IMG/VR virus record: IMGVR_UViG_3300043409_002192
Coordinates: 1 to 63,330 of that record
DNA from: a virus
Taxonomy: Duplodnaviria > Caudoviricetes
DNA length: 63,330 nucleotides
Strand: one strand, 5' to 3'
The notes under the pieces were generated by a model, which was not told the origin of the DNA, ran no database searches, and saw only the letters and a list, made by a program, of their open reading frames with translations. This document shows positions 1 through 63,330 of this stretch, piece by piece. The translations under genes and the position numbers were made by a program. Position 1 is the first letter of the stretch; every line of letters starts with the position of its first letter.

Positions 1-153
1 CTTGACGGACATCCCGAAAGCGAACTGTGGGGAGAAAACGGACTGATCGCCGCAACGATGCGAGCTGCCAACTACGCCAGTCGCCAGCAAGAAGCGGAAT
101 GGAAGCTGGCCGACTACCTGCGCGGCGGAGGAATGCTCGCAGCGCCTGCTGAC
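1..153. repeat. terminal direct repeat (circular assembly overlap), copy 1
   Basis: Identical to 63178-63330 except G27 vs C63204. Confidence 0.97.
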
Positions 154-324
154 GATGGCGACGCGTGGAAAGCTGGTCGAAGCCAGTCGATGTGCTACTG
201 CATCGACGGGCAGGGTCGGACGATCATGGAATGCGTCGAATCAATATCGGATGCGATCATGGAGGAAATTTCTTCCGAGAACGTGCGGGTCACAGAGGAC
301 TCTGGCGGAAAGGACGCACAATGA
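1..324 (+). CDS. 3' part of the ORF starting at 62905 that crosses the circular junction; hypothetical
   Basis: Frame from ATG 62905 is open through the repeat; ATG 63235 corresponds to ATG 58; stop TGA 322-324 overlaps next ATG 321. Confidence 0.75.
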   Translation, partial: LDGHPESELWGENGLIAATMRAANYASRQQEAEWKLADYLRGGGMLAAPADDGDAWKAGRSQSMCYCIDGQGRTIMECVESISDAIMEEISSENVRVTEDSGGKDAQ

Positions 325-569
325 CACCTGACGCGCCAACGGTTGACGCTCTCATTGCGGACTTGGAAGCGCGCGGCCTCGGCTGGTCGCTCGACAACAC
401 AGGACGGCTCATCGAGGCGCGCGTGTGGGACTGGCCGTATGTGATCGGACGCTACCGCCCGAATGCCACCGAGCCGCTCGCCAAGATGCTCGCCGAAGCG
501 ATGTATCAGGTGGACTGGACCCGCTACCCGGTGAAGTCGCCGAACGCTCTGCCAACCTCTGGGGCATGA
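321..569 (+). CDS. hypothetical cassette protein (MTPDAPTVDALIADLEARG...)
   Basis: ATGA overlap with the upstream stop; ends ...KSPNA.. inside the attC at 539. Confidence 0.7.
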   Translation: MTPDAPTVDALIADLEARGLGWSLDNTGRLIEARVWDWPYVIGRYRPNATEPLAKMLAEAMYQVDWTRYPVKSPNALPTSGA

Positions 570-668
570 CCAGTGAATCTCAAAATACCAAAAGACATGA
601 TCGAAGATGCAAAACTCACGAAGTCCGACACGCCAGCCCCAGAGGTTGGCAGCAGCGCTTTGTTCGGC
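539..668 (-). other. attC-like recombination site
   Basis: Plus strand GCCGAAC...GCCAACCTCTGGGGC / GCCCCAGAGGTTGGC...GTTCGGC imperfect palindrome; spacer appears shortened on one arm. Confidence 0.75.
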
Positions 669-974
669 TGGCTTGGCGAGGAGATAGCTCGCAATCGACG
701 GAGGGCTGAGCAAGCTACTGCTCTCGCTGACCGTCTAGCCTCCCTAATGGCCGGAGCCTGCGCTGCCGGCCAATGGCGCGGAGTCAAGACGGTGAAACTC
801 GTGACCGATAGGGCCTATGTGATCCGCAGGCCGGGAACAACATCGCTCGAGCTAGCAACATGGCACGACGGATGGCGCACAATCATGGGGCATATTGCCA
901 ACGGGGGGGAACTCGAAGTGTGGGAGCCGAACGCTGAGGTGAGGCACGGCGCAAAGGACGCTGACCTCGACTAG
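597..974 (+). CDS. hypothetical cassette protein
   Basis: ATG inside the attC loop (GTG 573 is an alternative); N-terminal SSALFG comes from the attC arm; ends WEPNA.. in the next attC. Confidence 0.7.
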   Translation: MIEDAKLTKSDTPAPEVGSSALFGWLGEEIARNRRRAEQATALADRLASLMAGACAAGQWRGVKTVKLVTDRAYVIRRPGTTSLELATWHDGWRTIMGHIANGGELEVWEPNAEVRHGAKDADLD

Positions 975-1011
975 AAACTTTCCCGCCGTTGCCTCGACCG
1001 TCTTGTTAGCC
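926..1011 (-). other. attC site (canonical architecture)
   Basis: Minus strand reads GGCTAAC-AAGAC-GGTcGAGG-CaACGGCG...CGCCGTG-CCTCACC-TCAGC-GTTCGGC: R'', L'' with extrahelical C, second extrahelical A, L', R'. Confidence 0.9.
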
Positions 1012-1032
1012 GTTCGGGGGACGCGGAAACCA

Positions 1033-1063
1033 AGCCGGACATGGGGGTTCTTCATGTCCGGCT
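1033..1063. terminator. hairpin in an ORF-less cassette, possible terminator
   Basis: AGCCGGACATG-loop-CATGTCCGGCT 11-bp stem; no clear U-tract. Confidence 0.45.
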
Positions 1064-1124
1064 AACGCTGCGGATCAGGCGACAGATGCGCTTCGAGCCG
1101 TTGCCTGCATCCCGCTGGTTCTCT
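1060..1124 (-). other. attC site
   Basis: GGCTAAC GCTGC GGATCAGGC...GCCTGCATCC CGCTG GTTCTCT; bulged base on the right arm of the plus strand. Confidence 0.85.
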
Positions 1125-1153
1125 GACGTTGGTAAAAAATCTTCAAATAGGGC

Positions 1154-1182
1154 TTGCATAATGTAGCTTAAAGCTACATAAT
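1154..1182 (+). promoter_or_regulatory. sigma70-like promoter with palindromic operator
   Basis: TTGCAT-17 nt-CATAAT; perfect inverted repeat ATGTAGCTT-A-AAGCTACAT at 1161-1179. Confidence 0.7.
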
Positions 1183-1205
1183 AACACCGTAACCCGATCC
1201 AAACT

Positions 1206-1511
1206 ATGAGCCTTCAATCCGACATCCAAGAATACAAAGCCGCTTCAAACTCAGCTAATGCTCTCTATGCCAAAATCGGCACAGATAGAGACGCAGCCGT
1301 AGCCAAAAAGAATGAGCGCTGGGCGGTCAATAAGCGCAAACGTGAAGCCGGAGAAAACATCATCATGGCGATGCTGGGCGAACACAAAGCAGCTCTGCAA
1401 CGGGCTGGACTGGTTGATCTCTACAACGAAATGGCCGCTGGCAAACATGAGTGTGACACAGCGTTCTTTGCAATCGTGGACGCCACCGTAAAATACTATG
1501 ACGCCGCCTGA
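1206..1511 (+). CDS. hypothetical protein
   Basis: 101-aa ORF directly after the promoter. Confidence 0.75.
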   Translation: MSLQSDIQEYKAASNSANALYAKIGTDRDAAVAKKNERWAVNKRKREAGENIIMAMLGEHKAALQRAGLVDLYNEMAAGKHECDTAFFAIVDATVKYYDAA

Positions 1512-1698
1512 ATACAAAAAGCTCCGCGAAAGCCTCGGCACACAAGCCGAGGTTGCTCGCATTCTGGGAGTCAACCGAGTGACAATCGCCAAACGCGAAA
1601 GCGGAGCGATGAAGCTCACTTGGGAAGCGTCTCTTGCAATGCGTGCCATTGCACCGCTCCGCAGTCCTAAACGCTTCCGGGAGGCACGCCGGAAATGA
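1498..1698 (+). CDS. XRE/Cro-type HTH protein
   Basis: MTPPEYKKLRESLGTQAEVARILGVNRVTIAKRESG helix-turn-helix pattern. Confidence 0.85.
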   Translation: MTPPEYKKLRESLGTQAEVARILGVNRVTIAKRESGAMKLTWEASLAMRAIAPLRSPKRFREARRK

Positions 1699-1751
1699 AG
1701 CCCGAATCAATCACAGACGTTATCGGCGTTGCCTCGCACGCCTTGTTCTCC
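1666..1751 (-). other. attC site
   Basis: CCTAAAC..GAGGCACGCCG / CGGCGTTGCCTC..GCCTT GTTCTCC. Confidence 0.75.
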
Positions 1752-1766
1752 ATCTTTTGAATTACC

Positions 1767-2072
1767 ATGAAAGTCCGCGACAAAAACATCAAACAGACTG
1801 TAAGTGTGGCCCATTCGCGTTGCCTCAAATGCGCGTGCTATTGGCCACGCCCCGATCCGGGGGTATTCACGCAAGGGCAGGGATACCGCCGACGCGAGGG
1901 AAAACAGGAATGGCTTTGCGGAACACGCGAAATCAGAGGATGCCCAACACGGGCGCGATGCTGCAACAGAGCCTACGCCGCCTATGAAACCAAGTGCCGG
2001 GAATGTGGTCATTCTTTGGAGAACGCACAAGCTCTGGCACAGCCGGGGCGCAACCAGACTCCGACACCATGA
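1767..2072 (+). CDS. Cys-rich (Zn-binding) hypothetical cassette protein
   Basis: Several CxxC motifs; ends LENA.. in the next attC. Confidence 0.7.
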   Translation: MKVRDKNIKQTVSVAHSRCLKCACYWPRPDPGVFTQGQGYRRREGKQEWLCGTREIRGCPTRARCCNRAYAAYETKCRECGHSLENAQALAQPGRNQTPTP

Positions 2073-2117
2073 AAAACTCCACCGCCCCGGCCGTTGTCCA
2101 GCAGCGCCTTGTTCGGC
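2018..2117 (-). other. attC site
   Basis: GGAGAAC..GCTCTGG..GCCGGGGCG / CGCCCCGGC..CCAGCAGC GCCTT GTTCGGC. Confidence 0.85.
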
Positions 2118-2914
2118 CTTCCGGTCGTGTGCTTTGCCGCTTCTCCTGTGGTGCCGCTTCCGCTGTGGCTACAAAGCTGGCAATCGAGAAATACGGCACG
2201 GTAGAAATCAACTACTCGGACACTGGCAGCGAGCATCCAGACAATGCCCGCTTCATCGCAGACTGTGAGCGGTGGTTCGGTCAGAAAGTCACGATCACGA
2301 AAAGCGAAAAATACCGCGACATCTGGGAAGTGTTCGAGAAGAAGCGGTTTCTTGTCTCGCACCAAGGAGCGCCATGCACGGCGGAAATGAAACGCCGCCC
2401 AGGTGATTCGGTCTGGAGTATCGGGGACACTGAAATCTTCGGATACACGGCAGACGAACGGCATCGGGTAGAGAAATGGTCACGGGACAACTTCGAGAGA
2501 ATCATTGAATGCCCGCTCATCGAAAAGAACCTCACGAAGGATGACTGCTTCGGAATCTTGGACCGTGTAGGCATCGAGCTTCCCGCCATGTATCGGTTGG
2601 GGTTCCGCAACAACAACTGCATCGGGTGCGTGAAAGCCCGCGATAATCTCGACTACTGGAAAAGAGTGCGAAAGCACTTCCCCGAAATCTTCGAGCGCAT
2701 GGCAAAGCTGGAGAGGGACATCGGAACGACGATCAACCGAATCACAAAAGCGGGGGAACGCTCCCCGATCTTCCTCGACGAAATCGAAGCAGGCGACCCG
2801 AAAGGCGCGGACCCTAATATCCAGTGCGGACTCTTCTGCATGGCCGAAGCTGACGCGCTACTTGATGGGCCGAACGATAAAACTGAGCCACAGGCCCCAC
2901 AATCAAATCTATGA
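2069..2914 (+). CDS. PAPS-reductase-like (adenine nucleotide alpha-hydrolase) family protein
   Basis: FSCGAASAVA PP-loop-like motif, HPDNARF, PCTAEMK, YRLGFRNNNCIGCVK, C-terminal CGLFC; ATG in the attC loop. Confidence 0.8.
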   Translation: MKNSTAPAVVQQRLVRPSGRVLCRFSCGAASAVATKLAIEKYGTVEINYSDTGSEHPDNARFIADCERWFGQKVTITKSEKYRDIWEVFEKKRFLVSHQGAPCTAEMKRRPGDSVWSIGDTEIFGYTADERHRVEKWSRDNFERIIECPLIEKNLTKDDCFGILDRVGIELPAMYRLGFRNNNCIGCVKARDNLDYWKRVRKHFPEIFERMAKLERDIGTTINRITKAGERSPIFLDEIEAGDPKGADPNIQCGLFCMAEADALLDGPNDKTEPQAPQSNL

Positions 2915-2964
2915 CAACACAAGAGACATCCGAGGGGCATATTGGCTCCAGTGCCTTGTTCGGC
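2869..2964 (-). other. attC site
   Basis: GCCGAAC GATAAA ACTGAGCC..GCCCC / GGGGC..GGCTCCAGT GCCTT GTTCGGC. Confidence 0.88.
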
Positions 2965-3264
2965 GTCCTTGAGTGGATCAGCCTCCAAGGAGGCACGTTC
3001 AACGCCTTCAATCCCGGCCTCATCACTGGCAAAGTGAGAGGTCTGACTTACCGCTACTTCATCGCGGAAGGGTGGATTGGGTTGAAGACACCGGACTGCA
3101 CGGCAGGGAAGGCGACAGAGTGCCTCAATATTGAGGATTTTCGATATGCGCTAGAAATCCATGCGCCGAACGCCGCTGCGCAGGACATGCCACACTTCCT
3201 GCCGAACGATTTAGCGCACACACAGAAGGGGCGGGAGCGCGGCCCCGATAAAACTCAAGCCTAA
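2911..3264 (+). CDS. hypothetical cassette protein
   Basis: ATGA overlap in the attC loop; SSALFG leader. Confidence 0.7.
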   Translation: MTTQETSEGHIGSSALFGVLEWISLQGGTFNAFNPGLITGKVRGLTYRYFIAEGWIGLKTPDCTAGKATECLNIEDFRYALEIHAPNAAAQDMPHFLPNDLAHTQKGRERGPDKTQA

Positions 3265-3329
3265 CTCTATGGAAACGACTACCTTTAACACAGCGGCCCC
3301 TTCTGTTGATGTGCCGCGCCTTGTTCGCC
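3201..3329 (-). other. attC site
   Basis: GCCGAAC GATTTA GCGCACA..ACAGAAGGGGC / GCCCCTTCTGT..TGTGCCGC GCCTT GTTCGCC. Confidence 0.85.
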
Positions 3330-3586
3330 CATTACGGACTGACGAGGAGATCGTCATGCAAACAGATAAGCTCGCCTTCACGCTGGCGCTACTGTCAGGC
3401 TACGCGTTCGATGCAGATTACAAGTTCCACCTGCACACGCGGATCGCTAGCTGCCCAATGCCTCGGCAGGCGCAGTTCTGGGAGATGGCTCGGCAAGCTC
3501 AATTGCTCCTGACCGACACTGACCCAGATGACGCCGTGGATAATCTCGATTGGGCGAACAGTGTGATACCCAAACCAGAAAAATGA
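3269..3586 (+). CDS. hypothetical cassette protein
   Basis: ATG in the attC loop; RLVRP leader; ends WANSV.. Confidence 0.7.
   Translation: METTTFNTAAPSVDVPRLVRPLRTDEEIVMQTDKLAFTLALLSGYAFDADYKFHLHTRIASCPMPRQAQFWEMARQAQLLLTDTDPDDAVDNLDWANSVIPKPEK
3553..3575 (-). other. putative attI-like array end site A
   Basis: GGCGAAC-AGTGTGATACCCAAAC, no hairpin, similar to 28853-28876. Confidence 0.55.
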
Positions 3587-3711
3587 CATCCTATGACACC
3601 CTACAAACAACTCTTTGTCGCCCGATCCGACATATTTGCTGACTTCGTGCGCAACTACGTCAGTGTAATTAGTCCATAGCCCAGTGTGTCAAAATTATAA
3701 AAATTATCAAA

Positions 3712-6700
3712 TCATTTTTCCACCTCCCCGAGTTGATCCACCGGCCGGTTCTTGAGTTCTCCCCATGCCCGGCGGCGGCCTTCCTCGTAGGCGTCCTTGA
3801 TGCGCTTCACATCGTCCTCGGTGGGCTTCAGCGGAATCCCGGCCAAGGCATTCTTTGCCAGTGTGGCACTGCGGACGCTCAGGTATTTGTAGGCTTGGGC
3901 GTTCAGTTTCACGCGGGCCGGTTTTCCGCCGATGGTGAGGTTCTGTGTGCGCTCGGGGGAACTTGGAGCCCATGCCGGTTTTCCGGGGTTCGCCTGATTC
4001 CATTTTCGCAGGACGATATCGGAAAGCGTGGGTTTTCCGCTTTCGATGGTGGCTGGAATAACCAAGCGGCTGATTGCATTCCCTGATTTCTGCTTGTCCT
4101 CCCCGGTGGCGGTATTCACGCGGGCTTCTGCCCCGGAGCCCAAGGGGGCCAGCTGATACCACCAGTCTGCCGTGGTGCTATCGCGCACGAGCGGATCCAT
4201 GTTCCGGACCGGTTGGCGGATGAGGTTGGGCACGAGGGCATTCAGGATGAACCGCTCGCCCTTGTCTGCCAGTTTGCCGGGCTGCTTCACGCTGTCGAAC
4301 ACCGCGGCCAGGCCGCTCAGGAACGTCTTATTGAGGGCGGCATCCTTCAGGCTACCGAACACCAGTCCGGCCTTCTCGGCGCTGTCTCCGCCGCCCTTCC
4401 AAATGCGGAGGGCGTCAATGATGCTGCCAAGGACGGTGGCGATCGGTTCAATGCGACCGTAGGGGATTTTGGTGTCACCGATGCGGATGATGTAGCTTCC
4501 GCCAGCCACGCGCTCCTGTAGGTCTCTTTCCGCAAAGTCTGCGGGCGGGCTGCCGGTGATGAGGAAGGTTTTTTCTTCGTCATCGTCATCGCCTTCTGCC
4601 GCGCCTTTCAATAAGGCGAGGGCGGCCATGGCGATGGTTTGCTCGGCGAGCCATTGCATCATCTGCGGGCTCGTGGCGGGGGTGAGTCCCACGCGGCCGC
4701 CGGAGATTTTCACTAGTCCGGATTTCCCGAGTTGGTAAAGCAGATGCGCCATCCCCAGCGGAGACTTCCGGATGCCGGCGCGGAAGATATTGTAAGGAGT
4801 GCGGATGAAGGGCAGGATGAAACCCAGGAGGCGGCTGGAGTTTTTCCATTGCTGGAGGGGTTTCAGGGATTCCGGCAGTTCCGTCTGGAAGGTCAGTTCA
4901 CGCGCCTTCTCGACCGCCAGCTGCCATGCCTGGCTGCCGGGAGTGTAGAGGAGGGCATTCATGCGCTTCTGCATGGGCTCGCCACTGAGGCCTTCCGCCT
5001 TGGCGATGCGGTAGGCCTGCGCTGCGGCTTCCAGTTGGGCGACGGCGCCTTTGAAGAAGCCATCGACGGCCATGAGGGCGCGTCCGGGAATGCGCACCGT
5101 AGATCCGACGCTGGCACCCTTCCATCCTTTGCCTTTGGCTAGATCAATCACAGCGCCGGGCAGGCTTTTTGCCCCCGGTGTTCCGATCCGCCCCAGACTA
5201 TCCGGAATGGCGACCCGGCGTCCTTCGCCCTTCGGCCCGGTTTCGAAGAGTTCCGGCTCATTGTTCATGACATCGTAGTCGAACCAATCGGTTTCCGTTC
5301 GCCAGGCTTTGGACATGAGGCGGTATCCTCTGGCGACCCCGGGGAAGATGGCTTTGGCCATATAACGGAACTCTCCGAACTGGGCACCTTTCTTGTCGCG
5401 GATGGCGAGGTTCCAGACGGCTTCCATCCCACGCTGCACGGTCAATTCCCATGCGCTGGCAGCGGCGTTCCCGCTGATGTTGACCACCTGAGTCTGGGGG
5501 CCGGAGAGGAGGTTGTTGATCCAGTATTCCTGAACCATGTCCAGCGGATGGCCTTCGACCGTCTGGGCGAGGCGGGCGAGACGCACCATGTCTTCCACAT
5601 TGGCCATGTCGGCACCGTTGAGCACAGAGATTTCCATTTCCACCGGTTCATTGAGGCCAAGTCCAAGTTCCTGCTGGGGGATGTTGCGTTCCCATGTCTT
5701 CCCGGGTCCTGGCGGGATGCTGTTGTCAGCAGGTGGCGTGGTGCCGGGAATGCGGGGCTGAGTGCCATCTTGGCGGGGGAGGCGGGGCAGAGCGGCGTAT
5801 TCGTCCAAAGACATGCCAGTGCCGGCGGCGGGTGGCTGGAACAGGCGTTTGCGCTTCACCGTCTTTCGTTTGCCCTGCTGCTTGTCGGGGAAGTATCCCA
5901 TCTGACGGATGAGTTTCTGAATCTCCGCTTCCGCATCGGCATCCGACATGGCAGCCATGGCGGCGAAATCCACGTCCACGAGGTCGGCCGGCTGGCTGCC
6001 AAGTGGGGAGGACTGCAATCCGGCGGCGGCTTTGGCCCGGACCCGCATGGCGCGGAGTTGTTCCGCCAGCTTTGTCATCATCTTCTCCTTCACGGCGCGG
6101 ACTTCCTGAGGCGTCAGGCCTACCTCTTTCCCGATGTCGATGAAGGTCTTCTCTCCGCCTTGGAGGAGGATGGCAGCCTTCGCTTCCTTGGCTCCCAGGG
6201 TGGCAGCGGTCTGGCCGATGATGGCAGCCTTCCGGAGGGAAAGCTGAATCCCGCCGGAGAACAAATCATCAAGGGTAACGCCCATCTTGGCGAACTCCAT
6301 TTCGATCCGGCGGATGCGCTTGGCGTCCTCATCAAGGATCTTCTGGCGTTCGGCGGCGGTTTTTGCTTCCTCCATCTTCTTCCGCACCTTAGCCGGCGGC
6401 GTGAATATTTGCTTGGCGAGGAACTCGCGGTGCCGCGCCTCTGGTGTCTTAAAGGGATCCCGGCGGGAGGCGAGGCCGCGGGCTTGTTCCGTGCCGGCCT
6501 GGCGGTAGGCATAGACGAGAGCCTGCAACCGGCGCTGGCGGGGGCCGGTGAGAGGATTCCGGGATTCGCGTTCCACGATCATCTGGGCGGCCCGGGTAAG
6601 CTCCGGGGTCAACTGTCCGCCTTGGAGCCCATTGGCCATCAGACGTTGCACGGTGCCTTCGTAGTCATCAGCCAGCATGGCGCGGGCGGCGGCGTCCCAT

Positions 6701-9700
6701 TGGTCGAAGGTTTCCTCGGTGGCGGTGGCGGCGCGGTAGGCATCCACGCCCATGATGACGGGATCGCCGAAAGCGGTGAAACCCCCACCCAAGCCAAGAT
6801 CAGGATTGCCCACCGTGCGGTTGCCGGAGGTTTCTGCTTCGGCTTGGCCGGTGAGGTCATTGAGGGCGGTGAGGTCCACGCCAGCAGCGCGGAGGGCGTC
6901 TTCGAAGGATTGGGATTGGAGAATGGAATTGCTGTCAGGATTGAAGCGTTGGGACAGCGGGATGACGTTGCCCTGCTCGTCGCGGGTGATCGGGTCGGCG
7001 GATTTGATTTGGGATGCGGATGCGTAGATCTGCCCGTTAAATCGGTCGAACCCGTTGCCCCAGTTGCTTAGTTCTTCTGCCCGAATGAGGGCTTCAAACT
7101 CGATGGGGACAACCCCGGCCATCAAGGCTACTTTTGCTGTTTTAGCTTTGTCCGTGTCGTCGCCGGCGGTTCTGTCAAAATTAGCGTAACTCAGAGCATT
7201 TGTGTCTCCAGCCCCGTCGCCTTGAATCCATTCGTCAAATTCTTGTGCTTGGTCTTCAGATAGCTCAAATGTTGGAATTTCGATCTCGGCGCGGCCGGCG
7301 CGACGGAGTATTTCGTTTGCCCTTCTCGCTGCAAAAATGCGATGTGACCCCGTTAACGCTCTGTCCCCCAATCGTAAGATCGGGCGGCCATTCCATTTTC
7401 CAGATTTGGCAAACTCCCGAGCCATGGCAGCAACGTGCTTTTCCCGACCGGGGTATATCTCGTTAACAGGTTCAAGATACTCAGGATCAATGGAATCGTT
7501 TGGTTGCAATAACTCCAGTCCCGCCGCCTGCGCCGCCGCGTCCACCATGCGCTGCGCCGTCTCCATGTCACCGGCTTCCACGGCGGCCATGTATTCGGCG
7601 TCATGCAGGCGGTCGGTTGTCGTGATGGAAAAGGAGTTGACGGCAGCGCCGGATTGTGTTGGATTCGCTTCGTCAGCAATGACACGACCGGCCGCCCCGT
7701 CAGGGGCCAAGGCAACTGTTTTTGCCTTGGTTCCACCGTCAGTCTTCGCAAGAGGGCTGACGGTTTTGCTTGTCCACGGCATCCCTTCCCAACCGTTTCC
7801 GTAGGCTTTTTCCGCAGCAATGGCGAACTTGGAAATCAGCCATTCTGACGCCTTTTTGACCTCTGCCAAGGTCGTAGGCTTTGATAGTCTGAAATCATCG
7901 TTATTAAAACCAAACTGCTTTTCGCGGAAGACAGACGGATCATGATTGGCAATCCGGTATTTTTTCACCTCGCCACCTGCAAATGCATCATCGTCTGCCC
8001 AGTCAGGTATGCCTACATCATTAAAATCAGCCGCCGGGCGGATCATAAAATATTGGCTTCCAGTAGTCGCGCCTTGGTATTGTATTTCAACGCCAATAGC
8101 TTTGGCCAGTTCTGATGCTTCCTGCGTGCTTTCATGAATGTAATCCAGCGGAAAGTCAGGATTGAAATCAACATCCGTTGGCTCCATGGATTTTAATCTA
8201 TCCAACGCTGATGCGTAATGATCATTGGCAGGCAAGGAATCCTCAAAGGATTGAGACTGTAAAGGCTGAGCTTCATACCATCGCTGGAACGCATCATAGG
8301 CACTGGCAGCCGTTTTTCCTTCGCCTCCAGATATTCCTCCTTCACTTAGAACAGTCCAACTTTGATTGCGCTTGTAAAGATTTGGAAGAAAAGTCGAATT
8401 TTCACCAGGAGCAATTAATTCCCAACCTTTTGGCAACTGGCGTTTTACTTCTTCTGGCGACATTTGATTTTGGACTTCTGAAAACACTGGCAATCCAGTT
8501 TCGTTTTGCAGATTTAAATATTCCACTGGCTCCACGCCTTCTTCCTTTTCAATCAGCACAAAGAACTCGCCATCAATGACCCGATGCCCGGCTACCCCGT
8601 ATTCCTGCCCGTCCAGATAAACAGAGGTTCCCACTGGAGCCCCGTTTCGAAGCCATGAAGGCGCGGGAACAGGATTGGCTTCCAAATCCTGCACAAGATC
8701 CGCCAGTTGCTTCTGCTTTTTCTCAAGGTCTGTCTGCCGGGCGAATGGTGTTTCCGCCACTTTTTGAAGGCTGAGGATACTGGATTCCCGCTCTTTCACC
8801 AATTGGCCAAGAGCAGTGATTTCCGCAGTGATACCGCGAAGGGTGTAGTCCAATGAACCCACGGCGACATTCCGCACCAGATGGTCTGTGGCCCCGCGGA
8901 GTTCGATCTTCCGGACTGGTTCCGTAGAGGCCAGAGAACGCTGGCGGAAAGCACGGATTTCAAAGCCCCGGTATTCTCCGATAGTGGTCCATTGAATCGC
9001 GGTGTTGAACGTCTCCTGAATGGGCAGCTGCTCCACGGCATCCGCCAATGTGTTTTCAGCGGTGTCCTTGTCGGTGATGGTCTTTCCATCCAGCACGATG
9101 GAAAACTTCTGTTCCCGTGCTTTGGCGAAAGTGTCAGCGTCAATGCTCAGTTCAGGAATGCGGCCGGAGTAATACCGGATGTCACGTTCTAGGGAAGGAA
9201 TACGGTTCTTGGCATTGGCGATGGCCTGCCAGTGGCTCCGCTGTTTATCAAGGAGCTTGTTCACGTCCTTGTTCAGCTTTTCGCGCATAAGGATGCGGGG
9301 ATCACCGGCAGCGGCAGAGAATGTTTCCTCAAAGCCTCCGCCCCCTTCCTCTTCCATGTCCACGCCATCGCCTTCAATCACGCGAAGGGAGCCGTCCGCT
9401 TTCATGAATTTCTTGATGAAGCGGTCCTTTGTCAGGAGAATCTGCCACCGCCGGCCATCGTGACTGCCTTCGGTGATGTAGCGGTATTCCAGCACGGTAT
9501 TCCACCGGTTCCCCTGACGCCATCCACGGCCGTTCCGTTGCTCAAGGTCGCCAGGCATCCATGGGGCATCCAAATGGTGCATGGCCCGCATTTCCATCTG
9601 GGCATTCACCCCGGTCCCCATGGTTTCCGTGCTGCCAATGGCGACACGGATCAAACCTTCCTGCATTTTCTCGGCGGCAATCTTCCGCTCATCAGCGGAA

Positions 9701-12700
9701 AGGTCAGAGAAAATAACAATCTCATCTTCGGAAAGGCCAGCTTCGATCAGCTTGTTTTTGAGGTCCTTGGCCACATTGAAGACAGGCACTTTCACCTTGC
9801 CCTTCTCCTTGTTGCCGCGCTCCACAAAGTCAGAGAAACCCGTCTGCATGAACACCATTTGCGTGCTCTTTGGGTGTTCTCCGTAGTGCCGCATGATGTT
9901 TTTGGCGGCCCGGTAAACCTTGCTATCAGGCGTATCCAGTGCGTTCGGTTCGATCAGACGGTAATCCATGGAGGACTTCACGCCTTCGCCTTCAATCATG
10001 ATCGGCATTTCGGGGGCACCGCTGCGCATGGCATCCCGTTTCTGCTTGCCATTCATGTTTTTCCAACGGCGGTAACGGGCGGATAACTGCTCCTTGTGCG
10101 CTTTCTGCACGGCACTCATGGGGCTGATTTCATTCACCACTTGTTTGAATGGGCGTCCGATGGCGTCTTCGGTGCGTTCGTCACGGTCACTGCGGGGCTC
10201 AAACTCCGGCATGTCATCAGCAAACACGATGTCGAGGTATTGCCCAATCATCCGGCGGAGTTCCGGCAGGTTCACGAAGGAGGAAAGGCGTTCCACCGGT
10301 TCCCACTCGCTGGCACTGTTGAGTTCTACTTCTGTGGTGCTGGAGGCGAAGGAATTGAACCAATCATCCCAGCCGGCAATGCCGTCCCGCTTCATCACGT
10401 CATCCATGATGTAGCGCATCATGTTAAACACCTCATTCAGGGTGTTGGTGATAGGAGTCCCGGTAAACAGGTGAATCCCATTGCCTCCGTTGTTCCGCTT
10501 CACGTAATCAGCCAGTAATCCCAGCATGATCCCGCGCTTGCTGCCGTTTTTGTTCAGGCCCTTGAGCTTCTGCTTGGTGCTGAGAGGCAGCTTTTTGAAG
10601 ATGTGCGCTTCATCGACAATCACCATGTCTACGCCCAAATCTTCGAAGAACACGGAATCCGGGTTCTCGGCCATCTGCCGGGCCTTTTCGATCATGGCTT
10701 TGACCTTCTCGCGCTCCTTCACCAATTCCTTGGCAGTGGGGCTGCGGAGTTTCTTCAGAGCGTCAGGATCATCCATATCCTCAATGGACAGGCTGGCGTT
10801 GTCATCTTCGGCAGCGGCAATGGCGGCCTGTTCCAGTTGTTCGATTTCCTCACGAACCAAGGCTTCCACGGATTCCGGACGGAGAGACAAACGGGAAATC
10901 AGACTGTGGGGAATCACTACGGCGTCCCACTCATCCAGTGCGATCTGGGCGAGAGTGGCGGCACGGGTGGCCGGGTTAAAGTTGTCCACGAACAACACCT
11001 TCCCGCCGGGATAGGCAGACTGGATTTCAGCGGCCACCTGTCGGGCATTGGCATTGTGGGCAAGGATGATTGGTTTACGCGCCCGGCCCAACCGGCGGCT
11101 TTCCATGACAAGGCCAGCCATGACAAGAGTTTTGCCAGTGCCGACCTCATGAGCATTCAGCGAGCGACCGGTGACCACACCACGCCAGACGGCATTCTGT
11201 TGGTGTTGCCGGAGATTGAACGGACCATTCCCCTTGGAAACAGCCAAGCCTTCAAATGCAAGGTGGCTGCCATCGTAATTTGGCAGAGCGATGGCATTGT
11301 AAACCTCGTTATAGTTTTTCTCCAAGCGTCCGGCGCGTTCCGGATCCTGCCAGAGCCATTTCGTGAACTCTTCCCGGATGGCTTCCACCTTGGCGTTTGC
11401 TTCCTTGGTCGCCTTTTCATTCACGGGCTGGCTACCGTCTTCCTGCCGGGGGTATTTGATCACCACGGTCGCGTTGTTCATGGCAGCGGATACCAACTTG
11501 CGGAAGGAGTAATCGGCCACGCCCCATGTGGTCGTGGCTTCCGGCTTGCGGGTCAGGCCATCGTCCATTTGCACTTTCCAGCCCTGCGGCATCTTGTCGA
11601 TCTTCACCCCTGAATCTGTATTCAGGAGAGACTGGACAAACTCCACATAATCCTTCGACGGTACCCAAGTAGCTCCGATCTTCGCTTCAATCTGGAAGTA
11701 AGGGATATCGGCAGGAATCACCGCAGCAAGGGCGTCAATGTTCCGGTCCATGTCCATCACGCCCTGTTCCTTGGCATCAAGGGCTTGACGGTATTTTTCC
11801 CGGACATTGCCGGCGAGGTAGATGTCCGTGGGTTCGTAGGTGCCCACCGGGGTCTTGTAAATCTGATTGGTGGCAAACAGTTCCTTCTCCACCTCATCCA
11901 CCGTGGTCTTGGCCTTTACTGCAATGGAGGGAAGATCCAGAACTAAGGAGGCATTGCGGGCGAGGACGTAGGCATCCGCGATGGAAGGATTCTTAATGCT
12001 CCGAACGCCCCGCAGCACGTCCTTGGTGAAAATGTCGGCTTTTATCACGGTGTCGCCATTCACCTTTTCCAAGGCCATCAGCATAGGCATAAACGGATCG
12101 CCTACCCGAGCCATGATAGAAATCCCTTCACTCCTCCGGATGGATTTGTGCGCTTTGGTGAACGCGTCGTATTGATCATTCAACTGCTTCCGCAGGCCGG
12201 TGGAATCGCGATTGTTGCGCTGGGCATCCAGCAAAGCCCCGACTGTCCGACGGATTTCCACCAGGTCTTTGATTTGAGCTTCCCGCTTGGCCGTTTTGGC
12301 GGCGTCCTTCACGGCATACTTCACCACATTGGAAAGCGGCTTCAGATGGTCACCATCGACCACGTAAAGGCCATCATCTGTTCTTACCACGCTGCCCTGT
12401 CGGTCATTGGAATTGTTGGTGACGTAGCTATCAGCTTGGCCAGCGGTCAGTGATGGAACGTAAGCGGCATCTTTCGGCAGCATTTCCGCCACCTTGGCCA
12501 AGCGCTCTGGCAGGTCGTCAGTGCGGTTCACAATCATCCCTGGCCGGTAGCTCGTGGTGCCGTGGCCGTGATTGAGCACTCCCAGAATGTTTTCCGGGTG
12601 GTCGGCGAAGTATTCATTGATTTCCACATCCGTCCCACTTGGGGTCCGGACGCTCTTGAGATTGAGGAATCCGCTTTCACGCGGGTCGCTTGGTTTCTCC

Positions 12701-14160
12701 AGCTTTTGGAAAACAAGAATGTCCGTCACAACACTGGTGCCGGCGTATTCCTTGAAGGCACCTGTGGGCAAACGGAAGGCGGCCACCAGTTTCCCACGCT
12801 TGGCCATTTCAATGCGGGAGCGGATGCCCTTCTTGTCCATGGTGCCATTGGAGGTAATGCCCACCACGAGGCCGCCGGGGCGGGTTTGATCCAGTGCCTT
12901 GATGAAAAAGTAATCGTGAAGCACTGCGCCGATGGCGTCATACCGCTTGTCCACGGGAATTCCATTGGAGAACGGCCAGTTCCCAATAACCATATCGTAG
13001 AAGTTATCACTGGTCTTGCTTTGCTCGTAGGGTTTAATCTGGATGTTCGCCTGCGGGAAGAGGATTTTAGCCATGCCTCCGCTGACTTCATCCATTTCAA
13101 TGCCGGTCAGGGTGGAATTGGCGGCAATGTCTGGCGGCATGAGACTGAAGAAGTTTCCAATACCCATGGACGGCTCCAGCACACGGCCCCCCGTGAAGCC
13201 AAGAGCCTTCACGATGTCATACACAGCCTTCACCGTGGGCGGGTCGGTGTAGTGGGCATTGATGATGCTGGTTTGCATCCCCTCCCATTCCTTCTGTCCC
13301 AAATGATCCCGCAGCCATTCGTCTTCTTTTTCCCATCCGGCTTTTGGCTTGGACTTGGACCACGATCCTTGGAAAAGCTCTTGGCCGAATGATCCCCACC
13401 CCATGTAACCGGCCAGAGTATCCAGTTCTTCCTGAGTAGGTTCCCGATTGGCGGTGCGGAGGTCCTGGTAAACCTCAATCGCTTTCTGATTCCGGGCAAA
13501 CTTGGACTTGGGTCCACCGCCAACAATGGCTTCCGGGTTGGTCAGCTGATAATTGGCACGACTTGGCGCTTTCTCTGCCGGGGCGCGAACATCAGGCGCT
13601 ACGCTAGGCTTGCGCTTTCTTCTGCGTCCTCCGGTGTCATCAGGTCGCCTAATACTTCGATCGACGCCTGAATCATTGGTTCCGGGTGATTCTGATCCCC
13701 CAGTTCCTGCCATCGATTCATCATTTTGGCTTCCATCACCCGGGCGTAATGCAGGGTTATCCCCGCTTCGTTCAGTTGCATCCACCGCCGGGGGCAATGC
13801 TCCTTCCAGAACTCCACCATCTCCTTCATCTTGGGTGAGACTCCCGGCCACTCCTGCGCTATCTTGAGTGATTCCGTCTTGATTTCCTGGGCGTAAGTCG
13901 GGTTCATTTGCGGTAATGTCGGCTAAGTTGGTAGGTTCGTCAATCTCTGGCTTGGGAGCCAAGGCAGCCCTGAGCGTTTTCACGTTCTTCATGGTCATCA
14001 CCATGACCTCTTTGACGGCTTGCAGTTCCGCTTCCTCCTGTGAGCGCAGATAGCCTGGACTGTCCATGATGGTCTGCACCCGTGCCTTAAGGCCGGTCCG
14101 GACGACTTTGGGGAGGCTGATGGTCTGAAGACAGCCGCGAAGGTTGGGGGAAGAGAGCAT
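3712..14160 (-). CDS. giant DarB-like / large polyvalent protein (N6-adenine MTase + SNF2 helicase + ParB-like + C-terminal polyvalent region)
   Basis: VLEPSMGIGNF and IGNWPF (MTase motifs I/IV), AHEVGTGKT, VDEAH, QRNGRGWRQGN (SF2), GSHRIFAA (ParB-like); 3482 aa. Confidence 0.9.
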   Translation of the reverse strand: MLSSPNLRGCLQTISLPKVVRTGLKARVQTIMDSPGYLRSQEEAELQAVKEVMVMTMKNVKTLRAALAPKPEIDEPTNLADITANEPDLRPGNQDGITQDSAGVAGSLTQDEGDGGVLEGALPPAVDATERSGDNPALRPGDGSQNDESMAGTGGSESPGTNDSGVDRSIRRPDDTGGRRRKRKPSVAPDVRAPAEKAPSRANYQLTNPEAIVGGGPKSKFARNQKAIEVYQDLRTANREPTQEELDTLAGYMGWGSFGQELFQGSWSKSKPKAGWEKEDEWLRDHLGQKEWEGMQTSIINAHYTDPPTVKAVYDIVKALGFTGGRVLEPSMGIGNFFSLMPPDIAANSTLTGIEMDEVSGGMAKILFPQANIQIKPYEQSKTSDNFYDMVIGNWPFSNGIPVDKRYDAIGAVLHDYFFIKALDQTRPGGLVVGITSNGTMDKKGIRSRIEMAKRGKLVAAFRLPTGAFKEYAGTSVVTDILVFQKLEKPSDPRESGFLNLKSVRTPSGTDVEINEYFADHPENILGVLNHGHGTTSYRPGMIVNRTDDLPERLAKVAEMLPKDAAYVPSLTAGQADSYVTNNSNDRQGSVVRTDDGLYVVDGDHLKPLSNVVKYAVKDAAKTAKREAQIKDLVEIRRTVGALLDAQRNNRDSTGLRKQLNDQYDAFTKAHKSIRRSEGISIMARVGDPFMPMLMALEKVNGDTVIKADIFTKDVLRGVRSIKNPSIADAYVLARNASLVLDLPSIAVKAKTTVDEVEKELFATNQIYKTPVGTYEPTDIYLAGNVREKYRQALDAKEQGVMDMDRNIDALAAVIPADIPYFQIEAKIGATWVPSKDYVEFVQSLLNTDSGVKIDKMPQGWKVQMDDGLTRKPEATTTWGVADYSFRKLVSAAMNNATVVIKYPRQEDGSQPVNEKATKEANAKVEAIREEFTKWLWQDPERAGRLEKNYNEVYNAIALPNYDGSHLAFEGLAVSKGNGPFNLRQHQQNAVWRGVVTGRSLNAHEVGTGKTLVMAGLVMESRRLGRARKPIILAHNANARQVAAEIQSAYPGGKVLFVDNFNPATRAATLAQIALDEWDAVVIPHSLISRLSLRPESVEALVREEIEQLEQAAIAAAEDDNASLSIEDMDDPDALKKLRSPTAKELVKEREKVKAMIEKARQMAENPDSVFFEDLGVDMVIVDEAHIFKKLPLSTKQKLKGLNKNGSKRGIMLGLLADYVKRNNGGNGIHLFTGTPITNTLNEVFNMMRYIMDDVMKRDGIAGWDDWFNSFASSTTEVELNSASEWEPVERLSSFVNLPELRRMIGQYLDIVFADDMPEFEPRSDRDERTEDAIGRPFKQVVNEISPMSAVQKAHKEQLSARYRRWKNMNGKQKRDAMRSGAPEMPIMIEGEGVKSSMDYRLIEPNALDTPDSKVYRAAKNIMRHYGEHPKSTQMVFMQTGFSDFVERGNKEKGKVKVPVFNVAKDLKNKLIEAGLSEDEIVIFSDLSADERKIAAEKMQEGLIRVAIGSTETMGTGVNAQMEMRAMHHLDAPWMPGDLEQRNGRGWRQGNRWNTVLEYRYITEGSHDGRRWQILLTKDRFIKKFMKADGSLRVIEGDGVDMEEEGGGGFEETFSAAAGDPRILMREKLNKDVNKLLDKQRSHWQAIANAKNRIPSLERDIRYYSGRIPELSIDADTFAKAREQKFSIVLDGKTITDKDTAENTLADAVEQLPIQETFNTAIQWTTIGEYRGFEIRAFRQRSLASTEPVRKIELRGATDHLVRNVAVGSLDYTLRGITAEITALGQLVKERESSILSLQKVAETPFARQTDLEKKQKQLADLVQDLEANPVPAPSWLRNGAPVGTSVYLDGQEYGVAGHRVIDGEFFVLIEKEEGVEPVEYLNLQNETGLPVFSEVQNQMSPEEVKRQLPKGWELIAPGENSTFLPNLYKRNQSWTVLSEGGISGGEGKTAASAYDAFQRWYEAQPLQSQSFEDSLPANDHYASALDRLKSMEPTDVDFNPDFPLDYIHESTQEASELAKAIGVEIQYQGATTGSQYFMIRPAADFNDVGIPDWADDDAFAGGEVKKYRIANHDPSVFREKQFGFNNDDFRLSKPTTLAEVKKASEWLISKFAIAAEKAYGNGWEGMPWTSKTVSPLAKTDGGTKAKTVALAPDGAAGRVIADEANPTQSGAAVNSFSITTTDRLHDAEYMAAVEAGDMETAQRMVDAAAQAAGLELLQPNDSIDPEYLEPVNEIYPGREKHVAAMAREFAKSGKWNGRPILRLGDRALTGSHRIFAARRANEILRRAGRAEIEIPTFELSEDQAQEFDEWIQGDGAGDTNALSYANFDRTAGDDTDKAKTAKVALMAGVVPIEFEALIRAEELSNWGNGFDRFNGQIYASASQIKSADPITRDEQGNVIPLSQRFNPDSNSILQSQSFEDALRAAGVDLTALNDLTGQAEAETSGNRTVGNPDLGLGGGFTAFGDPVIMGVDAYRAATATEETFDQWDAAARAMLADDYEGTVQRLMANGLQGGQLTPELTRAAQMIVERESRNPLTGPRQRRLQALVYAYRQAGTEQARGLASRRDPFKTPEARHREFLAKQIFTPPAKVRKKMEEAKTAAERQKILDEDAKRIRRIEMEFAKMGVTLDDLFSGGIQLSLRKAAIIGQTAATLGAKEAKAAILLQGGEKTFIDIGKEVGLTPQEVRAVKEKMMTKLAEQLRAMRVRAKAAAGLQSSPLGSQPADLVDVDFAAMAAMSDADAEAEIQKLIRQMGYFPDKQQGKRKTVKRKRLFQPPAAGTGMSLDEYAALPRLPRQDGTQPRIPGTTPPADNSIPPGPGKTWERNIPQQELGLGLNEPVEMEISVLNGADMANVEDMVRLARLAQTVEGHPLDMVQEYWINNLLSGPQTQVVNISGNAAASAWELTVQRGMEAVWNLAIRDKKGAQFGEFRYMAKAIFPGVARGYRLMSKAWRTETDWFDYDVMNNEPELFETGPKGEGRRVAIPDSLGRIGTPGAKSLPGAVIDLAKGKGWKGASVGSTVRIPGRALMAVDGFFKGAVAQLEAAAQAYRIAKAEGLSGEPMQKRMNALLYTPGSQAWQLAVEKARELTFQTELPESLKPLQQWKNSSRLLGFILPFIRTPYNIFRAGIRKSPLGMAHLLYQLGKSGLVKISGGRVGLTPATSPQMMQWLAEQTIAMAALALLKGAAEGDDDDEEKTFLITGSPPADFAERDLQERVAGGSYIIRIGDTKIPYGRIEPIATVLGSIIDALRIWKGGGDSAEKAGLVFGSLKDAALNKTFLSGLAAVFDSVKQPGKLADKGERFILNALVPNLIRQPVRNMDPLVRDSTTADWWYQLAPLGSGAEARVNTATGEDKQKSGNAISRLVIPATIESGKPTLSDIVLRKWNQANPGKPAWAPSSPERTQNLTIGGKPARVKLNAQAYKYLSVRSATLAKNALAGIPLKPTEDDVKRIKDAYEEGRRRAWGELKNRPVDQLGEVEK
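13599..13907 (-). CDS. possible overprinted small protein nested in another frame of the giant gene
   Basis: 102-aa ATG ORF with globular, helical composition lying over a low-complexity linker. Confidence 0.45.
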   Translation of the reverse strand: MNPTYAQEIKTESLKIAQEWPGVSPKMKEMVEFWKEHCPRRWMQLNEAGITLHYARVMEAKMMNRWQELGDQNHPEPMIQASIEVLGDLMTPEDAEESASLA

Positions 14161-14162
14161 GA

Positions 14163-14393
14163 CTAGAAAAGGTTGTGCATGAGGGCGATTTCCAGCACTT
14201 CGAGAAGTTCTTCGGGGTGATCTTGGGAATGCTGCCGCTGATGGTAGTCGGATTGGCTCCAGCCTCCTCCACCCAAGGACGCTGGCGGGGCGGGTGGTTC
14301 CGGGGTGACGGACGACAGGGCACCTACCAGGGCAAAGACTGGCATCTGCAGGGCCACCATGGCACCCCGGGGCATTTGTCCTAAATTGATCAT
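14163..14393 (-). CDS. hypothetical protein
   Basis: Tightly packed in the minus-strand operon with ATGA overlap. Confidence 0.6.
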   Translation of the reverse strand: MINLGQMPRGAMVALQMPVFALVGALSSVTPEPPAPPASLGGGGWSQSDYHQRQHSQDHPEELLEVLEIALMHNLF

Positions 14394-15229
14394 GGGTCGA
14401 GAATGACGGTGCTACGGTTTCCGCTGGTGTCCACGGTCATGGCAATCATGTCCTTGGTGTCTGAGAGATCCCGCAGCACAATAGCGGAGGTTCCCCCGCC
14501 GGTGGCTTTGCCTGCGAGAGCAGCGGCGACGATGCGCATCACATCGGCAGCGGTGTAGGATCCGTCAATGGCGGTGTCCCACGGGTTGCCGGATGATCCC
14601 GCATTGAGGACAGCCTCTCCCATGGTGCCGGGCTGGTTGAACTGGAGGGCGAGGGCATTCCAGATGGATTCCGCCACGTTGGCGCTGGTGAGGATGTCTC
14701 CGGTGACGTTGATGGCTGCTCCCAAGGTACCGAGAGCGCGGATGGTGCTGGTCAGTTGCCCGGTGCCGCCCAGTTCCGCGACGGCGTTGGCAAGTGCGGA
14801 CGCTGCTCCAGTGAGGTTTCCGCTGCCTGCCAGGGTGGCGGCGAGTTGCAGGAACCCTTCGGCGCTGGCGGTGATGTCCCCGCTGCCCGAGAGCGCGGCG
14901 ACCATGGAGATGATGAGGTCGGCCGTTCCGGTGATGTCCCCGCTGCCGGTCAGGGCAGAGTTGAGGTTACGCCCTTCCACTAGGGAAAACGGCACCAAAT
15001 CCCCCTCCCCGGCGAGTAGGTTTCGGGACGACATGCTGCCTGCTTTGCGCGGGAGGTTCCATGCTGTAGGCGGGTAAGTGCCCGCCGGGACTGCGGCAAG
15101 CTGCCCGTAGCTGGACGACTGATTGCGCCGGTCTCCTTTCATGTAGGCCGCCGGGGAACTGCCCTGCAATCCCGTGCGCCAATGGACGGGAAGCTGGTTC
15201 TGGAGAAAGCTGTTTTGAAGAAGGGCCAT
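14390..15229 (-). CDS. putative virion structural protein (G/A/S/T-rich repeats)
   Basis: Repeated LxGSGDLT units; C-terminal VDTSGNRS. Confidence 0.7.
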   Translation of the reverse strand: MALLQNSFLQNQLPVHWRTGLQGSSPAAYMKGDRRNQSSSYGQLAAVPAGTYPPTAWNLPRKAGSMSSRNLLAGEGDLVPFSLVEGRNLNSALTGSGDITGTADLIISMVAALSGSGDITASAEGFLQLAATLAGSGNLTGAASALANAVAELGGTGQLTSTIRALGTLGAAINVTGDILTSANVAESIWNALALQFNQPGTMGEAVLNAGSSGNPWDTAIDGSYTAADVMRIVAAALAGKATGGGTSAIVLRDLSDTKDMIAMTVDTSGNRSTVILDP

Positions 15230-15237
15230 GGCGTGTT

Positions 15238-16119
15238 TTATCCCCAGGCGAACTCGGTCGCGCCGTAGAAGTTGGAGGAAGCGCCTACTGCGGCCCCGGT
15301 GAAGAGGAGCCAGTGGAGGCAGGCACCGTCCTTGATGGTCGGGAGGGACGGGAACTGGTTCAGGAGATCCCGTTCAGCGGCGATGGAGACCGTGGTCAGC
15401 GGCAGAGTGGCCAAGGGGCGCACCAGACACAGCGCAGCCGTAGAGGCAGTTCCCGAGGCGATGGACAGGGTTACAGACGCTACGTTGCTGACTCCGGTGT
15501 CACCAGACGCCAGCGGGAGGAATGGACCGTAGTTGTTTGCCGCCGTGCCGGAGTGGACGATATGCGGGACGATGGCGGAAGCGGTGGCAGCTACGGTGAC
15601 GGGCAGGGAGCGGCCTGCTGTGGGGGTGGTGTTCGAGTAGCTGACGGCGATGTTGTGGGCGGTCGCCCCGGTGGTGGCACGGGCCACAAGGAACAGTCTG
15701 CACCCCTCGCCATTGGTGTAGCGCAGGGTAGGGGTCCCAGTCAGGGTATTGACCGTGGTATTCATGTTGATGCCCGGCCAGTAGCCCTGCATGTCACAAA
15801 GCATGAGCATGGCGGGGACTCCGGTGGCTACCCCGGTGAGGGCATACATGTTGAGGATGTGCTTCAGGTCGGACAAGACGTTGCCCCCGTGTCGGATACC
15901 AAAGATGTCTGTGCCGTTGCCGGTGGATTCATCACACGTTCTCCACGCCAGCGCGGTGCCGGGGAAGCTGTTGGCTACGGGAGTGCCTGCGAGGCTGCTG
16001 GTATCATACCAACGGCCTGCCGTGTAGGCGGCGGCTCCGGTAATCTTGTTCCAGTCGGCACGGTGGAATTTCCCCGAGGTGATGGAGGTAATGAGGGCGT
16101 CTTGCGAGTTGATGGCCAT
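15238..16119 (-). CDS. putative virion protein, paralog of 16125-16988
   Basis: Shares RxTxGxG, GPFLxLAxGDTGV and LVRPLA motifs with its neighbour. Confidence 0.75.
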   Translation of the reverse strand: MAINSQDALITSITSGKFHRADWNKITGAAAYTAGRWYDTSSLAGTPVANSFPGTALAWRTCDESTGNGTDIFGIRHGGNVLSDLKHILNMYALTGVATGVPAMLMLCDMQGYWPGINMNTTVNTLTGTPTLRYTNGEGCRLFLVARATTGATAHNIAVSYSNTTPTAGRSLPVTVAATASAIVPHIVHSGTAANNYGPFLPLASGDTGVSNVASVTLSIASGTASTAALCLVRPLATLPLTTVSIAAERDLLNQFPSLPTIKDGACLHWLLFTGAAVGASSNFYGATEFAWG

Positions 16120-16124
16120 GGCGT

Positions 16125-16988
16125 TTAGTTTCGTGCAACGGTGATGCCGCCCCGTAAGATAGCGGGGGTGATGGAACCACCCGTGGTGAAAATCATGTTG
16201 AGGTATGCGTCGTCTGCGATGTCCACGACGCGGCCGGACTTCATGAGCAAGTCTGACTCCGTGACGGTGGGGGACTCCAGCAGGGTGAGTTCTGCCAGCG
16301 GGCGGACAAGGACGAGGGCCGCAAAGCCCCCTGCCGAGGCTGCAAAGGTGATGGACTGGACGGACTGGACTCCTGTGTCCCCGTTTGCCAAGGCAAGGAA
16401 AGGACCGCGTTTCCCTGCGGCAAAGGTGGATTCCGTGGCGGTGATAATATTGCCCGTGAATGCCCCCACGCCTACTGACCCGGAGGCGATCCGGCCCACG
16501 ACGCCTAGTTCATTTGTGTAGCTGACAGTGAAGTCCGCATTGGACGCCGAGGGGGTGGTGATGACAAGCATGAGCCGCAACCCCTTGCCATCCGTATGCC
16601 GGGTGAGAGGCACCAGATTCTCAAGCTCCTGAACGTCCGTGGAATCCAGGTCAATCAGGGGATAAAACCCGATGTAGTCCAGCATGTGAAACGTGCCGGG
16701 GATGTTGTTGGCGCTCATGGTCTGGAGCCACCAGTGCGTCAGATACTTCGTCCGGCCCGGTTCTGCCTCCCCGGTGTAGATGCCAAAGTTTCCGCTGCCC
16801 TGCATGGGGGTGAAAGCCGCCTGGTCTCCCACGTAGGCATTGAACTTGGGGGTACCTGCCGCCATGGACAGGTCAATGAAGTCTCCCGCGCCTCCGTCCG
16901 CATGGCTGGTCTTGTGGATAAACTGGGTATGGACCCGCGAGTTGTCCCCGAGGATCTTGCCGAGTTGGGCTGGTCCGATGATGGGCAT
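16125..16988 (-). CDS. putative virion protein, paralog of 15238-16119
   Basis: Same shared motifs. Confidence 0.75.
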   Translation of the reverse strand: MPIIGPAQLGKILGDNSRVHTQFIHKTSHADGGAGDFIDLSMAAGTPKFNAYVGDQAAFTPMQGSGNFGIYTGEAEPGRTKYLTHWWLQTMSANNIPGTFHMLDYIGFYPLIDLDSTDVQELENLVPLTRHTDGKGLRLMLVITTPSASNADFTVSYTNELGVVGRIASGSVGVGAFTGNIITATESTFAAGKRGPFLALANGDTGVQSVQSITFAASAGGFAALVLVRPLAELTLLESPTVTESDLLMKSGRVVDIADDAYLNMIFTTGGSITPAILRGGITVARN

Positions 16989-17126
16989 TTAATTGACGGC
17001 GGATTCTCCGCTGGCGACGGCTTGGATGTCTGCGATGACGGGGGCTTCGTGTTCACAGGTACGGATGACTTCGCCATCCTCCACGGTGGCGGGTGCTCCG
17101 CATTCTGAGCAATGATAGGTGGTCAT
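16989..17126 (-). CDS. small Zn-ribbon protein (MTTYHCSECG...)
   Basis: ATG overlaps the upstream stop; CxxC...CxH. Confidence 0.55.
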   Translation of the reverse strand: MTTYHCSECGAPATVEDGEVIRTCEHEAPVIADIQAVASGESAVN

Positions 17127-17554
17127 GATTCCAGGACTGACAGGGCGGTAGCGGCGAACTGAGGCTGAATGCCGTTGGCAACAGCAAGCGAGGAAGACAG
17201 CGCCCCGGCGTAGAGCACCTTTCCAGCGCCGGACGAGGCAGTGCCTACCGCGACATGGCTGATGGTGGCACCGGTGACTCCGCACTTGGCAAACTGGGCG
17301 AGCGCGGCATTGGTGGCTCCTCCAGAGGCGACCGTCCAGCCACCTACGGTCCGGGCAATGGGAATCCGGGCGTAGTTGGTGTAGGCCGTTTCATTGGTGG
17401 TCTGGGCACCGCCAATCCCCGGCGATGCGGTATGCAGCGAAAGATAAAGGTTGGTGGCAGGGGAGGCTGACGCATTGTCTGCGATGCCGACGATGGCAGT
17501 GGCATTGAAGATCAACGCGGCCAAATCGTTGCTGAACGTGATAGACTTAGGCAT
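17123..17554 (-). CDS. putative virion/tail-fibre-associated protein, homolog of 53073-53477
   Basis: YLSLHTASP..E..YTNYARI..ISHVAV..GKVLYAGAL pattern. Confidence 0.75.
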   Translation of the reverse strand: MPKSITFSNDLAALIFNATAIVGIADNASASPATNLYLSLHTASPGIGGAQTTNETAYTNYARIPIARTVGGWTVASGGATNAALAQFAKCGVTGATISHVAVGTASSGAGKVLYAGALSSSLAVANGIQPQFAATALSVLES

Positions 17555-17568
17555 GGTGGTAATGGTGG

Positions 17569-17814
17569 TTATTGGGCTTCGATTTCGGCAGTCTTCCACC
17601 GGCCTTGGGAGTCGCGGGAGGTGATGGAAATGCGGTATTTGCGGGGGCGTTCCTGTGCTGGGGACATGTGAATGACCGGAGCAGGCACATTGATAATGGG
17701 GGCAGGCTGTTCCCGCAAGGGGGACACGGCCATAGCCCGATACGCATCAGCCAAAGCAATGGTGGCTTCAGCGGAATCCGCAATGGCTTCGGCTAATTCG
17801 GATTCTGGCGTCAT
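17569..17814 (-). CDS. hypothetical protein
   Basis: ATGA overlap with the giant gene stop; PAPIINVPAPVI..RDSQGR. Confidence 0.65.
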   Translation of the reverse strand: MTPESELAEAIADSAEATIALADAYRAMAVSPLREQPAPIINVPAPVIHMSPAQERPRKYRISITSRDSQGRWKTAEIEAQ

Positions 17815-20800
17815 GAGGTTTTCAGCTTACTGTTCAGGCAACCAATGAGTTTTGCAAGTTTGCGTGCAAACTGCTGTTGTGTGTCCAATTGTTCCTGCGA
17901 GGGGGACGCGAGGGGAGATTCAATGGTGTTCCCATCCCGGCCGAGGGAAAGGAGCACGTCCGGGGCAGCATCTGGGCCAGTTGTGCGGCTTCTGTCTCCA
18001 GCGGCTACGTCTCCGCGATCTGGTTCCAAATTGGGGCGGGCAGGGAGGTCATTTTGATTGGTAGGGCTGGTGGGTGGATTGTCGAGGGCGGAATAAATGG
18101 CGTTCCAGTCCGGCTGGATGCTGCGGAGGTCCTTGTTGCTCATGCCCATGCCGGACCAGATGGCTTCCGAGAACCCACGGTAGGCGGGTCCCATCTTCGT
18201 CAGACTGGCGGCAAGGGCTTCTGGGGTCGTGGCGACCTTGGCGAAGTTCTTGGCGGCGGTGGCGAGAGGGATGAACGCGGCATCCGGGATTTCGAGGGCG
18301 TAGGTTGGAGCGAGCGGCTGACTTTGCAGCGATCCATCCATGATGGAATCCAGCACCTTCTTGAGTTCCGCTTCCTCGGGCGTCAGGGCAGGCGGGAGTT
18401 CTGGCGTGGCGGCTTCGGCGGCTTTCTCGGTGGCGGCTTCCTTCGCCTTCCGTTTGTTTTCAGCGGCGAGTTCCTTGGCTTCCCGGGCGCGGCGTTCTGC
18501 GGCGGATTCCGGGGTGAGATTGAAAGGCTCGTCCGGTTGGCCAGCAAGAAAGTCCTGTTGGCCATCAGCGGTGACTACGGCGGTTTTGGGGTAAACATAC
18601 AATTCACTCTGCTTGATGTATCCGTCAGGAATGGCTTTCAAATCCGCCCATTCCACAGCTGCAACAGCCACAGGACGCTTCTGTGCCAGTGCATCTTGAA
18701 TGCTTATTAAATAAGTGTTATAAAGCTTGGAGCGTTCAATCTCCTTTGTTTTTGCCGCATTAATATCCTCCAATGCGGTCTGATAATCATAATCCGTCCA
18801 GTCATCAGGCTTGGCTGGTTTAGAGTTTCTCCCGGGAACCCAAACGTCACCCTGCTTGAGGTATCCTGAATTCTTCATGAACTCCTTACTGGGAAGATCA
18901 TCAATCCAGCTGTTTGAAATCTGTCTTTGTTTGGCTACGTTGCCCCACAGAAAATTGCGGCGGCGTTCCACCCATTTTGCAAAAGCATTGACAGCCTCAG
19001 TTTGGCTGACTTCCTCCGACTTCATTCTACTGGGTTTTGGATTCTTCTCCAGCCATTCCGCTTGAGTAGGAACCTTTTTACCACTCCATCGGGATTCAAA
19101 TTCCTTCGCAAACGCTTCTTCTGGAGTCATCTGCTCAGGTTTGGTGAGATCACGGGCCGCTGGCTTACTGACGGCGGCGGCATTGTCCGCAAAATTAAGA
19201 AGCGCGGTGATGGCGTCTTCTTTGGTGCTGTCTTTCTTGAGTTCAATGCCAGCTTGTTTCGCTTCGCTGCGTAGAGTAAACACGTCCAGTAATTGTAGCC
19301 CGTCCCGCATTTCCGTCCGGATGTTTAATGGAAGCGACTGAATTTGATTTTGGAATCCTGCGGACCCTTCAAAAAATGAAGCATTAAGCATCCGGCGCAG
19401 CTCTCCAATCGATTCGAACCGTCGTTCATCCACGTAATCAGGGGCTACTCCATCATGCCAGAAATAAGCGCCGTCCCTGAATTTAATTGTGGCGTTTGGA
19501 CGGTCAGAAACACGGAGCACTGATCGGTTCCCCACGAAAGTTCTCGGTTCTGGCGTGGCATTCCGAACTCCGAAACTGTCCCCGTAAGCGATGGCTTCTT
19601 TAAGCGTTGAAAAAGTCTTATTCAACTCAGGATTGCTTTTCCCATCATTCGTCAGGGAAACGGCAACCTGAAAATACGAGCGGGGGGAATCCACGAAATC
19701 CTTCTTTTGGTAAATATAATAACCCGGGCTTAGTGGATCAGGCTCTGCGGCGGGCACTATGGTGGTTTCGGTTTGAGTGCCTGCAAACTCCTTAAGCCGC
19801 GCCTCAATGCGTTGCACGGTGTCATCAATGGCCCGGGACCAGAGGGCTTCCCGGCTGGCGGGTTCATCCCCAAACATATCCGCCTGCGCGGGGTTTCCGA
19901 GATTCACCACGCCTTCCACGTAGTTGGACAGGGCCTCCTCCAGCCGTTGACGGCTGCTGCGGTTCTCCACCATGAACTGCATGAGGCGAGTGACCATGGG
20001 GTCTTCGAAGGCATCCGGCTGTCCGGCAAGGCCTTCATAGACGGCGCTGGCGGGAGTTTTGGCGGGCTTGTCCCTCAAGGCTACGGCGATGCGCTGGACG
20101 GCGCTTCCAAGATCGGTGCTGATGTCGCGGTCGTAGAGCTTTCCGGCGGCGGCTTCCGCTTTCATCCATCCCATGCCGGCGGCCATGGTTAGCATGGCAT
20201 TGGTGATCTTCTTCGCGCCGTCATCGGTTTCCCCTGCCATGCGGGCCAGGGCAGCGCGGCCTTCCGCGTTGAGTCCGTAGGCACTGGCGAAGATACCCAT
20301 GCGGATGCGGTTGGCGAGTTCCGGCCCAGTGAGGTTCGCTTCGTTGGCTCCTCCGGCGGCGATAACCTGCGTGACGTAGGCTTGGCGGAAGGGTTCGTTC
20401 TGCCTGGCTTCCAGATCGTAGTTCGGATCCAGCAAGGCGAGGACGTTCTTGGCCGGTCCGCTGAGACGCTGGGCATCCTGCCCGGCAAGTTCCACGGCGT
20501 TGGTCCGCATGGCTACGCCTTCGTTGCTGCCTTGGGAGAACTTGATCACCGTTTCCTTGTCCACGGGGTCGAGGACCCGCACGAGCACGGGCTCCTTCAT
20601 GGCTTCGACGACGGCGGGGTCAAGTCCAAAGGTTTTGGCGGCGGCCACCATGTCGGCTTTGTATTTGCCAGCGGAGGGGAAGCCTTCGCCATAGGCCATG
20701 GCGATGCCGTTGAAGCGGCCATTGCCGATGATCACCTGTGCGCCGGCATCAATCACCGGGGCTCCGAGATCCGGAGTGGTGGCGGGGACTTCGGTGTCCG

Positions 20801-23800
20801 GGAAGTAGGCGGCCTGATCGAAGGACAGCTCGCGGGCGATGTTCTGGGATTGCTTCTGGTATTCCGGCAGGGAGCGGTCCCGGGGCTGCAGGGCTTGGTC
20901 GTAGCCTTCGCTGATGTTGCCGCGATAGTCGTGGCTGGGCAGGAGGGAGGCGCGTTCACGGACGGCAAAGCGGGCGGTCAGCTTGACGCTGTGCTGGGTG
21001 ATGGCGGTGGGGTTACCAGAATCGGTTCTAGGAACCGGATTCGGCGTTCCAACCGGTTCAACTACCGGGGATTCCTCGGTAGTTGCCTCCGGTGCCGGTT
21101 CAGCAACAGCCGCCGTTTTTTCTGTTGGAGGAGTGGCGGCTGTTTCGGTGCCTGCAAACTCCTTAAGCCGCGCCTCAATGCGCTGCACGGTGTCATCAAT
21201 GGCGGCGATGGTTTCCGGGGTGGCTCCGGCCTTGGCCAGGCGCTTCCGGAAGTCCTTGAGGTATGCCAGCAAGGCATTGATGGCCCGGCGGATGGTGGCG
21301 GCCAAGGTAGGGCTGGCCTGCTCGGTGGTGATGATGGTGCCATCCAGTGTGATGCCATTGGCTCCCATGGCGAGCCGTCCCTGAATGATCATCCGCAGGA
21401 ACTCGTGGCCGAGATTGCGCGGATCTGCCGTGGTGCGGTAGGCCTGCCGGATGACGCGTTGCACCTTGGGCGGCAGGGCGTTGTAAATCGCGGCGGCATC
21501 CAGTTTCTTCGCGTTCTCCAGTTCCAGCGCGGCGGAATGGATGACCTCCTCCTGAATGGCTAGGCGTGCCCACTCTCCGACGTTTCCGCCGGTCGCTTCG
21601 GCACTGATGGCCAAGCCGTCGAAGTCCAATTCAAGGGCGCGGTCGGTGCTGATCTGCACTCCGCCGGAATTGGTGGCGGTCTTCACGCGGAATCCACCCG
21701 GAAAAGCCGCACCCCACCGCTTGGCTTCATTTTCAAGAGCCTTGGCAAGCACGGCATTTCGCTTCACGCGTTCCGGGGTGGATGCCATGCCGCGAGCAAC
21801 TCCGGCAGCGGTGATGGCCTGGGCGAAATCCGGCTTGGCCGTGGGGGCGGGGGAAACCTCCACAGCATCCCGGACCATGCCTTTTCCTTCGCTGGCGACC
21901 TGAGCAATGGCGGCGGTTTTGTTGGCGGCAGTGACGCGGACGGGTGCCTCTTGACCATCGACGGTGACATCGAACTGGCGGTTGGTTGCAGTGGCGGAGG
22001 GTGATTGTGTCGGTGATTGTGTCGCTTTGGTCGTATTTGTAGCCGGTTTATCCTGAACGGATTCTGGCGTTGAATTGACTGGATTGTCCGCTGGAATGTC
22101 CTTTTCCTCCGATTTAGCTTTCTCCTTTGCCGCCATTTCAGCAACGGATGCGCGCCGTTCTGTCTCACTTTGACCGATCAAAGGGGCGGCGGCCGGGAAC
22201 ATGGAAGTCACCCGGTTAATGGTGCCTTGGGACACAATCAGCTCCCCATTCTCCACGCTGACACGCGGCACGCCATCCGGTGCCGTGGTCTTTCCGCCAA
22301 GCGGCTCAATCTCCCCGCTGGTTCCCCGCTTGAGGTCCAAGGCCAGCAACTGGGCGTTATCCAAGGTATCAGCACGGCCGGTAGCTACGGCCACCACGGC
22401 GCGGGCTGTGGAGGTCATGGCTTCGTGCTCAGGCATCCCGGGTTGCAGAATCACGCCATTGTTATCAATGGGGGCGGCAAAGGATTCCTCCAATGCCACA
22501 AGATTCTTGATGCCACCCAACATGGCTTCCCGCCGCTGCTTTTCGAGCACCGCCATGCCCTTCAAGGCTTCACGCGCCGTTACCCGGTCGCCTTTGGCTT
22601 TGGCATCGGCGGCAATGAGTCCGAGAGCATCCCTTTGGGCTGTCATTCCCGGAACGGGGCCGAAAGCATCCAGTGAAGGCACTGCTCCCAGTGCGGCCGT
22701 CATCATGGCAGGATCCACACCGGCCAGTTCTGCCAGTTGTTCCGGCGGGCTGGTGACCACGGCGGCGGTCTTTTTGATTTCATCCTGAACTTTGTTGTTC
22801 GCCTGATTGACCTGCCAAGCTTCTTTGATGGGAGCCAGTGCGGTGCGCGTGGCTCCCACGGAAGTGAACACACCACCACCGATGGCTTCCCCCACGGTGT
22901 TTTCGAAAATTTCGGCGCTTTCCTCTTTGGTCAATGGCAGGTCCAAATCCACCTTGTCTGTGATGCGCTTGGCATAGACTCCCATGATGCCCTGCATCAA
23001 GCCGGTGCCAGCTTCTTTCCCCACGCCCACGCCAAGTTCCTTGGCAAAGGACAGAGCGGCGTTCTCGGTCTTTTTCCGCAGTTCCTTTCCGGTGTTCCCC
23101 AGGAGTTTCTGCACCATTCCGGACTCCACTCCATCGAGGGCGTCAAGGGCGGCGGCAGGCACGGCCAATAACAGAGAGGCGGCAATTGCACGGTCCACTT
23201 TATCAGGATCCGCCGCTATTTCCGCAGAGGTCATTTCTCCCAAAGTGCTGTTGAGGTATTCCCCGCCATTTCCCCGGAAGCTGCTGGCAAAGGCTCCCCA
23301 TTTCGCCAGAGTCTGGGAGGTCTGCTGGCGGATCAGATTACTGAGCACGCCCTTTCCGCCGGCTTTGGCTTCCGTTTTGAGGGCGCTCAGAACGCTGCGC
23401 TCCGCAAGACTCATGGCCACCTCTTGCTTCAGCCCCTGTTTGGCAATCAGTTCCACCGCTTCCTTGGCAATCGCCCGCTTGATGGCAGTCTTGCCAAAAA
23501 CCCCGGCAATGGCCCCGCCAGCGGTTCCAGCCCCCGGCGCGGCCGCGCTACCGATGAGGGCTCCTGTCAGGCCAAACCCGGCAGTTTCCACGAGGTCAGG
23601 AATCATCCTGAGAACGGTCTGCCCCACGTAGTGGAAGGCATCCGACTTGGATTTGATGGAGCCGAAGGATTCCACGACACTGCCGCGGGCTTCGACCTTG
23701 GCGCTCCGTGCATTGGCCCGCTGATGCAGGTCCAGAAACTCCTGCTCATCACCGGACAGATGATTCATGGCCGCCCGCATCATGAGATAGGAGCCCGTGA

Positions 23801-25874
23801 ACTGGTCCCATCCGTTGGCAATTTCCGTGGCCGCGACGTTCAGGGAACCACTGGCACGCAGCTGTTCCTTTTTGAGATTCCGGGTGGCAAGCTCCAGTTC
23901 CCTGGAGACAGCGGCGGTATTGAAAAGCGGTTGGTCAGCATGCTCCCGGATGTATCCATTCAGGGCATCCAGCCGGGCCTTTGCTTTGTCTGGGCTCTGC
24001 TCGTCCAGTTTTCCGGCGGCATCCAAGGTGGTGTTTAGATCGGGCACGGGTTTGACTTCGACCCCGGCCGCTTTGTAGGCCTCCACGACTTTGTTGATTG
24101 GCACCGCACCTTGGAATCCAAGATCACGCACCCGGCGCAGATCGCCCTGCACGCTTTCTGCGATGGTATCAAATTCACTGACGGAAGCACCGGCCCAGTC
24201 CTTGAACATTTTCTGGCCCTGTTCCGGAGTCACGCTGCCATCCTTCACCATTTTGGCGATACGGCCGCCGTCCTCCTGAACTTTGGCATCCACCCGGGCA
24301 GCCAGTTCACGGGCGCGGCGGGTGGTTTCCGCCACGAGAGCATAACCGGTTTCCCGTTCCATCCGGACATCCGGCACCTCCGTTCCCCCTTCCTGCTCGC
24401 GGCCAAGCAGTTTCCCGCGGTCACTGCGCACGGCTCCCTGCTCACTGTCACGCAGGAAGATATCCTTCCCGGGGTTTTGAGCGAGGGCCGTCGGTAGATC
24501 CTGCACGCGGTTGGTTTCCAGAACGCCCTGACGGTATTTCGGCGTGAAGCCGGGAGTCAGTTTGACCGGTGGGGAGGACTGCAAAGCCGGATCGGCACCG
24601 GTCGCTTTGGCCTGCTCCTCCACCTTGGCGGCCTCTTCAGCCTTCACACTCTCCAAGGCTTGGGTTTGCTCCTGATTGAGACCTTCCGCCCACTTCTGGT
24701 GATCTTCAATACTGGCATTGACGCTGGCAGCCTTGGCATTCAGGGCTTCCATCCGCAGACGCAAAGCTCCCTGCTGCCGGATGATATCCGGAGCCTCGGC
24801 CGCCGTGTATCCTTTCTGCGCCCGTTCCATCAGGGCCATCTGTTCCTGTTCCAGAGCCGTGCGCTCCTGATCCAATCCTGTCTTCAGGGCTTGGATGCGC
24901 TGGCTCCCCTGCTCCATCTGTTTCCGTTGCAGGGCCGCCAGTTCCTCAGGCTTCCGGCTGCCCAGCTTTTCCTTCACGAACTCATCCAAGGGTTTCTCTT
25001 CGAAAGCCATCCGGTCGAGTTCCAGCTTCGAAATCTGTTCCAGCCGGTTCTGCCGCTCGCCATGTTTGCGCAACAGTTCCTCATCCCCCGGCATGACGTT
25101 GTTGCTGGCCTTCCGCTCAGTGGCTTCCTTGACCAACTGCGCAACCTTGGCCGGCGTGGCATCCATGCTGAGGGCAGGGCTCTTAAGTTCCGCGGCAATC
25201 CGTGCCTTCTCGCGGTTCATCTGCTGCAACTCACGATCCCGCAAAGCCGCCGCACTGGCATCCTTCACCTTCTTGTCAGGTGAGAGCAATCCTTCCTCGG
25301 GATCAATCGCATCCCATGGCTTCGCCTTGTTCTGGCGGTAGATAAAACGGTCGTTAGGGTCCTGCGGATTGTTTCCAATCGGCGCGTCCGCATCAAGGAA
25401 CTTTTGTTGGAAAGCTCCGTCCGTCCGTTCCACCTGATACGCCCGGCCGGTGGCGTCATACTGCACGGGCCCCTTGATGTCCTTCACCACCGGCTTGCCC
25501 GTCAGGGGGTCCTTGGCCTGCACCACGCTGCCATCTGGATTCCTGTCAGTCACCAGTCCCTGGGACTCCATGCTGATTTCCTTCAGGTCATTCGCTTCCT
25601 TCGTCCGGCGTTTGTTTTCGGCTTCCGCCTCCTTCGCCGCGGCCTCTGCTTCCTGCTGCTGGAAATACCCCTGCCGGATCTGCTCATTGGCTACTGCGGC
25701 TTTCTGCTGGTCGTATTGATCCCATTGCCGGGCCTGGCCTTCGTCATAGGTGTCAGCCAATCCGCCACTGAGCCGGCGGGGATCCACGGGGCCGGGCTGC
25801 TGGGGCTCCGGGGCGGGGATTTGAGTGGCAGGAGAGAGAACGCGGCGGCGGTAGTTTTGCAGGGACATAGGCAA
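17811..25874 (-). CDS. giant polyvalent / internal virion (ejection-type) protein with DdrB-like ParB domain
   Basis: 2687 aa; coiled coils, glycine-rich hydrophobic segments, PSHD..LQPRDRS..GAPVI..GNGR ParB-like domain. Confidence 0.8.
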   Translation of the reverse strand: MPMSLQNYRRRVLSPATQIPAPEPQQPGPVDPRRLSGGLADTYDEGQARQWDQYDQQKAAVANEQIRQGYFQQQEAEAAAKEAEAENKRRTKEANDLKEISMESQGLVTDRNPDGSVVQAKDPLTGKPVVKDIKGPVQYDATGRAYQVERTDGAFQQKFLDADAPIGNNPQDPNDRFIYRQNKAKPWDAIDPEEGLLSPDKKVKDASAAALRDRELQQMNREKARIAAELKSPALSMDATPAKVAQLVKEATERKASNNVMPGDEELLRKHGERQNRLEQISKLELDRMAFEEKPLDEFVKEKLGSRKPEELAALQRKQMEQGSQRIQALKTGLDQERTALEQEQMALMERAQKGYTAAEAPDIIRQQGALRLRMEALNAKAASVNASIEDHQKWAEGLNQEQTQALESVKAEEAAKVEEQAKATGADPALQSSPPVKLTPGFTPKYRQGVLETNRVQDLPTALAQNPGKDIFLRDSEQGAVRSDRGKLLGREQEGGTEVPDVRMERETGYALVAETTRRARELAARVDAKVQEDGGRIAKMVKDGSVTPEQGQKMFKDWAGASVSEFDTIAESVQGDLRRVRDLGFQGAVPINKVVEAYKAAGVEVKPVPDLNTTLDAAGKLDEQSPDKAKARLDALNGYIREHADQPLFNTAAVSRELELATRNLKKEQLRASGSLNVAATEIANGWDQFTGSYLMMRAAMNHLSGDEQEFLDLHQRANARSAKVEARGSVVESFGSIKSKSDAFHYVGQTVLRMIPDLVETAGFGLTGALIGSAAAPGAGTAGGAIAGVFGKTAIKRAIAKEAVELIAKQGLKQEVAMSLAERSVLSALKTEAKAGGKGVLSNLIRQQTSQTLAKWGAFASSFRGNGGEYLNSTLGEMTSAEIAADPDKVDRAIAASLLLAVPAAALDALDGVESGMVQKLLGNTGKELRKKTENAALSFAKELGVGVGKEAGTGLMQGIMGVYAKRITDKVDLDLPLTKEESAEIFENTVGEAIGGGVFTSVGATRTALAPIKEAWQVNQANNKVQDEIKKTAAVVTSPPEQLAELAGVDPAMMTAALGAVPSLDAFGPVPGMTAQRDALGLIAADAKAKGDRVTAREALKGMAVLEKQRREAMLGGIKNLVALEESFAAPIDNNGVILQPGMPEHEAMTSTARAVVAVATGRADTLDNAQLLALDLKRGTSGEIEPLGGKTTAPDGVPRVSVENGELIVSQGTINRVTSMFPAAAPLIGQSETERRASVAEMAAKEKAKSEEKDIPADNPVNSTPESVQDKPATNTTKATQSPTQSPSATATNRQFDVTVDGQEAPVRVTAANKTAAIAQVASEGKGMVRDAVEVSPAPTAKPDFAQAITAAGVARGMASTPERVKRNAVLAKALENEAKRWGAAFPGGFRVKTATNSGGVQISTDRALELDFDGLAISAEATGGNVGEWARLAIQEEVIHSAALELENAKKLDAAAIYNALPPKVQRVIRQAYRTTADPRNLGHEFLRMIIQGRLAMGANGITLDGTIITTEQASPTLAATIRRAINALLAYLKDFRKRLAKAGATPETIAAIDDTVQRIEARLKEFAGTETAATPPTEKTAAVAEPAPEATTEESPVVEPVGTPNPVPRTDSGNPTAITQHSVKLTARFAVRERASLLPSHDYRGNISEGYDQALQPRDRSLPEYQKQSQNIARELSFDQAAYFPDTEVPATTPDLGAPVIDAGAQVIIGNGRFNGIAMAYGEGFPSAGKYKADMVAAAKTFGLDPAVVEAMKEPVLVRVLDPVDKETVIKFSQGSNEGVAMRTNAVELAGQDAQRLSGPAKNVLALLDPNYDLEARQNEPFRQAYVTQVIAAGGANEANLTGPELANRIRMGIFASAYGLNAEGRAALARMAGETDDGAKKITNAMLTMAAGMGWMKAEAAAGKLYDRDISTDLGSAVQRIAVALRDKPAKTPASAVYEGLAGQPDAFEDPMVTRLMQFMVENRSSRQRLEEALSNYVEGVVNLGNPAQADMFGDEPASREALWSRAIDDTVQRIEARLKEFAGTQTETTIVPAAEPDPLSPGYYIYQKKDFVDSPRSYFQVAVSLTNDGKSNPELNKTFSTLKEAIAYGDSFGVRNATPEPRTFVGNRSVLRVSDRPNATIKFRDGAYFWHDGVAPDYVDERRFESIGELRRMLNASFFEGSAGFQNQIQSLPLNIRTEMRDGLQLLDVFTLRSEAKQAGIELKKDSTKEDAITALLNFADNAAAVSKPAARDLTKPEQMTPEEAFAKEFESRWSGKKVPTQAEWLEKNPKPSRMKSEEVSQTEAVNAFAKWVERRRNFLWGNVAKQRQISNSWIDDLPSKEFMKNSGYLKQGDVWVPGRNSKPAKPDDWTDYDYQTALEDINAAKTKEIERSKLYNTYLISIQDALAQKRPVAVAAVEWADLKAIPDGYIKQSELYVYPKTAVVTADGQQDFLAGQPDEPFNLTPESAAERRAREAKELAAENKRKAKEAATEKAAEAATPELPPALTPEEAELKKVLDSIMDGSLQSQPLAPTYALEIPDAAFIPLATAAKNFAKVATTPEALAASLTKMGPAYRGFSEAIWSGMGMSNKDLRSIQPDWNAIYSALDNPPTSPTNQNDLPARPNLEPDRGDVAAGDRSRTTGPDAAPDVLLSLGRDGNTIESPLASPSQEQLDTQQQFARKLAKLIGCLNSKLKTS
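19777..19832. repeat. 56-bp direct repeat, copy 1
   Basis: 55/56 identical to 21148-21203; encodes AIDDTVQRIEARLKEFAGT. Confidence 0.95.
21148..21203. repeat. 56-bp direct repeat, copy 2
   Basis: 55/56 identical to 19777-19832. Confidence 0.95.
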
Positions 25875-25990
25875 ATGTCCGGTCCAGCTTACGCGCCTTT
25901 CCGGACCAGCGCAATTGTTGCCTAGATTACATCTGCCGCAACTTTGAGACCTCAGCTCCTAAATCGACTGCACCGCGCCGTGGACGGCTC

Positions 25991-26025
25991 CCCACTCGGC
26001 AGGCCGATACGCTTTGCCGAGTGGG
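25991..26025. terminator. GC-rich hairpin at the start of array B
   Basis: CCCACTCGGCA...TGCCGAGTGGG stem; no U-tract. Confidence 0.4.
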
Positions 26026-26119
26026 TCGACGCATAGCTCATGGATCACTGCCCGCCATCGACGTTGACTTCGGAAAAACTGTCCGCCGGGCAGGGATTCC
26101 ATGCAGCGTCTTGTTCTGG
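26024..26119 (-). other. attC site with degenerate core (GTC instead of GTT)
   Basis: GGTCGAC GCATA GCTCATGGA TCACTGCCCG / CGGGCAGGGATTCCATGCAGC GTCTT GTTCTGG. Confidence 0.75.
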
Positions 26120-26241
26120 GTCTTTTTTGGGGCGGTGAAAATAAATGATAAAAGATTGAAATAATGCTTGCAGGAAATCAAACCGCGATTTAAGGTCTTC
26201 TCAGTTGCCGCACGAAGCGCAATCGAACCGACCAACAAAAA

Positions 26242-27117
26242 ATGAAAATACAACATCCAACTCTACCACTCGTCCTCGAAGCAATGCCCTATCGCGGCGA
26301 TGTGCATCTCGAAATCAACAAAAAAAATGCCGGGCATACCACCGACGAGGAGCCGGGATATCCCACCGCATCAGACATCACCAATCTCAAAAAAGCTGGC
26401 AAAAATCCCGAGGAATACCGCACCATCGGCAAAGCCTGCCTCAATCCAAATGCACTCTCATGGGTGCTGGAAAATCGCCCCGCATTACTCGCGGATGCAA
26501 AAAAAGGAAAAGCGGAATACGATGCAAAAGTCAAAGCCAACCGTGACGCCGAGATCGCTCGTGATGCTCCATTGATCGCGGAAATGGAAGCAGAAGTAAA
26601 ACGCCTCCAAGCAACAATCCCGTCAGACCACATCGAAGTCACAGTAATCGACAAAGGCGACTTTGACGGATACCGCATGGAGGACTTTGTTTGTGATGGC
26701 GTAAAGCTCCGTTGGGATCAAGTTACAACCATCGGCCATGCCAGCGCGATCCGCCCAGGAGCGTTGGGTGCTTTTGCCCACCGCCGCGTTTGCTCAATCA
26801 GCCGTTTGGACTTGGAGTCCGCGCGAGCGGAGCAAGAAAAAGACGCAGTAAAAGCCGCCGAGAAAAAAGCAGAGCGAGAAACCGAACTCAACGCACCAGT
26901 GCCACCTGAAGCGGTCGCCGCCTACAAATCCTGCGGAGGTGATCCAGAGCGCCTGCATGACGACATCGACCACCCTCATTACTGGATCGTAAAACGATAC
27001 GCAGATGCAATCGAGCACCAAGGATTGGCTTGCGAGGCCACGCTCAAAAAAATGACCGCCGAAATGAAAGAAGCGGCTCGTGAAGAACAGTCACAATACG
27101 CAGGAGGTGAAGCATGA
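26242..27117 (+). CDS. hypothetical protein
   Basis: 291-aa ORF after an AT-rich promoter-like region (TTGCAG..TAAGGT). Confidence 0.8.
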   Translation: MKIQHPTLPLVLEAMPYRGDVHLEINKKNAGHTTDEEPGYPTASDITNLKKAGKNPEEYRTIGKACLNPNALSWVLENRPALLADAKKGKAEYDAKVKANRDAEIARDAPLIAEMEAEVKRLQATIPSDHIEVTVIDKGDFDGYRMEDFVCDGVKLRWDQVTTIGHASAIRPGALGAFAHRRVCSISRLDLESARAEQEKDAVKAAEKKAERETELNAPVPPEAVAAYKSCGGDPERLHDDIDHPHYWIVKRYADAIEHQGLACEATLKKMTAEMKEAAREEQSQYAGGEA

Positions 27118-27461
27118 GCCGTGACATCAAAAAGTGCCTGCAATGCGAATCAGAGTATGATGCGGGACTTTCCCAGCCGGGAAACGAGCAACGCCGCAAG
27201 TTTTGCTGTCGAGACTGCAAGACGGCGTATCACAACTCAAAGTACTATCGCGAACATACAGAGGAGATTAAAGCTGCCGTCATCAATCGCCGAGGAGGGA
27301 AACGGGAAGGAGCGGGGCGCAAGCCCCGCGATACTCCCCGAGAAGCTATCACCGTGCGGTTGGAGCCGCAGGATGCGGACAAGTTGCGGGATCTGTGCAA
27401 TGCGCGGGAGATGTCTCAGGCCGATTGGATCACCGAAAAAATCAGAAAGTCCCGCCAATGA
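27114..27461 (+). CDS. DNA-binding protein (Zn finger + GGKREGAGRKP + RHH-like C-terminus)
   Basis: CLQC..KFCCRDCK, RGGKREGAGRKP, ITVRLEP..SQADWI. Confidence 0.75.
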   Translation: MSRDIKKCLQCESEYDAGLSQPGNEQRRKFCCRDCKTAYHNSKYYREHTEEIKAAVINRRGGKREGAGRKPRDTPREAITVRLEPQDADKLRDLCNAREMSQADWITEKIRKSRQ

Positions 27462-27614
27462 TAACGTGGAAATCAATGACGAAGGTGACAAGTCGGAGGA
27501 GGAAATCTGGTGGTTTAATGTCTCTCGGAACAGGGAAGAGATATTCAACTCATCTGACTTTAAAGGAGCGATCATAGGCGGCGAAATGTGCCGTGCGCTC
27601 GCTGAGGCCATTAT

Positions 27615-27738
27615 GGCGAACGCCGCTGCGCAGGAACCCCCGCTGACACTGAACCCAACCAACAAATAAAATGAACGAACTACCTAGCACTAAACCGGAG
27701 GCGGATGGCGGGGTTACCCTGCCTCAGCCTTGTTCATC
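27615..27738 (-). other. attC site
   Basis: GGCGAAC..GCAGGAACCCCCGC / GCGGGGTTACCCTGC..GCCTT GTTCATC. Confidence 0.75.
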
Positions 27739-27964
27739 GCCGCTTGACCCTGCCACATGCCTTGCCCTCAAGCCCGTCCACGACATCGGCGATCAGGCGG
27801 TGAAGGAGCGCGACGAATGGAATCGCTGGTCTGTGGGAATCGCTGGGATGCTCAATGTGTCGTGTTCTGACTTCGCCTCAGACGTGGTGGCAGATCAATA
27901 CGCGGAACTCCGCGCCCGAATCACTCAAGCACTGAACGACTCAAGCTCAGCGACCCGGCCATGA
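27671..27964 (+). CDS. hypothetical cassette protein
   Basis: ATG in the attC loop; PCSS leader; ends ALNDS.. Confidence 0.65.
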   Translation: MNELPSTKPEADGGVTLPQPCSSPLDPATCLALKPVHDIGDQAVKERDEWNRWSVGIAGMLNVSCSDFASDVVADQYAELRARITQALNDSSSATRP

Positions 27965-28023
27965 AAGACTCACCCTTGCAACCAACGGACGATGGCCGGG
28001 TTCGCTGCAGCGCATGGTTAGGC
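27931..28023 (-). other. attC site
   Basis: Minus strand GCCTAAC CATGC GCTGCAGCGAACCCGGCC...GGCCGGGTCGCTGAGC TTGAGTC GTTCAGT. Confidence 0.9.
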
Positions 28024-28236
28024 GGCGGGCTATCGGCACTCCAGCGAGTGCGCAATCGGCTCCGGGACGAAGAATGTGAACTGCGCAAGCAAGCGGATAA
28101 ATGGCACCACCTCGGTGCGCCCGAAACTGCAACCGCAAAGCGCCTCGCAGCAGATGTTCTGGATGCTGCGGTCAGCGTCATCGTTAAGCTTGAGGTCGAA
28201 ATCATCGCTGAGCGAGATGAGCCGCCTAACGCTTGA
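27961..28236 (+). CDS. hypothetical cassette protein
   Basis: ATGA overlap in the attC loop; ends EPPNA. Confidence 0.7.
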   Translation: MKDSPLQPTDDGRVRCSAWLGGGLSALQRVRNRLRDEECELRKQADKWHHLGAPETATAKRLAADVLDAAVSVIVKLEVEIIAERDEPPNA

Positions 28237-28285
28237 GATCAGCCACGGGGCCTTAGCCCCGTTGGACTGTATCTCATTGTTCTGC
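28224..28285 (-). other. attC site (short, 62 bp)
   Basis: GCCTAAC GCTTGA GATCAGCC ACGGGGC-loop-CCCCGTT GGACTGTATC TCATT GTTCTGC. Confidence 0.85.
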
Positions 28286-28314
28286 TCCGTTGGTGAGAAT
28301 CTTCAAAATACCGC

Positions 28315-28342
28315 TTGTGTCATAACCCGCTTATGATAATAT
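28315..28342 (+). promoter_or_regulatory. promoter-like element with palindromic operator
   Basis: TTGTGT..TAATAT with TCATAA-CCCGC-TTATGA; upstream CGTTGGT..AATCTTCAAA shared with 1127-1148. Confidence 0.55.
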
Positions 28343-28349
28343 CAGACAC

Positions 28350-28547
28350 ATGAACGCTGAATACATCGCCGACGCCAAAGCCCTTATGTCCACCGCTGAT
28401 CGGTGCGACTCAACCACTGAGCAGGCCCGCCGCCTATACACTCAGGCCGCCCGTATCCTTCGCGCCTGCCCTCGGTCAACTGACTGGTCGGAGGCATCAC
28501 GCATCAACAATCTCATCCAGGAGGCCGACTACAATGCAAGCCTCTGA
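28350..28547 (+). CDS. hypothetical protein
   Basis: First ORF after the cassette promoter. Confidence 0.6.
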   Translation: MNAEYIADAKALMSTADRCDSTTEQARRLYTQAARILRACPRSTDWSEASRINNLIQEADYNASL

Positions 28548-28725
28548 ATCGGTGGCGGAAATCTCCGTCAATGGAGTGCTCGAATCAGTGGTTCGCGTGC
28601 CGTCTGATTGCGTGCCGTCTCTCATGGCCTACCTCGAAAAGCGAGGGGCATCCTTCCCGATGGCGATCCTGCTGCGCATCTTCGTGGCGAACTGGAAAAC
28701 TGGCGTCGATCTATCGAAGGCATGA
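28534..28725 (+). CDS. hypothetical protein
   Basis: Overlaps both neighbours. Confidence 0.55.
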   Translation: MQASESVAEISVNGVLESVVRVPSDCVPSLMAYLEKRGASFPMAILLRIFVANWKTGVDLSKA

Positions 28726-28910
28726 AAAAGGAACTCAAGAAATACCTCGCGGAGATCGGCAGCAAAGGCGGCAAGGCAAGCCGCCGCAAGATCACCCCAG
28801 CACAGCAGGCAGCGATGCAGGAAGCTCGAAAGGCCGCAAGACTCCGCAAGGAGCAGAACAGTGTATTATCACAAACTCATGAGAATTTACCGCAACCAGA
28901 AAGCGAGTAA
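28722..28910 (+). CDS. small basic KGG-motif protein
   Basis: MKKELKKYLAEIGSKGGKAS; ATGA overlap. Confidence 0.65.
   Translation: MKKELKKYLAEIGSKGGKASRRKITPAQQAAMQEARKAARLRKEQNSVLSQTHENLPQPESE
28853..28876 (-). other. putative attI-like array end site B
   Basis: GCAGAAC-AGTGTATTATCACAAAC, similar to 3553-3575. Confidence 0.55.
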
Positions 28911-28938
28911 GGCACTCAAAATCAAGCTGCGGGAGCGG

Positions 28939-29166
28939 TCATTGAAAGGAGTCGCCGCCCGTGCTGCCAAGCGCATGGCCCGCGCGCCCGATGCCCTGCC
29001 GGAGCCGCAGCGCATCCCATTCCCGAATTGCGTCGCGCCTCGTTCGCATGGTGTGCCCCTCGTACTCGCATCCATCTGGATGCCGCTCGCACTTCACTTT
29101 CCAATACGAGTCCCAGTGCAGTATTCTTGCGCTGCTTCCGCAACAGCATTTTTGCGCTTCAATCAT
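28939..29166 (-). CDS. Lar-like small Zn-binding protein
   Basis: CCCG..VKC..C..DAIREWD; ATGA overlap with the upstream gene. Confidence 0.55.
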   Translation of the reverse strand: MIEAQKCCCGSSARILHWDSYWKVKCERHPDGCEYEGHTMRTRRDAIREWDALRLRQGIGRAGHALGSTGGDSFQ

Positions 29167-29819
29167 GATGCCCCTCCTACCCCTATGTGTGCTTTGATTG
29201 CTGCAAACCGGTCCACAGGCGCAGGCGGCACAAACACTGCCTGAGCCACCACCGCGGCCGATTCAATCCACACCGTCTTTTTCCGCCCCTTCCGCTCCGC
29301 CTTCAACACTCCCTCCTTCTCCGCCTCATCCACCAACGCATACCCACGCGATGGCGAATACCCCAGCTCCACCAACTGAGCCACCACATCCCTGCAATCC
29401 ATCCGATCCTTCACGATCTTCCCCCATTCCACCGCCGGATTCTTCACATTCAGCCGCACAAGGTTTTTTCCCTTCTCCCCCTTCTCAATTTTCAACGATC
29501 CACCAACCACCCCACGCTGGATCAATTCCCCCGCCGCCTTTCCTCCCATCGAGTAATCCACATTCAAAAGCGAAATCAAATCCGTCTTCCAAATCCCTTC
29601 CCCAGGCACCCGGCCCACCAATTCTTCCACCGTGACAACCGGCACCACGCGCAGCCGCTCCTTCATCACCGCCACCATTTCAGGATGCTCCCGCACCCAT
29701 TCAGCCGCCGCCGCTTTCATCAGTTCAGCCACCACGGCTTCCTCCATCCCACGCCCATACTCCCCCATCATCAATGGGTTTTCCAGCTTCAGTTGCAGTG
29801 ATTTTTTGATGTCATCCAT
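29163..29819 (-). CDS. hypothetical protein with two probable winged-helix repeats
   Basis: 218-aa ORF; repeated helix..L.(IE/AE)K.G.K...V pattern. Confidence 0.7.
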   Translation of the reverse strand: MDDIKKSLQLKLENPLMMGEYGRGMEEAVVAELMKAAAAEWVREHPEMVAVMKERLRVVPVVTVEELVGRVPGEGIWKTDLISLLNVDYSMGGKAAGELIQRGVVGGSLKIEKGEKGKNLVRLNVKNPAVEWGKIVKDRMDCRDVVAQLVELGYSPSRGYALVDEAEKEGVLKAERKGRKKTVWIESAAVVAQAVFVPPAPVDRFAAIKAHIGVGGAS

Positions 29820-29849
29820 GTTATTACATTCCTCCTATTGAGGGCAGAA

Positions 29850-30390
29850 TAGTAATTTCCTGCGGCCCCCGTTAAGTGTGTGTCATACAGCGCAGGAATA
29901 TCGCCGTCAATCCTATATTTTACAAGCCTTGGGAAATTACTGCCGTCATTCCTGCGGTGTTAGTCATCATTCCTCCTCCTTCACAGTAATAATTTACTCT
30001 CATTTTCAACGACTTACACGAATGCCGCTGGCAACATCGGCGCAATGGAGGGAAGGGAACCCCCCTATAGCTAAAGCGATATTAGGGGGGTGTGTTCCTC
30101 CCTTAATTCCGTCACTTCCCCCCTGGCTTCCCTCCTCCATTGCGCCATGCCACCGCCGCCACTGTATCAAATTTGAGCCGGAAACCCATCAAATTTCAAT
30201 CAGAACCCCCTCCGCCTTGTCCTGAGCCACACCACCCCATCCCACCACCATCCACGCTCATTCCTGTTTTCATTCCTGCCCCCGTAGAATCCACTCAGGT
30301 TTTCTTCCCCATTTCCACCCTCATACCACTCAGTTGTTATCAACCGCAGGAAGATCAGTTCCGGGGGGCACTCAGTTTCGCCCAGGAAAT
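29850..30390. repeat. repeat-rich non-coding region (candidate origin or pac region)
   Basis: Multiple (GTCA)TTCCT(GC)-like motifs on both strands; inverted repeat GGCGCAATGGAGG 30039-30051 / 30134-30146. Confidence 0.5.
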
Positions 30391-30530
30391 CACCTGCGCC
30401 ATCAAGTCACATTCCGTTTTCATAGTTGACGGGGAAGGTCGTGGGTGGCAAAATGACGCACCCGAAGCCCACGCGGGCGCGAGGCTCAAATCCGGCCCGG
30501 CTCTAACTAAATCTGGCTTCTTTCTCAGAA

Positions 30531-30884
30531 ATGCGAAAAACCCAGACAGAACTGAAAAACCTCCGTGCCGGCGACATCGGAACCGGCCTCATCCTGCAAC
30601 TCGCCAAGGAAGTACCCCCTGAGCAAATCGCGGTGGCCATCAAGGAGATGCTGGGGGCTACCACCAATCAGCGGACCGGTGCTCATGACTACGAGGAGGT
30701 GCCGGATTGGCGGGCTCGAGAGGCGGCGGTGAAACTCTACCTCTCCTACATGCTGGGGATGCCAGTCCAGCGAACCGAAGTGAAAACCCAAGTCATCGAG
30801 TCTGAAGAGCAGACGCTGGCCAGGCTGCTGGGAAGTCCGGCCGTCAGGGAGGCTTTGCGCAGGGAGTTGGCTCAGGAGGTCTGA
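30531..30884 (+). CDS. putative terminase small subunit-like protein
   Basis: PDWRAREAAVKLYLSY..G.PVQRTEV motif; lies upstream of the large terminase. Confidence 0.5.
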   Translation: MRKTQTELKNLRAGDIGTGLILQLAKEVPPEQIAVAIKEMLGATTNQRTGAHDYEEVPDWRAREAAVKLYLSYMLGMPVQRTEVKTQVIESEEQTLARLLGSPAVREALRRELAQEV

Positions 30885-31002
30885 CCGCTCTAAAATAAAC
30901 TGTCGGCGGAAATCCCCCGTTCAGAAGGGCGGGATAACTTTTTTCTTTCGTTACAAGAAATACGTTGCATTTATTTAGAACGCGTGCGACACTGTATTCG
31001 TT

Positions 31003-31161
31003 ATGAAAGCCAACTTTGATTCCGCCATCGAAATCGCCATTACCACCGTTGCCAAGATGCTTGGTATTTCCGCTGAGGAGGTCGCCAGAAAAGCACAGCA
31101 ACCCGGTCCGGTCCGTGATTCTGTCATGATGCTGGCCGCTACTGGAAAGGAGGCGGCATGA
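31003..31161 (+). CDS. small hypothetical protein
   Basis: ATG right after a TTGCAT promoter-like element; ATGA overlap with the next gene. Confidence 0.5.
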   Translation: MKANFDSAIEIAITTVAKMLGISAEEVARKAQQPGPVRDSVMMLAATGKEAA

Positions 31162-31346
31162 ACAGGAAGAGGGAACGCGACTCAAGTATGATGACTGCCC
31201 CACGGGATCGGAAGCTACTCTTGGAGCGGTATGGCTCTCCTTCAAAATTTGTGGGTCGGTGGGATCATGAAACGCAACGCTGGCTAAATGAAGCCGGCGA
31301 ATGGATGACGAAAGTTCACACTTGGCACCCTTTACCATCAAAATGA
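31158..31346 (+). CDS. small hypothetical protein (DUF551-like C-terminus)
   Basis: GGAGG RBS; ends VHTWHPLP. Confidence 0.6.
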   Translation: MNRKRERDSSMMTAPRDRKLLLERYGSPSKFVGRWDHETQRWLNEAGEWMTKVHTWHPLPSK

Positions 31347-31987
31347 AAACACCCGTCGCTATCTTGGTCCGTGTCTCCACCGTGAAGCAGGAAACCGCCC
31401 GTCAGATTTCAGAACTGACAGCGGCGGCTACTGCGAAGGGCTGGAACGTCGTGGAGGTCATTGAGGAAACCATTACCGGCCGGGCGGACGCCAATATCCG
31501 GCCAGGGCTCGCCCGCATCACCGCCCTCATGGCTGCCGACAGAATCAGGAAGGTCATGGTTCATGAGGTTTCGCGCCTGAGCCGCCGGCCTGCGGTGGTC
31601 CATCAGTTCGTCGAGGATCTGGAAGCCGCGGGCGTCTCGCTCTATTGGCACGCCCAGGGCATCGAGACACTGCTGGCGGATGGGAAGCGGAATCCTGCCG
31701 CAGCAATCATGCTGGCCTTGCTGGCGGAGTTGGCCAGGGCAGAGACTGATACACTGCGGGAGCGGGTGAAATCAGGGCTGGCAGAGGCCAAGCGGAATGG
31801 TGTGAGGTTGGGAAGGCCTGAGGGTACGCTGAAGGCTGCTGCGGTGTTTCTGCGGGATCATCAGGACGTGGTGAAGTATCTGGAGCGGAAGCATACTATT
31901 CGCGATGTGGTGAAGCTGACCGGGAAAGCAATGGGCACGGTGCAGAAGGTGAAGCACGCTTTGAAGGGGGGAGAAGAAAAACCTTGA
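31343..31987 (+). CDS. serine recombinase (resolvase/invertase family) with C-terminal HTH
   Basis: ILVRVSTVKQ, EVSRLSR, ERVKSGL..AK..G..LGRP. Confidence 0.93.
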   Translation: MKTPVAILVRVSTVKQETARQISELTAAATAKGWNVVEVIEETITGRADANIRPGLARITALMAADRIRKVMVHEVSRLSRRPAVVHQFVEDLEAAGVSLYWHAQGIETLLADGKRNPAAAIMLALLAELARAETDTLRERVKSGLAEAKRNGVRLGRPEGTLKAAAVFLRDHQDVVKYLERKHTIRDVVKLTGKAMGTVQKVKHALKGGEEKP

Positions 31988-32332
31988 AACGGAAGCCGGC
32001 GGATGGTGTAGTATGATTGTGAATGCGGAGTTGGCGCTTTGGGCTTCTTTTTTGCCTACGTGTCAACTTTTGATTTGCGCGTGAGACAGCGTAAGTGTAG
32101 GGGTGGCGTGCTTTATGGGGGCAGGACGGCGCTGTTTATGGCTTTTCAGCGAAGTCCTGTCCCTTGGGGCACCAAAGCCAAAAGTCATGCAACTAAATTC
32201 AGAAGACCCGATGGAGGAAGGATTGAAGCAATGGGATCGGAAGCAGGATGAGTGGGGACAAGTTCTTTTTGGGATTGGCATGGGATGGATTTCCATGGCG
32301 GCGTGCATCTGGATTTACAATTTGATAACCCT

Positions 32333-32731
32333 ATGAAATGCGCAATCTACGCAAAAGGTCCGGGTGCTGAACAGCGGCTGGTGGAGTGTGAGAACTGGGG
32401 ATTCAAGCAGGAATTCCCTCCGATGGCGGTGTGTCAGACGTGGGATGAACTACTGCAATGCGTGAGGGAGGGAAATGTGCAGTGCGTGGTGCTGGGCAGC
32501 CTTGGGGATTGTGAAGATGTGATGGAACTGGCTGGGGTGGTGGTGTCGAAGGGGGCGTTTTTGGTGTCATTGGGGGATGAAGTGGATACGCGACCGTATG
32601 GTCAGGTGCAGAGTGGGCAAGGTCGGATGTTGGAGGGTATGGCGCGGTGGTGGCGTGGGTGGTGGCGTGATGATGCGGTGAAGAGACGCGTAGGCCGTCC
32701 GAAGAAGGTGGTGGAAGGAGGTTGCTTGTGA
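32333..32731 (+). CDS. degenerate resolvase-like protein lacking the catalytic motif
   Basis: MKCAIYAKGP in place of YARVS; GNVQCVVL..L; C-terminal GRPKK. Confidence 0.55.
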   Translation: MKCAIYAKGPGAEQRLVECENWGFKQEFPPMAVCQTWDELLQCVREGNVQCVVLGSLGDCEDVMELAGVVVSKGAFLVSLGDEVDTRPYGQVQSGQGRMLEGMARWWRGWWRDDAVKRRVGRPKKVVEGGCL

Positions 32732-32997
32732 GCACGGCGGAAGAGCGGGCATCGTGGACGGATCAGGAATGCGGGGAGGCTGCGTTACTGCTTGAGGGCG
32801 CTGTTGGGCGCGAGAAGGCGGTGTCGGTGGCTGAGGTGGTGGATGGGTTGACGCGGAAGGGGTTTGGATTTCAGGAGATGATGGGGAATTTTGCTGGGTT
32901 GCCTGGGCCGATGGTGGAGATGTTTGAGCGTGTGATTGAAGGATACCGTCGGGCGTCGTTGCGGGTGACGATGGAGGAGAACATTAAGAACAACTGA
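32722..32997 (+). CDS. hypothetical protein
   Basis: Packed between neighbours; GGAGG upstream. Confidence 0.55.
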   Translation: MLVSTAEERASWTDQECGEAALLLEGAVGREKAVSVAEVVDGLTRKGFGFQEMMGNFAGLPGPMVEMFERVIEGYRRASLRVTMEENIKNN

Positions 32998-34883
32998 TGG
33001 CAGCGAAGAAGAAACAACCTGACGAAGACTTGGTGGCGCGATTGGGGCGGGCGCTGAGGGATCGGAATATCCGGCCAGGGCAATTGGAGCGGGCATTGGT
33101 GAAGGAACCGTTGCAGTGGTTTGAACTGCATGGGTGCATTTTGGACAAAAAGCGGCGGCCGCTGAGGTTTCCGGAGTTGAAGGGGAATGACCTGCAGAAG
33201 GAGATGAATGCAGTCATCCGGTATTGTGAGGAGAAGGGGATACCGTGCCGGATTATCAACTTGAAGGGTCGTCAGCAGGGTTCGTCCACGTTTTCGGTGG
33301 CGACGGCGTATCAGCAGTGTCAGATGCGGGTATCGAAGTGCTGTATCATTGGCGATGAGTATGAGAAGTCGGTGAAGAACTTGGAGGCGATGTTTGAGGA
33401 CTTCGCCGCGAATGACACGTTTGCATGGGGTAACAAGTTTACGCGGACGAACGGGAAGTTTTCGCATGGCTCCATTTTGGTAACGGAAACGGCGAATGAT
33501 CCGCGGGCGGGGGCGTCAGGCACCATGCAGATTGTGCTGGCAACGGAGGTGGCCCACTGGAAGGAAACGGGGGTAATCAGCGGGAAGGCGACGTTTGCGG
33601 CGTTGCTGAACTGCGTTCCGGAGGAGCCGGGGACGCTGATGGTGGTGGAATCCACACCGAATGGGACAGGTGGGGTTTATCATTCGACGTATATCAACGC
33701 CATTTCGTTGGAGGATCACAAGGCTGGGCGGATACCTGAGACGTGGAACGGGTTTTTCAAGGTTTTTTATCCGTGGCATCGGCATCCAGAATACCGGTTG
33801 GATGTCACAGAAGAGCAAGCGGCGGTGATAGAGGAATCGTTGACGGAGCGGGAATTGGAACTGGTGGAAATGGAGCTCGGAATGGATCGGTTGGCTTGGC
33901 GGCGGAAGATGATCAAGAGTCCGCGATTTGATGGGGATGAAGAGCTATTTGAGCAGGAGTATCCCAGTGATGAAGATAGATGCTTTTTGGCGTCAGGAAG
34001 GCGTCTTTTCCCGCAGCCGGCGGTGCAGGGAATGCGGCGTAGGGCGGAAGAGGACGAGCGGGCGTGCGGGCAAAAAGTGGGTGTGTTGTCCTGGACGGAT
34101 GAGACAAAGCGGAGGGTTAAGTTTGAGCCGTGTTCGGAAGATGACGCGTTTGTGCGGGTGTGGGAAATGCCGATGGCGGGATTGTCTTACAATCTGCCGG
34201 TGGACCCGATGACGGGCGCGAGCGGAGTTGTGGGAGCGGATCCGGATAATCATGGCGCGGGCATCCTGCGGAAGGGGTATTGGGATCGTGATGGCGTGTG
34301 GAAGCCGTTGCTGCTGGGGGCCCGGCTGGCGGACTGCTGGGCAGAGAAGCGGCACAAGCGCGGGCAGCCTGTGTGCAAGTGGGACATCGACGTATTGACG
34401 GAGCGTGTGGCCATGATGGCGACGTGGTATGGTGGGGCGTGCGTGGTGGTTGAGACAAACATGGACAAAGGGATTATCGAATTGATGCGGGCAAAATATG
34501 CGCAGGTGTTGCTTTACCGACGGATGATGCCGAATCGGGTAAAGCAGACGATGTCGCCGGTTTACGGTTGGAAAACGGATGTATCGACGCGGGCGGAACT
34601 ACTTGAGAACTTGGTGCGCCGGGTGCGGTTGTTCCAAGAGCCGGGGGATGGAATTGAGGTTCGGGACAAGCGGGTAGTGGGGGAACTGGGGAGCATGATT
34701 ATCAATCCGAATGGGAAAGCGGAGGCGATGGGAGGGCATCATGACGACCAAGTGTTGATGTTGGGGATAGGTGCGGTGACGATTGAGGCGGCGCATATGA
34801 TGGCGCCGGAGCGGCGTGGTCGTGCTGAATGGGATTCGGAGGAGGGTGGCGAGAAGAAAATTCGTGATTGGTCAATGACATGA
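32997..34883 (+). CDS. terL: terminase large subunit
   Basis: LKGRQQGSST Walker A variant, TEVAHW, VESTPNG, FEQEYP, C-terminal nuclease GHHDD. Confidence 0.9.
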   Translation: MAAKKKQPDEDLVARLGRALRDRNIRPGQLERALVKEPLQWFELHGCILDKKRRPLRFPELKGNDLQKEMNAVIRYCEEKGIPCRIINLKGRQQGSSTFSVATAYQQCQMRVSKCCIIGDEYEKSVKNLEAMFEDFAANDTFAWGNKFTRTNGKFSHGSILVTETANDPRAGASGTMQIVLATEVAHWKETGVISGKATFAALLNCVPEEPGTLMVVESTPNGTGGVYHSTYINAISLEDHKAGRIPETWNGFFKVFYPWHRHPEYRLDVTEEQAAVIEESLTERELELVEMELGMDRLAWRRKMIKSPRFDGDEELFEQEYPSDEDRCFLASGRRLFPQPAVQGMRRRAEEDERACGQKVGVLSWTDETKRRVKFEPCSEDDAFVRVWEMPMAGLSYNLPVDPMTGASGVVGADPDNHGAGILRKGYWDRDGVWKPLLLGARLADCWAEKRHKRGQPVCKWDIDVLTERVAMMATWYGGACVVVETNMDKGIIELMRAKYAQVLLYRRMMPNRVKQTMSPVYGWKTDVSTRAELLENLVRRVRLFQEPGDGIEVRDKRVVGELGSMIINPNGKAEAMGGHHDDQVLMLGIGAVTIEAAHMMAPERRGRAEWDSEEGGEKKIRDWSMT

Positions 34884-35182
34884 AGCGAGTGCTTAAGAAA
34901 TCGGAGTTGGTATTTATGGGCCGGCGCGTGTGTGAAATGCGGCGGGCGGCTGGATTGACCATGAAGCAGTTGGCTAAGGAGGCATTGGTGGCTGAGTGGA
35001 CGGTGCGTCATGTCGAGCGAGGGGATTTCAAGTTACTGGCTGGATATATGAGGTGTGTGGCGGCGTTTGGGATACAGATGCGGCATATCCTCAATGCCAA
35101 AGAAGAGACTTGGCGGGAGTTTTTGGAGCGTGTGGACGGTGCCAAAGTTGCGCGGGAGGCAGAGAAGCCGCATCGTCGGTGA
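34880..35182 (+). CDS. XRE HTH protein
   Basis: MRRAAGLTMKQLAKEA..TVRHVERG. Confidence 0.75.
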   Translation: MKRVLKKSELVFMGRRVCEMRRAAGLTMKQLAKEALVAEWTVRHVERGDFKLLAGYMRCVAAFGIQMRHILNAKEETWREFLERVDGAKVAREAEKPHRR

Positions 35183-35472
35183 TGGATCTTACAACACCCA
35201 CAGCGGCCACGGGCCAGCGCGTTATTTCCACGGTTAAAGGCCAGGATGGATTCATTGTTGTCGTCAAGGCAGACAGTCCATCGGGGCTACGGGTATTGAC
35301 TGGGCAATCCTTCAAGGTGGATGGCGTGGAGACGGCGGACACGACTGGGTTATTGATTCCGGCGGATGGGTCATTGGAATTGCCTCCTGGCGTTTATTGC
35401 TGCAAAACGGCAACAAATGGGAGTGCAGCGACGTTTTCGGCGGTGGCGTTTGTCCGTGATTACGTGTCATGA
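35182..35472 (+). CDS. hypothetical protein
   Basis: MDLTTPTAATG; overlaps both neighbours. Confidence 0.6.
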   Translation: MDLTTPTAATGQRVISTVKGQDGFIVVVKADSPSGLRVLTGQSFKVDGVETADTTGLLIPADGSLELPPGVYCCKTATNGSAATFSAVAFVRDYVS

Positions 35473-36518
35473 AATGGATACCTTTGATTGGTGGTGCGAG
35501 AATGTTCCGCCGGGCCGGGCGCGCTCCTGCCATGATCACGGTGGCCGACGAAGCAGCGCGATATGCCCTCACGGGCATTGCTCCGGGGCAGTTGGTCAGA
35601 CAGCTTTACACTCCATCCCGAGTAGTGGTTAGCGGTGCCGGGATGCAAGAGGTGAATGGGCTCTATGAGCCCCGTGGGCTCTATGGAGGCATAACCTTTT
35701 TCAACAAAGTCGGCTCCCCTACTGATCCGCTGGATAACAGCATTTACGCAGAGAACCTATCTTGGCGCATTATCTACGGTGGGGGGATTACCTATTATTC
35801 CACTGGCGCTCACGCCGATCCTTGGATGGTTGGGGTAATTGAGGGGCAGTGGAATGGTATTGAGGGGGAAAACGGCCCCGAAGGATTACCCGTGCCGGTC
35901 GTTACGGAGGTTCCGATGGCACCCGTAGTGTATCGTCTCAAAGCCCCCAGCACCGCACCCGGAGGGGTGTTCGTTTCTGGCGGGGCAGCCGATGGGATTT
36001 ACGTATTTACAACAGCTGACAGCTATATTAAGCTAGGAACCGAATTCTCGCCTCATGAAATCTATTGGAATGGCCTTAATTGGGTCATTAATTCCTATGG
36101 CGGCAGCACCGTTTACTACAGCAACGATAATGTAGGATCACCTGATTTGGTGCAAAATTGGCTGGATGCCTCGGATAATAATCCGGTAAGCATATCGGTT
36201 ATCAGTGTGACTAAGGGAGAGATGGATGCGGGGCTTACCGTGTCGGGGGCAGGGAGCGGGTTTGTGAACGGCCCGATGCCGAAAAGCGCAAACGTTGAAT
36301 CAGCAAGATACGGCTATGGGTCCGACCGTAGAATTATGCATTTTGGCGGTTTCTGGAATTTAGTTGACGACCAACTAGCTGCAACTGCCTACGTCGCCGA
36401 ATCCGAATCGGCCTTCCCTTGGCCCGGTCTGGGCTGGCTGCTGGTGGATGGCGATGCTCCTGCCCCAGCCGTCAGCCGCAACGACATCGCAGCCCCTGCA
36501 AACTGGGAGATTGTCTAA
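35469..36518 (+). CDS. putative virion/receptor-binding protein with three internal repeats
   Basis: Three V-S-G-(A/G)..(N/D)G...W...Y...P..W repeats. Confidence 0.7.
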   Translation: MKWIPLIGGARMFRRAGRAPAMITVADEAARYALTGIAPGQLVRQLYTPSRVVVSGAGMQEVNGLYEPRGLYGGITFFNKVGSPTDPLDNSIYAENLSWRIIYGGGITYYSTGAHADPWMVGVIEGQWNGIEGENGPEGLPVPVVTEVPMAPVVYRLKAPSTAPGGVFVSGGAADGIYVFTTADSYIKLGTEFSPHEIYWNGLNWVINSYGGSTVYYSNDNVGSPDLVQNWLDASDNNPVSISVISVTKGEMDAGLTVSGAGSGFVNGPMPKSANVESARYGYGSDRRIMHFGGFWNLVDDQLAATAYVAESESAFPWPGLGWLLVDGDAPAPAVSRNDIAAPANWEIV

Positions 36519-36577
36519 TTTGCGACCCAATTTTGCAACCCGACCTATCACCAAACCTCATAACTCGCTGATTCAAA

Positions 36578-36624
36578 GGTGGGCCCGGTCGGACTTGAAC
36601 CGACGACCAAGGGATTATGAGTCC
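36578..36624 (-). other. attP core: 3' half of a tRNA with CAT anticodon (Ile2/Met type)
   Basis: Minus strand GGACTCATAATCCCTTGGTCGTCGGTTCAAGTCCGACCGGGCCCACC: anticodon arm, T arm and 3' acceptor strand; 5' half absent. Confidence 0.85.
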
Positions 36625-36734
36625 TGATGAATCCCCTGATTCCCCGTAAAGTTTCGGGAAAAAGTTTCTGTTCGGGCGTGTTGGTGGCTGATTTTCGGCT
36701 TGTTCTGCGACTCTGATTGCTACCCATGTGAGGT

Positions 36735-36880
36735 ATGGCTACCATCAAAGGACTCTACCGGGATACAAAAGGGAACTGGCGGTATCAGCCAAGCACGAAG
36801 GGGTTACCTAAAGGTGTGGGGAGGCCGGCGGTGATTTGTTTGGGCACCAAGGATGAATCTGAGGCCATGACAGAACTCTG
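36735..36880 (+). pseudogene. probable N-terminal remnant of a tyrosine integrase
   Basis: GLYRDTKGNWRY..ICLGTKDESEA resembles an arm-binding domain; next to attP; no catalytic domain follows. Confidence 0.5.
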
Positions 36881-37119
36881 CCAGTTTTTTGGTGTCCTCC
36901 ATCTGAGTTTTGGTCAGACTGAAAGTGGCTGTGGTGTTCTCCGGGGAGCGTTTTGGTGTATAGATTTTCTGGTTTTTCATGGCTTCTGGGGTTGGTTGTG
37001 TGGGACAGGTAAGGGAGGAAAAAATAATTTCAACTTATTCTTGCATGGATTCCAAGTGCGTGTAAGACATACACCAGTAATTCAAATACACGCGGACAAT
37101 CCACCAACCCGACCCTATC

Positions 37120-37314
37120 ATGGCTGCAAAACGCAAAAACAAAGTTATAAAGCATCCGGCTTCCCGCCGCATGGTGACTCTTTCCATGCCTGAGGACATG
37201 AAGAAACAACTTCTGGCTATCGCCAAAAAACAGCGGCGTTCTCTGTCCAATCTGCTGCAATACATGGTGGCAACCGGGCTTGAGCGCCAATCTGCTGCCC
37301 AATCTGAAGGCTGA
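37120..37314 (+). CDS. ribbon-helix-helix (Arc/CopG-like) regulator
   Basis: VTLSMPEDMKKQLLAIAKKQRRSLSNLL. Confidence 0.8.
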   Translation: MAAKRKNKVIKHPASRRMVTLSMPEDMKKQLLAIAKKQRRSLSNLLQYMVATGLERQSAAQSEG

Positions 37315-37364
37315 TTTTTTTTGATTCTGCATTCCTACACATTTTTACGCTGTCTTACACACCC

Positions 37365-37526
37365 ATGAAAAAGCCAACCTATCAATATCCTCCGTTTCTG
37401 GAAATCCCCAAGCCGCCGCGCCACTTCCGGCTGACTGCCGCTCAAATCATGCTGTGCTTTTTGGCGGGCAGTGCCTGGGGCTGTTTCATCGCTCTCTACT
37501 ATTTTCTGGAAGGAGGGGTGAAGTAG
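37365..37526 (+). CDS. small membrane protein
   Basis: MKKPTYQ..; one hydrophobic segment; stop overlaps the next GTG. Confidence 0.5.
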   Translation: MKKPTYQYPPFLEIPKPPRHFRLTAAQIMLCFLAGSAWGCFIALYYFLEGGVK

Positions 37527-37780
37527 TGGCCACTCCAATTGATGACGGTGGACCGGCTTTTCCCGTGGCAGATTTGGTTTATCCAAACGGCCAAGTAGAG
37601 TTGGGCTCTGGCGGAATGACCCTCCGTGCTTACTTTGCCGGGCAGGCAGTGGCTGGCTTGATGGCAAACACTGATTACGAGGCGGTTTTTGATCCCGATG
37701 ATGCCGCAGAAGTCGCCTATCATTCTCTGAAGGTGGCGGATGCACTTATCGCGCAGCTAAAAGGAAAGGGGGACGAATAA
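37526..37780 (+). CDS. conserved phage protein (DGGPAFP...GMTLRxYFA family)
   Basis: Characteristic motifs; GGAGG upstream of GTG. Confidence 0.8.
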   Translation: MATPIDDGGPAFPVADLVYPNGQVELGSGGMTLRAYFAGQAVAGLMANTDYEAVFDPDDAAEVAYHSLKVADALIAQLKGKGDE

Positions 37781-37782
37781 CC

Positions 37783-38841
37783 ATGGAAGACGCCTTCATT
37801 CTCGCGGCCATCGAAGCCCAGTTCCCGTATTGGGAACGCTCCACCGGAGCCAGTATCAAGGCCACCTATGACGTTCTCGCCGTCGAACGTGAGTTCATTT
37901 TTCCCCTGATGAATCCTGAGTCCACGGGTGAATCAAAGTCCTTCGTGGAAGCTGGCAAGATTGATCTCCTCCTGCGCCACAAGGTCACCGGTTTGGTTTC
38001 CGTCGGTGAGCACAAGACTACCTCAGACACGGATATTTCTCCCTCTGCGGATTATTGGTATGGTCTGAAAATGGACACTCAGGTTTCCAAGTATGTCATC
38101 GCCTCACAAGTGCTGTATCCCGGTTCCGGGATCGGTCCAATCTTCTATGATGTCTGCCGGAAGCCTGGCCAACGTCCGGCCTCGGTGCCTGTCCGGGACG
38201 AAGCTGGTTTGAAAATAGTAAATGATGCGCTCGGAAACCGGGTGAAGACCAAGGACGGAAAGAAATGGCGGGAAACCGGTGATGCAGAACAGGGCTACAC
38301 GCTCCAGACGCGTCCTGAAACGCCAGAGGAATACGGAGTCCGCATCGCTGAAGCCATGGCGGAAGATCCCTCCCGGTATTTTCAAGCGCGGGAAATCCCC
38401 CGGCTGGCTGGTGACTTGGACGAATACCAGAAAGACGCATGGCAACAAAGTCAGCAATTGCTGTATGCCCGGCGGTTCAATCTTTGGCCGCGGAATCCCT
38501 CGCATTGTGACGCCTGGAGCCGGTGCCAGTTCTGGGAACTCTGCGCGGGCATTGTGCCACCGGATTCCAGCCTCTACGCGCCAGTAGAGAAGGCTCATGC
38601 TGAATTAAACATGGCGGGGGAAGTCGAAGGCCGGCAGTTGCTCACAAACTCACGTCTAAAAGCCTTCCGTGCTTGTGGCCGGCTGCATTACCACCTCTAT
38701 GAGAATCCAATCCGGCGGGTGGGCGAGCAGGCTGAAGCTCTGCGCTGGGGCACCCTCTGGCATGAGCGGCTGGAAAACTGGCTGCGTCCGCTGATTGTTC
38801 CTGATACGGAATTGATGGCGATCCAACCTTCACTGTTCTGA
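37783..38841 (+). CDS. PD-(D/E)XK (Cas4/RecB-like) exonuclease
   Basis: AVE..GKIDLL..EHKTT..QVSKY..C..CQFWELC. Confidence 0.85.
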   Translation: MEDAFILAAIEAQFPYWERSTGASIKATYDVLAVEREFIFPLMNPESTGESKSFVEAGKIDLLLRHKVTGLVSVGEHKTTSDTDISPSADYWYGLKMDTQVSKYVIASQVLYPGSGIGPIFYDVCRKPGQRPASVPVRDEAGLKIVNDALGNRVKTKDGKKWRETGDAEQGYTLQTRPETPEEYGVRIAEAMAEDPSRYFQAREIPRLAGDLDEYQKDAWQQSQQLLYARRFNLWPRNPSHCDAWSRCQFWELCAGIVPPDSSLYAPVEKAHAELNMAGEVEGRQLLTNSRLKAFRACGRLHYHLYENPIRRVGEQAEALRWGTLWHERLENWLRPLIVPDTELMAIQPSLF

Positions 38842-39087
38842 ACCCATTTGGATACAGTATGTATCCACCCCATTTCCGGGGCTGTCCCGACTGATTATGC
38901 CCTCAATCTATCAGCGTGCTCCCAGCGCGGCTGCTCCGGAAACAACACCACACCAAAAACTGCCCCGGCTAGAGATACCACTGGCCGGGGCACTCACTCA
39001 AACCATGCCTTACTCTGAATACTCCACATTTGATGCATTGATGATGGTTATTACCGTTTTCATTTTCATCTACATCCTCAAAAACTC

Positions 39088-39417
39088 ATGAATACTTCCG
39101 AACTAATCGAAGCTGTCAGCCAATGGGGCATGGACAAAGGGATCACCGGCCCCAACGGAAAAGGCACCCTCCTAAAGCAACTCTCCAAGACACAGGAGGA
39201 ACTGACGGAAACGCGGGATGCTGCGGTTCTGCACGAAAACAGCTTAATGTATGAGCATTGTGACGCGCTACAGGATGGCATAGGCGACACAACCGTCACT
39301 CTCATTCTTGCCGCCGAACTTGCTGGCCTTAAGTTTGAAGACTGCCTACTCTTCGCCTACGAGCAAATCAAAGACCGCACTGGTCAGATGATTGGTGGCC
39401 AGTTTGTCAAAGATTGA
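39088..39417 (+). CDS. MazG-like nucleotide pyrophosphohydrolase
   Basis: KTQEELTE..DGIGD..CL..AYEQIKDRTGQMIGGQFVK. Confidence 0.88.
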   Translation: MNTSELIEAVSQWGMDKGITGPNGKGTLLKQLSKTQEELTETRDAAVLHENSLMYEHCDALQDGIGDTTVTLILAAELAGLKFEDCLLFAYEQIKDRTGQMIGGQFVKD

Positions 39418-39449
39418 TTTTTACCCCTCCAACCAAAAAAGAAAACATC

Positions 39450-40349
39450 ATGTCTCTGCTTAAACAACTCGGTCCAAAAACCACCACTCTTCCGCCTCGA
39501 GGTGTTATTGCTGGCGTTCCCGGCATCGGGAAAACCACGTTTGTCTGTTCCTCCGTTCGGCCGGCTGTCATCGCCTGTGAAACCGGCCTTGTGGGTCTGG
39601 AGCACGTCCCGCAATTCGAACCCGCTGGCTACAAGGATGTACTCGCGTTTCTTGATGAATGCATCGGCTCTGAAACGGTGCCGTTTGAAACGTTGGCCGT
39701 CGATACGCTGGACGCGCTGGAAGCCATGATTTACCGCGCTGTCATCGAAGAAGCCAACAGCCCGAAAATCAAAGCCATTGAGGACGTAGGCGGCGGATAC
39801 GGCAAAGGCTACATGAGGGGCCGCGAACTCCTTGAAGGCGTTTTACAGCGTCTGGACATCATCAACAAAAAACATCAGGTTGCCATCTGGATCACGTCCC
39901 ATACTTCTGTCAAAACGTCCAAGCAACCGGACGGCCTTGAGTTCAATTACTGGGGGCTGAAGGGCAATGAGAAGTTTAACAATATCGTGCTGGCATGGGC
40001 GGATATGGTGCTGTTTGCAAACTACCGTATGTATCAGTCCGGCGATAAAAAGGACAAAAAGGCGATTGGCGGCGACCGGTATTTGTTCACCGAGAAAACA
40101 CCGCAGTGGGAAGCCAAAAACCGCTATGGGCTGCCTCCTGAAATCCCACTGGACTGGCAGACGTTTGCCAAAGAAATGGCGGCGGTTCACCGACCTACAC
40201 TGGAGGAACGCGCCAAGTCCCTGATTGCCGGATCTGTGCTGCCCAACGAGAAACGGGTGGCGATGATTGCGGAAATCCCCACTCTGACGCCGGATCGTCT
40301 TCGCAAGATGATTGCTTTTCTTCAACTCAACCAAGACGAACTGCCATGA
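39450..40349 (+). CDS. AAA_24 / Sak4-like ATPase
   Basis: GVPGIGKTT, VDTLDALE, GYGKGY, AKNRYGLP. Confidence 0.88.
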   Translation: MSLLKQLGPKTTTLPPRGVIAGVPGIGKTTFVCSSVRPAVIACETGLVGLEHVPQFEPAGYKDVLAFLDECIGSETVPFETLAVDTLDALEAMIYRAVIEEANSPKIKAIEDVGGGYGKGYMRGRELLEGVLQRLDIINKKHQVAIWITSHTSVKTSKQPDGLEFNYWGLKGNEKFNNIVLAWADMVLFANYRMYQSGDKKDKKAIGGDRYLFTEKTPQWEAKNRYGLPPEIPLDWQTFAKEMAAVHRPTLEERAKSLIAGSVLPNEKRVAMIAEIPTLTPDRLRKMIAFLQLNQDELP

Positions 40350-40578
40350 AGATTGTCGTCAGGTCTGAACGTCAGGCTGTCAGTGAAATGACCTGCAAGC
40401 AAGTTCATGGTAAGCACTTGGGAAACCAAGGGAAACCGCCGGAAGTTTTGCTCTGTTGAATGCTGCAACGACTCCAAACGCAAATACATGAAAGGCACGG
40501 TGCTTGGATTTATAGCCCGCGAATGGATCTGATTTACCCCAAACCACACCCAAACCACACCCAAGTCAATACACTACT

Positions 40579-41082
40579 ATGAAATATCTGAAAACCGAAG
40601 GCGAATATAACGCTATTGTTGTGTCCCACGCCAGTAACGGCCTGTTTGAATCCAATAACGGCACCCCCGGAATCCGTCTTGTTCTCGAAGTGAATGACGG
40701 CCCAAATGCCGGTGAACGTGTTTCTTGGACGGGTTGGCTTTCCGAGAAGGCCTTTGAACGCACGGTCAAAACTCTTGACGATGCTTTCGGCTTCTCCGGC
40801 AACTTCGAAGAATTGGTGGAGATGCCTAATCTGTTCATGGAGCAACAGTGCTCGATCGTTACCGAAATGGAAATGGACGATCGGGATGCCAGTAAGGAAC
40901 ACTGCCGCGTGAAGTGGCTCGATCCTATGGGCGGGCGCCGCGGCAATGCGCCTACGCTGGAAAAGAATGCGGCGTCTGCGCTGGCAAAACGCCTTACTGG
41001 CCGCGCTCAGGCGCTCCTGAAATCCGCTTCCATGGGTGGCAGTGCTCCCGCCCGTCCGGCACCGGCTGGATCTGACTACTGA
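40579..41082 (+). CDS. putative single-stranded DNA-binding protein (DUF669-like)
   Basis: Follows the AAA gene; EGEYNA..GTPGIRL..; C-terminal DY tail. Confidence 0.65.
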   Translation: MKYLKTEGEYNAIVVSHASNGLFESNNGTPGIRLVLEVNDGPNAGERVSWTGWLSEKAFERTVKTLDDAFGFSGNFEELVEMPNLFMEQQCSIVTEMEMDDRDASKEHCRVKWLDPMGGRRGNAPTLEKNAASALAKRLTGRAQALLKSASMGGSAPARPAPAGSDY

Positions 41083-41105
41083 ACCCCTCTTTCTTTCTCC
41101 CCGTC

Positions 41106-41309
41106 ATGACAGCAATACATGCTTGGCCCCGCTGGATGCGCCCTGATGTCGCTGAGGCCTACTGTGGAGGTCGCACGAATCTGGAACGCCTGTGCAAGGC
41201 TGGCCTGAAGCCGGTCATCCAGCACAAATCCAACACCACCTATGACAGGGTGCTGGTGGATCAGGCCATGGATCGCGTGGCGCTGTCTGGCGGGGAACGC
41301 GGGAAGTAA
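41106..41309 (+). CDS. excisionase-like HTH protein
   Basis: PRWMRPDVAEAYCG..YDRVLVDQAMD. Confidence 0.7.
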   Translation: MTAIHAWPRWMRPDVAEAYCGGRTNLERLCKAGLKPVIQHKSNTTYDRVLVDQAMDRVALSGGERGK

Positions 41310-41323
41310 CTTTTTGCAAAGCC

Positions 41324-42742
41324 ATGGCTGATAACACAAAAATTGGCATGATCCTGCGCGGTTACCAAGAAAACGCGCTGGATGCTCTGGCCGAGGGGCA
41401 GCGCCGGATGTTCTCCCGCCAGTTGGTGTTCCTGCCGACTGGCGGGGGGAAGACGGTGGTGTTCATGGAGCACGCCCGGCGGGCGCTGGAAGCCGGGAAG
41501 TCCGTGTTGGTCCTGGCTCATCGGGAAGACCTTGTGATGCAGGCGGCAGAGAAGGCGCGGCAGTTGGGGATGGTGCCACAAATTGAGATGGCCTCCTTGA
41601 CGGCATCGCCGGATGCACGGTTGGTGGTGGCATCGGTCGCCAGTTTGTGGGGGCAGCGGATTCGGCTGCACCGGCAGTTTGATTTGATCATTGTCGATGA
41701 GGCGCATCACAGCTTGGCCCCGAAATGGAAACAGTTCTTGGAATCCCTCAGCCCTGATTTCTCGGCGCAGTATGTCGGGGTGACGGCTACCCCCTTCCGG
41801 CATGACCGGAAGAAACTGACGGATTGGTGGGAGCGGGTGGCCTTTGAAATCAGTCTGGGGGAATTGATTGCGCAGGGGTTTCTGTGCAACATCATGGTAT
41901 CGTGCCTGCCGCTCTCGGTGAATCTGCCGGCGGTAAAGGGGGAGATGCCACCGGAACAGGCGGATGCGCTGATCACGCCGATTCTGAGGGAGATTGCCCG
42001 GGAGGTGGTGAAGGCCACGGCGGACCGGAAGGCGGTGGTGGTGTTTCTGCCGCTCATTGAGACATCCAAGCGGTTTGCTGCCATGCTGGCGGAATTTGGA
42101 GTGCCTGCCGCGCATGTGGACGGCACAATGGACCGGACCGAAATCATGAAGGATTTCAGGGAGGGACGAATCCGGTATCTATGCAATGCTGCGGTGCTGA
42201 CTGAGGGCTGGGATGAGCCGGTGGTGGATTGCGTGGTGCCTCTGCGGCCGATCAAGAGCACATCGCTCTATCATCAGATCGTGGGACGTGGCACCCGGCT
42301 GGCAGAGGGGAAAAAGGACATGCTTTTATTGGATCTGCTCTGGCAGACCAAACAGCATTATGCGAGGGCAGGCACCATTTTTTCCGATGATCCGGAACTG
42401 GCATATGAGGCAGCCCGGCAGTCCCAAGGGAAACGATTGAATCTGCAAGAACTGACGACAGCCACCCAGAACGCGCTGCGGATTGCGCGGGAGGCCAGCT
42501 TGGCGAGGAAGATCAAGGCGGAGGAGCGGCGGAAAAATTACACCGTGTCACTGGCGGCATTTTGCGCACAGAACAAGGTGGCGGTAATTGCCACGGTAGA
42601 CGGGCCGATGGCGACGGAAAAGCAATTGGCAATCCTGAAGCGGTTCCATGTGGCGATTCCGCCTACTGGAATCTCCAAGGCTGCGGCTACTACGATGATC
42701 GGTGCAAAATTCAGCCGGAAGAAATTTTATGGACGAAGATAA
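41324..42742 (+). CDS. SF2 DEAD/DEAH-box helicase
   Basis: LPTGGGKT, DEAHH, TATP, LTEGWD, QIVGRGTR. Confidence 0.93.
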   Translation: MADNTKIGMILRGYQENALDALAEGQRRMFSRQLVFLPTGGGKTVVFMEHARRALEAGKSVLVLAHREDLVMQAAEKARQLGMVPQIEMASLTASPDARLVVASVASLWGQRIRLHRQFDLIIVDEAHHSLAPKWKQFLESLSPDFSAQYVGVTATPFRHDRKKLTDWWERVAFEISLGELIAQGFLCNIMVSCLPLSVNLPAVKGEMPPEQADALITPILREIAREVVKATADRKAVVVFLPLIETSKRFAAMLAEFGVPAAHVDGTMDRTEIMKDFREGRIRYLCNAAVLTEGWDEPVVDCVVPLRPIKSTSLYHQIVGRGTRLAEGKKDMLLLDLLWQTKQHYARAGTIFSDDPELAYEAARQSQGKRLNLQELTTATQNALRIAREASLARKIKAEERRKNYTVSLAAFCAQNKVAVIATVDGPMATEKQLAILKRFHVAIPPTGISKAAATTMIGAKFSRKKFYGRR

Positions 42743-43073
42743 CAAAAAACGGGTGGCAGCCCTCCAATCCTGCCTTTTGCGGATTCACCGGCGCGGAAAA
42801 AATCCCGTTGGACTCACCTCTGGGCAAACCGTGATTCTGACGCTTCTATTTATAAAAGGCGAGGCCATGCGGAATATGGATTTGCAGACCGAGGGGGGCT
42901 TGCATCGAAACTCCGTCAATGGCACTGTCATTTCTCTGGAAAGTCATGGTTTCATCAAGTGTTACAAAGCCATGGGTCCCGGCGAAGTGTTGCGCAGATA
43001 CACGTATGCCAAGCTGACTGATAGAGGTCGGGATTACCTGCTTCACATGATTTCACCCACACAATCCCCGTAA
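42729..43073 (+). CDS. winged-helix (MarR-like) protein
   Basis: LTSGQTVIL..LESHGFI..LTDRGR. Confidence 0.7.
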   Translation: MDEDNKKRVAALQSCLLRIHRRGKNPVGLTSGQTVILTLLFIKGEAMRNMDLQTEGGLHRNSVNGTVISLESHGFIKCYKAMGPGEVLRRYTYAKLTDRGRDYLLHMISPTQSP

Positions 43074-43156
43074 TGGGAACACGCTGGGTGCCGGGCGAAA
43101 CCGTGGCACGATTCCTCCTCATGTTCCGCCTCCTCATTTCATTCTCTCTGCTTTGC

Positions 43157-45292
43157 ATGTCCGATCTCACTGCTGATCTTTCCCGCGCCCGTGCCCTGAT
43201 GCCTATTGAAGGCGTGATGCGTCGGCTTGGTATTGAGGTCCCTCCGCGTCATGGCAAGCTCATCATGTCACCTTTCCGCGTGACCGATAAGCCGCACTTC
43301 ACGGTGCGGGCGATGCCGAATGGACGCATCAAAGCGATGGACGAAGCGACAGGCGAGACATGGGATGAGATTGACTTAATTGAGAAAATCAAAGGGCTTC
43401 CCCCGGCGGAAGCGATTCAGGAATATCTGGTGATGGCGGGAGTAAAGCGGGAGGAACGGTCGTCCAGCAGAGAGAGGCCGGCGCAGCTCCCGCCATCACC
43501 TGATGTTCCTGAATCGGTAACAAAAGGCCCGCTTGCTCAGGCGCTGGCGTCCATTGGGAGCGCCTTGGCTTCCGCAAAAGGGAAGCCAGCTGTCGAGGTG
43601 GATTTCGACTGGGACGCATGTCTTGCGGGAATGACACTGGAGAAACGGCAGGAATTGGCGGTGTGGCGGGGCTGGCCGGTGGAGTTTGTGGATTGGTTGG
43701 TGGGGGAACGGTTGGTGGGCTTGCATCAGGGGAAGTGGGCAATACCTGTGTACCGGGGTGAGAAATGCATTGGGGCACATCTGCGCACCGACGATGGCGC
43801 ATGGATTTATACCAAAGGGGCTAAGGCGTTGCCTCTGATTTGGGGCGAAGGAAATAGCATGGTGATGGCATTTGAAAGCCAATGGGACGCTTACACTGCT
43901 TTGCTGGTATTGGATACGCACAGGCAAGCCGCTATGCGGCATGAGGTTAAAATCTGCGTTACGCGTGGGGCGGCAAATGCTGAAAAGCTGGGAGCCTATT
44001 TTTTTGAAGGACAAAGCGTTGGGTTCGAGCAGAACGATCCGCCCTTGGAGCCCGGCGAGGCATTGGAAGGAAACTGGTTGTGGAAGGATAAGTTGGCAAA
44101 AGCGTGGCCAGGGGTTGAATGGGCTAGTCCGCCGAAGCAATACAAAGACCTGAATGATTGGCGGAGGGCCGAGGGGGATCGCATGATGCAAAGTGCCAAG
44201 GAGGCTATTCTCTGTCCACGGTCCGAACGTCGGAGCACCATGAGTGTGCATTCCTTGGAAGAAGTGGATGCGATGGAAAATGATCCGCCGGGCGCATGGC
44301 TGGAAGATGAGGTGATTTCCCAAGGTGAACCGGTGTCCATCCTTGGGGAGGGTGGTTTGGGTAAGTCGCGCTGGACGCTGCAATTGATTGCGCATCTGAT
44401 CTTACAGAAAGATTTCTGTGGGCTCAAAGTGCATCAGGCGGCCTACGGTCGGCGGTGGTTGATTTTGCAGGGGGAGAACCGTAAACGCCGCATCAAACAA
44501 GACATTGATTCACTGAAAAAAAACTTGGAAAGGTCGGAGTTTGATTTCGTGAAATCACGGATTTTTATCACGACGCTGCTCAAGCCGGAGGATTTTGATT
44601 TAGACATGACGTCTCCGGAACGGGCCGCGGAAATTCAGCAGGTCATCAATGACTTCAAGCCGGATGCGGTGGTAGTGGACCCGCTGGGGGATTTTACCTC
44701 CGCTGATATGAATGCGGATGAGCACATGAAAAAGGTGGCGGATAACATTATCACTGCCGTGAGAGCCGGGAATTCGAAGCGGGTGATTGTGTTTGTCCAC
44801 CACGCCTTGACCGGCAAGGATGGCGCGGCAAAGGCAGTGGGCTGGGATGCCGCGTCGTTTGGCCGTGGCTCGAAGGCGCTGCATGGCAAGGTGCGCTCGC
44901 AAATCAATCTGGCGCGGGTGGATCCTGAGGACGATTCCCGGATTCTGGTTGCCTGCGGGAAGAACAATAACGGACGGAAGTTTCCGCCGATTGGGGTCGT
45001 CCTGACAGAAGCGGGGCTTTATGAGCGGGATCCTGATTTTGACCTGGAAATCTGGAAGGAGGAAATGTCGGGGACGAAGGAGAAGAAGACAGCGGAGTTC
45101 AGGGTTCCGATTGGCGCAATCTATGGAGTGACTGGGCGCGATGGCATCTCCCAAGCGGCCTTGGAAAAGAGACTCTTTGAGGAATACGGGGGCACAAAGG
45201 CGGCCATGCGCCGGATAGTGGAGGAGGCGAAGAAGCGGAATGAGCTGAAGTGTTTCCGGGTGGGGCAAATCTATCACGTCAAGCCCACCTGA
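43157..45292 (+). CDS. primase-helicase (Toprim-like + RepA/AAA_25 helicase)
   Basis: FESQWDA, YKDLNDW, GEGGLGKS, VVVDPL, FVHH, GRGS; alternative start 43073. Confidence 0.85.
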   Translation: MSDLTADLSRARALMPIEGVMRRLGIEVPPRHGKLIMSPFRVTDKPHFTVRAMPNGRIKAMDEATGETWDEIDLIEKIKGLPPAEAIQEYLVMAGVKREERSSSRERPAQLPPSPDVPESVTKGPLAQALASIGSALASAKGKPAVEVDFDWDACLAGMTLEKRQELAVWRGWPVEFVDWLVGERLVGLHQGKWAIPVYRGEKCIGAHLRTDDGAWIYTKGAKALPLIWGEGNSMVMAFESQWDAYTALLVLDTHRQAAMRHEVKICVTRGAANAEKLGAYFFEGQSVGFEQNDPPLEPGEALEGNWLWKDKLAKAWPGVEWASPPKQYKDLNDWRRAEGDRMMQSAKEAILCPRSERRSTMSVHSLEEVDAMENDPPGAWLEDEVISQGEPVSILGEGGLGKSRWTLQLIAHLILQKDFCGLKVHQAAYGRRWLILQGENRKRRIKQDIDSLKKNLERSEFDFVKSRIFITTLLKPEDFDLDMTSPERAAEIQQVINDFKPDAVVVDPLGDFTSADMNADEHMKKVADNIITAVRAGNSKRVIVFVHHALTGKDGAAKAVGWDAASFGRGSKALHGKVRSQINLARVDPEDDSRILVACGKNNNGRKFPPIGVVLTEAGLYERDPDFDLEIWKEEMSGTKEKKTAEFRVPIGAIYGVTGRDGISQAALEKRLFEEYGGTKAAMRRIVEEAKKRNELKCFRVGQIYHVKPT

Positions 45293-45302
45293 CCCATCGC
45301 CA

Positions 45303-45515
45303 GTGGCTATGCGGGCTGCTTGGAGTCGAATACTCGGAGGATCTGGCGTGGAGGCTCAACCCGGCGTTCACGGCGTGGCTGATGGGATGGCACCCGCTCT
45401 GGACTTCGCTGATACCTATCTTGCCACCCGGGCCGATCAACTCCGCATCGCCGGAAACGGCGTCTGCCCCCAGCAAGCCGCATGGGCCTACCATCAACTC
45501 CTGAACCGGCTTTAA
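45303..45515 (+). pseudogene. C-terminal remnant of a C5-cytosine DNA methyltransferase
   Basis: GVADGMA..RADQLRIAGNGVCPQQAA (motif X); another frame gives RLNPAFTAWLMGW; catalytic N-terminus absent. Confidence 0.7.
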
Positions 45516-45778
45516 TCCACATCCTTCCCGGAGTTCCGCGCTTGCTCCAGCCAGTCTGCCGCTTGCTGCTTCAACTGTCCGGGCCGATCCATGGTTTCCT
45601 TCAATGTTTGGTATTCCACCCGCAGTTTTGCTGTCTGCTCCGGGGTCAGGTCGCCAAGGATTTCTTCCTTGATGGCTTCTTGCCGGGTTTTGAGGAGTCC
45701 TTGGATCCACCGCCAGACGGCGCTGTCTTCGGCGGCGGTGGCTGATTCATGATGCAGTTGGGCAGTTTGGATATCCAT
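45512..45778 (-). CDS. hypothetical protein
   Basis: Helical 88-aa ORF in the portal operon. Confidence 0.6.
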   Translation of the reverse strand: MDIQTAQLHHESATAAEDSAVWRWIQGLLKTRQEAIKEEILGDLTPEQTAKLRVEYQTLKETMDRPGQLKQQAADWLEQARNSGKDVD

Positions 45779-46086
45779 GACAGAATGCGCTCGGCGGTGA
45801 GGAAGGTGAGTTGGGAGGGAATCAGGCGGATGATGCGCCAGCCGGCCAAAGTGGCTTCGAGGTATTTCTCGGCATCATTGGAAAAGCCGGTGCCACGGGT
45901 GTGGCGGCCGCCGGAATGCACGCCGCCTTCGATTTCAATGAGGACGGCCTTGGTGGGCAGGGCAAAGTCTGCCCTCCATTTGCGGGTGGGGTGGAAGCGG
46001 AACTCCGGGACGAGGGCGAGGCCGGATTCAATGCCGCCGGCAGCTTGCCAGAGCAGGGCGAAGTGTTCTTCTGGCTCAGAAGGCAT
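45646..46086 (-). CDS. Vsr/DUF559-like endonuclease
   Basis: EFRFHPTRKWRADFA..IEIEGG..HTRG..DAEKY..GWRIIR. Confidence 0.82.
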   Translation of the reverse strand: MPSEPEEHFALLWQAAGGIESGLALVPEFRFHPTRKWRADFALPTKAVLIEIEGGVHSGGRHTRGTGFSNDAEKYLEATLAGWRIIRLIPSQLTFLTAERILSWISKLPNCIMNQPPPPKTAPSGGGSKDSSKPGKKPSRKKSLAT

Positions 46087-46274
46087 GGCGGATTTCCTCG
46101 GAGTTGCGATAGTAGGCGTCTGCGGCCTTTGACAGGCGGGACTGGCAGCCAGTCAGGAAAAGGCAAGTCAAGGCAATAAGGACGGGAATGAAACCCAGCC
46201 AATCAATCCAGTTCCATTTTGCTATCTGACGTTTCATTACATTTCCTTGTCGCTCCCGTTTCGGAGCCATGCAA

Positions 46275-48422
46275 TCACAAATTAGGCGGCGGCGTCTTGG
46301 ATGCGCTTCCTGGGGCCTGCGGGGTGCCGGTGGGTCCCATGGGGGCGGTCATGGCCACGCCGGGCTGGATGTAGTTGTCCGCTTTCTGGATTTGCAGGGA
46401 CTTTAGCATGTCCCGGTAAAGCGGGGCCATGATCACTTGGAGTTCCGGCGGGTAGCCGTAGTATTCACGGATCAACACGGCGGCTTGTGAGGTGCCTTGC
46501 AGCACCTGTTCATCCCGGAATCGGGTCAGGAGCACCTGCACGTTAAACCGCAGCCCGGCCACGTCCCGCGCTGCCACGGTGAGTTCCTGCGGGACTTCAT
46601 CTTCCAAATACACGAACGTTTCTTCATCTTTCAGATTTGCGTAGAGCGTGGTGGTAAAGGCGTCGCACAACGGAGTCAGGCAGGATTCAATTTCTGAGAT
46701 AGGCAGGGCAAACATTTCCTGACCGGATTTTTCGATGTTCCGGACGCCAGTAGCCAGTTTGGCGGAATCGAAACCAGCGGCTTGGGCGTCGTTCGCGTGC
46801 TGAACGCCACTTTCATTCATGGCAATCTGCATGATGAACTCGATTTCAGCCGTCAAGGCTTCGAATTTGTTGTCATCCAGATAGACCACTTTGAGCACGT
46901 CATCCACGAGCATGTTTGGCTTGAGCCGGTAGGTCTTGCCCCAGTTGAGTTTCAGGTTGGGGTCCATGTCGCCCTCCACGGTGGCGGAAGGATTGAAGAA
47001 CGTGACACGACCGGCGGCGGATTGGTTGAAGTTTCGCCGGTTATACATGAGGTCAATTGCCGTTTGGTGAGTCTCAAATTCCTCGATGATGCCCTGACCA
47101 TACCACCGGTTCTGCACAGGCTTAGCGGTGATGACGTGGAACGGGCGCTTGTGGTCGTCGGTGACGTTGGCCACGTAGTCATAATAGACGGGGAAGCCGG
47201 TGGCGGGGTTGATCAGACAGATAATGTCTTCCGTCACGCCGTCGCCATCGGCATCATAATGGATATAGACCTCGGCGTATTCGGTGACAGGCTCACTGTT
47301 TTCCGTGCTGGTTTCCTGGTGCTGCTCGGCACGGGCTCCCCGGTCGCCGGTCTTGCTGGCGTTGGTGTTGGACATCGCTTCCTTGAGCATGGCGACGGCA
47401 CGTTTCAGGCTATCCATATCCCGGTTGCCGGAGGACAGGTAAAGCTCGGCAATCTGGCTGGCGGTCATCTCCACAAAATGCACCACACATTCCGCCGATT
47501 GGATGTCTTTGGCGTTCTCGGGGCACATGAAATCCCGGTAGTAAATCTGCGTCACTTCCGGCCCTTCGTATTCCGTGATTTCCTGCTCTAGTTGCGTCTG
47601 AGCGAAAACAAGTTCCGCCGGCATGGGGGTAACTCCATCGCGTTTCAAGACTTGATCGCCAGCGTCATCAAGGATAAACAGGTCGGTTTCCGTAATGGGG
47701 CCGCCGTCCTGTGCTAGAAGCGGATTTCCGGAAGCATCTACAGCCACCACTTTGGTTTCTCGGAACCGTTTGGTTTGGCGTGTCTGAATGACCTTCATGA
47801 TGGATTCCCCCAAATCGAAAGCCTTGGCGACGCCACGGCGGAGGGTGGCGAGGCTTCCGGATTCGATAAACTTGATATCAAGAAGGCGTTGCAGCTTTTT
47901 TGTGAGGGAGGTATCACTGGCTCCCACGGCGTGAAGCGCCAACCATGGATCGGTTCCGAAAAAGTAATTGATGGCGCGGGCGGCGGATTGCTTGGCGATG
48001 CGGCGGGAAAGCGGGACAGTCAGATTGCTCTGACGGAAGATGGAATCCTTGTAGAGGTATTTTCTCCAGGTTACATCGTTTTTGGCGGTGAGTTCGTAAA
48101 GGCTTCTTTTGCACATGAACTTCCGGGCCATCATATCCTGATCTTCCCGGCGCAAGGTTAACTCCCCACCCAGAAACATAGGCAAGCCATTGTCGATGCT
48201 GGTGTCACTGCGGCCCAAGTCGCCATCAAGCTTTTTAATCCATTGCACGATGTGGGCGCACATGGCGTCTTCCTGCTTCCGGTTCAGTTTCAGGTCCGTA
48301 GGGAACAGAGTCTTGGGCTCATTCCACGAAATAGGCTCGGCGCGTTCGTGTTCGCTGACGAGACTACGGGCGACGTTCCCGATGGTGATATCCGGAGTGG
48401 CTTGCTTTGAGGTTGAAATCAT
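46275..48422 (-). CDS. portal protein
   Basis: 715 aa; RPF..P..NRWYGQGI, ESGV..LATG pattern typical of P22/podovirus-like portals. Confidence 0.8.
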   Translation of the reverse strand: MISTSKQATPDITIGNVARSLVSEHERAEPISWNEPKTLFPTDLKLNRKQEDAMCAHIVQWIKKLDGDLGRSDTSIDNGLPMFLGGELTLRREDQDMMARKFMCKRSLYELTAKNDVTWRKYLYKDSIFRQSNLTVPLSRRIAKQSAARAINYFFGTDPWLALHAVGASDTSLTKKLQRLLDIKFIESGSLATLRRGVAKAFDLGESIMKVIQTRQTKRFRETKVVAVDASGNPLLAQDGGPITETDLFILDDAGDQVLKRDGVTPMPAELVFAQTQLEQEITEYEGPEVTQIYYRDFMCPENAKDIQSAECVVHFVEMTASQIAELYLSSGNRDMDSLKRAVAMLKEAMSNTNASKTGDRGARAEQHQETSTENSEPVTEYAEVYIHYDADGDGVTEDIICLINPATGFPVYYDYVANVTDDHKRPFHVITAKPVQNRWYGQGIIEEFETHQTAIDLMYNRRNFNQSAAGRVTFFNPSATVEGDMDPNLKLNWGKTYRLKPNMLVDDVLKVVYLDDNKFEALTAEIEFIMQIAMNESGVQHANDAQAAGFDSAKLATGVRNIEKSGQEMFALPISEIESCLTPLCDAFTTTLYANLKDEETFVYLEDEVPQELTVAARDVAGLRFNVQVLLTRFRDEQVLQGTSQAAVLIREYYGYPPELQVIMAPLYRDMLKSLQIQKADNYIQPGVAMTAPMGPTGTPQAPGSASKTPPPNL

Positions 48423-48443
48423 AATTTGTAAGAGGTATTAGGT

Positions 48444-48791
48444 TTGATGATTGATACTCCGGCCTATTTGAAAAAATTGTGTGAACGGGAAGGGCTGTCC
48501 AACCAAGCTTTGGCGGACCGGTGCGGACTTTCCAAGGTGGCAGTGTGGCGATCCATCACGGAGGGCTGGGCAGTGAAGGGTGTGACTCTGGATGCAATCT
48601 TGCAACGCGGTCTGCGTTTGAATCCGGAAACCAAGGAATACAAAAAAGCGGTGGCACTCTGGACAAAAGAACGACTCCATGGGACTGGGCCAGTAAAAAG
48701 CAAGATGATTGAGGTGGTGGCGGGCATGAGTGCGGCTGATTTATTGAAGTTGCAAAGATGGATCAAGGAAGAGGAGGGGAGGCGCTCCTGA
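48444..48791 (+). CDS. XRE HTH regulator
   Basis: GLSNQALADRCGLSKVAVWR. Confidence 0.75.
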   Translation: MMIDTPAYLKKLCEREGLSNQALADRCGLSKVAVWRSITEGWAVKGVTLDAILQRGLRLNPETKEYKKAVALWTKERLHGTGPVKSKMIEVVAGMSAADLLKLQRWIKEEEGRRS

Positions 48792-49740
48792 AAAACTTGA
48801 TTTCAAGTATGCCTGATCGTGTCCAACCGTGACTCCATGATCCTCCTGCCAAGGGGCTTGTTTCGTCGTAATCCAGATTGGTGCGGGCAGCGTTTCCACT
48901 GATTCGATCCATTTGATCGGAGAAGATACCGTTGGCCAAAACTCTCAAGGCGTGGTTTGCCCAATACACTTCATCTCCCGGATTACCCTCGGGATCCATT
49001 TCCTGTGGATCGAATGGGATGGGGGTAAATTCGTAGGCGTCGTTTGCTCCTCCCGGTAAATCTTCGATAATTTGGGCATCATCGTAAATGGCAAATCCGG
49101 GTCCATGATAATTCTGGCGGAGTTGCAGCTTAATTTTGCTGTTTAACCCCCGCAGGCGGGCGATCTTCCAATCTGTCCGGTATGGCAAGGGGTATTCAAT
49201 CATCAATGACTCGGTGGTCTGACGATTGGTTTCTGGCAAAAAAGTATCCGAGTTTGTTTCTACCCATTTTGTTTGAACAAAGATCCGCCAAATCCCGAAG
49301 CAATCATATAGTCCTTCGCCGTAAGGCGTGGCGGAGGCGTGATAGCGCAGAGCTGAATTGATGGGGGGGGCTTGGACATTTTGAGCAACGGAGTATAGCC
49401 AAATGATGCGGTCTCGGGGAATCTCAGCAACTGCCACCATGTTACCGGTGACGATCCGTGTCCGGGATTGAGGCGGGTTTCCGTTGTCAAAGGTCGAAGT
49501 TTCGCTGATGTTTTGGTAAAAAGTTTCAACCTGCGAAAAACGAAGACTGCCGGATGACCCGAAATGACGCCACCATGCGTTCCCGGAAATTTGGTTGTCT
49601 GCACGGGGCAGCACATAATTCCGATCCGGGTTTGACCACGCCCCACGGTTATGGATACGCGAAATGCCACGTTGGTAAGAGCGACGGATGTTGTCCCGCC
49701 ATGCTGGATAGTTGCGGGTCATAATGGTTCGCAATCCCAA
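48763..49740 (-). CDS. hypothetical protein
   Basis: 325-aa ORF, lower GC. Confidence 0.7.
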   Translation of the reverse strand: MGLRTIMTRNYPAWRDNIRRSYQRGISRIHNRGAWSNPDRNYVLPRADNQISGNAWWRHFGSSGSLRFSQVETFYQNISETSTFDNGNPPQSRTRIVTGNMVAVAEIPRDRIIWLYSVAQNVQAPPINSALRYHASATPYGEGLYDCFGIWRIFVQTKWVETNSDTFLPETNRQTTESLMIEYPLPYRTDWKIARLRGLNSKIKLQLRQNYHGPGFAIYDDAQIIEDLPGGANDAYEFTPIPFDPQEMDPEGNPGDEVYWANHALRVLANGIFSDQMDRISGNAARTNLDYDETSPLAGGSWSHGWTRSGILEIKFFRSASPPLP

Positions 49741-50414
49741 GTGAAAGACTGAGGTGGGCCGTAGCGGCGGAGGACAAATACGAATGAGCGCAGAGCATCA
49801 AGGGTAAAAGTATTACCTGTCAGGAAATACTCGGCCAGATGAATATTAACCGTGCTGCCTGTGCGTTGCAGAAAACCGGACTCTGGCTTGGCACCAGCTT
49901 TAATGCTGGCGCTTTGGATGATGCCGTGTTCGTCATCGTCGTCTGATACCTGACATTCCAGCCAGACGTATCCATGATCCGGCCTGGCAGGCAACTCCAC
50001 GTCAACAAAGGTTTCTGCTGAACTGGCAATGCCATTGTAAGACGGCCAAACATTGTTGCCTTTCCCATCCCAGATGGCTGATGGCCAAACCCGTAATATC
50101 CGATTGGGTTGTTTGGTCATCTGCCATGGAGCCCCGCCAGCGGTGGTGCCATCGCTGGCCGATTTTACCAATACCGTGAACTTTCCTTCTGGAGTGTTGA
50201 TTTCCTGTTCTTGGAATCCAGCGAAGTATTCGTTCCATCCTTCAATGGCTTTTCGGGACTCGTCTGTAGAATCCTGCTGCTGATTGGTCCACCGCTGTTC
50301 ACTGCTGCCCTTTCTTAGTCGGGTGGCGGGAGGTTGATTTCGGAATTTTGCAATCGGTAGCATGTGCCAAAGTTGCACAGCTTGACAATCGCGCCACTTT
50401 GGCACGCATGACAC
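49719..50414 (-). CDS. hypothetical protein (start uncertain)
   Basis: Long ORF overlapping the next gene. Confidence 0.55.
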   Translation of the reverse strand: MSCVPKWRDCQAVQLWHMLPIAKFRNQPPATRLRKGSSEQRWTNQQQDSTDESRKAIEGWNEYFAGFQEQEINTPEGKFTVLVKSASDGTTAGGAPWQMTKQPNRILRVWPSAIWDGKGNNVWPSYNGIASSAETFVDVELPARPDHGYVWLECQVSDDDDEHGIIQSASIKAGAKPESGFLQRTGSTVNIHLAEYFLTGNTFTLDALRSFVFVLRRYGPPQSFTWDCEPL

Positions 50415-51391
50415 CCGAAGTCACAGAAACCACCCTCAATCAGGAGGAACAAGCCCACGGTCAATTTGAACTACCGACCGACCCCAAGGAGTTTGATGCC
50501 TTCATGGAAAACATGCGGGCAGGCAAGGTGGATTTTCTGGATGAACAGGCAGTTACAAAAGAAATCCTGGCTGAACAAATTCCTGCCGTGCAGGAGGAAA
50601 AATTTCAAGAAGAACCTGCGACTCCTGTTGAAGACGCTGAAAAAGGCAAACAGTTCCGCCTTCGCTCTAATGATCCCCGCGATCAGGCAGTGTTTGCCGT
50701 CATGAAAGCCAACGGCCTTTCCTATAAAGAAGCCGAATCCATCCTTTTTCCTAATCAAACCCCGGCGGCCATCATGCCGGCCACTGAGGAGAAATCCCAG
50801 GAGCCAGTGGAAACCGTCGAGAGCATTGACGCGGAAATTACCAAGCTCCGTCAGGAGCGGCGGGAAGCCATCAAAAATCTGGACTTTGAACGCCAGGCAG
50901 AACTTGATGACCTCCTGCAATATGAACTCCCGCAAAAGCGGGCTGAACTCGCAGACAAGCAGGCTAAAGCCGCTGTCTCTGCTGATCAGGTCGCCATGCA
51001 GGCTTACACCCAACATCAGGAGACGGCGATAAGCCTCTACCCGGATGCGGCGGTGGAAGGCTCACCGCTTTATACAGCGGCAGCTGAAATCATTGACGCG
51101 TGGCAAGCGAATGGTGACCCGATCCTCGGGAAGCCTGAAAGCGTGCTGCGGGCAGTGCAAATGGCGGCCAGTGAACTTGGGATTGCTCCCAAGCGTGCCG
51201 GCAGCCCCGTTTCGGGAACGGCTAAAGCTCCCGTCTCCGCTCCGGCTCCGGCCCCTACCCGTATGCGTCCTGCGGCGGGTGGCACCGGCCAAGGCGCTCC
51301 CCCTGCTGAAGCAGCCTCACAGCTGATTCAGCAGATGGATTCCCTCGATCTTGATGAACTGAGGATTCTTGCCAGGCAATTTGGCCGGTAG
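50408..51391 (+). CDS. putative scaffolding protein
   Basis: Acidic, coiled-coil, directly upstream of the capsid gene. Confidence 0.7.
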   Translation: MTPEVTETTLNQEEQAHGQFELPTDPKEFDAFMENMRAGKVDFLDEQAVTKEILAEQIPAVQEEKFQEEPATPVEDAEKGKQFRLRSNDPRDQAVFAVMKANGLSYKEAESILFPNQTPAAIMPATEEKSQEPVETVESIDAEITKLRQERREAIKNLDFERQAELDDLLQYELPQKRAELADKQAKAAVSADQVAMQAYTQHQETAISLYPDAAVEGSPLYTAAAEIIDAWQANGDPILGKPESVLRAVQMAASELGIAPKRAGSPVSGTAKAPVSAPAPAPTRMRPAAGGTGQGAPPAEAASQLIQQMDSLDLDELRILARQFGR

Positions 51392-51482
51392 AACCCAAGG
51401 GCATTATTCACCCGGCTGAATGCCGGAATCTCCCATCCCCCGTGCAGGGTGCTTCAATGCGTCCTGACAACCTACCCTTATT

Positions 51483-52973
51483 ATGCCTGACTATAACTTG
51501 GTCTCCGGACCCAACACAGGAGCCGCTTATGTGGCCCAAGCCGCTGCCTCCCAAGTGTGGCAGAAACTCGTCGAACGGTTTGCTGAAAACTGCGACTTTT
51601 GGAACTCCATGGAAGGAAGTTCTGACGACTCCATCATCATCACTGGGGAAGACCTCGCTGCTGGTGCTGGCATGACCATGAACATCCGTATCTCCGGCGG
51701 CTTCTATAAGAAGCCCACGTTTGGGGAAACGCCGTTCGGCAGCGAAAGCCAGTTTGAGAAACGCAAGCTGAAAGACTACCAACTGAAGATCAACCTCATC
51801 CGCCACGCCACGTCCTACAATGAACTGAGCGAGGAATTGCTTGGTGCCCGTGGGGAAATCAACGCTGGTGTGCCTGAGGATCTTGGCAATTGGCTGGGCC
51901 GTTTCAAGGCGGAACAAATGGATCAAAGCTGGATCTACAAGGTCAATCAGGAGAACCACTACTACTCGAACAACAAAACCATGGCCACGCTTGGTGCGGC
52001 TGATGGACTGAAGTGGAATGACATCATCGGCGCTGGTGCTCTGATGGGGCGCTGGGGCGGTGGTCCTGGCCGCGTTTCCCGCAGTGTCAAAGGACAACAG
52101 CCTGATTTGCGTCTCACGCTGGTGGCGACCTCTTCGGCTTTGGCCGCTCTCCGCAAGGACAGTGATTACCAGAGCAAGGTCATCAATGCTCAGGCCCGCA
52201 GCCTTCAGAACTCCATCTTTACCGGTGTAGTCCCTGATGTTGACGGCGTCGCCGTCGTGGAACGCCGGGTGGTCGATCATGATGGGGATGGTCCTATTGG
52301 TTCGCCGCAGGAACCCCGCGCCTTGCTAGGTGAAGCCGTCATCGCTGCCGTCAATGGTAACGAAGTGCTGGAAATCAAAGGTGGCGGCAATCCTACCTCG
52401 GCTGCTATGACCGATGTAGATTACTTCCGCTACTTCGAAGCCGCGCCTTACTCCTTCATGGATGGGAGCACGACTCCGATCACCAATGACGAAAAATACT
52501 TCCTCATCGTCAATCCGGCCAACCACGTCACCGCTCCGAACAAGATCGGCATGTATGCCTATACCACTGGCAACAACGGCAACAAGATCACCATCACCAA
52601 GCGTCTTGGTGCGGCGGATCTTGGTTCTCTGGTCAAACAGACAGTTGGTGCGGTCACTTGGAACACTGGCGTCTGGGCTGGTCTTCACACCAATGTCCAT
52701 CCTGCTGGCGCTGCTGTCATCCAGTGTAACGCCAAAGGTGAACCCATTGGCCGTTCCTTCCTGCTTGGCCGGGCTGCTGCCGTTCGTGGCTACGGAAAAC
52801 ACCGCGCCAAACGCGGCTCCGAAACGGAAGAAGACGGCTTCTTCACCAAGGTATTCCTCCGGTCCTACTTTGGTCAGTCTGTCCGTCAGAATATGCGCGG
52901 ACAGTATCCGGGCATCATCGTGCTAAATCACGCCCTGCACTACAGCGATATGCCACTGCCAACGGTGGTGTAA
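51483..52973 (+). CDS. major capsid protein (N4-gp56/DUF4043-like)
   Basis: EDLAAGAG, INLIRHA, LGNW, NSIFTG..VDGV, LLGRAA; strongly biased codons; terminator follows. Confidence 0.85.
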   Translation: MPDYNLVSGPNTGAAYVAQAAASQVWQKLVERFAENCDFWNSMEGSSDDSIIITGEDLAAGAGMTMNIRISGGFYKKPTFGETPFGSESQFEKRKLKDYQLKINLIRHATSYNELSEELLGARGEINAGVPEDLGNWLGRFKAEQMDQSWIYKVNQENHYYSNNKTMATLGAADGLKWNDIIGAGALMGRWGGGPGRVSRSVKGQQPDLRLTLVATSSALAALRKDSDYQSKVINAQARSLQNSIFTGVVPDVDGVAVVERRVVDHDGDGPIGSPQEPRALLGEAVIAAVNGNEVLEIKGGGNPTSAAMTDVDYFRYFEAAPYSFMDGSTTPITNDEKYFLIVNPANHVTAPNKIGMYAYTTGNNGNKITITKRLGAADLGSLVKQTVGAVTWNTGVWAGLHTNVHPAGAAVIQCNAKGEPIGRSFLLGRAAAVRGYGKHRAKRGSETEEDGFFTKVFLRSYFGQSVRQNMRGQYPGIIVLNHALHYSDMPLPTVV

Positions 52974-53003
52974 CCTTCTGGCCCCGTTTCGGGGCTGGTC
53001 ATT

Positions 53004-53048
53004 GGGCGGGAGGAGATTTTTCGGGTTTTCCTCCTCCCGCCCTTTTTT
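53004..53048 (+). terminator. rho-independent terminator
   Basis: GGGCGGGAGGAG / CTCCTCCCGCCC stem followed by T6. Confidence 0.8.
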
Positions 53049-53072
53049 AAAACCCGGCCACTTTCTGATTTT

Positions 53073-53477
53073 ATGCCTGGTCCTTCCAACGCTTTTGCCA
53101 ATTCCCTGCTGAAAAACATTTTCCGGGGGGAATCCGTCATTATTCCTGCCACTTGGTATCTGGCGCTTTACACTGCCGCTCCGACGGATTCCGGAGGAGG
53201 CACAGAAGTTTTTGGAGCAGGTTATGCCCGTCTGGCTCTGACCAAGAACACTTCTGTGTTCACTGATTCCACGGCGCGACAGGTGAACCTTTCCACCACT
53301 GGCAGTTTTCCGGAAGCCGCAGCCAATTGGGGGACGATTACTGCAGTAGCTCTCTTTGATGCTTCCACCGGCGGTAATATGCTCTGGTGGGGGAATTTGG
53401 ATTCTGCTCAGGTCATCAATACTGGCGACACCTTCAGAATCCCGGCTGGATCTGCTGGACTCCGCATCACTCTCTGA
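53073..53477 (+). CDS. putative virion/tail-fibre-associated protein
   Basis: YLALYTAAP..GGTEV..YAR..WGTIT..FDASTGGNML. Confidence 0.8.
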   Translation: MPGPSNAFANSLLKNIFRGESVIIPATWYLALYTAAPTDSGGGTEVFGAGYARLALTKNTSVFTDSTARQVNLSTTGSFPEAAANWGTITAVALFDASTGGNMLWWGNLDSAQVINTGDTFRIPAGSAGLRITL

Positions 53478-53484
53478 CGCAATC

Positions 53485-55626
53485 ATGAACTTTGCCATCG
53501 ACAACACGGTAACCAATCCATCCGCGTTGGTCGGTGTTGTTGTGGGTAGCACCTATCTGGTGCCACCGTCTGGAGCATCTGGAGCATGGCTGGACAAAGA
53601 AGATCAAATTGCCGTTTGGGGCGGTTCTGTTTGGAATTTCTTGCGTCCTGCAACAGGCACTGAATATCAAATCCAGACTGGACCGAACGCTGGGAATATT
53701 TACGTCCGCACTAATTCGGCAAGTCCCTCCCTTAATTTGGTAGAGAACGGGGATTTGATTTTTGACATTGAAGAAGGGTCGCAATGGTTTCTTGCGACGA
53801 CGGGTAGCGGTGCAGCGGAGTGGTCTCCGGGCATTATTACGCTCTCAAATCCTGCCTCTGCCCCTCATTCTGCGGAAGCATCCGTGGTGATTACGACTGA
53901 GCCCGGAACAAATTACGAACTCAGCTATGGTTTGACATCCTTGGTGGCGGATAATAGCAACCAGTTTGCCCGGCTGACGGTAAAGGAACTGCCTTCCGGA
54001 AATATCATCACGGATCCGTCTTTGGCCATTGCTGACAATTTGACATTTCAGGCAGTTACCGCTCAAACATCCATTGCCTTCCGGGTTACAAACGCTGCCG
54101 GCACCGCAGTTTCCAGTGCTGTGATTGATTTCCTCAGGGTGAAGCGGAAAGCAGAGTTAATGTCCAATGGGGATTTTGAAAATGGTGATTTCGGGTGGGA
54201 TTACGCAGAAGGACCGTGGGTAATAGATGCAGGGCAGGCCACAGCCATCATTGATTATTCTGGACACGAACCATTCCCGGCTTTGCGGCGCATCGTTAAT
54301 AATCTGACGGTAAACCGGTATTACCGCATACAGTTTGATGCCACCGGCAACTTTAACCGTGGTATCTTGTCTGTCTGGGCAGGTGGCGTGCTTTTAGGCG
54401 ATGTGAACACGTCAGGCACGCACGTTTTCTTTTTCAAGGCTCAGGCGTCATCCGCTGCCATAGAGTTCCCGCTGACGCATATCAGTAATTCCACCTTCGA
54501 GGTGGTCTTGGACAATGTATCCGTGATGGCTGCATTGTGGCAGAGCGGACCCATCCTGAGAGCATTGCTGCCGGGGCTTGGTGGATTGACTTCCGGAGGT
54601 GCCATGGGCCGTCCCGTCCGGATTAACCTTGCTGGCACCTTTGGCTTTGCTGCTGGTGCCAAGCGCGATCGGTCGGGTTACTCCCTGATGCCGGGCATGG
54701 GCGGGCTTTCGGCAGGGTCTACTAAATCCACCTCGCGCTACGTTGGCCCTATTTTGATGCCGGGGCGCGGTGGGCTTACGGCCGGTGCATCAAGGAACAA
54801 GTTCGGAGCAGTTACCATGGCTGGTCAGGGTGGATTGGAAGTCACCATGCAGTCCAACGGCTACGTATTGGTGCGCGATGTGGTCCAGCGCATCCTGAAC
54901 CTGTGGGGGCACCCGTCCTGCGGGGAAGTTTCTTGTGACAGCCCGGCGACTGAAGAAGCAATCGGCAAACTGAATGCAGCCATGCAGCGGCTCTATGCCA
55001 CCGGCAAGGATTTCGGCTTTGTCTCCACGGTGCCGATGACCATTACAAAGTCTGGCGTCCAGCAGTTCATTCCCCTGCCGGGGGATGTCGTGGCGGTGAA
55101 GCGGGTTGTGTTTCAAGCGGCCACAAATCAGGCAGAATCGACGTTCGCTGACTTTCCCCTTCGTCCAGTGCAGACGCGCCACGAATACGAATCCTTTGCC
55201 GCCAGTCATAGCAAGGATATTTGGCCGTTGGACACCTCGTCGGCGGATCTTATGCCCTACGTGATTCCGCTGGCCTTCTTTATCGAGGCGGAGGATACAC
55301 GGGCTGTCATTGGGATTCCCCGCCTCCGGCTAATGTTGGGGCCGGTCCCGAATCTCCCACGCACTTGGAAGATCGACCTTCAGGCCACCATCCGCCCACC
55401 GAATTACCGTTGTCGGGATGTGCCGGCAGGAACCATTTTGGCGGTGCCGCACAACTATGCGGAAACCTTGCTCATTCCGCTGGCGCTTTATTATGCCACG
55501 GCTTCAAGGTATTTCACCAAGCGCGAACTGTTGGAAAGCGTGACCGCTCAGGCACAGGAAGCGCGGGAGTTTGTGGGGGAAATTCAACCGGCCCCGGCTG
55601 AGGCCAGCAAAGGAGGCGACCGATGA
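53485..55626 (+). CDS. multi-domain virion protein (DUF2793-like N-terminus, carbohydrate-binding-like modules, adaptor-like C-terminus)
   Basis: YLVP..ASGAW..QIAVW..W.F; two NGD(F) beta-sandwich starts. Confidence 0.7.
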   Translation: MNFAIDNTVTNPSALVGVVVGSTYLVPPSGASGAWLDKEDQIAVWGGSVWNFLRPATGTEYQIQTGPNAGNIYVRTNSASPSLNLVENGDLIFDIEEGSQWFLATTGSGAAEWSPGIITLSNPASAPHSAEASVVITTEPGTNYELSYGLTSLVADNSNQFARLTVKELPSGNIITDPSLAIADNLTFQAVTAQTSIAFRVTNAAGTAVSSAVIDFLRVKRKAELMSNGDFENGDFGWDYAEGPWVIDAGQATAIIDYSGHEPFPALRRIVNNLTVNRYYRIQFDATGNFNRGILSVWAGGVLLGDVNTSGTHVFFFKAQASSAAIEFPLTHISNSTFEVVLDNVSVMAALWQSGPILRALLPGLGGLTSGGAMGRPVRINLAGTFGFAAGAKRDRSGYSLMPGMGGLSAGSTKSTSRYVGPILMPGRGGLTAGASRNKFGAVTMAGQGGLEVTMQSNGYVLVRDVVQRILNLWGHPSCGEVSCDSPATEEAIGKLNAAMQRLYATGKDFGFVSTVPMTITKSGVQQFIPLPGDVVAVKRVVFQAATNQAESTFADFPLRPVQTRHEYESFAASHSKDIWPLDTSSADLMPYVIPLAFFIEAEDTRAVIGIPRLRLMLGPVPNLPRTWKIDLQATIRPPNYRCRDVPAGTILAVPHNYAETLLIPLALYYATASRYFTKRELLESVTAQAQEAREFVGEIQPAPAEASKGGDR

Positions 55627-56549
55627 ACACCGTGGAACTGATACAGGATGCGGCCACGCGCTGGCTTACCGTGCCAGCGGCCAGTGCCATGAATGCCAGT
55701 GAGGTCAAGGACATGCTCATTGCCTTGAATGCCGCGCAGGCATCCATCTGGCGCGGACTGCCAGCCCATTACCGCCGGATGCCGGTGGCGGTGGATTTCT
55801 ACGGCCCCGCAACGGGAACGGTGGTGGTTTATGGGTATGGGTCCAAAAAGGTCACTGGGGTTTCCTTCCCGTCCATCATGGACATTTTAACGTATCAGGG
55901 GGAGCCGATTTTGTATCAGGGGGAACCTTTGATGTTTAATGGGTCGTCCGTGTATGAAAATCCACGGCCGTATTGCTCCATGGATATTAACGGGGACAAA
56001 CGGAACGTGTTTGATGGCACGGTATTACGATACCCCTACTTTGGCCGGGCCACAGGAACCCAAGGGGCCACGCTTTACCATGATTCCAGCCTCTTACCGA
56101 TCCTGTTGGAACAAATCATTACCGAAGTCAGAGACCGGGTTTCCGGCTGCATCTACCAGCATGTGCTCAGGCATCAACCAGACTATCAGCCTTACGATAC
56201 GTGGAGCCTGCGGAGGATCCAGCATCACGGCGTGACACGTTCACTGGTGGAACTGAAGCCCGGCCATGACAAGCCGGTGATTTTGGAATTTGACGCGTTC
56301 ATCGCTCCTATAGGCCTGACACTGGGGTCGTCAATGCGGGCAGTGGACCTGCCATACGATGCGGAGGTGGGCGGGCTAATTGTGGCTGCCGCCGGGGCAG
56401 GGCTGGCAACTCATCGCCTGTTTGACCGCGAGCGCCATACCCGCGCCACGGCTTTGGAAGCCGGACATTTGGCCATGCAGCAACTCCGGGAAATTCCCGG
56501 ACAAATCTGGACAGGCCACAACCTTATTCTAACCCCTGAAGGATACTGA
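55623..56549 (+). CDS. putative head-tail adaptor/virion protein
   Basis: GGAGG RBS; position in the late operon. Confidence 0.6.
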   Translation: MNTVELIQDAATRWLTVPAASAMNASEVKDMLIALNAAQASIWRGLPAHYRRMPVAVDFYGPATGTVVVYGYGSKKVTGVSFPSIMDILTYQGEPILYQGEPLMFNGSSVYENPRPYCSMDINGDKRNVFDGTVLRYPYFGRATGTQGATLYHDSSLLPILLEQIITEVRDRVSGCIYQHVLRHQPDYQPYDTWSLRRIQHHGVTRSLVELKPGHDKPVILEFDAFIAPIGLTLGSSMRAVDLPYDAEVGGLIVAAAGAGLATHRLFDRERHTRATALEAGHLAMQQLREIPGQIWTGHNLILTPEGY

Positions 56550-56550
56550 T

Positions 56551-58536
56551 ATGCCAATTGAACTTACTACAGCGACAAATGAGACAAAAAGTGCCATTCG
56601 CAATGAAATAGGTGCTCATAAGGCTCCGCTTACTGTAGAGGATATCCCGCTGCTGGATGCCACCGCCCACGCGGCGGATCAGATTGATCGGCGAATTGCG
56701 GGGCTGACGGCTAGTGACGTGACCAAGAAGATCTTCACCACGGAAAACCACGCGGCGGGAATCTACGTTAGGAATCCGCAATGCTGGGCGGCTGATATTG
56801 ACCTGACGGGGCTGGGCGTGGTGCGTAATTCCGGCGGGGGCTGGACGACGCAGCTGGGCTTTGCGGCCATCACGCCGCGCCATGTGGTGATGTGCCATCA
56901 TGCCATCATCCCGGATGGCAGCACGCTGAGGTTTGTCACGGCGGGGAATGTAGTGGCGGATAGGACTTTGAGCAGCTCCGTCCAGATCGGCAGCACGGAT
57001 CTGCGGGTGGGCACGCTGAGCGCGGATCTTCCGGGGACGATTACGCCGCTTTATCTTGCGCCTCCCACGGCGTCTTTTCACTTACGCCGGGCGGGCCTGC
57101 CTATTTTTGTGACGGATCAGGATAACAAGGCACTGGTGGCTGAGATGACGGGGGACGCCTCGCTTGGCGCACCGGGCGGCAGCTCGCGCAGCTCGTTTTA
57201 CGAGTTGGCGGCCACTGGCGATTCCGGGCGTTCGTGGGCGGCCGTGCATGAGGGACGGCTGGTGGCGCTATCGCATTCCAACTCTTCGACCGCGGGGCCT
57301 GATTACGCCAGCCAGCACAGCAGCATCCTGACGGCCTGCGGGGCTTATGCGCCCGGCCTGCCTGACCTGCGCGGCGTGGATTGGGAGGCGCTGACGAACC
57401 GGCCCGCTTTTTCCAATGCGGCTACCATTACGGCCAGCGCCTCGCCTTCCGTGGGGCAGATCCCGCTGGTGGGATCTGGCGGAAAACTCAGCCCCGAAAT
57501 GCTGCCGGACGGGGCGGTGGCCAGTCCAAGCATTCCTCTGGCCAAAACGCTATGGGAGCTGACGGCGGGGACGAATACGCTGGCCGCCAGCGGCCCGGCC
57601 GCCGCCTTTTCTGACATTTTGGCCCCGGCGGCGGTGCTGCCTTATGACGATGTTATCACGGTGGGCAGTGTGAATCTGCTGGGCGGTGTGCATCTGGTGA
57701 GCGATGGCACGGCATGGGTGGACGCGGTGGACTTCACGACCCCGACGGATCCGGCGGTGTCAGGAGGTGATGCTATTCTGGCGACGCTGCTGGTGGATGC
57801 TACGGTGACTTTTTCCCAGCCGGTCTATCAGCCTTTAGATGCCTCCGGGGATTGGTGGGCGTTGGACCGACCGCTGCAGCCTATCACCTCCGCCGTTGCC
57901 GGCAGCACGCGCGCCAATCTGGGGCTCACCGCATGGGCCACCAAAGGCTACCCCCCGGACTCGTCGGGCGTGCTGACGAATAACGGCAGCGGGGGGCTGT
58001 CTTGGGAGCCGGCACCTAACGTTACAGACGAATTACCCCGCCTCACTAACGTGTTCGAGGTCGGCGCAGATCTAGGCATTGTTGCCTTCCCGCCGCTCGT
58101 TGGATCAGTGGACTTGTCTAATCTTTTTGTGACTCCACCAGAGGACGGTGACGTGCTGTATTACGATGGCTTTTCCGAGACACTTTTTGGCACGTATACT
58201 TCTCTCACTTATGTCGCATCAGCTGGGCAGTGGTCTCTCGGGGATTATGATATCGGTAATGGTGGGCTTGAGCCAGTTTACGAAAACCCCGGCTTCGAGC
58301 CAGGTCAGTTATTATCCTACTATTCTGTAGTTGATAGAGAAATCAGCACGACACGCTATTTCGGGCCGACAACAGCGGCACCCACGGCCGTAGCGCTTGA
58401 TTATCCTCTCTATCCCTCATCATCCGGAGTGGCCGCGACCACCCTGCGAAATCTAGTGGCCAATCTCCCAACCTCTGCCACTGGCCTTTCCGCCGGTAAT
58501 GTCTGGAGGGATGGCAATCTGATCAAGATCGTCTAA
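56551..58536 (+). CDS. tail fibre/spike with trypsin-like serine protease domain
   Basis: ITPRHVVMCHH, TDL, GDSG triad; C-terminal LPTSATGLSAGNVWRD. Confidence 0.75.
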   Translation: MPIELTTATNETKSAIRNEIGAHKAPLTVEDIPLLDATAHAADQIDRRIAGLTASDVTKKIFTTENHAAGIYVRNPQCWAADIDLTGLGVVRNSGGGWTTQLGFAAITPRHVVMCHHAIIPDGSTLRFVTAGNVVADRTLSSSVQIGSTDLRVGTLSADLPGTITPLYLAPPTASFHLRRAGLPIFVTDQDNKALVAEMTGDASLGAPGGSSRSSFYELAATGDSGRSWAAVHEGRLVALSHSNSSTAGPDYASQHSSILTACGAYAPGLPDLRGVDWEALTNRPAFSNAATITASASPSVGQIPLVGSGGKLSPEMLPDGAVASPSIPLAKTLWELTAGTNTLAASGPAAAFSDILAPAAVLPYDDVITVGSVNLLGGVHLVSDGTAWVDAVDFTTPTDPAVSGGDAILATLLVDATVTFSQPVYQPLDASGDWWALDRPLQPITSAVAGSTRANLGLTAWATKGYPPDSSGVLTNNGSGGLSWEPAPNVTDELPRLTNVFEVGADLGIVAFPPLVGSVDLSNLFVTPPEDGDVLYYDGFSETLFGTYTSLTYVASAGQWSLGDYDIGNGGLEPVYENPGFEPGQLLSYYSVVDREISTTRYFGPTTAAPTAVALDYPLYPSSSGVAATTLRNLVANLPTSATGLSAGNVWRDGNLIKIV

Positions 58537-58544
58537 AATTCCTC

Positions 58545-59018
58545 ATGAAAATCCGCATCGAAGATATCTCCGCTGAACTGGTCCGATTTGTGGCTCAGAT
58601 CAAAGAGGCGCGTTGCAAAGCGTCGAAGGATGGCATTGCCAACCTCCAGTTTGACGAGGAGTTCACCTTTCAGATGGAAGTCATTACTACCGACGGCCTC
58701 AATGCCTTTGACCGGCCGGACATTTCCGTTGCGGAGCCGGTGGAAAGCCGGAGCCTGGAGCCGGAGAAAATCCAGCGTCAGGAGGCGGGGGAACAGGTTT
58801 CGGAATCGGTGGCCGCCGGGTTTGTATCCACGTCCGTTTCCGTGAAGACGGAAAAGGCCAGCACCACACGCCAGACGACTCCAGAGAAGGAATCCATCAC
58901 CACCCAGGAATCCGAGCCGACCGTTGAAGTGCAGGAATCCACGGAAGAACAGAATGGCGAAACCCTGACTGGCACTTCCGGCGGGGATTCAAGGACCACC
59001 ATCAATACCTTCGAATAA
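58545..59018 (+). CDS. hypothetical T/S/E-rich protein
   Basis: ORF in the late operon. Confidence 0.65.
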   Translation: MKIRIEDISAELVRFVAQIKEARCKASKDGIANLQFDEEFTFQMEVITTDGLNAFDRPDISVAEPVESRSLEPEKIQRQEAGEQVSESVAAGFVSTSVSVKTEKASTTRQTTPEKESITTQESEPTVEVQESTEEQNGETLTGTSGGDSRTTINTFE

Positions 59019-59020
59019 CC

Positions 59021-59383
59021 ATGCCTGATCTCACCAAAACAGTAACTACCACGAACGCTGGGGAGGGTGCGAAGCGGGATGATAAGACGCTTTCCAAAAG
59101 CAAGCGCACCAGCACCACCACGCCGGGGAAACAAACCTCGCGCCAAACGGAACGGTCGGTAATCAGTATCAGCGAACAAACACCGGGGGAGGTCACGCAG
59201 AACCAGACGGAAACCCAGCCGACACGACGGACCACGGAAACGCGGAAGCCTTCAATTACCCGGACGATTACGGAGCCTTCCGAAACCATCCAGCGGCAGG
59301 GCGAGCAACGCACAGTGAGGACAGGGAAGGAGGACAGCGGGTTTACCGTGACGTTCAAACTCAAGATTTCTGATTTCCTTTAG
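59021..59383 (+). CDS. hypothetical T/R-rich protein
   Basis: ORF in the late operon. Confidence 0.65.
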   Translation: MPDLTKTVTTTNAGEGAKRDDKTLSKSKRTSTTTPGKQTSRQTERSVISISEQTPGEVTQNQTETQPTRRTTETRKPSITRTITEPSETIQRQGEQRTVRTGKEDSGFTVTFKLKISDFL

Positions 59384-59442
59384 GCAAAGTTGCGAATCCT
59401 CCCTGCGGGGCGAGTTTGGCCCCGTAACGGAAACAACCCACT

Positions 59443-59814
59443 ATGAAAACCGGAATTAACGAAACCACCGATGTTGTCATCGCTGTCCTTGATCTGCTGA
59501 CCAGTCACGCAAAAGCAAAAGCCGATGACGGTAAAGTGTCGCGCACGGAAGCCATTGGTATTCTACTGGGCAATACCGGGTCCATCTGGACCGCCGTAAA
59601 TGGTATCTCTGAAGTGCCGGCAGAACTTAAGGATCTGGATGCGGAGGAACTGGATTTCCTGTTTGCTACCGTGCTGGGCTCCATGGCTTGGGAGCGGACG
59701 GAAGACACGGAATCCATCGTGCGTGCCGTCTATGACAGCGTGCGCCAGCTGCTTTCCACGGTGCGCCGGATCCAGAACACCATACATCCCCCGAAGGCTG
59801 AAGTGGTCGGCTAA
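59443..59814 (+). CDS. hypothetical protein (lysis region)
   Basis: DDGKVS..EVPAELKDLD. Confidence 0.7.
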   Translation: MKTGINETTDVVIAVLDLLTSHAKAKADDGKVSRTEAIGILLGNTGSIWTAVNGISEVPAELKDLDAEELDFLFATVLGSMAWERTEDTESIVRAVYDSVRQLLSTVRRIQNTIHPPKAEVVG

Positions 59815-59832
59815 CCCACACTATCTGAACGA

Positions 59833-60210
59833 ATGAAACCTGCTCTTTTTTTACTGCTGGCGCTTTTGCCGGCCTGCACGGTGAAGCCAACCATCCGGAG
59901 TGGTCAAACCGTAGTCACACTGGGCGGTTCCATCTTCACCAAGACAACGGGTGAAACTGCCAGTTATTCGGGGCCGCTTGGAAACCTGAATTACTCGACG
60001 GCCACGAATGACGAGACTGTAGTGCCCGGCAAGATCGTGAATTATTACGGCATCAAGTCCGCTGTGAATGGTGCCACCGCCGCGTTGCGGACCACGGAAA
60101 GCACCAAGCGAATTTTAGGCGCTCAACAAGTCAGCAAAGAAGCCACGCGATCCGCCGCAGACGTGGAAAAACTGCGCATCCTGAACCCGGTAGAAATCCC
60201 CGTGCCATGA
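59833..60210 (+). CDS. lipoprotein (possible spanin component)
   Basis: MKPALFLLLALLPAC lipobox. Confidence 0.7.
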   Translation: MKPALFLLLALLPACTVKPTIRSGQTVVTLGGSIFTKTTGETASYSGPLGNLNYSTATNDETVVPGKIVNYYGIKSAVNGATAALRTTESTKRILGAQQVSKEATRSAADVEKLRILNPVEIPVP

Positions 60211-60500
60211 AACTAAACGCCTTCTTTTCTCCCGTCGCTGCGGCTTTCCGTGGTGCCGTCCTTGCTCTTTCCAAGGTGGATGGCAAGCCGGGCCTTTCTG
60301 CGGACGATTTCATGCAGGTCGTCAAGTGGACCATCAATCTGCGCACCTCCGAGGAATCGGATGGAGCTAAGGCAACCCTGATCGCCGATGCTATTCTTCA
60401 GGCGTTCGCAAACAAATTGCCGAACTGGCCATGGATTCCCTATGCTATCGGGTGGGTTGGTCACTACGTGGCAAAACGTCTGAAACCAAAAACCAAATGA
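60207..60500 (+). CDS. hypothetical protein
   Basis: ATGA overlaps on both sides. Confidence 0.65.
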   Translation: MKLNAFFSPVAAAFRGAVLALSKVDGKPGLSADDFMQVVKWTINLRTSEESDGAKATLIADAILQAFANKLPNWPWIPYAIGWVGHYVAKRLKPKTK

Positions 60501-61024
60501 GCACTGTCGCGCTACGCCGTAAATTCATCGTTATTGCCCGGCAGCATGTCGGGAAAAAGGAAGTGACACGCAATCAAGCCCCGTGGATTAAAACCCTGTG
60601 GCCTGCGACCTCCTATCCCTCTGGTCATGATGAGCGGCAACCTTATTGCGCGGCGGGTGTGGCGTGGGCGGTGCGGGAGTGGCTGAAGGATCCGGAGGTA
60701 TTAAAAGCCTTTGAGATGACGCCTGAGCAGGCGGAGTTCTGGCGGTGCAAGTCCGCCAGCTGCTATAAGGCGAAAGGATCATGGCTGGACTGGGCCAAGC
60801 TGAACAAAATGACCATCCTTGGAAAGGATGACAATTTCCACACGGGCGACCTCATCATCTACGATTATTCCCACATTGAAATCTATGTGGATGATCTGCC
60901 GGAAAACCGGTTTATGGCTATTGGATTCAACACCAATGATGCTGCGGGCCGTGATGGGGACGGCTGTTGGGAAAAACCACGTTCCCGCGCCAAAATTAAA
61001 GCAGTCATCCGTCTTCTCCCATGA
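60497..61024 (+). CDS. CHAP-domain endolysin
   Basis: QPYCAA, GDLIIY..SHIEI, GFNT. Confidence 0.8.
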   Translation: MSTVALRRKFIVIARQHVGKKEVTRNQAPWIKTLWPATSYPSGHDERQPYCAAGVAWAVREWLKDPEVLKAFEMTPEQAEFWRCKSASCYKAKGSWLDWAKLNKMTILGKDDNFHTGDLIIYDYSHIEIYVDDLPENRFMAIGFNTNDAAGRDGDGCWEKPRSRAKIKAVIRLLP

Positions 61025-61290
61025 TTACCATTGCCGTCATTGAAATCCACGAAACCATCATTGCTGCCATCACGGCAATGGGACTTGCCATTATCCACCT
61101 CTACAAGCGATCTGCGGACTGTGACAAAAAGCACGAGGCCGCGAAGGAGCAAATCACCAAGCTCAAGATTGCTTTGAAGACCTGCCCGATGGATGAACAG
61201 TGCGGCTACTACAATGCAAATTTGGACGATGCCAAGCTGACACCGAATTCCCTGCACGCGCAACGCTTTACCCAATCCCCACAATCATGA
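61021..61290 (+). CDS. putative holin / membrane protein
   Basis: N-terminal hydrophobic helix plus coiled coil, after the endolysin. Confidence 0.5.
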   Translation: MITIAVIEIHETIIAAITAMGLAIIHLYKRSADCDKKHEAAKEQITKLKIALKTCPMDEQCGYYNANLDDAKLTPNSLHAQRFTQSPQS

Positions 61291-61928
61291 ACCTCGTGAA
61301 CAAAGTATATGCCCCCTCCGGCGTTGGTTCCGAAATTAGCGCCGGCATGAAGCCAAAGATGCAGATGGCACCGGGTCCCATGTCATCCCCCATGACTCCG
61401 TCCGCGCCTGCTGCTCCCAGCGGACTGGCAGGACGCGCCATGCAGAGTCGTCCTTTCAATGCGCCTGTCCAGAACAAGCTGGGGACGATGGAGTACACCA
61501 ACCTACAGCCGCGAGGGAATCCTCAGCCGGGCGGACTGGCCGGGCGGGCGATGGCTGCAGGGGCCGGGATGGGTAGTCCTGGCGGGCAGATGAGCACGGG
61601 CGGATTCACGGCGTATGCGGACAAGAATCTGGGCAGTGCAGGATTTATGAAATCCGGCGGTGATCGTAAAGCAGGGTGGGTGGCTCAATCCGGAGCTTAC
61701 AAAGGCAAGACCCGTGATGAAGCCATGGCTGATCTGCGGACGAAGTATGCTGGCATGAGTCCAGAGGAAAAAGCGCAGTACGAAGCCATGAGCCGAAATG
61801 AAGACATTGGCGATGCCGGAAGTGGGATGATGCCCCAAGGGCCGGTGGATCCTCCGATGAAACTTGCGGGCGTGGATAAAGTGCAAGGCAGTCTGGCTCG
61901 ACGTGCCATGAATATCCCAAAACGGTAG
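61287..61928 (+). CDS. M/G/P-rich hypothetical protein
   Basis: ATGA overlap; repeated GLAGRAM. Confidence 0.65.
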   Translation: MNLVNKVYAPSGVGSEISAGMKPKMQMAPGPMSSPMTPSAPAAPSGLAGRAMQSRPFNAPVQNKLGTMEYTNLQPRGNPQPGGLAGRAMAAGAGMGSPGGQMSTGGFTAYADKNLGSAGFMKSGGDRKAGWVAQSGAYKGKTRDEAMADLRTKYAGMSPEEKAQYEAMSRNEDIGDAGSGMMPQGPVDPPMKLAGVDKVQGSLARRAMNIPKR

Positions 61929-61930
61929 CG

Positions 61931-62221
61931 TTAACGCTGCTGGCGGGCCAATCGAGCCAAGCGTTCAAGGGCGGCGGCCTGCTGCTCCTGTTGCGCTTGG
62001 AGAAGCTGGAGTTGGATTTTTAAACGGTCATCCTGAGGGGTGGCCGTTTTGTTTGGCACGAGAGGCGGGGGAAGGCGAAGAGGCACCCGGTGGACAGCAG
62101 GGGGATCGGGAAGAATATGAATGGGGATGGGTTTCCATTCCAACATAGGAAAGGGCTTCAAGACTTCCGGGGAAGCCATGAGAGGAATCATGCAGGAAAA
62201 AAAGAAAAGGATCGTCTTCAT
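61931..62221 (-). CDS. secreted hypothetical protein
   Basis: Signal-peptide-like N-terminus. Confidence 0.5.
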   Translation of the reverse strand: MKTILFFFSCMIPLMASPEVLKPFPMLEWKPIPIHILPDPPAVHRVPLRLPPPLVPNKTATPQDDRLKIQLQLLQAQQEQQAAALERLARLARQQR

Positions 62222-62315
62222 CCAAGATCTTCGTGCCGGAATGGGAATGGGTCAAAAAAAATCACGGAATAATTTCTTTACTTATGCTGTAAGATGGTTT
62301 AAGACACAGAAAGCC

Positions 62316-62528
62316 ATGAACCTAAACGAAATCATCCGAATCCAAGTCCTGATGTATAGGGTCGCTCTGAAGGAATCACTTGAGGCCAAGACAGAATACA
62401 CACGCATTTACCAACGGGGGTATGCCAGAGGCATTGCCATTGCTCTGCGGGACATGACCTCAGGACAAAAATGTTCTCCAGCATTGCTGGAGCAATATAA
62501 GTTATCAAGCCTACGGCCCACGCCATGA
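62316..62528 (+). CDS. hypothetical protein at the head of array A
   Basis: ATG after an AT-rich promoter-like region; stop overlaps ATG 62525. Confidence 0.6.
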   Translation: MNLNEIIRIQVLMYRVALKESLEAKTEYTRIYQRGYARGIAIALRDMTSGQKCSPALLEQYKLSSLRPTP

Positions 62529-62583
62529 AAAGTAACCCATCGACTAGGACGACCGGGGCGTCGGCTCCAGTGCCATGTTCGCT
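62500..62583 (-). other. degenerate attC site (right arm intact, left arm eroded; start approximate)
   Basis: GGCTCCAGTGCCAT GTTCGCT matches the arm at 2944-2964. Confidence 0.55.
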
Positions 62584-62908
62584 GACTTGGTGTGATGGCT
62601 GCCTAAATCGCCGTCCATGCCGCGCCCTAAGATCGGGAGTCGTTTACAACTGCATCGAACTGGAAATCCACCTCTGCCGCTGGTGCCGAGGGCAACGAAC
62701 TCGCAAGTCAGCGAACGACAAAGGCCAGACACGGCGGGAGGAATTAGCTGCGCCGCCCCCCGCGCTCCCCTCCGCCCCACTCCCTGACGATCAAATTACG
62801 CAAGCCATGCTGGAAGCCTGCTACGACTGTGGGATGAGCGCCCACGCGCTGCCGCTTCTGCCGAACGACCAAGCGCTGGCACCGGATGGGCCGAAAACAA
62901 CTCTATGA
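62525..62908 (+). CDS. Cys-rich cassette protein fused to a partial cassette
   Basis: PCS leader, CDGC..CRWC; reads through AGCGAAC at 62710. Confidence 0.6.
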   Translation: MKSNPSTRTTGASAPVPCSLTWCDGCLNRRPCRALRSGVVYNCIELEIHLCRWCRGQRTRKSANDKGQTRREELAAPPPALPSAPLPDDQITQAMLEACYDCGMSAHALPLLPNDQALAPDGPKTTL

Positions 62909-62962
62909 AAACAGAACCAACTACCCCGGCCCAGCCGGTTGCCCAGCCGCGCCTTGTTCGCC
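62860..62962 (-). other. attC site
   Basis: GCCGAAC GACCAA GCGCTGG..ACCGGATGGGCCG / CGGCCCAGCCGGT..CCAGCCGC GCCTT GTTCGCC. Confidence 0.88.
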
Positions 62963-63330
62963 CGTTGCCCTGCCCTCATTGCGGTGGGCCCGCCGAACTC
63001 CGGCGATACCAACACGACCGCGAAAGGGTGTATTACGCCTGCGCGGCCGCGGCGTGCCACTACACATATACCGACCATAGCGAAGCACTGGCAGCGTGGA
63101 ATCATCGGGCGAACAGAGGAACCGAACCCACCCCACCCAGAAACCCGTCGCGAGTCGAAGAACAACTACGCATCGCACTTGACGGACATCCCGAAAGCGA
63201 ACTCTGGGGAGAAAACGGACTGATCGCCGCAACGATGCGAGCTGCCAACTACGCCAGTCGCCAGCAAGAAGCGGAATGGAAGCTGGCCGACTACCTGCGC
63301 GGCGGAGGAATGCTCGCAGCGCCTGCTGAC
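62905..63330 (+). CDS. Lar (restriction alleviation)-like domain fused to a downstream hypothetical; continues to 324
   Basis: LPCPHCGG..C..C..EALAAWNHRA; translated by hand, absent from the ORF track. Confidence 0.7.
   Translation, partial: MKTEPTTPAQPVAQPRLVRPLPCPHCGGPAELRRYQHDRERVYYACAAAACHYTYTDHSEALAAWNHRANRGTEPTPPRNPSRVEEQLRIALDGHPESELWGENGLIAATMRAANYASRQQEAEWKLADYLRGGGMLAAPAD
63178..63330. repeat. terminal direct repeat (circular assembly overlap), copy 2
   Basis: Identical to 1-153 except one base; an ORF reads through the junction. Confidence 0.97.

Follow-up and report, generated by a model that had tools for sequence, protein, structure and literature searches.

Bacterial integrons, either mobile (class 1) or sedentary and chromosomal (for example the Vibrio VCR array), are the closest described systems to the locus analysed here. 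Chromosomal integrons also include reverse-oriented cassettes, for example toxin-antitoxin cassettes, which occur singly and carry their own promoters, and in the "inverted integrase" integrons of spirochaetes and others it is the intI gene that is inverted. According to the published description, the attC bottom strand carries extrahelical bases opposite its AAC arm, at position 16 and as a T at 23/24, with a 6-bp stem between the two, a spacer of 5-6 and a length of 57-141 bp, and it typically folds more stably than the top strand (PMC5027507). Phages have been surveyed as well: a search of 10,705 NCBI phage genomes reported 17 CALINs, and when six phage attC sites were assayed, five recombined with attI1 under IntI1 (Qi, Rajabal, Ghaly, Tetu and Gillings 2023; PMC9892861). 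Synthetic attC sites have been embedded in arbitrary and coding sequence (Nivina et al. 2020; PMC7439510); a site is described there as writable into other sequence because attC function depends on structure.

Two probable cassette arrays in a complete phage genome

The window, the whole stretch of 63,330 nucleotides that was analysed, is a complete phage genome of 63 kb with two plus-strand arrays of small early genes that hold folded sites. Eleven imperfect attC-like hairpins of 62-130 nt were identified, eight in array A and three in array B. All eight palindromes named for array A in the original prediction, at 62860, 539, 926, 1060, 1666, 2018, 2869 and 3201, are present. No match to the integron integrase model TIGR02249 or to PF00589 was found across the whole window, which thus also yields no tyrosine recombinase and no complete integron with intI (TIGR02249) and attI adjoining an array. 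Each array contains at least two consecutive attC sites with no intI nearby, and the window, being without an integrase, is therefore of the CALIN type. The cargo consists mostly of unknown proteins, together with a Lar-like restriction-alleviation domain, a PAPS-reductase-family enzyme and an HTH protein.

Arrays A and B are read here, at a probability of about 0.8, as integron-type gene cassettes forming two CALINs in a phage genome that lacks its own integrase. The integron-type identity that had been proposed is supported by site anatomy, by the complementarity of cassette ends, by an independently trained attC covariance model, and by the presence of intI beside an array of the same kind elsewhere. 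The features are listed below, all on the plus strand; z denotes the DNA-fold z-score, extra bases are numbered by position, and R1 is a covariance model trained on 13 control attC sites only.

62577-62709, plus strand: cassette body with 13-bp complementary boxes (GTT at 62577, AAC ending at 62709), coding for a zinc-ribbon-like N-terminal half in ORF 62525-62908
62860-62962, plus strand: attC-like site; z -4.0; extra bases at 16, 21 and 24; R1 15.9 bits, E 0.13; contains the stop of ORF 62525-62908 and the start of ORF 62905-(wrap)324, with an ATGA overlap
62956-63113, plus strand: cassette body with 9-bp complementary boxes, coding for a Lar-like zinc ribbon (PF14354); no hairpin after its AAC box
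539-668, plus strand: attC-like site with a 17-bp perfect inner stem; z -6.65; extra base at 16; loop with the stop of ORF 321-569 and the start of ORF 573-974
926-1011, plus strand: attC-like site; G16 and T23 with a 6-bp stem between; R1 E 0.25; z -1.1; recurs almost unchanged in other phage contigs and in contigs from other runs
1005-1066, plus strand: mini-cassette of about 60 bp with matching 8-bp boxes, read by eye; holds only a perfect 11-bp hairpin and no ORF
1060-1124, plus strand: weak attC-like site; R1 E 2.4; z -0.27; GTT box partnerless (6 bp only)
1666-1751, plus strand: weak attC-like site; T23 bulge; z -0.67; missed by R1; right arm common to site 926; GTT box pairs with the AAC box at 2017
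2018-2117, plus strand: attC-like site; R1 E 0.015; extra bases at 16, 21 and 24; loop with the ATGA stop/start of ORF 1767-2072 and the PAPS-reductase gene
2111-2875, plus strand: PAPS-reductase cassette body with 8-bp complementary boxes; PF01507, phrog_424 at 1.5e-52
2869-2964, plus strand: attC-like site; R1 E 9e-4; z -4.0
3165-3186, plus strand: orphan AAC box and start of a 5' arm, partner of GTT box 2958; 19 letters identical to the 5' arm of site 27615; looks like a remnant of a lost site
3201-3329, plus strand: attC-like site; R1 E 0.18; extra bases at 16, 21 and 24; z -1.2
3551-3625, plus strand: AAC box (9-bp partner of 3323), then a degenerate site whose right box is one T short (read by eye); end of array A
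27615-27738, plus strand: weak attC-like site of array B; arm-scan score 14; z -1.4; missed by R1
27931-28023, plus strand: attC-like site of array B; z -2.7; extra bases at 16 and 23; R1 E 0.29
28224-28285, plus strand: best attC-like site, in array B; T16, A20 and T24; R1 28.7 bits, E 3.8e-5; z -5.5
28850-28859, plus strand: AAC box, 10-bp partner of GTT box 28279; no hairpin after it

Anatomy, strand and folding of the sites

The 11 sites are bounded by xxxxAAC and GTTxxxx, the 7-bp inverse core boxes (R'/R'') expected at the two ends of an integron attC, and their spacer measures about 5 nt. The AAC and GTT triplets show no variation in any of the 17 sites that were aligned. As in the published attC hairpins, the spacer is unpaired, the terminal structure is variable, and the lengths (62-130) lie within 57-141 bp. 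The GTT arm holds 55 extra bases, at positions 16(17), 20-22 and 23/24, against 25 in the AAC arm, nearly all of these within the spacer. This distribution, with extrahelical bases at about 16, (20) and 23/24 (T) in the arm opposite AAC, matches that of the controls, 24 attC sites adjoining intI on four metagenome contigs. In the controls position 16 is extrahelical in 19 of 24 sites and position 23 in 14 of 24, and T accounts for 18 of 19 extra bases at 22-25. The window sites have nine extra bases at 15-17 and eight T at 22-25; 50 sites from other phage contigs have 36 at position 16, and T makes up 41 of their 43 at 22-25. The placing of the attC top strand on the minus strand, which had been proposed from the extra bases, is confirmed by this geometry and by the covariance model. 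When the strand call was validated on control arrays, 25 of 30 matches were called on the bottom strand, the sense strand of intI.

As a surrogate check on both strands of the 63-kb window, R1 returned seven of the 11 sites as its top seven matches, all on the plus strand, at full length and with exact ends (E 3.8e-5 to 0.29). Another of the 11 was matched at E 2.4, giving 8/11 in all; E<0.05 was reached by three sites only, and at E<=10 sites 539, 1666 and 27615 were missed. In 10 other phage loci all 28 matches of R1 fell on the strand predicted by the seed. An anchored arm-alignment scan gave nine matches at a score of at least 16, every one within the arrays and one of them an inner duplicate of site 539; over 40 dinucleotide shuffles the average was 3.05, and no shuffle exceeded 6. 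No Rfam family matches the sites. The sites vary in how stably they fold: five are clearly stabler than shuffles (z-scores of -6.65, -5.5, -4.0, -4.0 and -2.7), and the other six, at -0.27 to -1.4, are no better than shuffles. A bottom strand stabler than the top was seen in 15 of 18 control attC sites (mean -1.9 kcal/mol); in the window the mean is +0.33 kcal/mol, negative in 3 of 11 sites.

Complementary ends of the cassettes

An integron cassette begins, just past the crossover, with sequence that complements the R box at its far end, and circle formation thereby restores a paired R box. The same relation is found here in 10 of 12 cassettes, in which 8-13 bp of the GTT box can pair with the AAC box that follows the next gene body, and all ten pairs listed in the original prediction are real. 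A script comparing each right box with AAC boxes within 1 kb recovered 9/12 at 8-13 bp; the tenth, 1005/1059 (8 bp), was read directly, its boxes being only 54 bp apart and so closer together than the script allowed. The GTT boxes at 1118 and 27732 have no partner of at least 8 bp (6 bp each). Among 842 other GTT triplets of the window, complementarity of at least 8 bp occurs with a probability of 0.019, so that the binomial p for 10/12 is 4e-16. Box sequences vary among cassettes and co-vary with their partners. Comparable pairs are found in other phage contigs: 10 of 11 at >=7 bp in L002, and 5 of 5, 3 of 3 and 1 of 1 at >=8 bp in L140, L117 and L103. Boxes without a hairpin or without a partner are those at 62709, 63113, 1118, 27732 and 28850. 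The cassette body 62577-62709 looks fused or degenerate, because the site upstream of it shows no clear AAC box and a GTT box is missing from the hairpin that follows 62709.

Gene orientation and reading frame

The gene sense strand appears to be the attC bottom strand, the reverse of the control integrons, as supported by Pfam and PHROG matches, codon-position GC, the frame lock and the opposite result in the controls. The original prediction of genes inverted relative to attC is thus right, since it is the bottom strand that carries gene sense. Pfam and PHROG matches of the window cassette genes lie on the plus strand. Raw ORF overlap favours this strand in only 4 of 7 window intervals; in control integrons the larger-overlap ORF lies on the other strand in 21 of 24 intervals. 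The usual cassette trait, an ORF on the attC top strand that ends before or in the site, is not seen in the window. The sites had also been described as separating the genes, and this is to be corrected: ORFs run into, through and out of the sites, whose interiors hold stop and start codons. In 15 of 17 window sites (p 8e-5), and in 31 of 37 from other phage contigs (p 1e-7), the AAC of the crossover is a codon of the reading frame; the background is 0.41 in both cases. The GTT box occupies all three phases.

Integrase and shared cassettes in other phage contigs

The phage contig L002 shares the PAPS-reductase cassette with the window and encodes an integron integrase at the end of its array. 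With 307.8 bits on TIGR02249, the product of L002:7224-8237 exceeds the cut-off of 265, and its full-length alignment to VchIntIA (2a3v) has an E of 7.5e-60; the gene lies 30 nt past the last AAC box, on the attC bottom strand. L140, L117 and L103 share this layout of array and intI, the integrase of L140 being near the TIGR02249 cut-off (260 vs 265). In all four contigs intI occupies the end that corresponds to 3551-3625.

The nucleotide likeness of the PAPS cassette, 84% to L001 and 73% to L002, is limited to window positions 2135-2854, and the L002 copy has different boxes that again match each other (9 bp). The zinc-ribbon cassette 62577-62709 resembles L117 1343-1513 (53% aa / 71% nt likeness, with the same 14-nt GTT box), which sits between two attC sites of that intI-bearing phage contig. 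For both cassettes, likeness between otherwise unrelated phage contigs ends near the boxes. Contigs from other studies match the sites only, or the PAPS cassette over 2077-2878, and 2878 is the AAC box. The proposal that the phage builds its accessory genome from shuffleable cassettes is borne out in part by the recurrence of these two cassettes; as for the window phage itself, IntI is absent and no recombination event was observed, and among contigs at 85% likeness no excision circle or rearranged variant was seen.

A 21-letter pattern from two window sites matched 43 IMG/VR records, so the array system seems to be widespread. Fourteen of the 43 are at least 90% complete by CheckV, seven of them classed as direct terminal repeats, and 13 of the 14 have no IntI match. 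Integrase-less arrays are therefore common.

Alternative explanations

The arrays might be fossils, built by IntI in an ancestor or another element and now immobile, with hairpins kept for their stop and start signals and perhaps for translation coupling or mRNA shape. The missing IntI, the degenerate or truncated sites at 62709, 3165, 3551 and 28850, the absent bottom-strand folding advantage, the weak z-scores in 6/11 sites and the lack of variant arrangements among contigs at 85% likeness all agree with this. We nevertheless consider it unlikely, as the 8-13 bp box pairs are still perfect in 10/12 cassettes although only a 3-base core is conserved across all sites, the extra-base geometry is preserved as well as in control attC sites, and arrays without integrase are the common state rather than a rare relic.

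Still less probable is a merely attC-like substrate of another recombinase, such as an unrecognised single-strand enzyme or the phage's own small serine recombinase at 31301-31987, of the resolvase/invertase type (phrog_125, 1.8e-31), which is encoded in the window where IntI is not. Serine invertases act on short double-stranded palindromes, unlike these 60-130-nt bulged hairpins; moreover, the geometry equals that of intI-adjoining sites, a model trained on such sites detects those of the window, and the same arrays end at an intI gene in four phage contigs. The least probable reading, by a small step, takes the hairpins not as recombination sites at all but as structures in RNA or DNA that act in termination, in RNase III processing or in coupling the translation of early genes. 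Being on the sense strand, the hairpins are also present in mRNA, stop and start codons lie within their loops, and the arm 1725-1742 fits a terminator-like pattern. T-runs are missing after most stems, however, no Rfam family was found, and such structures would explain neither complementarity to the box past the gene body rather than to the same hairpin's own box, nor the linkage to intI, nor the breaks of between-phage likeness at the boxes.

Proposed mechanism and implications

If the arrays are integron-type cassettes, a plus-strand cassette would begin with the C of one AA|C box, take in the folded attC, its GTT box and the gene body, and finish at xxxxAA in the following box. IntI would cut the folded plus strand between A and C at two such sites, releasing the cassette as a circle with its own AAC and GTT boxes paired to each other. 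This pairing would be why the boxes flanking a gene body match, while a single hairpin often has two that differ. The genes, on the attC bottom strand, would be read from phage promoters toward the attI/intI end. Each site comprises the tail and stop of the upstream gene together with the start codon of the downstream gene and its first 15-30 codons. The AAC of the crossover is retained as an in-frame Asn codon, so that proteins would still be terminated whatever order the cassettes took.

The cassettes of the window may still be moved by an IntI acting in trans, whether encoded by the host itself, by a prophage or by a co-infecting phage, and the cargo may serve early host takeover or anti-defence. 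There is perhaps an even chance that a large group of phages in freshwater and wastewater operates an integron system of its own, with bottom-strand genes, attC in gene ends, AA|C locked to codon phase, an IntI carried by a minority and serving the rest in trans, and early or anti-defence cargo. With AA|C locked to the codon boundary, every reshuffling would yield an operon translatable from phage promoters.

The results suggest that some phages swap accessory genes as cassettes. Exchange of small, fast-evolving early genes among phages is usually ascribed to illegitimate or short-homology recombination; a site-specific cassette system would offer a defined mechanism with junctions testable at AA|C. 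If true, the arrays would be a phage counterpart of the defence-gene "biobanks" in bacterial chromosomal integrons and, seemingly widespread as they are, could serve the systematic discovery of phage accessory and counter-defence genes.

Comparison with known systems

The phage CALINs of Qi et al. are likewise integrase-less attC clusters, in virulent or uncharacterised phages; the window differs in having at least 11 sites in two arrays (PMC9892861). As phage attC clusters were thus published in 2023 (PMC9892861), novelty is smaller than the original prediction assumed. The passages of that paper that were consulted yielded no mention of bottom-strand ORFs, ORFs through attC or a frame-locked crossover (PMC9892861), and it is the reversed, frame-locked layout that seems new. 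The sites of Nivina et al. were engineered, whereas the natural sites of the window appear to be written into gene ends (PMC7439510). Such a design would represent natural recombination sites in coding sequence, hitherto an engineering idea only.

With bacterial integrons the window shares AAC/GTT inverse core boxes, an unpaired central spacer, a variable terminal loop, extrahelical bases at 16/(20)/23-24 opposite the AAC arm, a length of 62-130 nt and complementary cassette ends; in the related phage contigs, intI again lies at the array end with the attC bottom strand as its sense strand. The window differs in that its ORFs lie on the bottom strand and run through the sites with AAC frame-locked, and in having no bottom-strand folding advantage, no intI and no attI.

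Reverse-oriented cassettes and "inverted integrase" integrons likewise depart from the rule that cassette ORFs point away from intI. In the phage system, by contrast, whole arrays are reversed, and the polarity of intI relative to attC is the usual one.

Organization of the phage genome and its arrays

The two rows of small genes in this phage, each carrying attC-like hairpins, represent a real feature that is best read as integron-type cassettes, a reading to which a probability of about 0.8 is given. The main features of the genome are as follows.

Main features of the phage genome
~62316 across the junction to 3586, + strand: array A, block of small genes
26242 to ~28900, + strand: array B, block of small genes
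3712-14160, - strand: giant ORF, 3482 aa
17811-25874, - strand: giant ORF, 2687 aa
31301-31987, + strand: small serine recombinase, resolvase/invertase type (phrog_125, 1.8e-31)

The IMG/VR record, 63,330 bases long, has an estimated completeness of 100%. Positions 1-153 are repeated at 63178-63330 with one mismatch (position 27), indicating that the genome is terminally redundant or the assembly circular; the collection labels the record 'linear'. The phage genes include those for terminase, portal, head protein, Sak4-like annealing protein, exonuclease, helicase and a primase-like protein. Together the two giant ORFs make up 29% of the genome. A search of IMG/VR returned a single distant relative (one contig, 42%) for the C-terminal 400 aa of the 3482-aa protein and none for the N-terminal 400 aa of the 2687-aa protein. 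A search for tyrosine recombinases across the window returned none, and the best NCBIfam matches of the serine recombinase are far under their cut-offs; the window encodes no recombinase able to act on attC-like sites. A host search with an IntI query among genome contigs gave only two irrelevant Clostridia matches, and the sole hint of a host comes from the closest named homologues of IntI, which belong to MAGs with the labels Sphingomonadales (81%) and Opitutaceae (72%).

Structure of the attC-like sites

All eight palindromes originally described in array A are present in the sequence, and three more were identified in array B. Aligned, the sites share a 5' arm of the form xxxxAACG... and a 3' arm of the form ...GTTG-(~13 nt)-CTTGTTxxxx. 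The same conserved letters are translated in different frames by different genes, for example as SALFG vs RLVRP, which places their conservation at the DNA rather than the protein level.

As outlined by Nivina et al. (2016, PMC5027507), the recombined attC bottom strand carries AAC on its 5' arm, has a 5-6-nt unpaired spacer and a variable loop, and totals 57-141 bp. Opposite the AAC arm stand extrahelical bases at position 16, a conserved T at 23/24 and sometimes a base at 20, a stem of 6 bp separating the first from the last (same source). Seventeen sites, 11 from the window and six from L002, another viral contig, were counted for these characters. Their 3' arms hold 55 extra bases vs 25 on the 5' arms; those of the 5' arm lie nearly all in the spacer, and those of the 3' arm cluster at 16(17), 20-22 and 23/24. 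In site 926, for example, a 6-bp stem lies between G16 and T23; the extra bases of site 28224 are T16, A20 and T24. Control sites were obtained from 80 metagenome contigs encoding IntI homologues, in four of which the arrays upstream of intI were used. The control attC sites have an extra base at 16 in 19/24 and at 23 in 14/24, and T makes up 18/19 of the extras at 22-25; across the 11 window sites, positions 15-17 hold 9 extras and positions 22-25 hold 8 T. In 50 sites from other phage contigs, position 16 holds 36 extras, and T accounts for 41/43 at 22-25. The histogram of extra bases is the same in controls and phage sites.

A search of both strands with an attC covariance model had been proposed as a check, and was run with R1, a surrogate for IntegronFinder's model trained on 13 control attC sites only and applied unfiltered to the whole window. 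Its top seven matches are seven of the 11 sites, all on the + strand, at full length and with exact end coordinates (E values 3.8e-5, 9e-4, 0.015, 0.13, 0.18, 0.25 and 0.29). An eighth site has E 2.4, and sites 539, 1666 and 27615 were not recovered in this search. Weak R1 matches at 34570-34634 (+) in the terminase gene (E 2.3) and at 43947-44007 (+) in the primase-like gene (E 3.5) are most likely due to chance. Rfam holds no family matching these sites.

Folding each site as single-stranded DNA was also proposed at the outset. The expected hairpin forms in 11/11, but only five clearly beat shuffled sequences (z-scores -2.7 to -6.65), the other six reaching -0.27 to -1.4. Anchored two-arm alignment is more specific than folding energy: at a score of at least 16, 9/9 matches in the window lie inside the arrays, and 40 shuffles give a mean of 3.05 matches and a maximum of 6. 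A generic duplex-energy scan at -15.5 kcal or below was abandoned for its high background (17 clusters vs 7-18 in 10 shuffles), being informative only at -18.5 or below, with nine clusters vs a shuffle mean of 1.9. An RNAalifold consensus on a MAFFT alignment of the 17 sites returned zero pairs; the arms were misaligned, and within an array the two R boxes of a given site do not match each other. No covariance model was therefore made from the phage sites themselves.

Complementary ends of the cassettes

The original prediction held that each GTT box matches the AAC box ending the next gene. For each of 12 GTT boxes the longest complementary downstream AAC box was sought by a script with a minimum distance of 60 bases. 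Partners of 8-13 bp were found for 9/12, and the script passed over a tenth, 1005/1059 (8 bp), only because its spacing falls under that minimum; GTT boxes at 1118 and 27732 have no qualifying partner. Since only 1.9% of 842 other GTT triplets in the window reach 8 bp, 10/12 paired boxes has p = 4e-16, and the relationship stands. The box sequences differ among cassettes (GTTCGGCT, GTTAGCCG, GTTCTCCA, GTTCGCCCA, GTTAGGCGGC and others), and each GTT box co-varies with the box past its gene body rather than with its partner in the hairpin. Such co-variation across the gene body is what marks units circularising via crossover within the box.

One unit, at 1005-1066, is a ~60-bp 'empty' cassette with matching boxes and a single perfect 11-bp hairpin as its contents; the first ~28 letters past its GTT box recur in L140 and L103, two other phage contigs, again behind this attC type. 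It lies directly upstream of a promoter-like sequence at ~1148-1180, read by eye and not reported by the consensus scan. Sigma-70-like promoters read by eye near 1148-1180, 62275, 26165 and 28300 were set aside as unsupported by that scan, which covered 1-3800 only.

Gene orientation and reading frame

Ordinary integrons have intI diverging from the cassettes, which makes the attC bottom strand the sense strand of intI. Among control matches, 25/30 place the bottom strand on the intI sense strand, with three opposite and two undecided, and the larger-overlap ORF lies on the strand other than attC bottom in 21/24 control intervals. The genes of the window and of L002 lie on the attC bottom strand. 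In the window arrays, Pfam/PHROG matches on the + strand comprise PAPS_reduct, Lar_restr_allev and HTH_3; seven ATGA stop/start overlaps occur on +, codon-position GC favours + as the coding strand, and AT skew is positive, like that of the remaining + strand genes. Together with the frame lock described below, these lines indicate that the cassette genes are reversed relative to attC, and the prediction was right on this point. The reversed genes of L002, L140, L117 and L103 are directed towards intI.

Other indicators of strand discriminate less well. ORF length in this GC-rich window is ambiguous (plus larger in only 4/7 intervals), and ORF-coverage tiling, with plus exceeding minus in 9/13 phage arrays and minus exceeding plus in 4/4 controls, is only suggestive. 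ORFs starting and ending within sites number 31 and 37/50 on plus vs 20 and 24/50 on minus, which is weakly discriminating. AT skew was rejected as a general marker of the coding strand, since it works in the phage and is uninformative in the control integrons (mean -0.01).

The genes run through the sites. The upstream gene stops 0-20 codons past AAC, the downstream gene starts in the hairpin loop, and the 3' arm and GTT box code part of its N-terminus. AAC falls in frame with the upstream ORF, as one of its codons, at 15/17 sites in the window and L002 and at 31/37 sites across 15 other phage loci; against the 41% of AAC that are in frame in the window's long genes, these counts have p = 8e-5 and 1e-7, respectively. 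GTT box phases are spread over all three frames (4/1/3 and 8/14/11). IntI cleaves the attC bottom strand between A and C of AAC, and the asymmetry between AAC and GTT is expected if crossovers occur at the + strand AAC box. Under the cassette model the GTT box would travel with its own gene, and selection would keep translation possible across every AAC junction, a short tail and the stop coming from the next cassette.

Integron integrases in related phage arrays

The L002 array has partners of 7-12 bp for 10/11 of its GTT boxes, and its integrase gene begins 30 bases past the last AAC box. The product scores 307.8 bits with TIGR02249 (cut-off 265) and aligns over its full length with PDB 2a3v, the integron integrase of Vibrio (E 7.5e-60), IntI-specific segment included. 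L140, L117 and L103 likewise carry intI directly downstream of the array on the attC bottom strand; in L140 the last AAC box is ~45 nt ahead of the ATG taken as the intI start. Beyond intI in L002, at 8926-9290, a lone attC-like site with a box-bounded ORF (8969-9319) stands outside the main array, flanked by the genes of the small and the large terminase, and cassettes therefore occur singly too.

A 21-letter pattern derived from sites 926 and 1666, from the right arm of each, matches 44 stretches in 43 IMG/VR records, 14 of which are at least 90% complete. None exceeds the TIGR02249 cut-off of 265 bits; three score 250-260 and one 180, and L140, L117 and L103 are among these four. In ten phage loci with a seeded arm, R1 places 28/28 matches on the seed-predicted strand, and 9/9 of their GTT boxes find a complementary box of at least 8 bp.

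Cassette contents are shared between phages. Within +/-7 kb, the PAPS-reductase gene body (2135-2854) is the sole nucleotide likeness of the window to L002 (73%) and to L001, a further phage contig (84%), and PAPS-reductase is the only clear protein-level likeness to the whole L002 record. The borders of this cassette, 2111-2875 in the window, read GTTAGGCGG...CCGCCTAAC in L002 vs GTTCGGCC...GGCCGAAC in the window, a compensatory change at both ends. The N-terminal half of ORF 62525-62908, the part enclosed by the 13-bp boxes, has 53% protein identity to a cassette of the intI-bearing L117 that lies between two attC sites and has an identical 14-letter GTT box. The HTH gene has a 39% relative in another contig, L138, between two sites and likewise on the bottom strand.

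For freshwater and wastewater contigs of other studies, compared at 85% likeness, matches to the window are confined to four sites (926, 1666, 2018 and 3201). A single such contig covers 2077-2878, stopping at the AAC box of 2869, and its remaining 405 letters are unaligned to the window. These contigs show site sequences in other contexts, not rearrangement of this phage. Sequencing run X2 contains scattered pieces identical to the window, with coverage too thin to tell cassette content and with uncovered parts counting for nothing as evidence, and a junction 1112->3204 in one contig of run X5 was discounted for its shorter side of only 21 letters.

Discussion

Some observations fit the cassette reading less well. 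Bottom-strand folding is favoured in 15/18 control sites; this advantage was looked for in the window sites and is absent (mean +0.33 kcal/mol, negative in 3/11). Coding constraints on both arms may explain the loss, or it could reflect weaker strand choice or decay. Some window boxes lack a hairpin or a partner. The orphan box at 3165-3186, 30 nt ahead of site 3201, comes with 19 letters that also stand in site 27615's 5' arm, and looks like the scar of an old event.

The PAPS gene of L001 has no attC-type borders and lies between two copies of a ~35-bp repeat ending an SSB-like gene; its transfer followed an insertion route other than attC cassettes, unexplained by the cassette model. This gene (L001 9940-10830) encodes a PAPS-reductase 93% identical, and the L001 portal region is ~40% identical to that of the window. 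The repeat encodes an SSB-like ...DDIPF tail with its stop and ends GGCGGTT, so that the PAPS enzyme apparently gained an SSB C-terminal tail.

By the usual definition the phage arrays are CALINs, clusters of attC sites without integrase. CALINs and integrons of phages have both been published before, and the kind itself is therefore known: Qi et al. (2023, PMC9892861) report CALINs or integrons in 21 phages among 10,705 genomes, and recombination by IntI1 of 5/6 tested phage attC sites. The layout at issue here consists of whole arrays with bottom-strand ORFs, attC in the gene ends and a frame-locked crossover triplet. It was not found in the literature searched, which included part of PMC9892861; the phage CALINs tabulated in the supplement of that paper may bear on novelty. 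The site family of this layout is common to dozens of IMG/VR phage records.

What the first reader, a model, noticed from the sequence alone, without database searches (positions are those of the whole stretch)
2018..2964. attC sites double as translation modules with a standard reading frame at the crossover
Seen: start codons lie inside attC loops (597, 1695, 2069, 2911, 3269, 27671, 27961, 62525, 62905). Most cassette genes lack their own stop and read the crossover AAC as an in-frame Asn (SPNA, EPNA, LENA, GPND, APNA, LPND, WANS, MANA, ALND, PPNA, EQNS, SAND, RANR; 1666 is the one exception). They stop within the next attC, often by ATGA overlap with the next start (2069, 2911, 27961, 62905). 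The arm inside each cassette is read in all three frames (ALFG, RLVR, PCS). Inference: the frame is fixed only at the recombination junction, so any order of cassettes gives terminated, translationally coupled ORFs with swappable C-terminal tails.
Basis: partly seen in the sequence, partly recalled or inferred. Interest (0 to 1): 0.92.

Follow-up and report, generated by a model that had tools for sequence, protein, structure and literature searches.

The report
Phage genes embedded in integron sites
A freshwater phage strings its small early genes together with integron-type recombination hairpins that lie inside the coding sequence, always crossed by the upstream gene in the same codon phase, so genes can apparently be swapped like cassettes without breaking translation.

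Summary
The window is a complete 63-kb phage with no tyrosine recombinase hit. It carries 11 imperfect hairpins at early-gene junctions, with a 5' ..GCCGAAC box, a 3' GTTCGGC.. box and extra bases on the 3' arm.

They belong to the attC family. A covariance model built only from window sites finds cassette arrays in a Verrucomicrobiaceae MAG that encodes an integron integrase. It also finds sites beside intI in 5 related genomes.

Unlike the one host array read, the phage ORFs lie on the recombining (bottom-like) strand and run through the sites.

- **Frame:** AAC is a codon in 30 of 32 sites, or 25 of 27 after collapsing orthologues (P about 5e-8). The GTT box is read in all three phases.
- **Borders:** the PAPS-reductase cassette shared with otherwise unrelated contigs is bounded at AAC.
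- **Tails:** its metagenomic homologues carry unrelated tails directly after the Asn.
- **R boxes:** each gene's flanking boxes complement each other far better than boxes of one hairpin (8.7 vs 4.3 nt).

Recombination and translational coupling are inferred, not shown. Homology borders at the GTT side remain unexplained.

The parts
62548..62589 (+). S12: 3'-arm-only remnant with a GTT box (GTT at 62577). The start codon 62525 lies upstream of it.
   Evidence: No AAC arm and no R-box pairing in the fold. Its GTT box is 13/13 complementary to the AAC box at 62704-62716.
62704..62716 (+). AAC box without a hairpin ('SAND'), read in frame inside ORF 62525-62908. It looks like a fused junction.
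   Evidence: Top partner of the S12 GTT box among 778 AAC triplets.
62860..62962 (+). S11: complete attC-like site. The upstream ORF stops at 62906 by an ATGA overlap with the start at 62905.
   Evidence: 91.4 bits with model R1; fold; frame.
63103..63114 (+). AAC box without a hairpin ('RANR') inside the Lar-like ORF that starts at 62905.
   Evidence: 9 contiguous complementary bases with the S11 GTT box, its top partner. Lar_restr_allev match for residues 21-69.
539..668 (+). S1: complete site with a 17-bp perfect inner stem. The upstream ORF stops at 567 and the next long ORF starts at 597 in the loop.
926..1011 (+). S2: complete site. The upstream ORF stops at 972 in the loop.
   Evidence: (24.2 bits).
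1060..1124 (+). S2b: compact intergenic site of the host-array type, at the end of the operon.
   Evidence: 56.5 bits with R2. Its 5' arm (13/13) and 3' arm (22/22) are identical to array sites of the MAG G006.
1666..1751 (+). S3: atypical site (CCTAAAC), the one frame exception. ATG 1695 in the loop opens a 21-codon ORF.
   Evidence: 11.8 bits only.
2018..2117 (+). S4: complete site. The upstream ORF stops at 2070 and ATG 2069 lies in the loop (ATGA).
   Evidence: 77.4 bits. The left border of homology with L015 is at 2022.
2069..2914 (+). PAPS-reductase-like cassette ORF. It starts in the S4 loop and ends in the S5 loop.
   Evidence: PF01507. 6704 homologues at E <= 1e-30 among the 8000 candidates scored. 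The block 2022-2875 is shared with L015.
2869..2964 (+). S5: complete site. AAC 2873 is in frame, the stop is at 2912, and ATG 2911 lies in the loop (ATGA).
   Evidence: 83.6 bits. The right borders of homology with L015, L016 and L018 are at 2875/2876.
3163..3190 (+). Orphan AAC arm (APNAAAQD). By my reading, an 18-nt stretch beginning at its GAAC is identical to the S8 5' arm. It looks like the remnant of a lost cassette.
   Evidence: Read. AAC 3169 is a tied-top partner (8 nt) of the S5 GTT box.
3201..3329 (+). S6: complete site. The stop is at 3262 and ATG 3269 lies in the loop.
   Evidence: 74.6 bits. The hairpin alone is shared by contigs of four other metagenome runs.
3551..3559 (+). 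AAC box ('WANS') at the end of the array, followed by a degenerate GTC box.
   Evidence: 9 contiguous complementary bases with the S6 GTT box; sequence read.
27615..27738 (+). S8: complete site. The stop is at 27667 and ATG 27671 lies in the loop.
   Evidence: 57.8 bits.
27931..28023 (+). S9: complete site (GTTAGGC box). The stop is at 27962 and ATG 27961 lies in the loop (ATGA).
   Evidence: 55 bits.
28224..28285 (+). S10: compact site with a 4-nt loop. Extra bases lie at positions 16, 20 and 24 of the 3' arm, and the upstream ORF stops at 28234.
   Evidence: 45.7 bits.
28848..28859 (+). AAC box ('EQNS') that closes the promoter-bearing segment after S10.
   Evidence: 10 contiguous complementary bases with the S10 GTT box, its top partner among 778 AAC triplets.

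Best explanation
The hairpins are integron attC recombination sites of the type used by chromosomal integrons of Verrucomicrobia, the likely host group. The phage has no tyrosine-recombinase hit, so its arrays are clusters of attC sites without an integrase and would depend on a host IntI.

The architecture is unusual. The genes lie on the strand that corresponds to the recombining bottom strand, and they overlap the sites. Read along the coding strand, a cassette runs from the C of one AAC to the AA of the next AAC. It holds, in order:
- the rest of the 5' arm;
- the loop, with the stop of the preceding gene and the start of its own gene;
- the 3' arm;
- the gene body.

The gene has no stop of its own and ends in the next cassette.

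Because AA|C is always read as one codon, any upstream gene is terminated by any downstream cassette at the intended stop. That stop often overlaps the next start (ATGA), which would allow termination-reinitiation.

Shown here: the site structure, family membership, strand, frame statistics, cassette borders, swapped tails and hybrid R boxes.

Inferred: that IntI performs the exchanges, that they still occur, and that translation is coupled.
For: Structure:
- AAC and GTT boxes, a short unpaired spacer, and extra bases on the 3' arm near positions 16, 20/21 and 23/24 (mostly T at 23/24). Loops are 3-77 nt.
- Passages of PMC5027507 give cleavage between A and C of AAC on the bottom strand, extrahelical bases opposite that arm at 16, 20 and 23/24, and a conserved T.
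- Covariation: 7 of 7 pairs of the inner helix change on both sides. 92.3% of cells are paired against 76.4% in shuffles and 26-52% when slid.

Family:
- Model R1 was built from 8 window sites only. It finds 3+3+2 regularly spaced sites at contig ends of the MAG G006.
- G006 has an integron integrase: TIGR02249 at 378 bits against a cut-off of 265; 0 of 14 control genomes reach the cut-off.
- 26 of 41 relatives of G006 have R1 hits and 19 of 41 have the integrase. In G020, G021, G023, G035 and G044 the hits lie within about 1-26 kb of intI (nearest hit 0.8-2.9 kb) and on its strand.
- ORFs of the host array lie on the opposite strand and between the sites.

Frame:
- 30 of 32 sites, or 25 of 27 after collapsing orthologues, P = 5e-8.
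- GTT phases are 8/7/5 among 20 sites with an ATG in the loop.

Borders:
- Window against L015: homology covers 2022-2875 only.
- L016 and L018 end at 2875/2876.
- L041 against L016: 93% identical over 5993-6774 only, ending at AAC.

Tails:
- P0002, P0003 and P0004 share a leader but have three unrelated tails after the Asn. P0006 has the window's N-terminus and another tail.

Hybrid R boxes:
- Gene-flanking pairs have 8.7 contiguous complementary bases (n=23). In situ pairs have 4.3 (n=27) and other combinations 4.1 (n=226). P = 2.7e-9 and 1.6e-15.

Leader mini-ORFs:
- They begin with ATG directly before AAC where no long ORF feeds the site (L041, L026).
Against: - No tyrosine recombinase was found in the window, and none was tested on these sites.
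- The host link rests on a binned MAG (record title) and on site similarity.
- Homology also breaks at the GTT box. Contigs of other metagenomes share the S2, S4 or S6 hairpin alone, with unlike sequence behind 1748 and 3330. PAPS genes at 83% nucleotide identity sit behind hairpins with different inner stems. Bottom-strand crossovers alone do not explain this.
- The first extra base is C or T, not the usual G, and the spacer is 2-5 nt rather than 5-6.
- Several sites are decayed or fused: S3, S12, the four AAC-only boxes, and L015 with GTG in place of GTT.
- ORFs are read from sequence only.
- The alignment used for covariation was fitted to the model.
- Only 85-150 of about 1000 first-look candidates per genome were scored.
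Confidence: 0.72

Rival explanations
1. The hairpins work at the RNA level only (mRNA processing, stability or translational control between early genes). They evolved in place, and gene shuffling is incidental.
For: The mRNA has the same sequence as the folding strand, so every structural feature would also exist in RNA. Start codons sit in loops and stops overlap starts. By my reading, no Shine-Dalgarno-like motif precedes the starts in the S4, S5 and S11 loops, so structure or coupling may matter for initiation.
Against: A hairpin that evolves in place should keep its own base paired. Here the outer R-box bases pair poorly in situ (mean 4.3) and well with the box at the other end of the adjacent gene (mean 8.7). 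The same family forms arrays next to integron integrase genes, where ORFs are on the other strand. An RNA role does not predict a fixed phase on one arm only.
Confidence: 0.06
2. The sites are attC sites, but the constant AAC phase is a by-product. It could reflect descent of all junctions from one ancestral junction, or exchange by homologous recombination inside similar hairpin modules, which keeps frames automatically. It would then not be a selected standard for integrase-mediated shuffling.
For: Hairpin modules at 90% identity or more occur with different flanks on both sides in other metagenomes. The phage encodes an exonuclease-family protein (phrog_1218). Six of the 32 counted sites follow the same gene.
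Against: Most stems within one genome differ in sequence, with covariation, so homologous exchange could use only the 7-14 nt boxes. The phase is kept after about 25 different upstream genes. Linkers between the PAPS core and the Asn differ in length and sequence. The GTT side, which would be equally inherited, is not phased (8/7/5).
Confidence: 0.14
3. The sites are relics. Cassettes were captured from host integrons or inserted once and are now decaying, with no present recombination or translational role.
For: Decayed or partial sites include S3, S12, the orphan arm at 3163-3190 and four AAC-only boxes. L015 has a GTG box and a disrupted inner stem. There is no integrase in the phage.
Against: Eleven sites keep full structure with compensatory changes. 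Host cassettes have the opposite gene orientation, so simple capture does not give this architecture. The same architecture recurs in otherwise unrelated contigs (L002, L016, L018, L026).
Confidence: 0.08

Closest known systems
attC clusters without an integrase (CALINs) in phage genomes (Qi et al. 2023, PMC9892861; abstract and section 3.4 read)
   Same: Two or more attC sites in a phage without an integron integrase. In that study 5 of 6 phage sites tested were recombined by IntI1.
   Different: The section read reports 17 CALINs, each with at least two predicted sites, found with standard detectors. It does not mention sites inside coding sequence, genes on the bottom strand or a fixed codon phase. 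Its supplementary tables were not available to me.
Sedentary chromosomal integron arrays of Verrucomicrobia (G006 and relatives)
   Same: Same site family by covariance model. Window site S2b shares both stem arms with array sites of G006.
   Different: In the one host array read in detail (L065), ORFs lie on the top strand, between the sites, and have their own stops. In the phage they lie on the bottom-like strand and run through the sites.
ORF-11 / ORF-18 of attI1 (review PMC8876359, passages read)
   Same: A short ORF spans the recombination point. Its in-phase stop is supplied by the inserted cassette, and it drives translation of a cassette that lacks its own initiation region by coupling.
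   Different: That is one leader peptide at attI of class 1 integrons. Here every gene of the array spans a crossover, and the leader mini-ORFs (ATG directly before AAC in L041 and L026) are the special case for first cassettes.
Synthetic attC sites embedded in protein-coding sequence (Nivina et al. 2020, PMC7439510, passages read)
   Same: attC structure and protein coding coexist in the same DNA, and the sites serve as peptide linkers.
   Different: Those were designed in silico as an engineering tool. The phage arrays would be a natural counterpart.
attG secondary-site insertion of cassettes (preprint 10.1101/2022.09.11.507474, passages read)
   Same: Cassettes insert at sites with only a GWT (AWC) consensus. 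L015, L018 and L041 have a hairpin on the left of the cassette and only an AAC on the right, as such an insertion would leave.
   Different: No empty site could be found for comparison, so the insertion is inferred.
Short conserved junction sequences that mediate module shuffling in phages (T4 PeSL, lambdoid boundary sequences; recalled, no call)
   Same: Repeats at gene borders are associated with mosaicism.
   Different: Those act by homology. Here the stems differ in sequence and the partner switch occurs exactly at the AAC/GTT triplet.

Membership tests
integron attC site | Inverted core boxes 5'-RYYYAAC ... GTTRRRY-3' | tested here: met
   AAC and GTT are invariant in 25 of 25 aligned sites. 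Boxes such as GCCTAAC / GTTAGGC fit fully. The commonest window box, GCCGAAC, has G at the fourth position.
integron attC site | Imperfect hairpin with extrahelical bases on the arm opposite the cleaved AAC: position 16, optional 20, and a conserved T at 23/24 (PMC5027507) | tested here: met
   The 3' arm has extra bases at 16, 20/21 and 23/24 in S4, S6, S10, S11 and L002 sites, and T at 23/24 in most. The first is C or T rather than G. The origin of the numbering is my inference from the passages.
integron attC site | Unpaired central spacer between the R and L boxes | tested here: inconclusive
   Present but short: 2-5 nt per arm against the usual 5-6.
integron attC site | Structure conserved while sequence varies, with a variable terminal structure | tested here: met
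   7 of 7 inner-helix pairs show changes on both sides. Loops are 3-77 nt.
integron attC site | Occurs as arrays beside an integron integrase gene | tested here: met
   The window-derived model finds arrays in G006 and sites beside intI in 5 relatives. Met for the family, not for the phage itself.
integron attC site | Hybrid R box: bases outside the triplet belong to the neighbouring cassette and match the other end of that cassette | tested here: met
   8.7 against 4.3 contiguous complementary bases, P = 2.7e-9. In 9 of 12 window GTT boxes the flanking AAC box is the top or tied-top partner.
integron attC site | Recombined by an integron integrase as folded single strand | not testable with these tools
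   Only comparative borders at AAC are available.
complete integron | intI gene with attI and Pc next to the array | tested here: not met
   No PF00589 match in six frames of the complete phage record.
canonical cassette organisation | ORF on the top strand, ending before or in the first box of its own attC | tested here: not met
   Phage ORFs lie on the strand of the model orientation (bottom-like). They start in the loop of one site and stop in the next. The host array shows the canonical layout.
RNA hairpin evolved in place (processing or coupling element) | Base of the stem kept complementary within each hairpin | tested here: not met
   In situ outer R-box complementarity equals that of random combinations (4.3 against 4.1).

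The most novel reading that the evidence does not exclude
Phages of Verrucomicrobia keep a cassette pool of their own with a coding grammar built into the recombination site. The integrase crossover falls inside an Asn codon in a universal phase. As a result:
- cassettes can be joined in any order;
- a cassette can be dropped into any in-frame AAC of another ORF, as L015 suggests;
- a circularised cassette would be one closed reading frame.

This would be a natural site-specific system for shuffling genes, protein tails and leaders that borrows the host integron integrase during infection.
Probability: 0.35. Interest if true: 0.9.

Novelty: new variant of a known kind. Interest (0 to 1): 0.8.

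Why it matters
Integron sites in phages have been reported, but as ordinary intergenic sites.

Here the site, the end of one gene and the start of the next are one piece of DNA, with a fixed codon phase at the crossover. If an integrase acts on it, three things follow:
- phages use host integron machinery to reshuffle early accessory genes, among them a Lar-like restriction-alleviation domain, beside a DarB-like antirestriction gene;
- natural attC sites can be embedded in coding sequence, which so far had been shown by design (PMC7439510);
- the rules of cassette expression become testable in a system where coupling is obligatory.

The arrays also touch on how genes acquire attC sites. The same hairpin is found joined to different genes at the GTT box.

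My six literature searches found no description of codon-phased attC sites inside phage ORFs. Subscription journals and supplements were not searchable.

Tried and rejected
- **Energy-only scans.** Scans for AAC...GTT hairpins gave about 100 hits per strand and could not define the family.
- **Unfiltered structure scan.** It gave AAC phases 37/11/9 among 57 junction hits. The set includes chance hairpins and mirror hits on the non-coding strand, so I report it only as a diluted control.
- **Models R1 and R2.** R1 is tuned to the window's long-loop sites and missed most L002 sites unless filters were off. R2, built from compact sites, missed long-loop sites. Neither is a general attC model. IntegronFinder and HattCI were not available.
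- **N4-like guess.** My first idea of an N4-like phage with hairpin promoters was dropped. The 3482-aa ORF matches DarB-like antirestriction, methyltransferase and helicase families.
- **Searches for relatives that found none.**
  - No relative in the phage collection by DNA.
  - None by the DarB C-terminus in viral contigs.
  - A site-derived DNA pattern found only coding look-alikes apart from L002's own record.
  - No relative of L015's upstream gene, so no empty site.
- **R1 on five viral records.** The genome search reported no match at E <= 1, although L002 has sites. This shows that tool's first-look filter, not absence.
- **L001.** It has the PAPS gene at 93% amino-acid identity but another kind of junction repeat. 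It does not bear on attC exchange.
- **Read laying.** It used contigs only. Parts without cover and depth figures say nothing, and expression could not be judged.
Full report
**What the window is.** The window is a whole virus record of 63,330 bases, rated complete. Its last 152 bases repeat its first 152 with one difference. Large ORFs match the following PHROG families:
- DarB-like antirestriction, methyltransferase and helicase (3482 aa);
- portal;
- terminase;
- primase-helicase;
- exonuclease.

A six-frame search found no tyrosine recombinase (PF00589). The finding's span, 2018-2964, lies in an operon of small + strand genes that continues across the record's ends (62.3 kb through 3.6 kb). 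A second such group lies at 27.1-28.9 kb.

**The observation.** Eleven complete hairpin sites lie on the + strand. Each has:
- a 5' box ending in AAC, mostly GCCGAAC;
- a short unpaired spacer;
- a stem of about 15-25 pairs, interrupted by single extra bases on the 3' arm only;
- a loop of 3 to about 77 nt;
- a 3' box, mostly CTTGTTCGGC.

Start codons sit in the loops at 597, 2069, 2911, 3269, 27671, 27961 and 62905. The upstream ORFs read through the AAC box and stop in the loop, four times by ATGA overlap. Two details differ from the finding:
- 1695 opens only a 21-codon ORF;
- 62525 lies before a 3'-arm-only remnant.

**Are they attC sites?** Passages of Nivina et al. 2016 (PMC5027507) state the following:
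- integron integrases cut the folded bottom strand between A and C of the conserved AAC;
- that strand reads RYYYAAC on one arm and GTTRRRY on the other;
- the extrahelical bases lie on the arm opposite AAC, at position 16, sometimes 20, and 23 or 24, the last a conserved T.

I counted from the outer end of the GTT box. On that count the phage sites carry their extra bases at 16, 20/21 and 23/24, with T at 23/24 in most. S10 has them exactly at 16, 20 and 24. The counting origin is my inference. The first extra base is C or T rather than G, and the spacer is shorter than usual.

A covariance model built from eight window sites (R1) is strongly strand-specific: 91.4 against 7.8 bits for S11. 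On 25 matches, all 7 pairs of the inner helix show changes on both sides, and 92.3% of cells pair. The figure is 76.4% in shuffles and 26-52% in slid controls. That alignment was fitted to the model, which favours it.

**Link to real integrons.** A relative of the PAPS-reductase gene lies on a contig of a MAG titled Verrucomicrobiaceae (L041, G006).
- G006 encodes an integron integrase: TIGR02249 at 378 bits against a cut-off of 265. None of 14 control genomes reaches the cut-off.
- R1 finds regularly spaced sites at three contig ends of G006: three in L065, three in L068 and two in L064.
- Window site S2b shares both stem arms with these sites, 13 of 13 and 22 of 22 bases.
- Among 41 relatives of G006, 26 have R1 matches at E <= 0.001 and 19 have the integrase above its cut-off.
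- In G020, G021, G023, G035 and G044 the matches lie within about 1-26 kb of intI (the nearest 0.8-2.9 kb away) and on its strand.

Integrases and cassettes are usually transcribed divergently (established knowledge, recalled). The model's orientation is therefore the bottom strand.

In the host array L065 the ORFs lie on the other strand, between the sites. In the phage the ORFs lie on the model's strand and overlap the sites. The phage arrays are thus attC clusters without an integrase, with inverted and embedded genes.

**Frame.** I counted sites with an upstream ORF of at least 50 codons.

| Source | AAC read as a codon |
|---|---|
| window | 9 of 10 |
| L002 | 8 of 8 |
| L016 | 4 of 4 |
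| L018 | 3 of 4 |
| L026 | 3 of 3 |
| L020 | 2 of 2 |
| L021 | 1 of 1 |
| total | 30 of 32 |

The one L018 miss is ambiguous: the longest frame stops at a TGA inside the box. Six of the sites follow the same PAPS gene. Collapsing them gives 25 of 27.

AAC triplets in long ORFs of these loci are in phase 0 in 42.1% of cases. Against that base rate P is 5e-8, and against one third it is 1.9e-10.

Among 20 sites with an ATG in the loop, the GTT box is read in phases 8/7/5 (my tally from the same calls).

Where no long ORF feeds a site, an ATG stands directly before AAC and opens a mini-ORF that ends in ATGA on the real start (L041, L026). L015 has a 13-codon lead-in.

**Cassette borders.**
- L002's record shares only the PAPS gene with the window, yet it has the same kind of array.
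- Window against L015: the only similarity is 2022-2875, from the AAC of S4 to the AAC of S5.
- L016 and L018 end at 2875/2876.
- L041 and L016 are 93% identical over 5993-6774 only, ending at AAC. Upstream they share the base of the hairpin but not its tip.
- In L015, L018 and L041 the cassette has a hairpin on its left and only an AAC on its right. That is the product expected of insertion at a secondary site with a GWT consensus (preprint 10.1101/2022.09.11.507474).
- In L015, removing the cassette would leave one 34-codon ORF coupled to both neighbours. This is my reading, and no empty site was found.

**Swapped tails.** Among 120 metagenomic homologues, many end with the conserved core, a short linker, an Asn, and then unrelated tails.
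- P0002, P0003 and P0004 share their leader and have three different tails.
- P0006 has the window's N-terminus and another tail.
- The leaders carry the GTT box in three readings (RLVR, AWLG, ALFG types).

**Hybrid R boxes.** For 23 genes, the box before the gene and the box after it are complementary over 8.7 contiguous bases on average (range 5-13). The two boxes of one hairpin manage 4.3 (n=27), the same as unrelated combinations at 4.1 (n=226). P is 2.7e-9 and 1.6e-15.

In the window, 9 of 12 GTT boxes have the gene-flanking AAC box as best or tied-best partner among 778 AAC triplets.

The partner switch at the triplet is what recombination inside the core predicts. It is the opposite of what a hairpin evolving in place predicts.

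**What does not fit.** Contigs from four other metagenome runs share the S2, S4 or S6 hairpin alone. Unlike sequence lies before 926, 2018 and 3203/3204, but also behind 1748 and 3330. PAPS genes of L016 and L018 sit behind hairpins whose inner stems differ from the window's.

Bottom-strand crossovers cannot separate a hairpin from the gene after it. Three possibilities remain open:
- top-strand events;
- homologous exchange in the conserved GTT box;
- the unknown process that gives genes their attC sites.

Several sites are decayed or fused. The host assignment depends on binning. No translation data exist.

**Comparison with what is known.**
- attC clusters in phages are known (Qi et al. 2023; section 3.4 read).
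- An ORF spanning the crossover, with a stop supplied by the next cassette, is known for ORF-11 of attI1 (review PMC8876359).
- attC sites inside coding DNA have been engineered (PMC7439510).

I found no report of natural arrays in which every gene is embedded in attC sites on the bottom strand with a fixed codon phase.

**Verdict.**
- The mechanism is inferred from comparative evidence.
- The system is a new variant of integron cassette organisation.

Noticed in passing
L001:9968-10010 and L001:10762-10810: Another phage carries the same PAPS-reductase gene (93% amino-acid identity) flanked by two copies of a different junction repeat of about 36 nt. That repeat also holds the end of the upstream ORF and the overlapping start of the next. 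It may be a second kind of portable gene junction.
   Followed up: partly
window 63179-63330 and 1-152: The record's ends repeat each other with one mismatch, although the record is classed as linear. This could be a terminal repeat or an assembly overlap of a circular or permuted genome.
   Followed up: no
window 1140-1200, 26140-26200, 28290-28340, 62260-62310: AT-rich promoter-like stretches precede each group of small genes. The one at about 1160-1190 contains a palindrome. A contig of run X2 diverges behind 1156 into a similar palindromic stretch.
   Followed up: no
window 1031-1057: A 9-bp perfect hairpin lies between S2 and S2b, inside a 134-nt ORF-less segment bounded by two AAC boxes. 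It may be a gene-less cassette or a terminator.
   Followed up: no
window 3712-14160 (-) and 17811-25874 (-): Two giant ORFs. The 3482-aa ORF matches DarB-like antirestriction, methyltransferase, helicase and an internal-virion-protein family. The 2687-aa ORF matches only families of unknown function.
   Followed up: partly
window 43413-43516: The longest inverted repeat of the window (30-nt arms, 93% complementary, 44 nt apart) lies inside the primase-helicase-like ORF 43073-45292.
   Followed up: no
L002:4040-4096: An attC-like site lies wholly inside one ORF (the reading ..IIND.. through ..MVGP..). It looks like two cassettes fused in frame through the site. The fold is weak.
   Followed up: partly
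G040:C1 (nine places): One relative of G006 has nine R1 matches scattered over a single chromosome and no integron integrase above the cut-off. These could be prophage arrays or dispersed cassettes.
   Followed up: no
L002:1255-1330: A run of short direct repeats encodes a repetitive Pro/His/Arg-rich stretch before an HNH-like ORF.
   Followed up: no

What the first reader, a model, noticed from the sequence alone, without database searches (positions are those of the whole stretch)
26024..28876. Second, separate cassette array (array B) with the same design
Seen: attC-like sites at 26024, 27615, 27931 and 28224 with the same polarity, about 22 kb from the end of array A. The two arrays bracket the minus-strand block of giant genes. 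The arm AACGCCGCTGCGCAGGA occurs at both 27619 and 3169, suggesting a shared cassette pool. Inference: there are several capture loci per genome, and recombination between arrays could excise or exchange the intervening block.
Basis: partly seen in the sequence, partly recalled or inferred. Interest (0 to 1): 0.8.

Follow-up and report, generated by a model that had tools for sequence, protein, structure and literature searches.

The report
Integron attC sites in a phage
This stretch of a freshwater phage genome carries recombination sites of the kind bacterial integrons use to swap gene cassettes, but not the enzyme that cuts them, so the phage may ferry cassettes between bacteria; such phage-borne clusters have been described before.

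Summary
The window is a complete ~63.2-kb phage genome. The site at 27931 belongs to a highly conserved ~93-nt attC family. That family occurs in arrays beside integron-integrase genes, mostly in Verrucomicrobiota and Planctomycetota. A covariance model built only from 100 non-window copies scores it at 81.7 bits. With filters off it also finds 28224 (22.3 bits, E 2.4e-4) and, marginally, 26024 (15.6 bits, E 0.03). It does not find 27615. The same model finds four sites in array A. All hits lie on one strand and only inside the two arrays. The phage has no tyrosine recombinase, so both arrays are CALINs (attC clusters lacking an integrase). Any cassette movement would need a host IntI; that is inference. 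Unlike bacterial arrays, the phage's small genes run against the attC polarity and read through the sites. The only relative found lacks these sites and these genes. In it the segment [array A + giant genes] is inverted, and no repeats explain that. Excision of the giant block was not tested. Phage CALINs are already published (Qi et al. 2023), so this is a new member of a known kind.

The parts
26018..26122 (+). Candidate attC (b0) at the left edge of array B, in the divergent region between the giant gene start and the first small gene. Borderline.
   Evidence: R1 15.6 bits, E 0.03, filters off. Arm duplex -20.8 kcal/mol, 0 of 300 shuffles as good. Two contigs of run X1 fit up to 26115 and then run on unlike the window (table 7).
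26242..27669 (+). Three tightly packed small genes between b0 and the 27615 site: 26242-27117 (291 aa), 27114-27461 (115 aa), 27466-27669 (67 aa). Function unknown.
   Evidence: ORFs. No Pfam family over its cut-off; weak phrog_35980 and phrog_876 for the 115-aa protein. The codon-position GC pattern resembles that of the portal and head genes. The 291-aa protein has relatives at 74-80% identity on other contigs, one of them in a different upstream context (L141).
27615..27738 (+). Doubtful attC-like site (b1). It has AAC-ending and GTT-starting 7-mers and carries the 17-mer shared with 3169, but only a weak dyad.
   Evidence: 7-mers. Not found by R1 at E<=10. Arm duplex matched by 19 of 300 shuffles. 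17-mer.
27928..28026 (+). attC site (b2), a full member of the conserved ~93-nt family. The canonical top strand is the window's minus strand. The stop of ORF 27671-27964 and the ATG of ORF 27961-28236 lie inside it.
   Evidence: R1 81.7 bits. Alignment with copies in 4 viral contigs shows likeness starting at the AAC 7-mer and ending at GTTAGGC, with unrelated flanks. X1 contigs break at 27995-28019, and at least 9 X2 contigs run on unlike the window before 27990.
28027..28220 (+). Cargo of the small cassette between b2 and b3, holding the C-terminal ~62 aa of ORF 27961-28236.
   Evidence: An 81%-identical protein (P0001) and the record's own 62-aa call (P0002). Stop-free frames of 64 codons on both strands.
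28221..28288 (+). attC site (b3), a short form (GCCTAAC ... GTTCTGC) with a bulged 17-bp stem. It overlaps the stop codon of ORF 27961-28236.
   Evidence: R1 22.3 bits, E 2.4e-4. Fold z -4.1 and -5.8. Homologous to 1057-1165 in array A.
28289..28349 (+). Promoter-like stretch after b3, shared with 1124-1165 in array A. It precedes the small genes 28350-28910.
   Evidence: Alignments. The hexamers were read by eye. The consensus scan did not list it.
62857..62965 (+). Array A attC site.
   Evidence: R1 28.2 bits, E 6.9e-6. Fold z -3.9.
923..1014 (+). Array A attC site, not in my earlier motif list.
   Evidence: R1 21.6 bits, E 4.1e-4, filters off.
2015..2120 (+). Array A attC site upstream of the PAPS-reductase-domain gene.
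   Evidence: R1 19.5 bits, E 0.0036. PF01507 for 2069-2914.
2866..2967 (+). Array A attC site (GCCGAAC ... GTTCGGC).
   Evidence: R1 36.3 bits, E 1.9e-8. Fold z -4.1.
539..668 (+). Array A attC-like long hairpin with exactly complementary end 7-mers. R1 matches it only in part.
   Evidence: Fold z -5.7. Arm duplex 0 of 300 shuffles. R1 partial match 9.9 bits, E 1.7.
3201..3329 (+). Array A attC-like site. R1 does not find it.
   Evidence: 7-mers. Arm duplex 0 of 300 shuffles. Whole-stretch fold z only -1.4 and -1.6.

Best explanation
Array B is a CALIN: a cluster of integron attC recombination sites with no integron integrase, carried by a complete ~63-kb phage genome that also holds a second such cluster (array A).

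Shown here: the sites belong to one very conserved ~93-nt attC family, which in Verrucomicrobiota and Planctomycetota genomes forms cassette arrays next to intI. The sites have 7-bp inverse cores, an unpaired spacer and a long stem with single bulged bases.

Inferred: the phage picked up these cassettes from its host's integron pool, probably a host from the Planctomycetota-Verrucomicrobiota-Chlamydiota (PVC) group of phyla. During infection a host IntI acting in trans could fold the bottom strands. It would then cut at the canonical R' box, which is the left end of each site in window coordinates. Units of about 290-320 bp, or the 1.5-kb three-gene unit, could then be excised as circles or exchanged with the host integron or with other phages. 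Phage promoters, not an integron Pc promoter, would express the genes.

My odds: about 0.9 that 27931 and 28224 are attC sites of this family, and about 0.5 that they are still used by an integrase.
For: By my reading of the record titles, 63 of the 120 are Verrucomicrobiota and 22 are Planctomycetota.

2) Likeness between copies begins at an AAC-ending 7-mer and ends at GTTAGGC, and the flanks are unrelated. The left 7-mer is GCCTAAC in 50 of 125 copies and GCCGAAC in 14 of 125.

3) Copies form arrays: 17 of 124 loci hold 2-5 exact copies, and 15 of 26 spacings are 348-518 nt.

4) TIGR02249 (integron integrase) scores over its cut-off in 3 of 5 genomes tested. A fourth has two adjacent partial matches. 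None of 14 control genomes is over the cut-off. Copies lie 0.8-3.4 kb from these genes. An IntI-like gene lies inside 24 of the 124 fetched pieces. L091 shows the textbook layout of intI, a gap, then cassettes separated by the element.

5) Structure on 100 copies: 95.3% of cells are paired, and pair 39-76 covaries (CG 43, GC 29, GU 8).

6) Model R1 finds seven sites in the window at E<=0.05, all on the + strand and only in the two arrays. Divergent attCs inside true bacterial arrays score in the same 21-76 bit range.

7) The phage has no PF00589 match and no IntI remnant.

8) Phage CALINs, and IntI1 recombination of 5 of 6 phage attC sites, are published (PMC9892861, abstract and section 3.4 read).
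Against: No integrase is present, and activity cannot be tested here.

The 27615 site fails the model and 26024 is borderline.

R1 is specific to this family. The right half of its training copies was fixed by my search pattern. Its E-values are rough because calibration was shortened. The general IntegronFinder model was not available.

The phage's genes run against the canonical attC polarity. In bacterial arrays the longer open frame is on the canonical strand in 19 of 25 segments. In the window it is on the opposite strand in 7 of 11 segments, on the canonical strand in 3, and tied in 1. Pfam-supported genes lie on that opposite strand.

Start and stop codons of neighbouring ORFs lie inside the sites, so excision would truncate them.

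No cargo of arrays A or B has a relative in the fetched integron loci. Only the attC-encoded residues 6-22 of ORF 27961-28236 match.

The relative G001 has no site at E<=0.01.
Confidence: 0.75

Rival explanations
1. Inert relics. The phage once picked up pieces of a host integron array by illegitimate or homologous recombination. The sites are now decaying passengers that no integrase uses, and the small genes have grown over them.
For: The sites range from near-consensus (81.7 bits) to undetectable. ORFs read through them and use start and stop codons inside them. Gene direction is opposite to the canonical cassette direction. There is no intI. Qi et al. also propose illegitimate recombination as a route into phages.
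Against: Eleven or so sites on one strand in two clusters, with unit sizes (about 290-390 nt) like those of bacterial arrays (348-518 nt), are more than a single scrap. The 27931 site is almost intact. Divergent sites are also normal in live arrays.
Confidence: 0.3
2. The repeats serve the phage's own homologous recombination (Sak4-like annealing protein and exonuclease). They act as short shared linkers that shuffle small early genes, in the manner of the promoter-stem-loop cassettes of T4-like phages (recalled, not checked), whatever their integron origin.
For: The phage encodes a Sak4-like protein and an exonuclease. Arrays A and B share a 105-nt hairpin-plus-promoter-like module and a 17-mer. 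The 291-aa gene occurs in another upstream context elsewhere.
Against: Apart from those two stretches the window's sites are only about 60-70% alike, which is poor substrate for homologous exchange. No junction or variant was seen.
Confidence: 0.1
3. The sites are ordinary terminator or regulatory hairpins of an early-gene block and have nothing to do with integrons. This was my own first reading.
For: Small overlapping ORFs of unknown function. No Rfam match. The hairpin at 28243-28266 is followed by a promoter-like stretch.
Against: The same element, with the same ends, sits in arrays beside integron integrase genes in many genomes. A model built from those copies finds the window's sites.
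Confidence: 0.03
4. The phage's own small serine recombinase (31301-31987) acts on these sites or on the array borders, and produced the inversion of [array A + giant block].
For: PF00239 Resolvase, 103.5 bits. It is conserved at 70% identity in the relative. The segment is inverted between the two phages.
Against: The relative keeps the recombinase but has no such sites. No inverted or direct repeats above shuffles lie at the block or segment ends. Serine recombinases are not known to use attC hairpins (from general knowledge).
Confidence: 0.05

Closest known systems
CALINs (clusters of attC sites lacking an integron integrase) in phage genomes, Qi et al. 2023, Front Microbiol, PMC9892861 (abstract and section 3.4 read)
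   Same: Two or more attC sites in a phage genome with no intI. Cargo mostly of unknown function. The proposed role is carriage of cassettes between bacteria.
   Different: Here there are two clusters in one genome, with seven model-supported sites and about four weaker ones. The attC family is that of Verrucomicrobiota and Planctomycetota integrons. Genes run against the attC polarity. The phage is known only from a metagenome, so no assay or host exists. I could not see that paper's supplementary tables, so I cannot say whether a similar phage is listed there.
Chromosomal integrons of Verrucomicrobiota and Planctomycetota, e.g. locus L091 (G007) and Lacipirellula limnantheis I41 (G008)
   Same: The same ~93-nt attC family: R1 scores 86-119 bits there and 81.7 bits at 27931. 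Unit sizes are similar.
   Different: They have intI (TIGR02249 over its cut-off) and an attI-side gap, and their cassette ORFs lie on the canonical strand. The phage has neither intI nor that gene orientation.
CALIN as defined by IntegronFinder, Cury et al. 2016, PMC4889954 (passages read)
   Same: [quoted passage not shown] The authors suggest an integrase encoded elsewhere may mobilise the cassettes.
   Different: That survey covered bacterial replicons. The word 'prophage' does not occur in its main text.
Homogeneous attC repeats (VCRs) of the Vibrio cholerae superintegron (recalled, not checked here)
   Same: attC sites conserved in sequence as well as in structure.
   Different: VCRs are homogeneous within one genus. 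This family keeps an exact 25-mer across records labelled with many phyla.
Promoter-early stem-loop (PeSL) mobile cassettes of T4-type phages (recalled, not checked here)
   Same: A repeated hairpin plus promoter bounds small genes of unknown function in plastic regions of a phage genome.
   Different: Only two copies of such a module occur here. The hairpins are integron attC sites, not phage-specific repeats.

Membership tests
integron attC site | Inverse core 7-mers at the ends (RYYYAAC ... GTTRRRY; consensus recalled) | tested here: met
   27931: ACTGAAC (6 of 7) ... GTTAGGC (7 of 7). 28224: GCCTAAC (7 of 7) ... GTTCTGC (5 of 7). 27615: GGCGAAC (5 of 7) ... GTTCATC. Bacterial copies: GCCTAAC in 50 of 125 and GCCGAAC in 14 of 125.
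integron attC site | Imperfect dyad (L boxes) with extrahelical bases and an unpaired spacer | tested here: met
   27931: 15-bp stem plus bulged bases. 28224: 17-bp stem with three single-base bulges. Arms beat 300 of 300 shuffles for 26024, 27931 and 28224, but 19 of 300 shuffles match 27615. In the family the extra bases lie in the canonical R''-L'' arm.
integron attC site | Length about 57-141 nt (range recalled) | tested here: met
   93 nt (27931-28023), 62 nt (28224-28285), 124 nt (27615-27738), about 100 nt (26018-26122).
integron attC site | Passes a covariance model of attC sites | tested here: inconclusive
   Family-specific model R1: 27931 at 81.7 bits, 28224 at 22.3 bits (E 2.4e-4), 26024 at 15.6 bits (E 0.03), 27615 not found. 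The general IntegronFinder model was not available, and Rfam returned no attC match.
integron attC site | Relatives of the site lie in arrays next to an integron integrase gene | tested here: met
   TIGR02249 over its cut-off in 3 of 5 genomes, against 0 of 14 controls. Copies lie 0.8-3.4 kb from intI. IntI-like gene in 24 of 124 fetched pieces. Layout of L091.
integron attC site | Recombined by an integron integrase | not testable with these tools
   Needs an attC x attI assay.
CALIN | At least two attC sites close together on one strand | tested here: met
   27928-28026 and 28221-28288, both on the + strand and 293 nt apart start to start.
CALIN | No integron integrase nearby | tested here: met
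   PF00589: 0 matches in the whole 63,330-nt record. Best IntI tblastn E 0.16.
complete integron | intI gene with an adjacent attI and Pc promoter | tested here: not met
   No intI. attI and Pc were not sought.
invertible segment of a serine invertase (Gin/Hin type) | Inverted repeats at both ends of the inverted segment, next to the invertase gene | tested here: not met
   No inverted repeat above shuffles between 3450-3900 and 25700-26300, or between 61850-62200 and 25800-26300. The recombinase gene lies 5.4 kb from the nearest end.

The most novel reading that the evidence does not exclude
The two CALINs are live docking sites for the host's integron integrase. Phage early genes and bacterial integron cassettes of PVC bacteria would then form one shared pool. 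All sites are direct repeats and their canonical polarity matches the direction of the giant virion-protein genes. The 22-kb giant block between the 26018 site and the array A sites would therefore behave as one oversized cassette. IntI could loop it out of the circular genome and exchange it between co-infecting phages.
Probability: 0.05. Interest if true: 0.85.

Novelty: new member of a known kind. Interest (0 to 1): 0.55.

Why it matters
Integron cassettes are known to travel on plasmids and transposons. Phages as carriers were shown only recently, in 21 phages (Qi et al. 2023). This complete environmental phage carries two attC clusters drawn from an attC family that is spread over many Verrucomicrobiota and Planctomycetota genomes, where little is known about integrons or phages.

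The sites point to a likely host group for an otherwise orphan phage. They mark which of its small genes are probably exchangeable. They also supply natural sequences for a direct test: can a host integrase move genes between its chromosomal integron and an infecting phage? The reversed gene polarity and the ORFs that read through the sites are not explained by the textbook cassette model.

Tried and rejected
My first reading was an ordinary early-gene block with terminator hairpins. I dropped it.

Paralogy as the source of the shared 17-mer: all-against-all blastp of 28 small proteins gave nothing better than E 0.018.

The repeated 5'-of-gene motif (nine copies) looked like a frame-independent RNA or DNA signal, or a shared leader peptide. 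It turned out to be the right half of the attC sites. The identical 21-residue N-termini of P0003-P0007 are most simply gene calls that start at an ATG inside the attC loop.

Rfam gave nothing at gathering scores and two chance-level matches at E about 5. The consensus promoter and terminator scan was at chance level.

Searches for relatives:
- blastn of the region against phage records found no match.
- Peptide-pattern scans with the 291-aa protein, the giant protein N-terminus and the recombinase alignment found only G001 and one 26%-identical stranger.
- The portal has only relatives at 23% identity or less in GenBank phages.
- The first metagenome scan found nothing. The second found L141-L143, which carry no R1 site at E<=0.05 in L141 and L142.

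Repeats at the ends of the inverted segment, and likeness of the junctions to G001: nothing above shuffles.

Read evidence: only contigs were laid, and only on 15001-35000, so array A x array B junctions could not be seen. The two joints listed are a 76-nt skip at 16217 and a 43-nt skip inside the 27931 site in one X2 contig. X2 showed no cover over 25673-27006 and almost none over 28341-29007, which proves nothing.

Orientation of genes relative to attC in the other viral contigs (L008-L011) was ambiguous, with open frames on both strands.

The protein atlas had no usable hit for the 291-aa protein.

Supplementary tables of Qi et al. were not available.

In one search one of the three IntI queries (from L133) was a wrong-frame ORF. 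All hits reported came from the other two queries.

Full report
WHAT THE WINDOW IS. Bases 1-153 repeat at 63178-63330 with one mismatch. The record is an IMG/VR virus record that CheckV rates 100% complete. It encodes a portal, a major head protein, a terminase-like protein, a helicase, a primase-helicase, an exonuclease and a Sak4-like protein. On the minus strand it carries a block with two giant genes. One is 3482 aa with helicase motifs. The other is 2687 aa with a ddrB-like ParB domain. Fibre-like genes lie between them. There is no tRNA and no Rfam family. Region B (26242 to about 28910) is a run of small + strand ORFs with overlapping stop and start codons and no family assignment. A minus-strand gene at 29163-29819 ends it.

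FIRST PASS. The 17-mer at 3169 and 27619 is real. Both copies lie inside ORFs, in the same codon phase. Single-strand folds of 91-nt stretches were unremarkable at 26024 and 27615 and strong at 27931 and 28224. The intergenic stretch 28222-28326 is homologous to 1057-1165 in array A. No tyrosine recombinase exists anywhere in the genome. At that point I took the region for an ordinary early-gene block.

WHAT CHANGED THE READING. Laying the contigs of two metagenome runs on 15001-35000 showed two things. The likely source run's contigs break at 27995-28019. In a second run from another study, at least nine contigs share about 35 nt there and then run on unlike the window on both sides.

A protein search with ORF 27961-28236 returned five proteins (P0003-P0007). 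They share its first 21 or so residues and are otherwise unrelated to it and to one another. One of them ends with the same element read in another frame.

A 25-letter pattern from the site occurs exactly in 4 viral contigs. By my reading of the record titles, 63 are Verrucomicrobiota, 22 Planctomycetota, 2 Kiritimatiellia and 33 others. Some of the others carry doubtful bin labels.

In alignments, likeness starts at a 7-mer ending in AAC and ends at GTTAGGC, with unrelated flanks. The left 7-mer is GCCTAAC in 50 of 125 copies.

THE ELEMENT IS AN INTEGRON attC.
- Copies form arrays. Seventeen of 124 loci hold 2-5 exact copies, and 15 of 26 spacings are 348-518 nt.
- The integron-integrase model TIGR02249 scores over its cut-off in 3 of 5 genomes tested. 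A fourth has a split gene. None of 14 control genomes is over the cut-off.
- The copies lie 0.8-3.4 kb from those genes.
- An IntI-like gene lies inside 24 of the 124 fetched pieces.
- Locus L091 shows intI, a gap that ends in GCCTAAC, and then four short ORFs, each followed by one copy.
- On 100 copies, the R box and L box structure is paired in 95.3% of cells. One pair covaries (CG 43, GC 29, GU 8). The columns fixed by my search pattern cannot count as evidence.

MODELLING THE WINDOW'S SITES. Model R1 was built from those 100 copies and none from the window.

With default filters it finds:
- 27928-28026 at 81.7 bits
- 2866-2967 at 36.3 bits
- 62857-62965 at 28.2 bits
- 2015-2120 at 19.5 bits

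With filters off it adds:
- 28221-28288 at 22.3 bits, E 2.4e-4
- 923-1014 at 21.6 bits
- 26018-26122 at 15.6 bits, E 0.03

All are on the + strand and inside arrays A or B. The 27615 site is not found. Its arms are matched by 19 of 300 shuffles, whereas those of 26024, 27931, 28224 and three array A sites are matched by none. Inside true bacterial arrays, divergent sites score 21-76 bits, and the reverse reading of a strong site scores 21-32 bits. The window's weaker scores are therefore in the normal range. None of those weaker sites has a reverse-strand match at E<=10. With at least two sites and no intI, both arrays meet the definition of a CALIN (Cury et al. 2016, passages read).

POLARITY. 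In L091 and in 19 of 25 bacterial inter-site segments, the longer open frame lies on the strand opposite to R1's orientation. The extra bulged bases then fall in the canonical R''-L'' arm. The canonical top strand of the window's sites is therefore the minus strand. The window's small genes are nevertheless on the + strand:
- The longer frame is on + in 7 of 11 segments, on - in 3, and tied in 1.
- PAPS_reduct and HTH_3 domains are encoded on +.
- The codon-position GC pattern resembles that of the structural genes.
- Several ORFs start or stop inside the sites.

I have no tested explanation for this. The other viral contigs gave no clear answer.

RELATIVES AND REARRANGEMENT. Only one related phage was found, G001 (55.6 kb). 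Its helicase is 65% identical and its giant protein 57%. It has no counterpart of the genes of arrays A and B and no R1 site at E<=0.01. Its giant genes are fused into one ORF of about 5750 aa.

Relative to the rest of the genome, the segment [array A + giant block] is inverted. In G001 the two small-gene blocks are adjacent and divergent, and the giant gene follows the late genes directly. No repeats above shuffles mark the ends.

A small serine recombinase (31301-31987) is shared by both phages, so it is not tied to the sites. The 291-aa gene of array B has relatives at 74-80% identity elsewhere. One of them lies in a different upstream context.

COMPARISON WITH WHAT IS KNOWN. Qi et al. 2023 (PMC9892861; abstract and section 3.4 read) report integron parts in 21 phages and 17 CALINs. 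They also show IntI1 recombination of 5 of 6 attC sites from virulent phages. The kind is therefore known. Two full-text searches listed no paper that, by its title or abstract, describes this attC family or phages of PVC bacteria carrying it. I read only the listings apart from the two papers named.

VERDICT. This is a new member of a known kind, with an unexplained reversal of gene polarity.

Noticed in passing
1-153 and 63178-63330: Terminal overlap of 153 nt with one mismatch. The record is a closed or terminally redundant genome of about 63,177 bp, so array A runs across the window's ends.
   Followed up: partly
3712-25874 (minus strand); G001 13702-30945: In the relative G001 the two giant genes are one ORF of about 5750 aa. 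The window has an extra stretch of about 5.6 kb (about 14160-19749) with fibre-like genes (a Gp80 domain at 17123-17599) that splits the gene.
   Followed up: partly
about 61930-63177 + 1-25874, against G001: The segment [array A + giant block] is inverted relative to the rest of the genome between the two phages. In G001 the two small-gene blocks are adjacent and divergent (turn at about 10404-10497). No repeats above shuffles were found at the ends.
   Followed up: partly
31301-31987 (+): Small serine recombinase (PF00239, 103.5 bits), 70% identical in G001. Its role is unknown (resolvase, invertase or other).
   Followed up: partly
L012-L131 and other loci: The attC family is unusually conserved in sequence. 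An exact 25-mer occurs in at least 120 stretches of species-representative genomes whose labels span many phyla, and mean column identity is 80% over 100 copies. Some odd labels (Klebsiella, Bifidobacterium and Akkermansia muciniphila MAGs) may be binning errors.
   Followed up: partly
27961-28023; proteins P0003-P0007: Gene callers start ORFs at an ATG in the attC loop, so unrelated proteins share an identical N-terminus of about 21 residues encoded by the attC. Whether any of these starts is used is unknown.
   Followed up: no
about 29008-29113: In the likely source run, the contigs left of this point have word depths of 15-18 and the contig to its right 26.8. A short alternative contig with 7 differences ends here, and the second run shows five of the same differences. 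This hints that strains share the right side but differ over array B. Contig depths are crude.
   Followed up: no
G002 (IMG/VR record, 57,022 bp, direct terminal repeats), 24460-25406: A second, unrelated complete phage carries three attC sites of the same family within 1 kb on one strand (103.7, 51.7 and 26.7 bits). It has no PF00589 match.
   Followed up: partly
29001-30000 and 32001-35000: Extreme GC skew: -0.40, then +0.33 to +0.45. It fits a G-rich coding strand (minus-strand gene 29163-29819; plus-strand 628-aa gene 32997-34883).
   Followed up: no
1057-1165 and 28222-28326: The two arrays share a module of about 105 nt: a short attC followed by an A-rich stretch and promoter-like hexamers. 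It suggests that the small genes downstream of each copy have their own promoter.
   Followed up: partly
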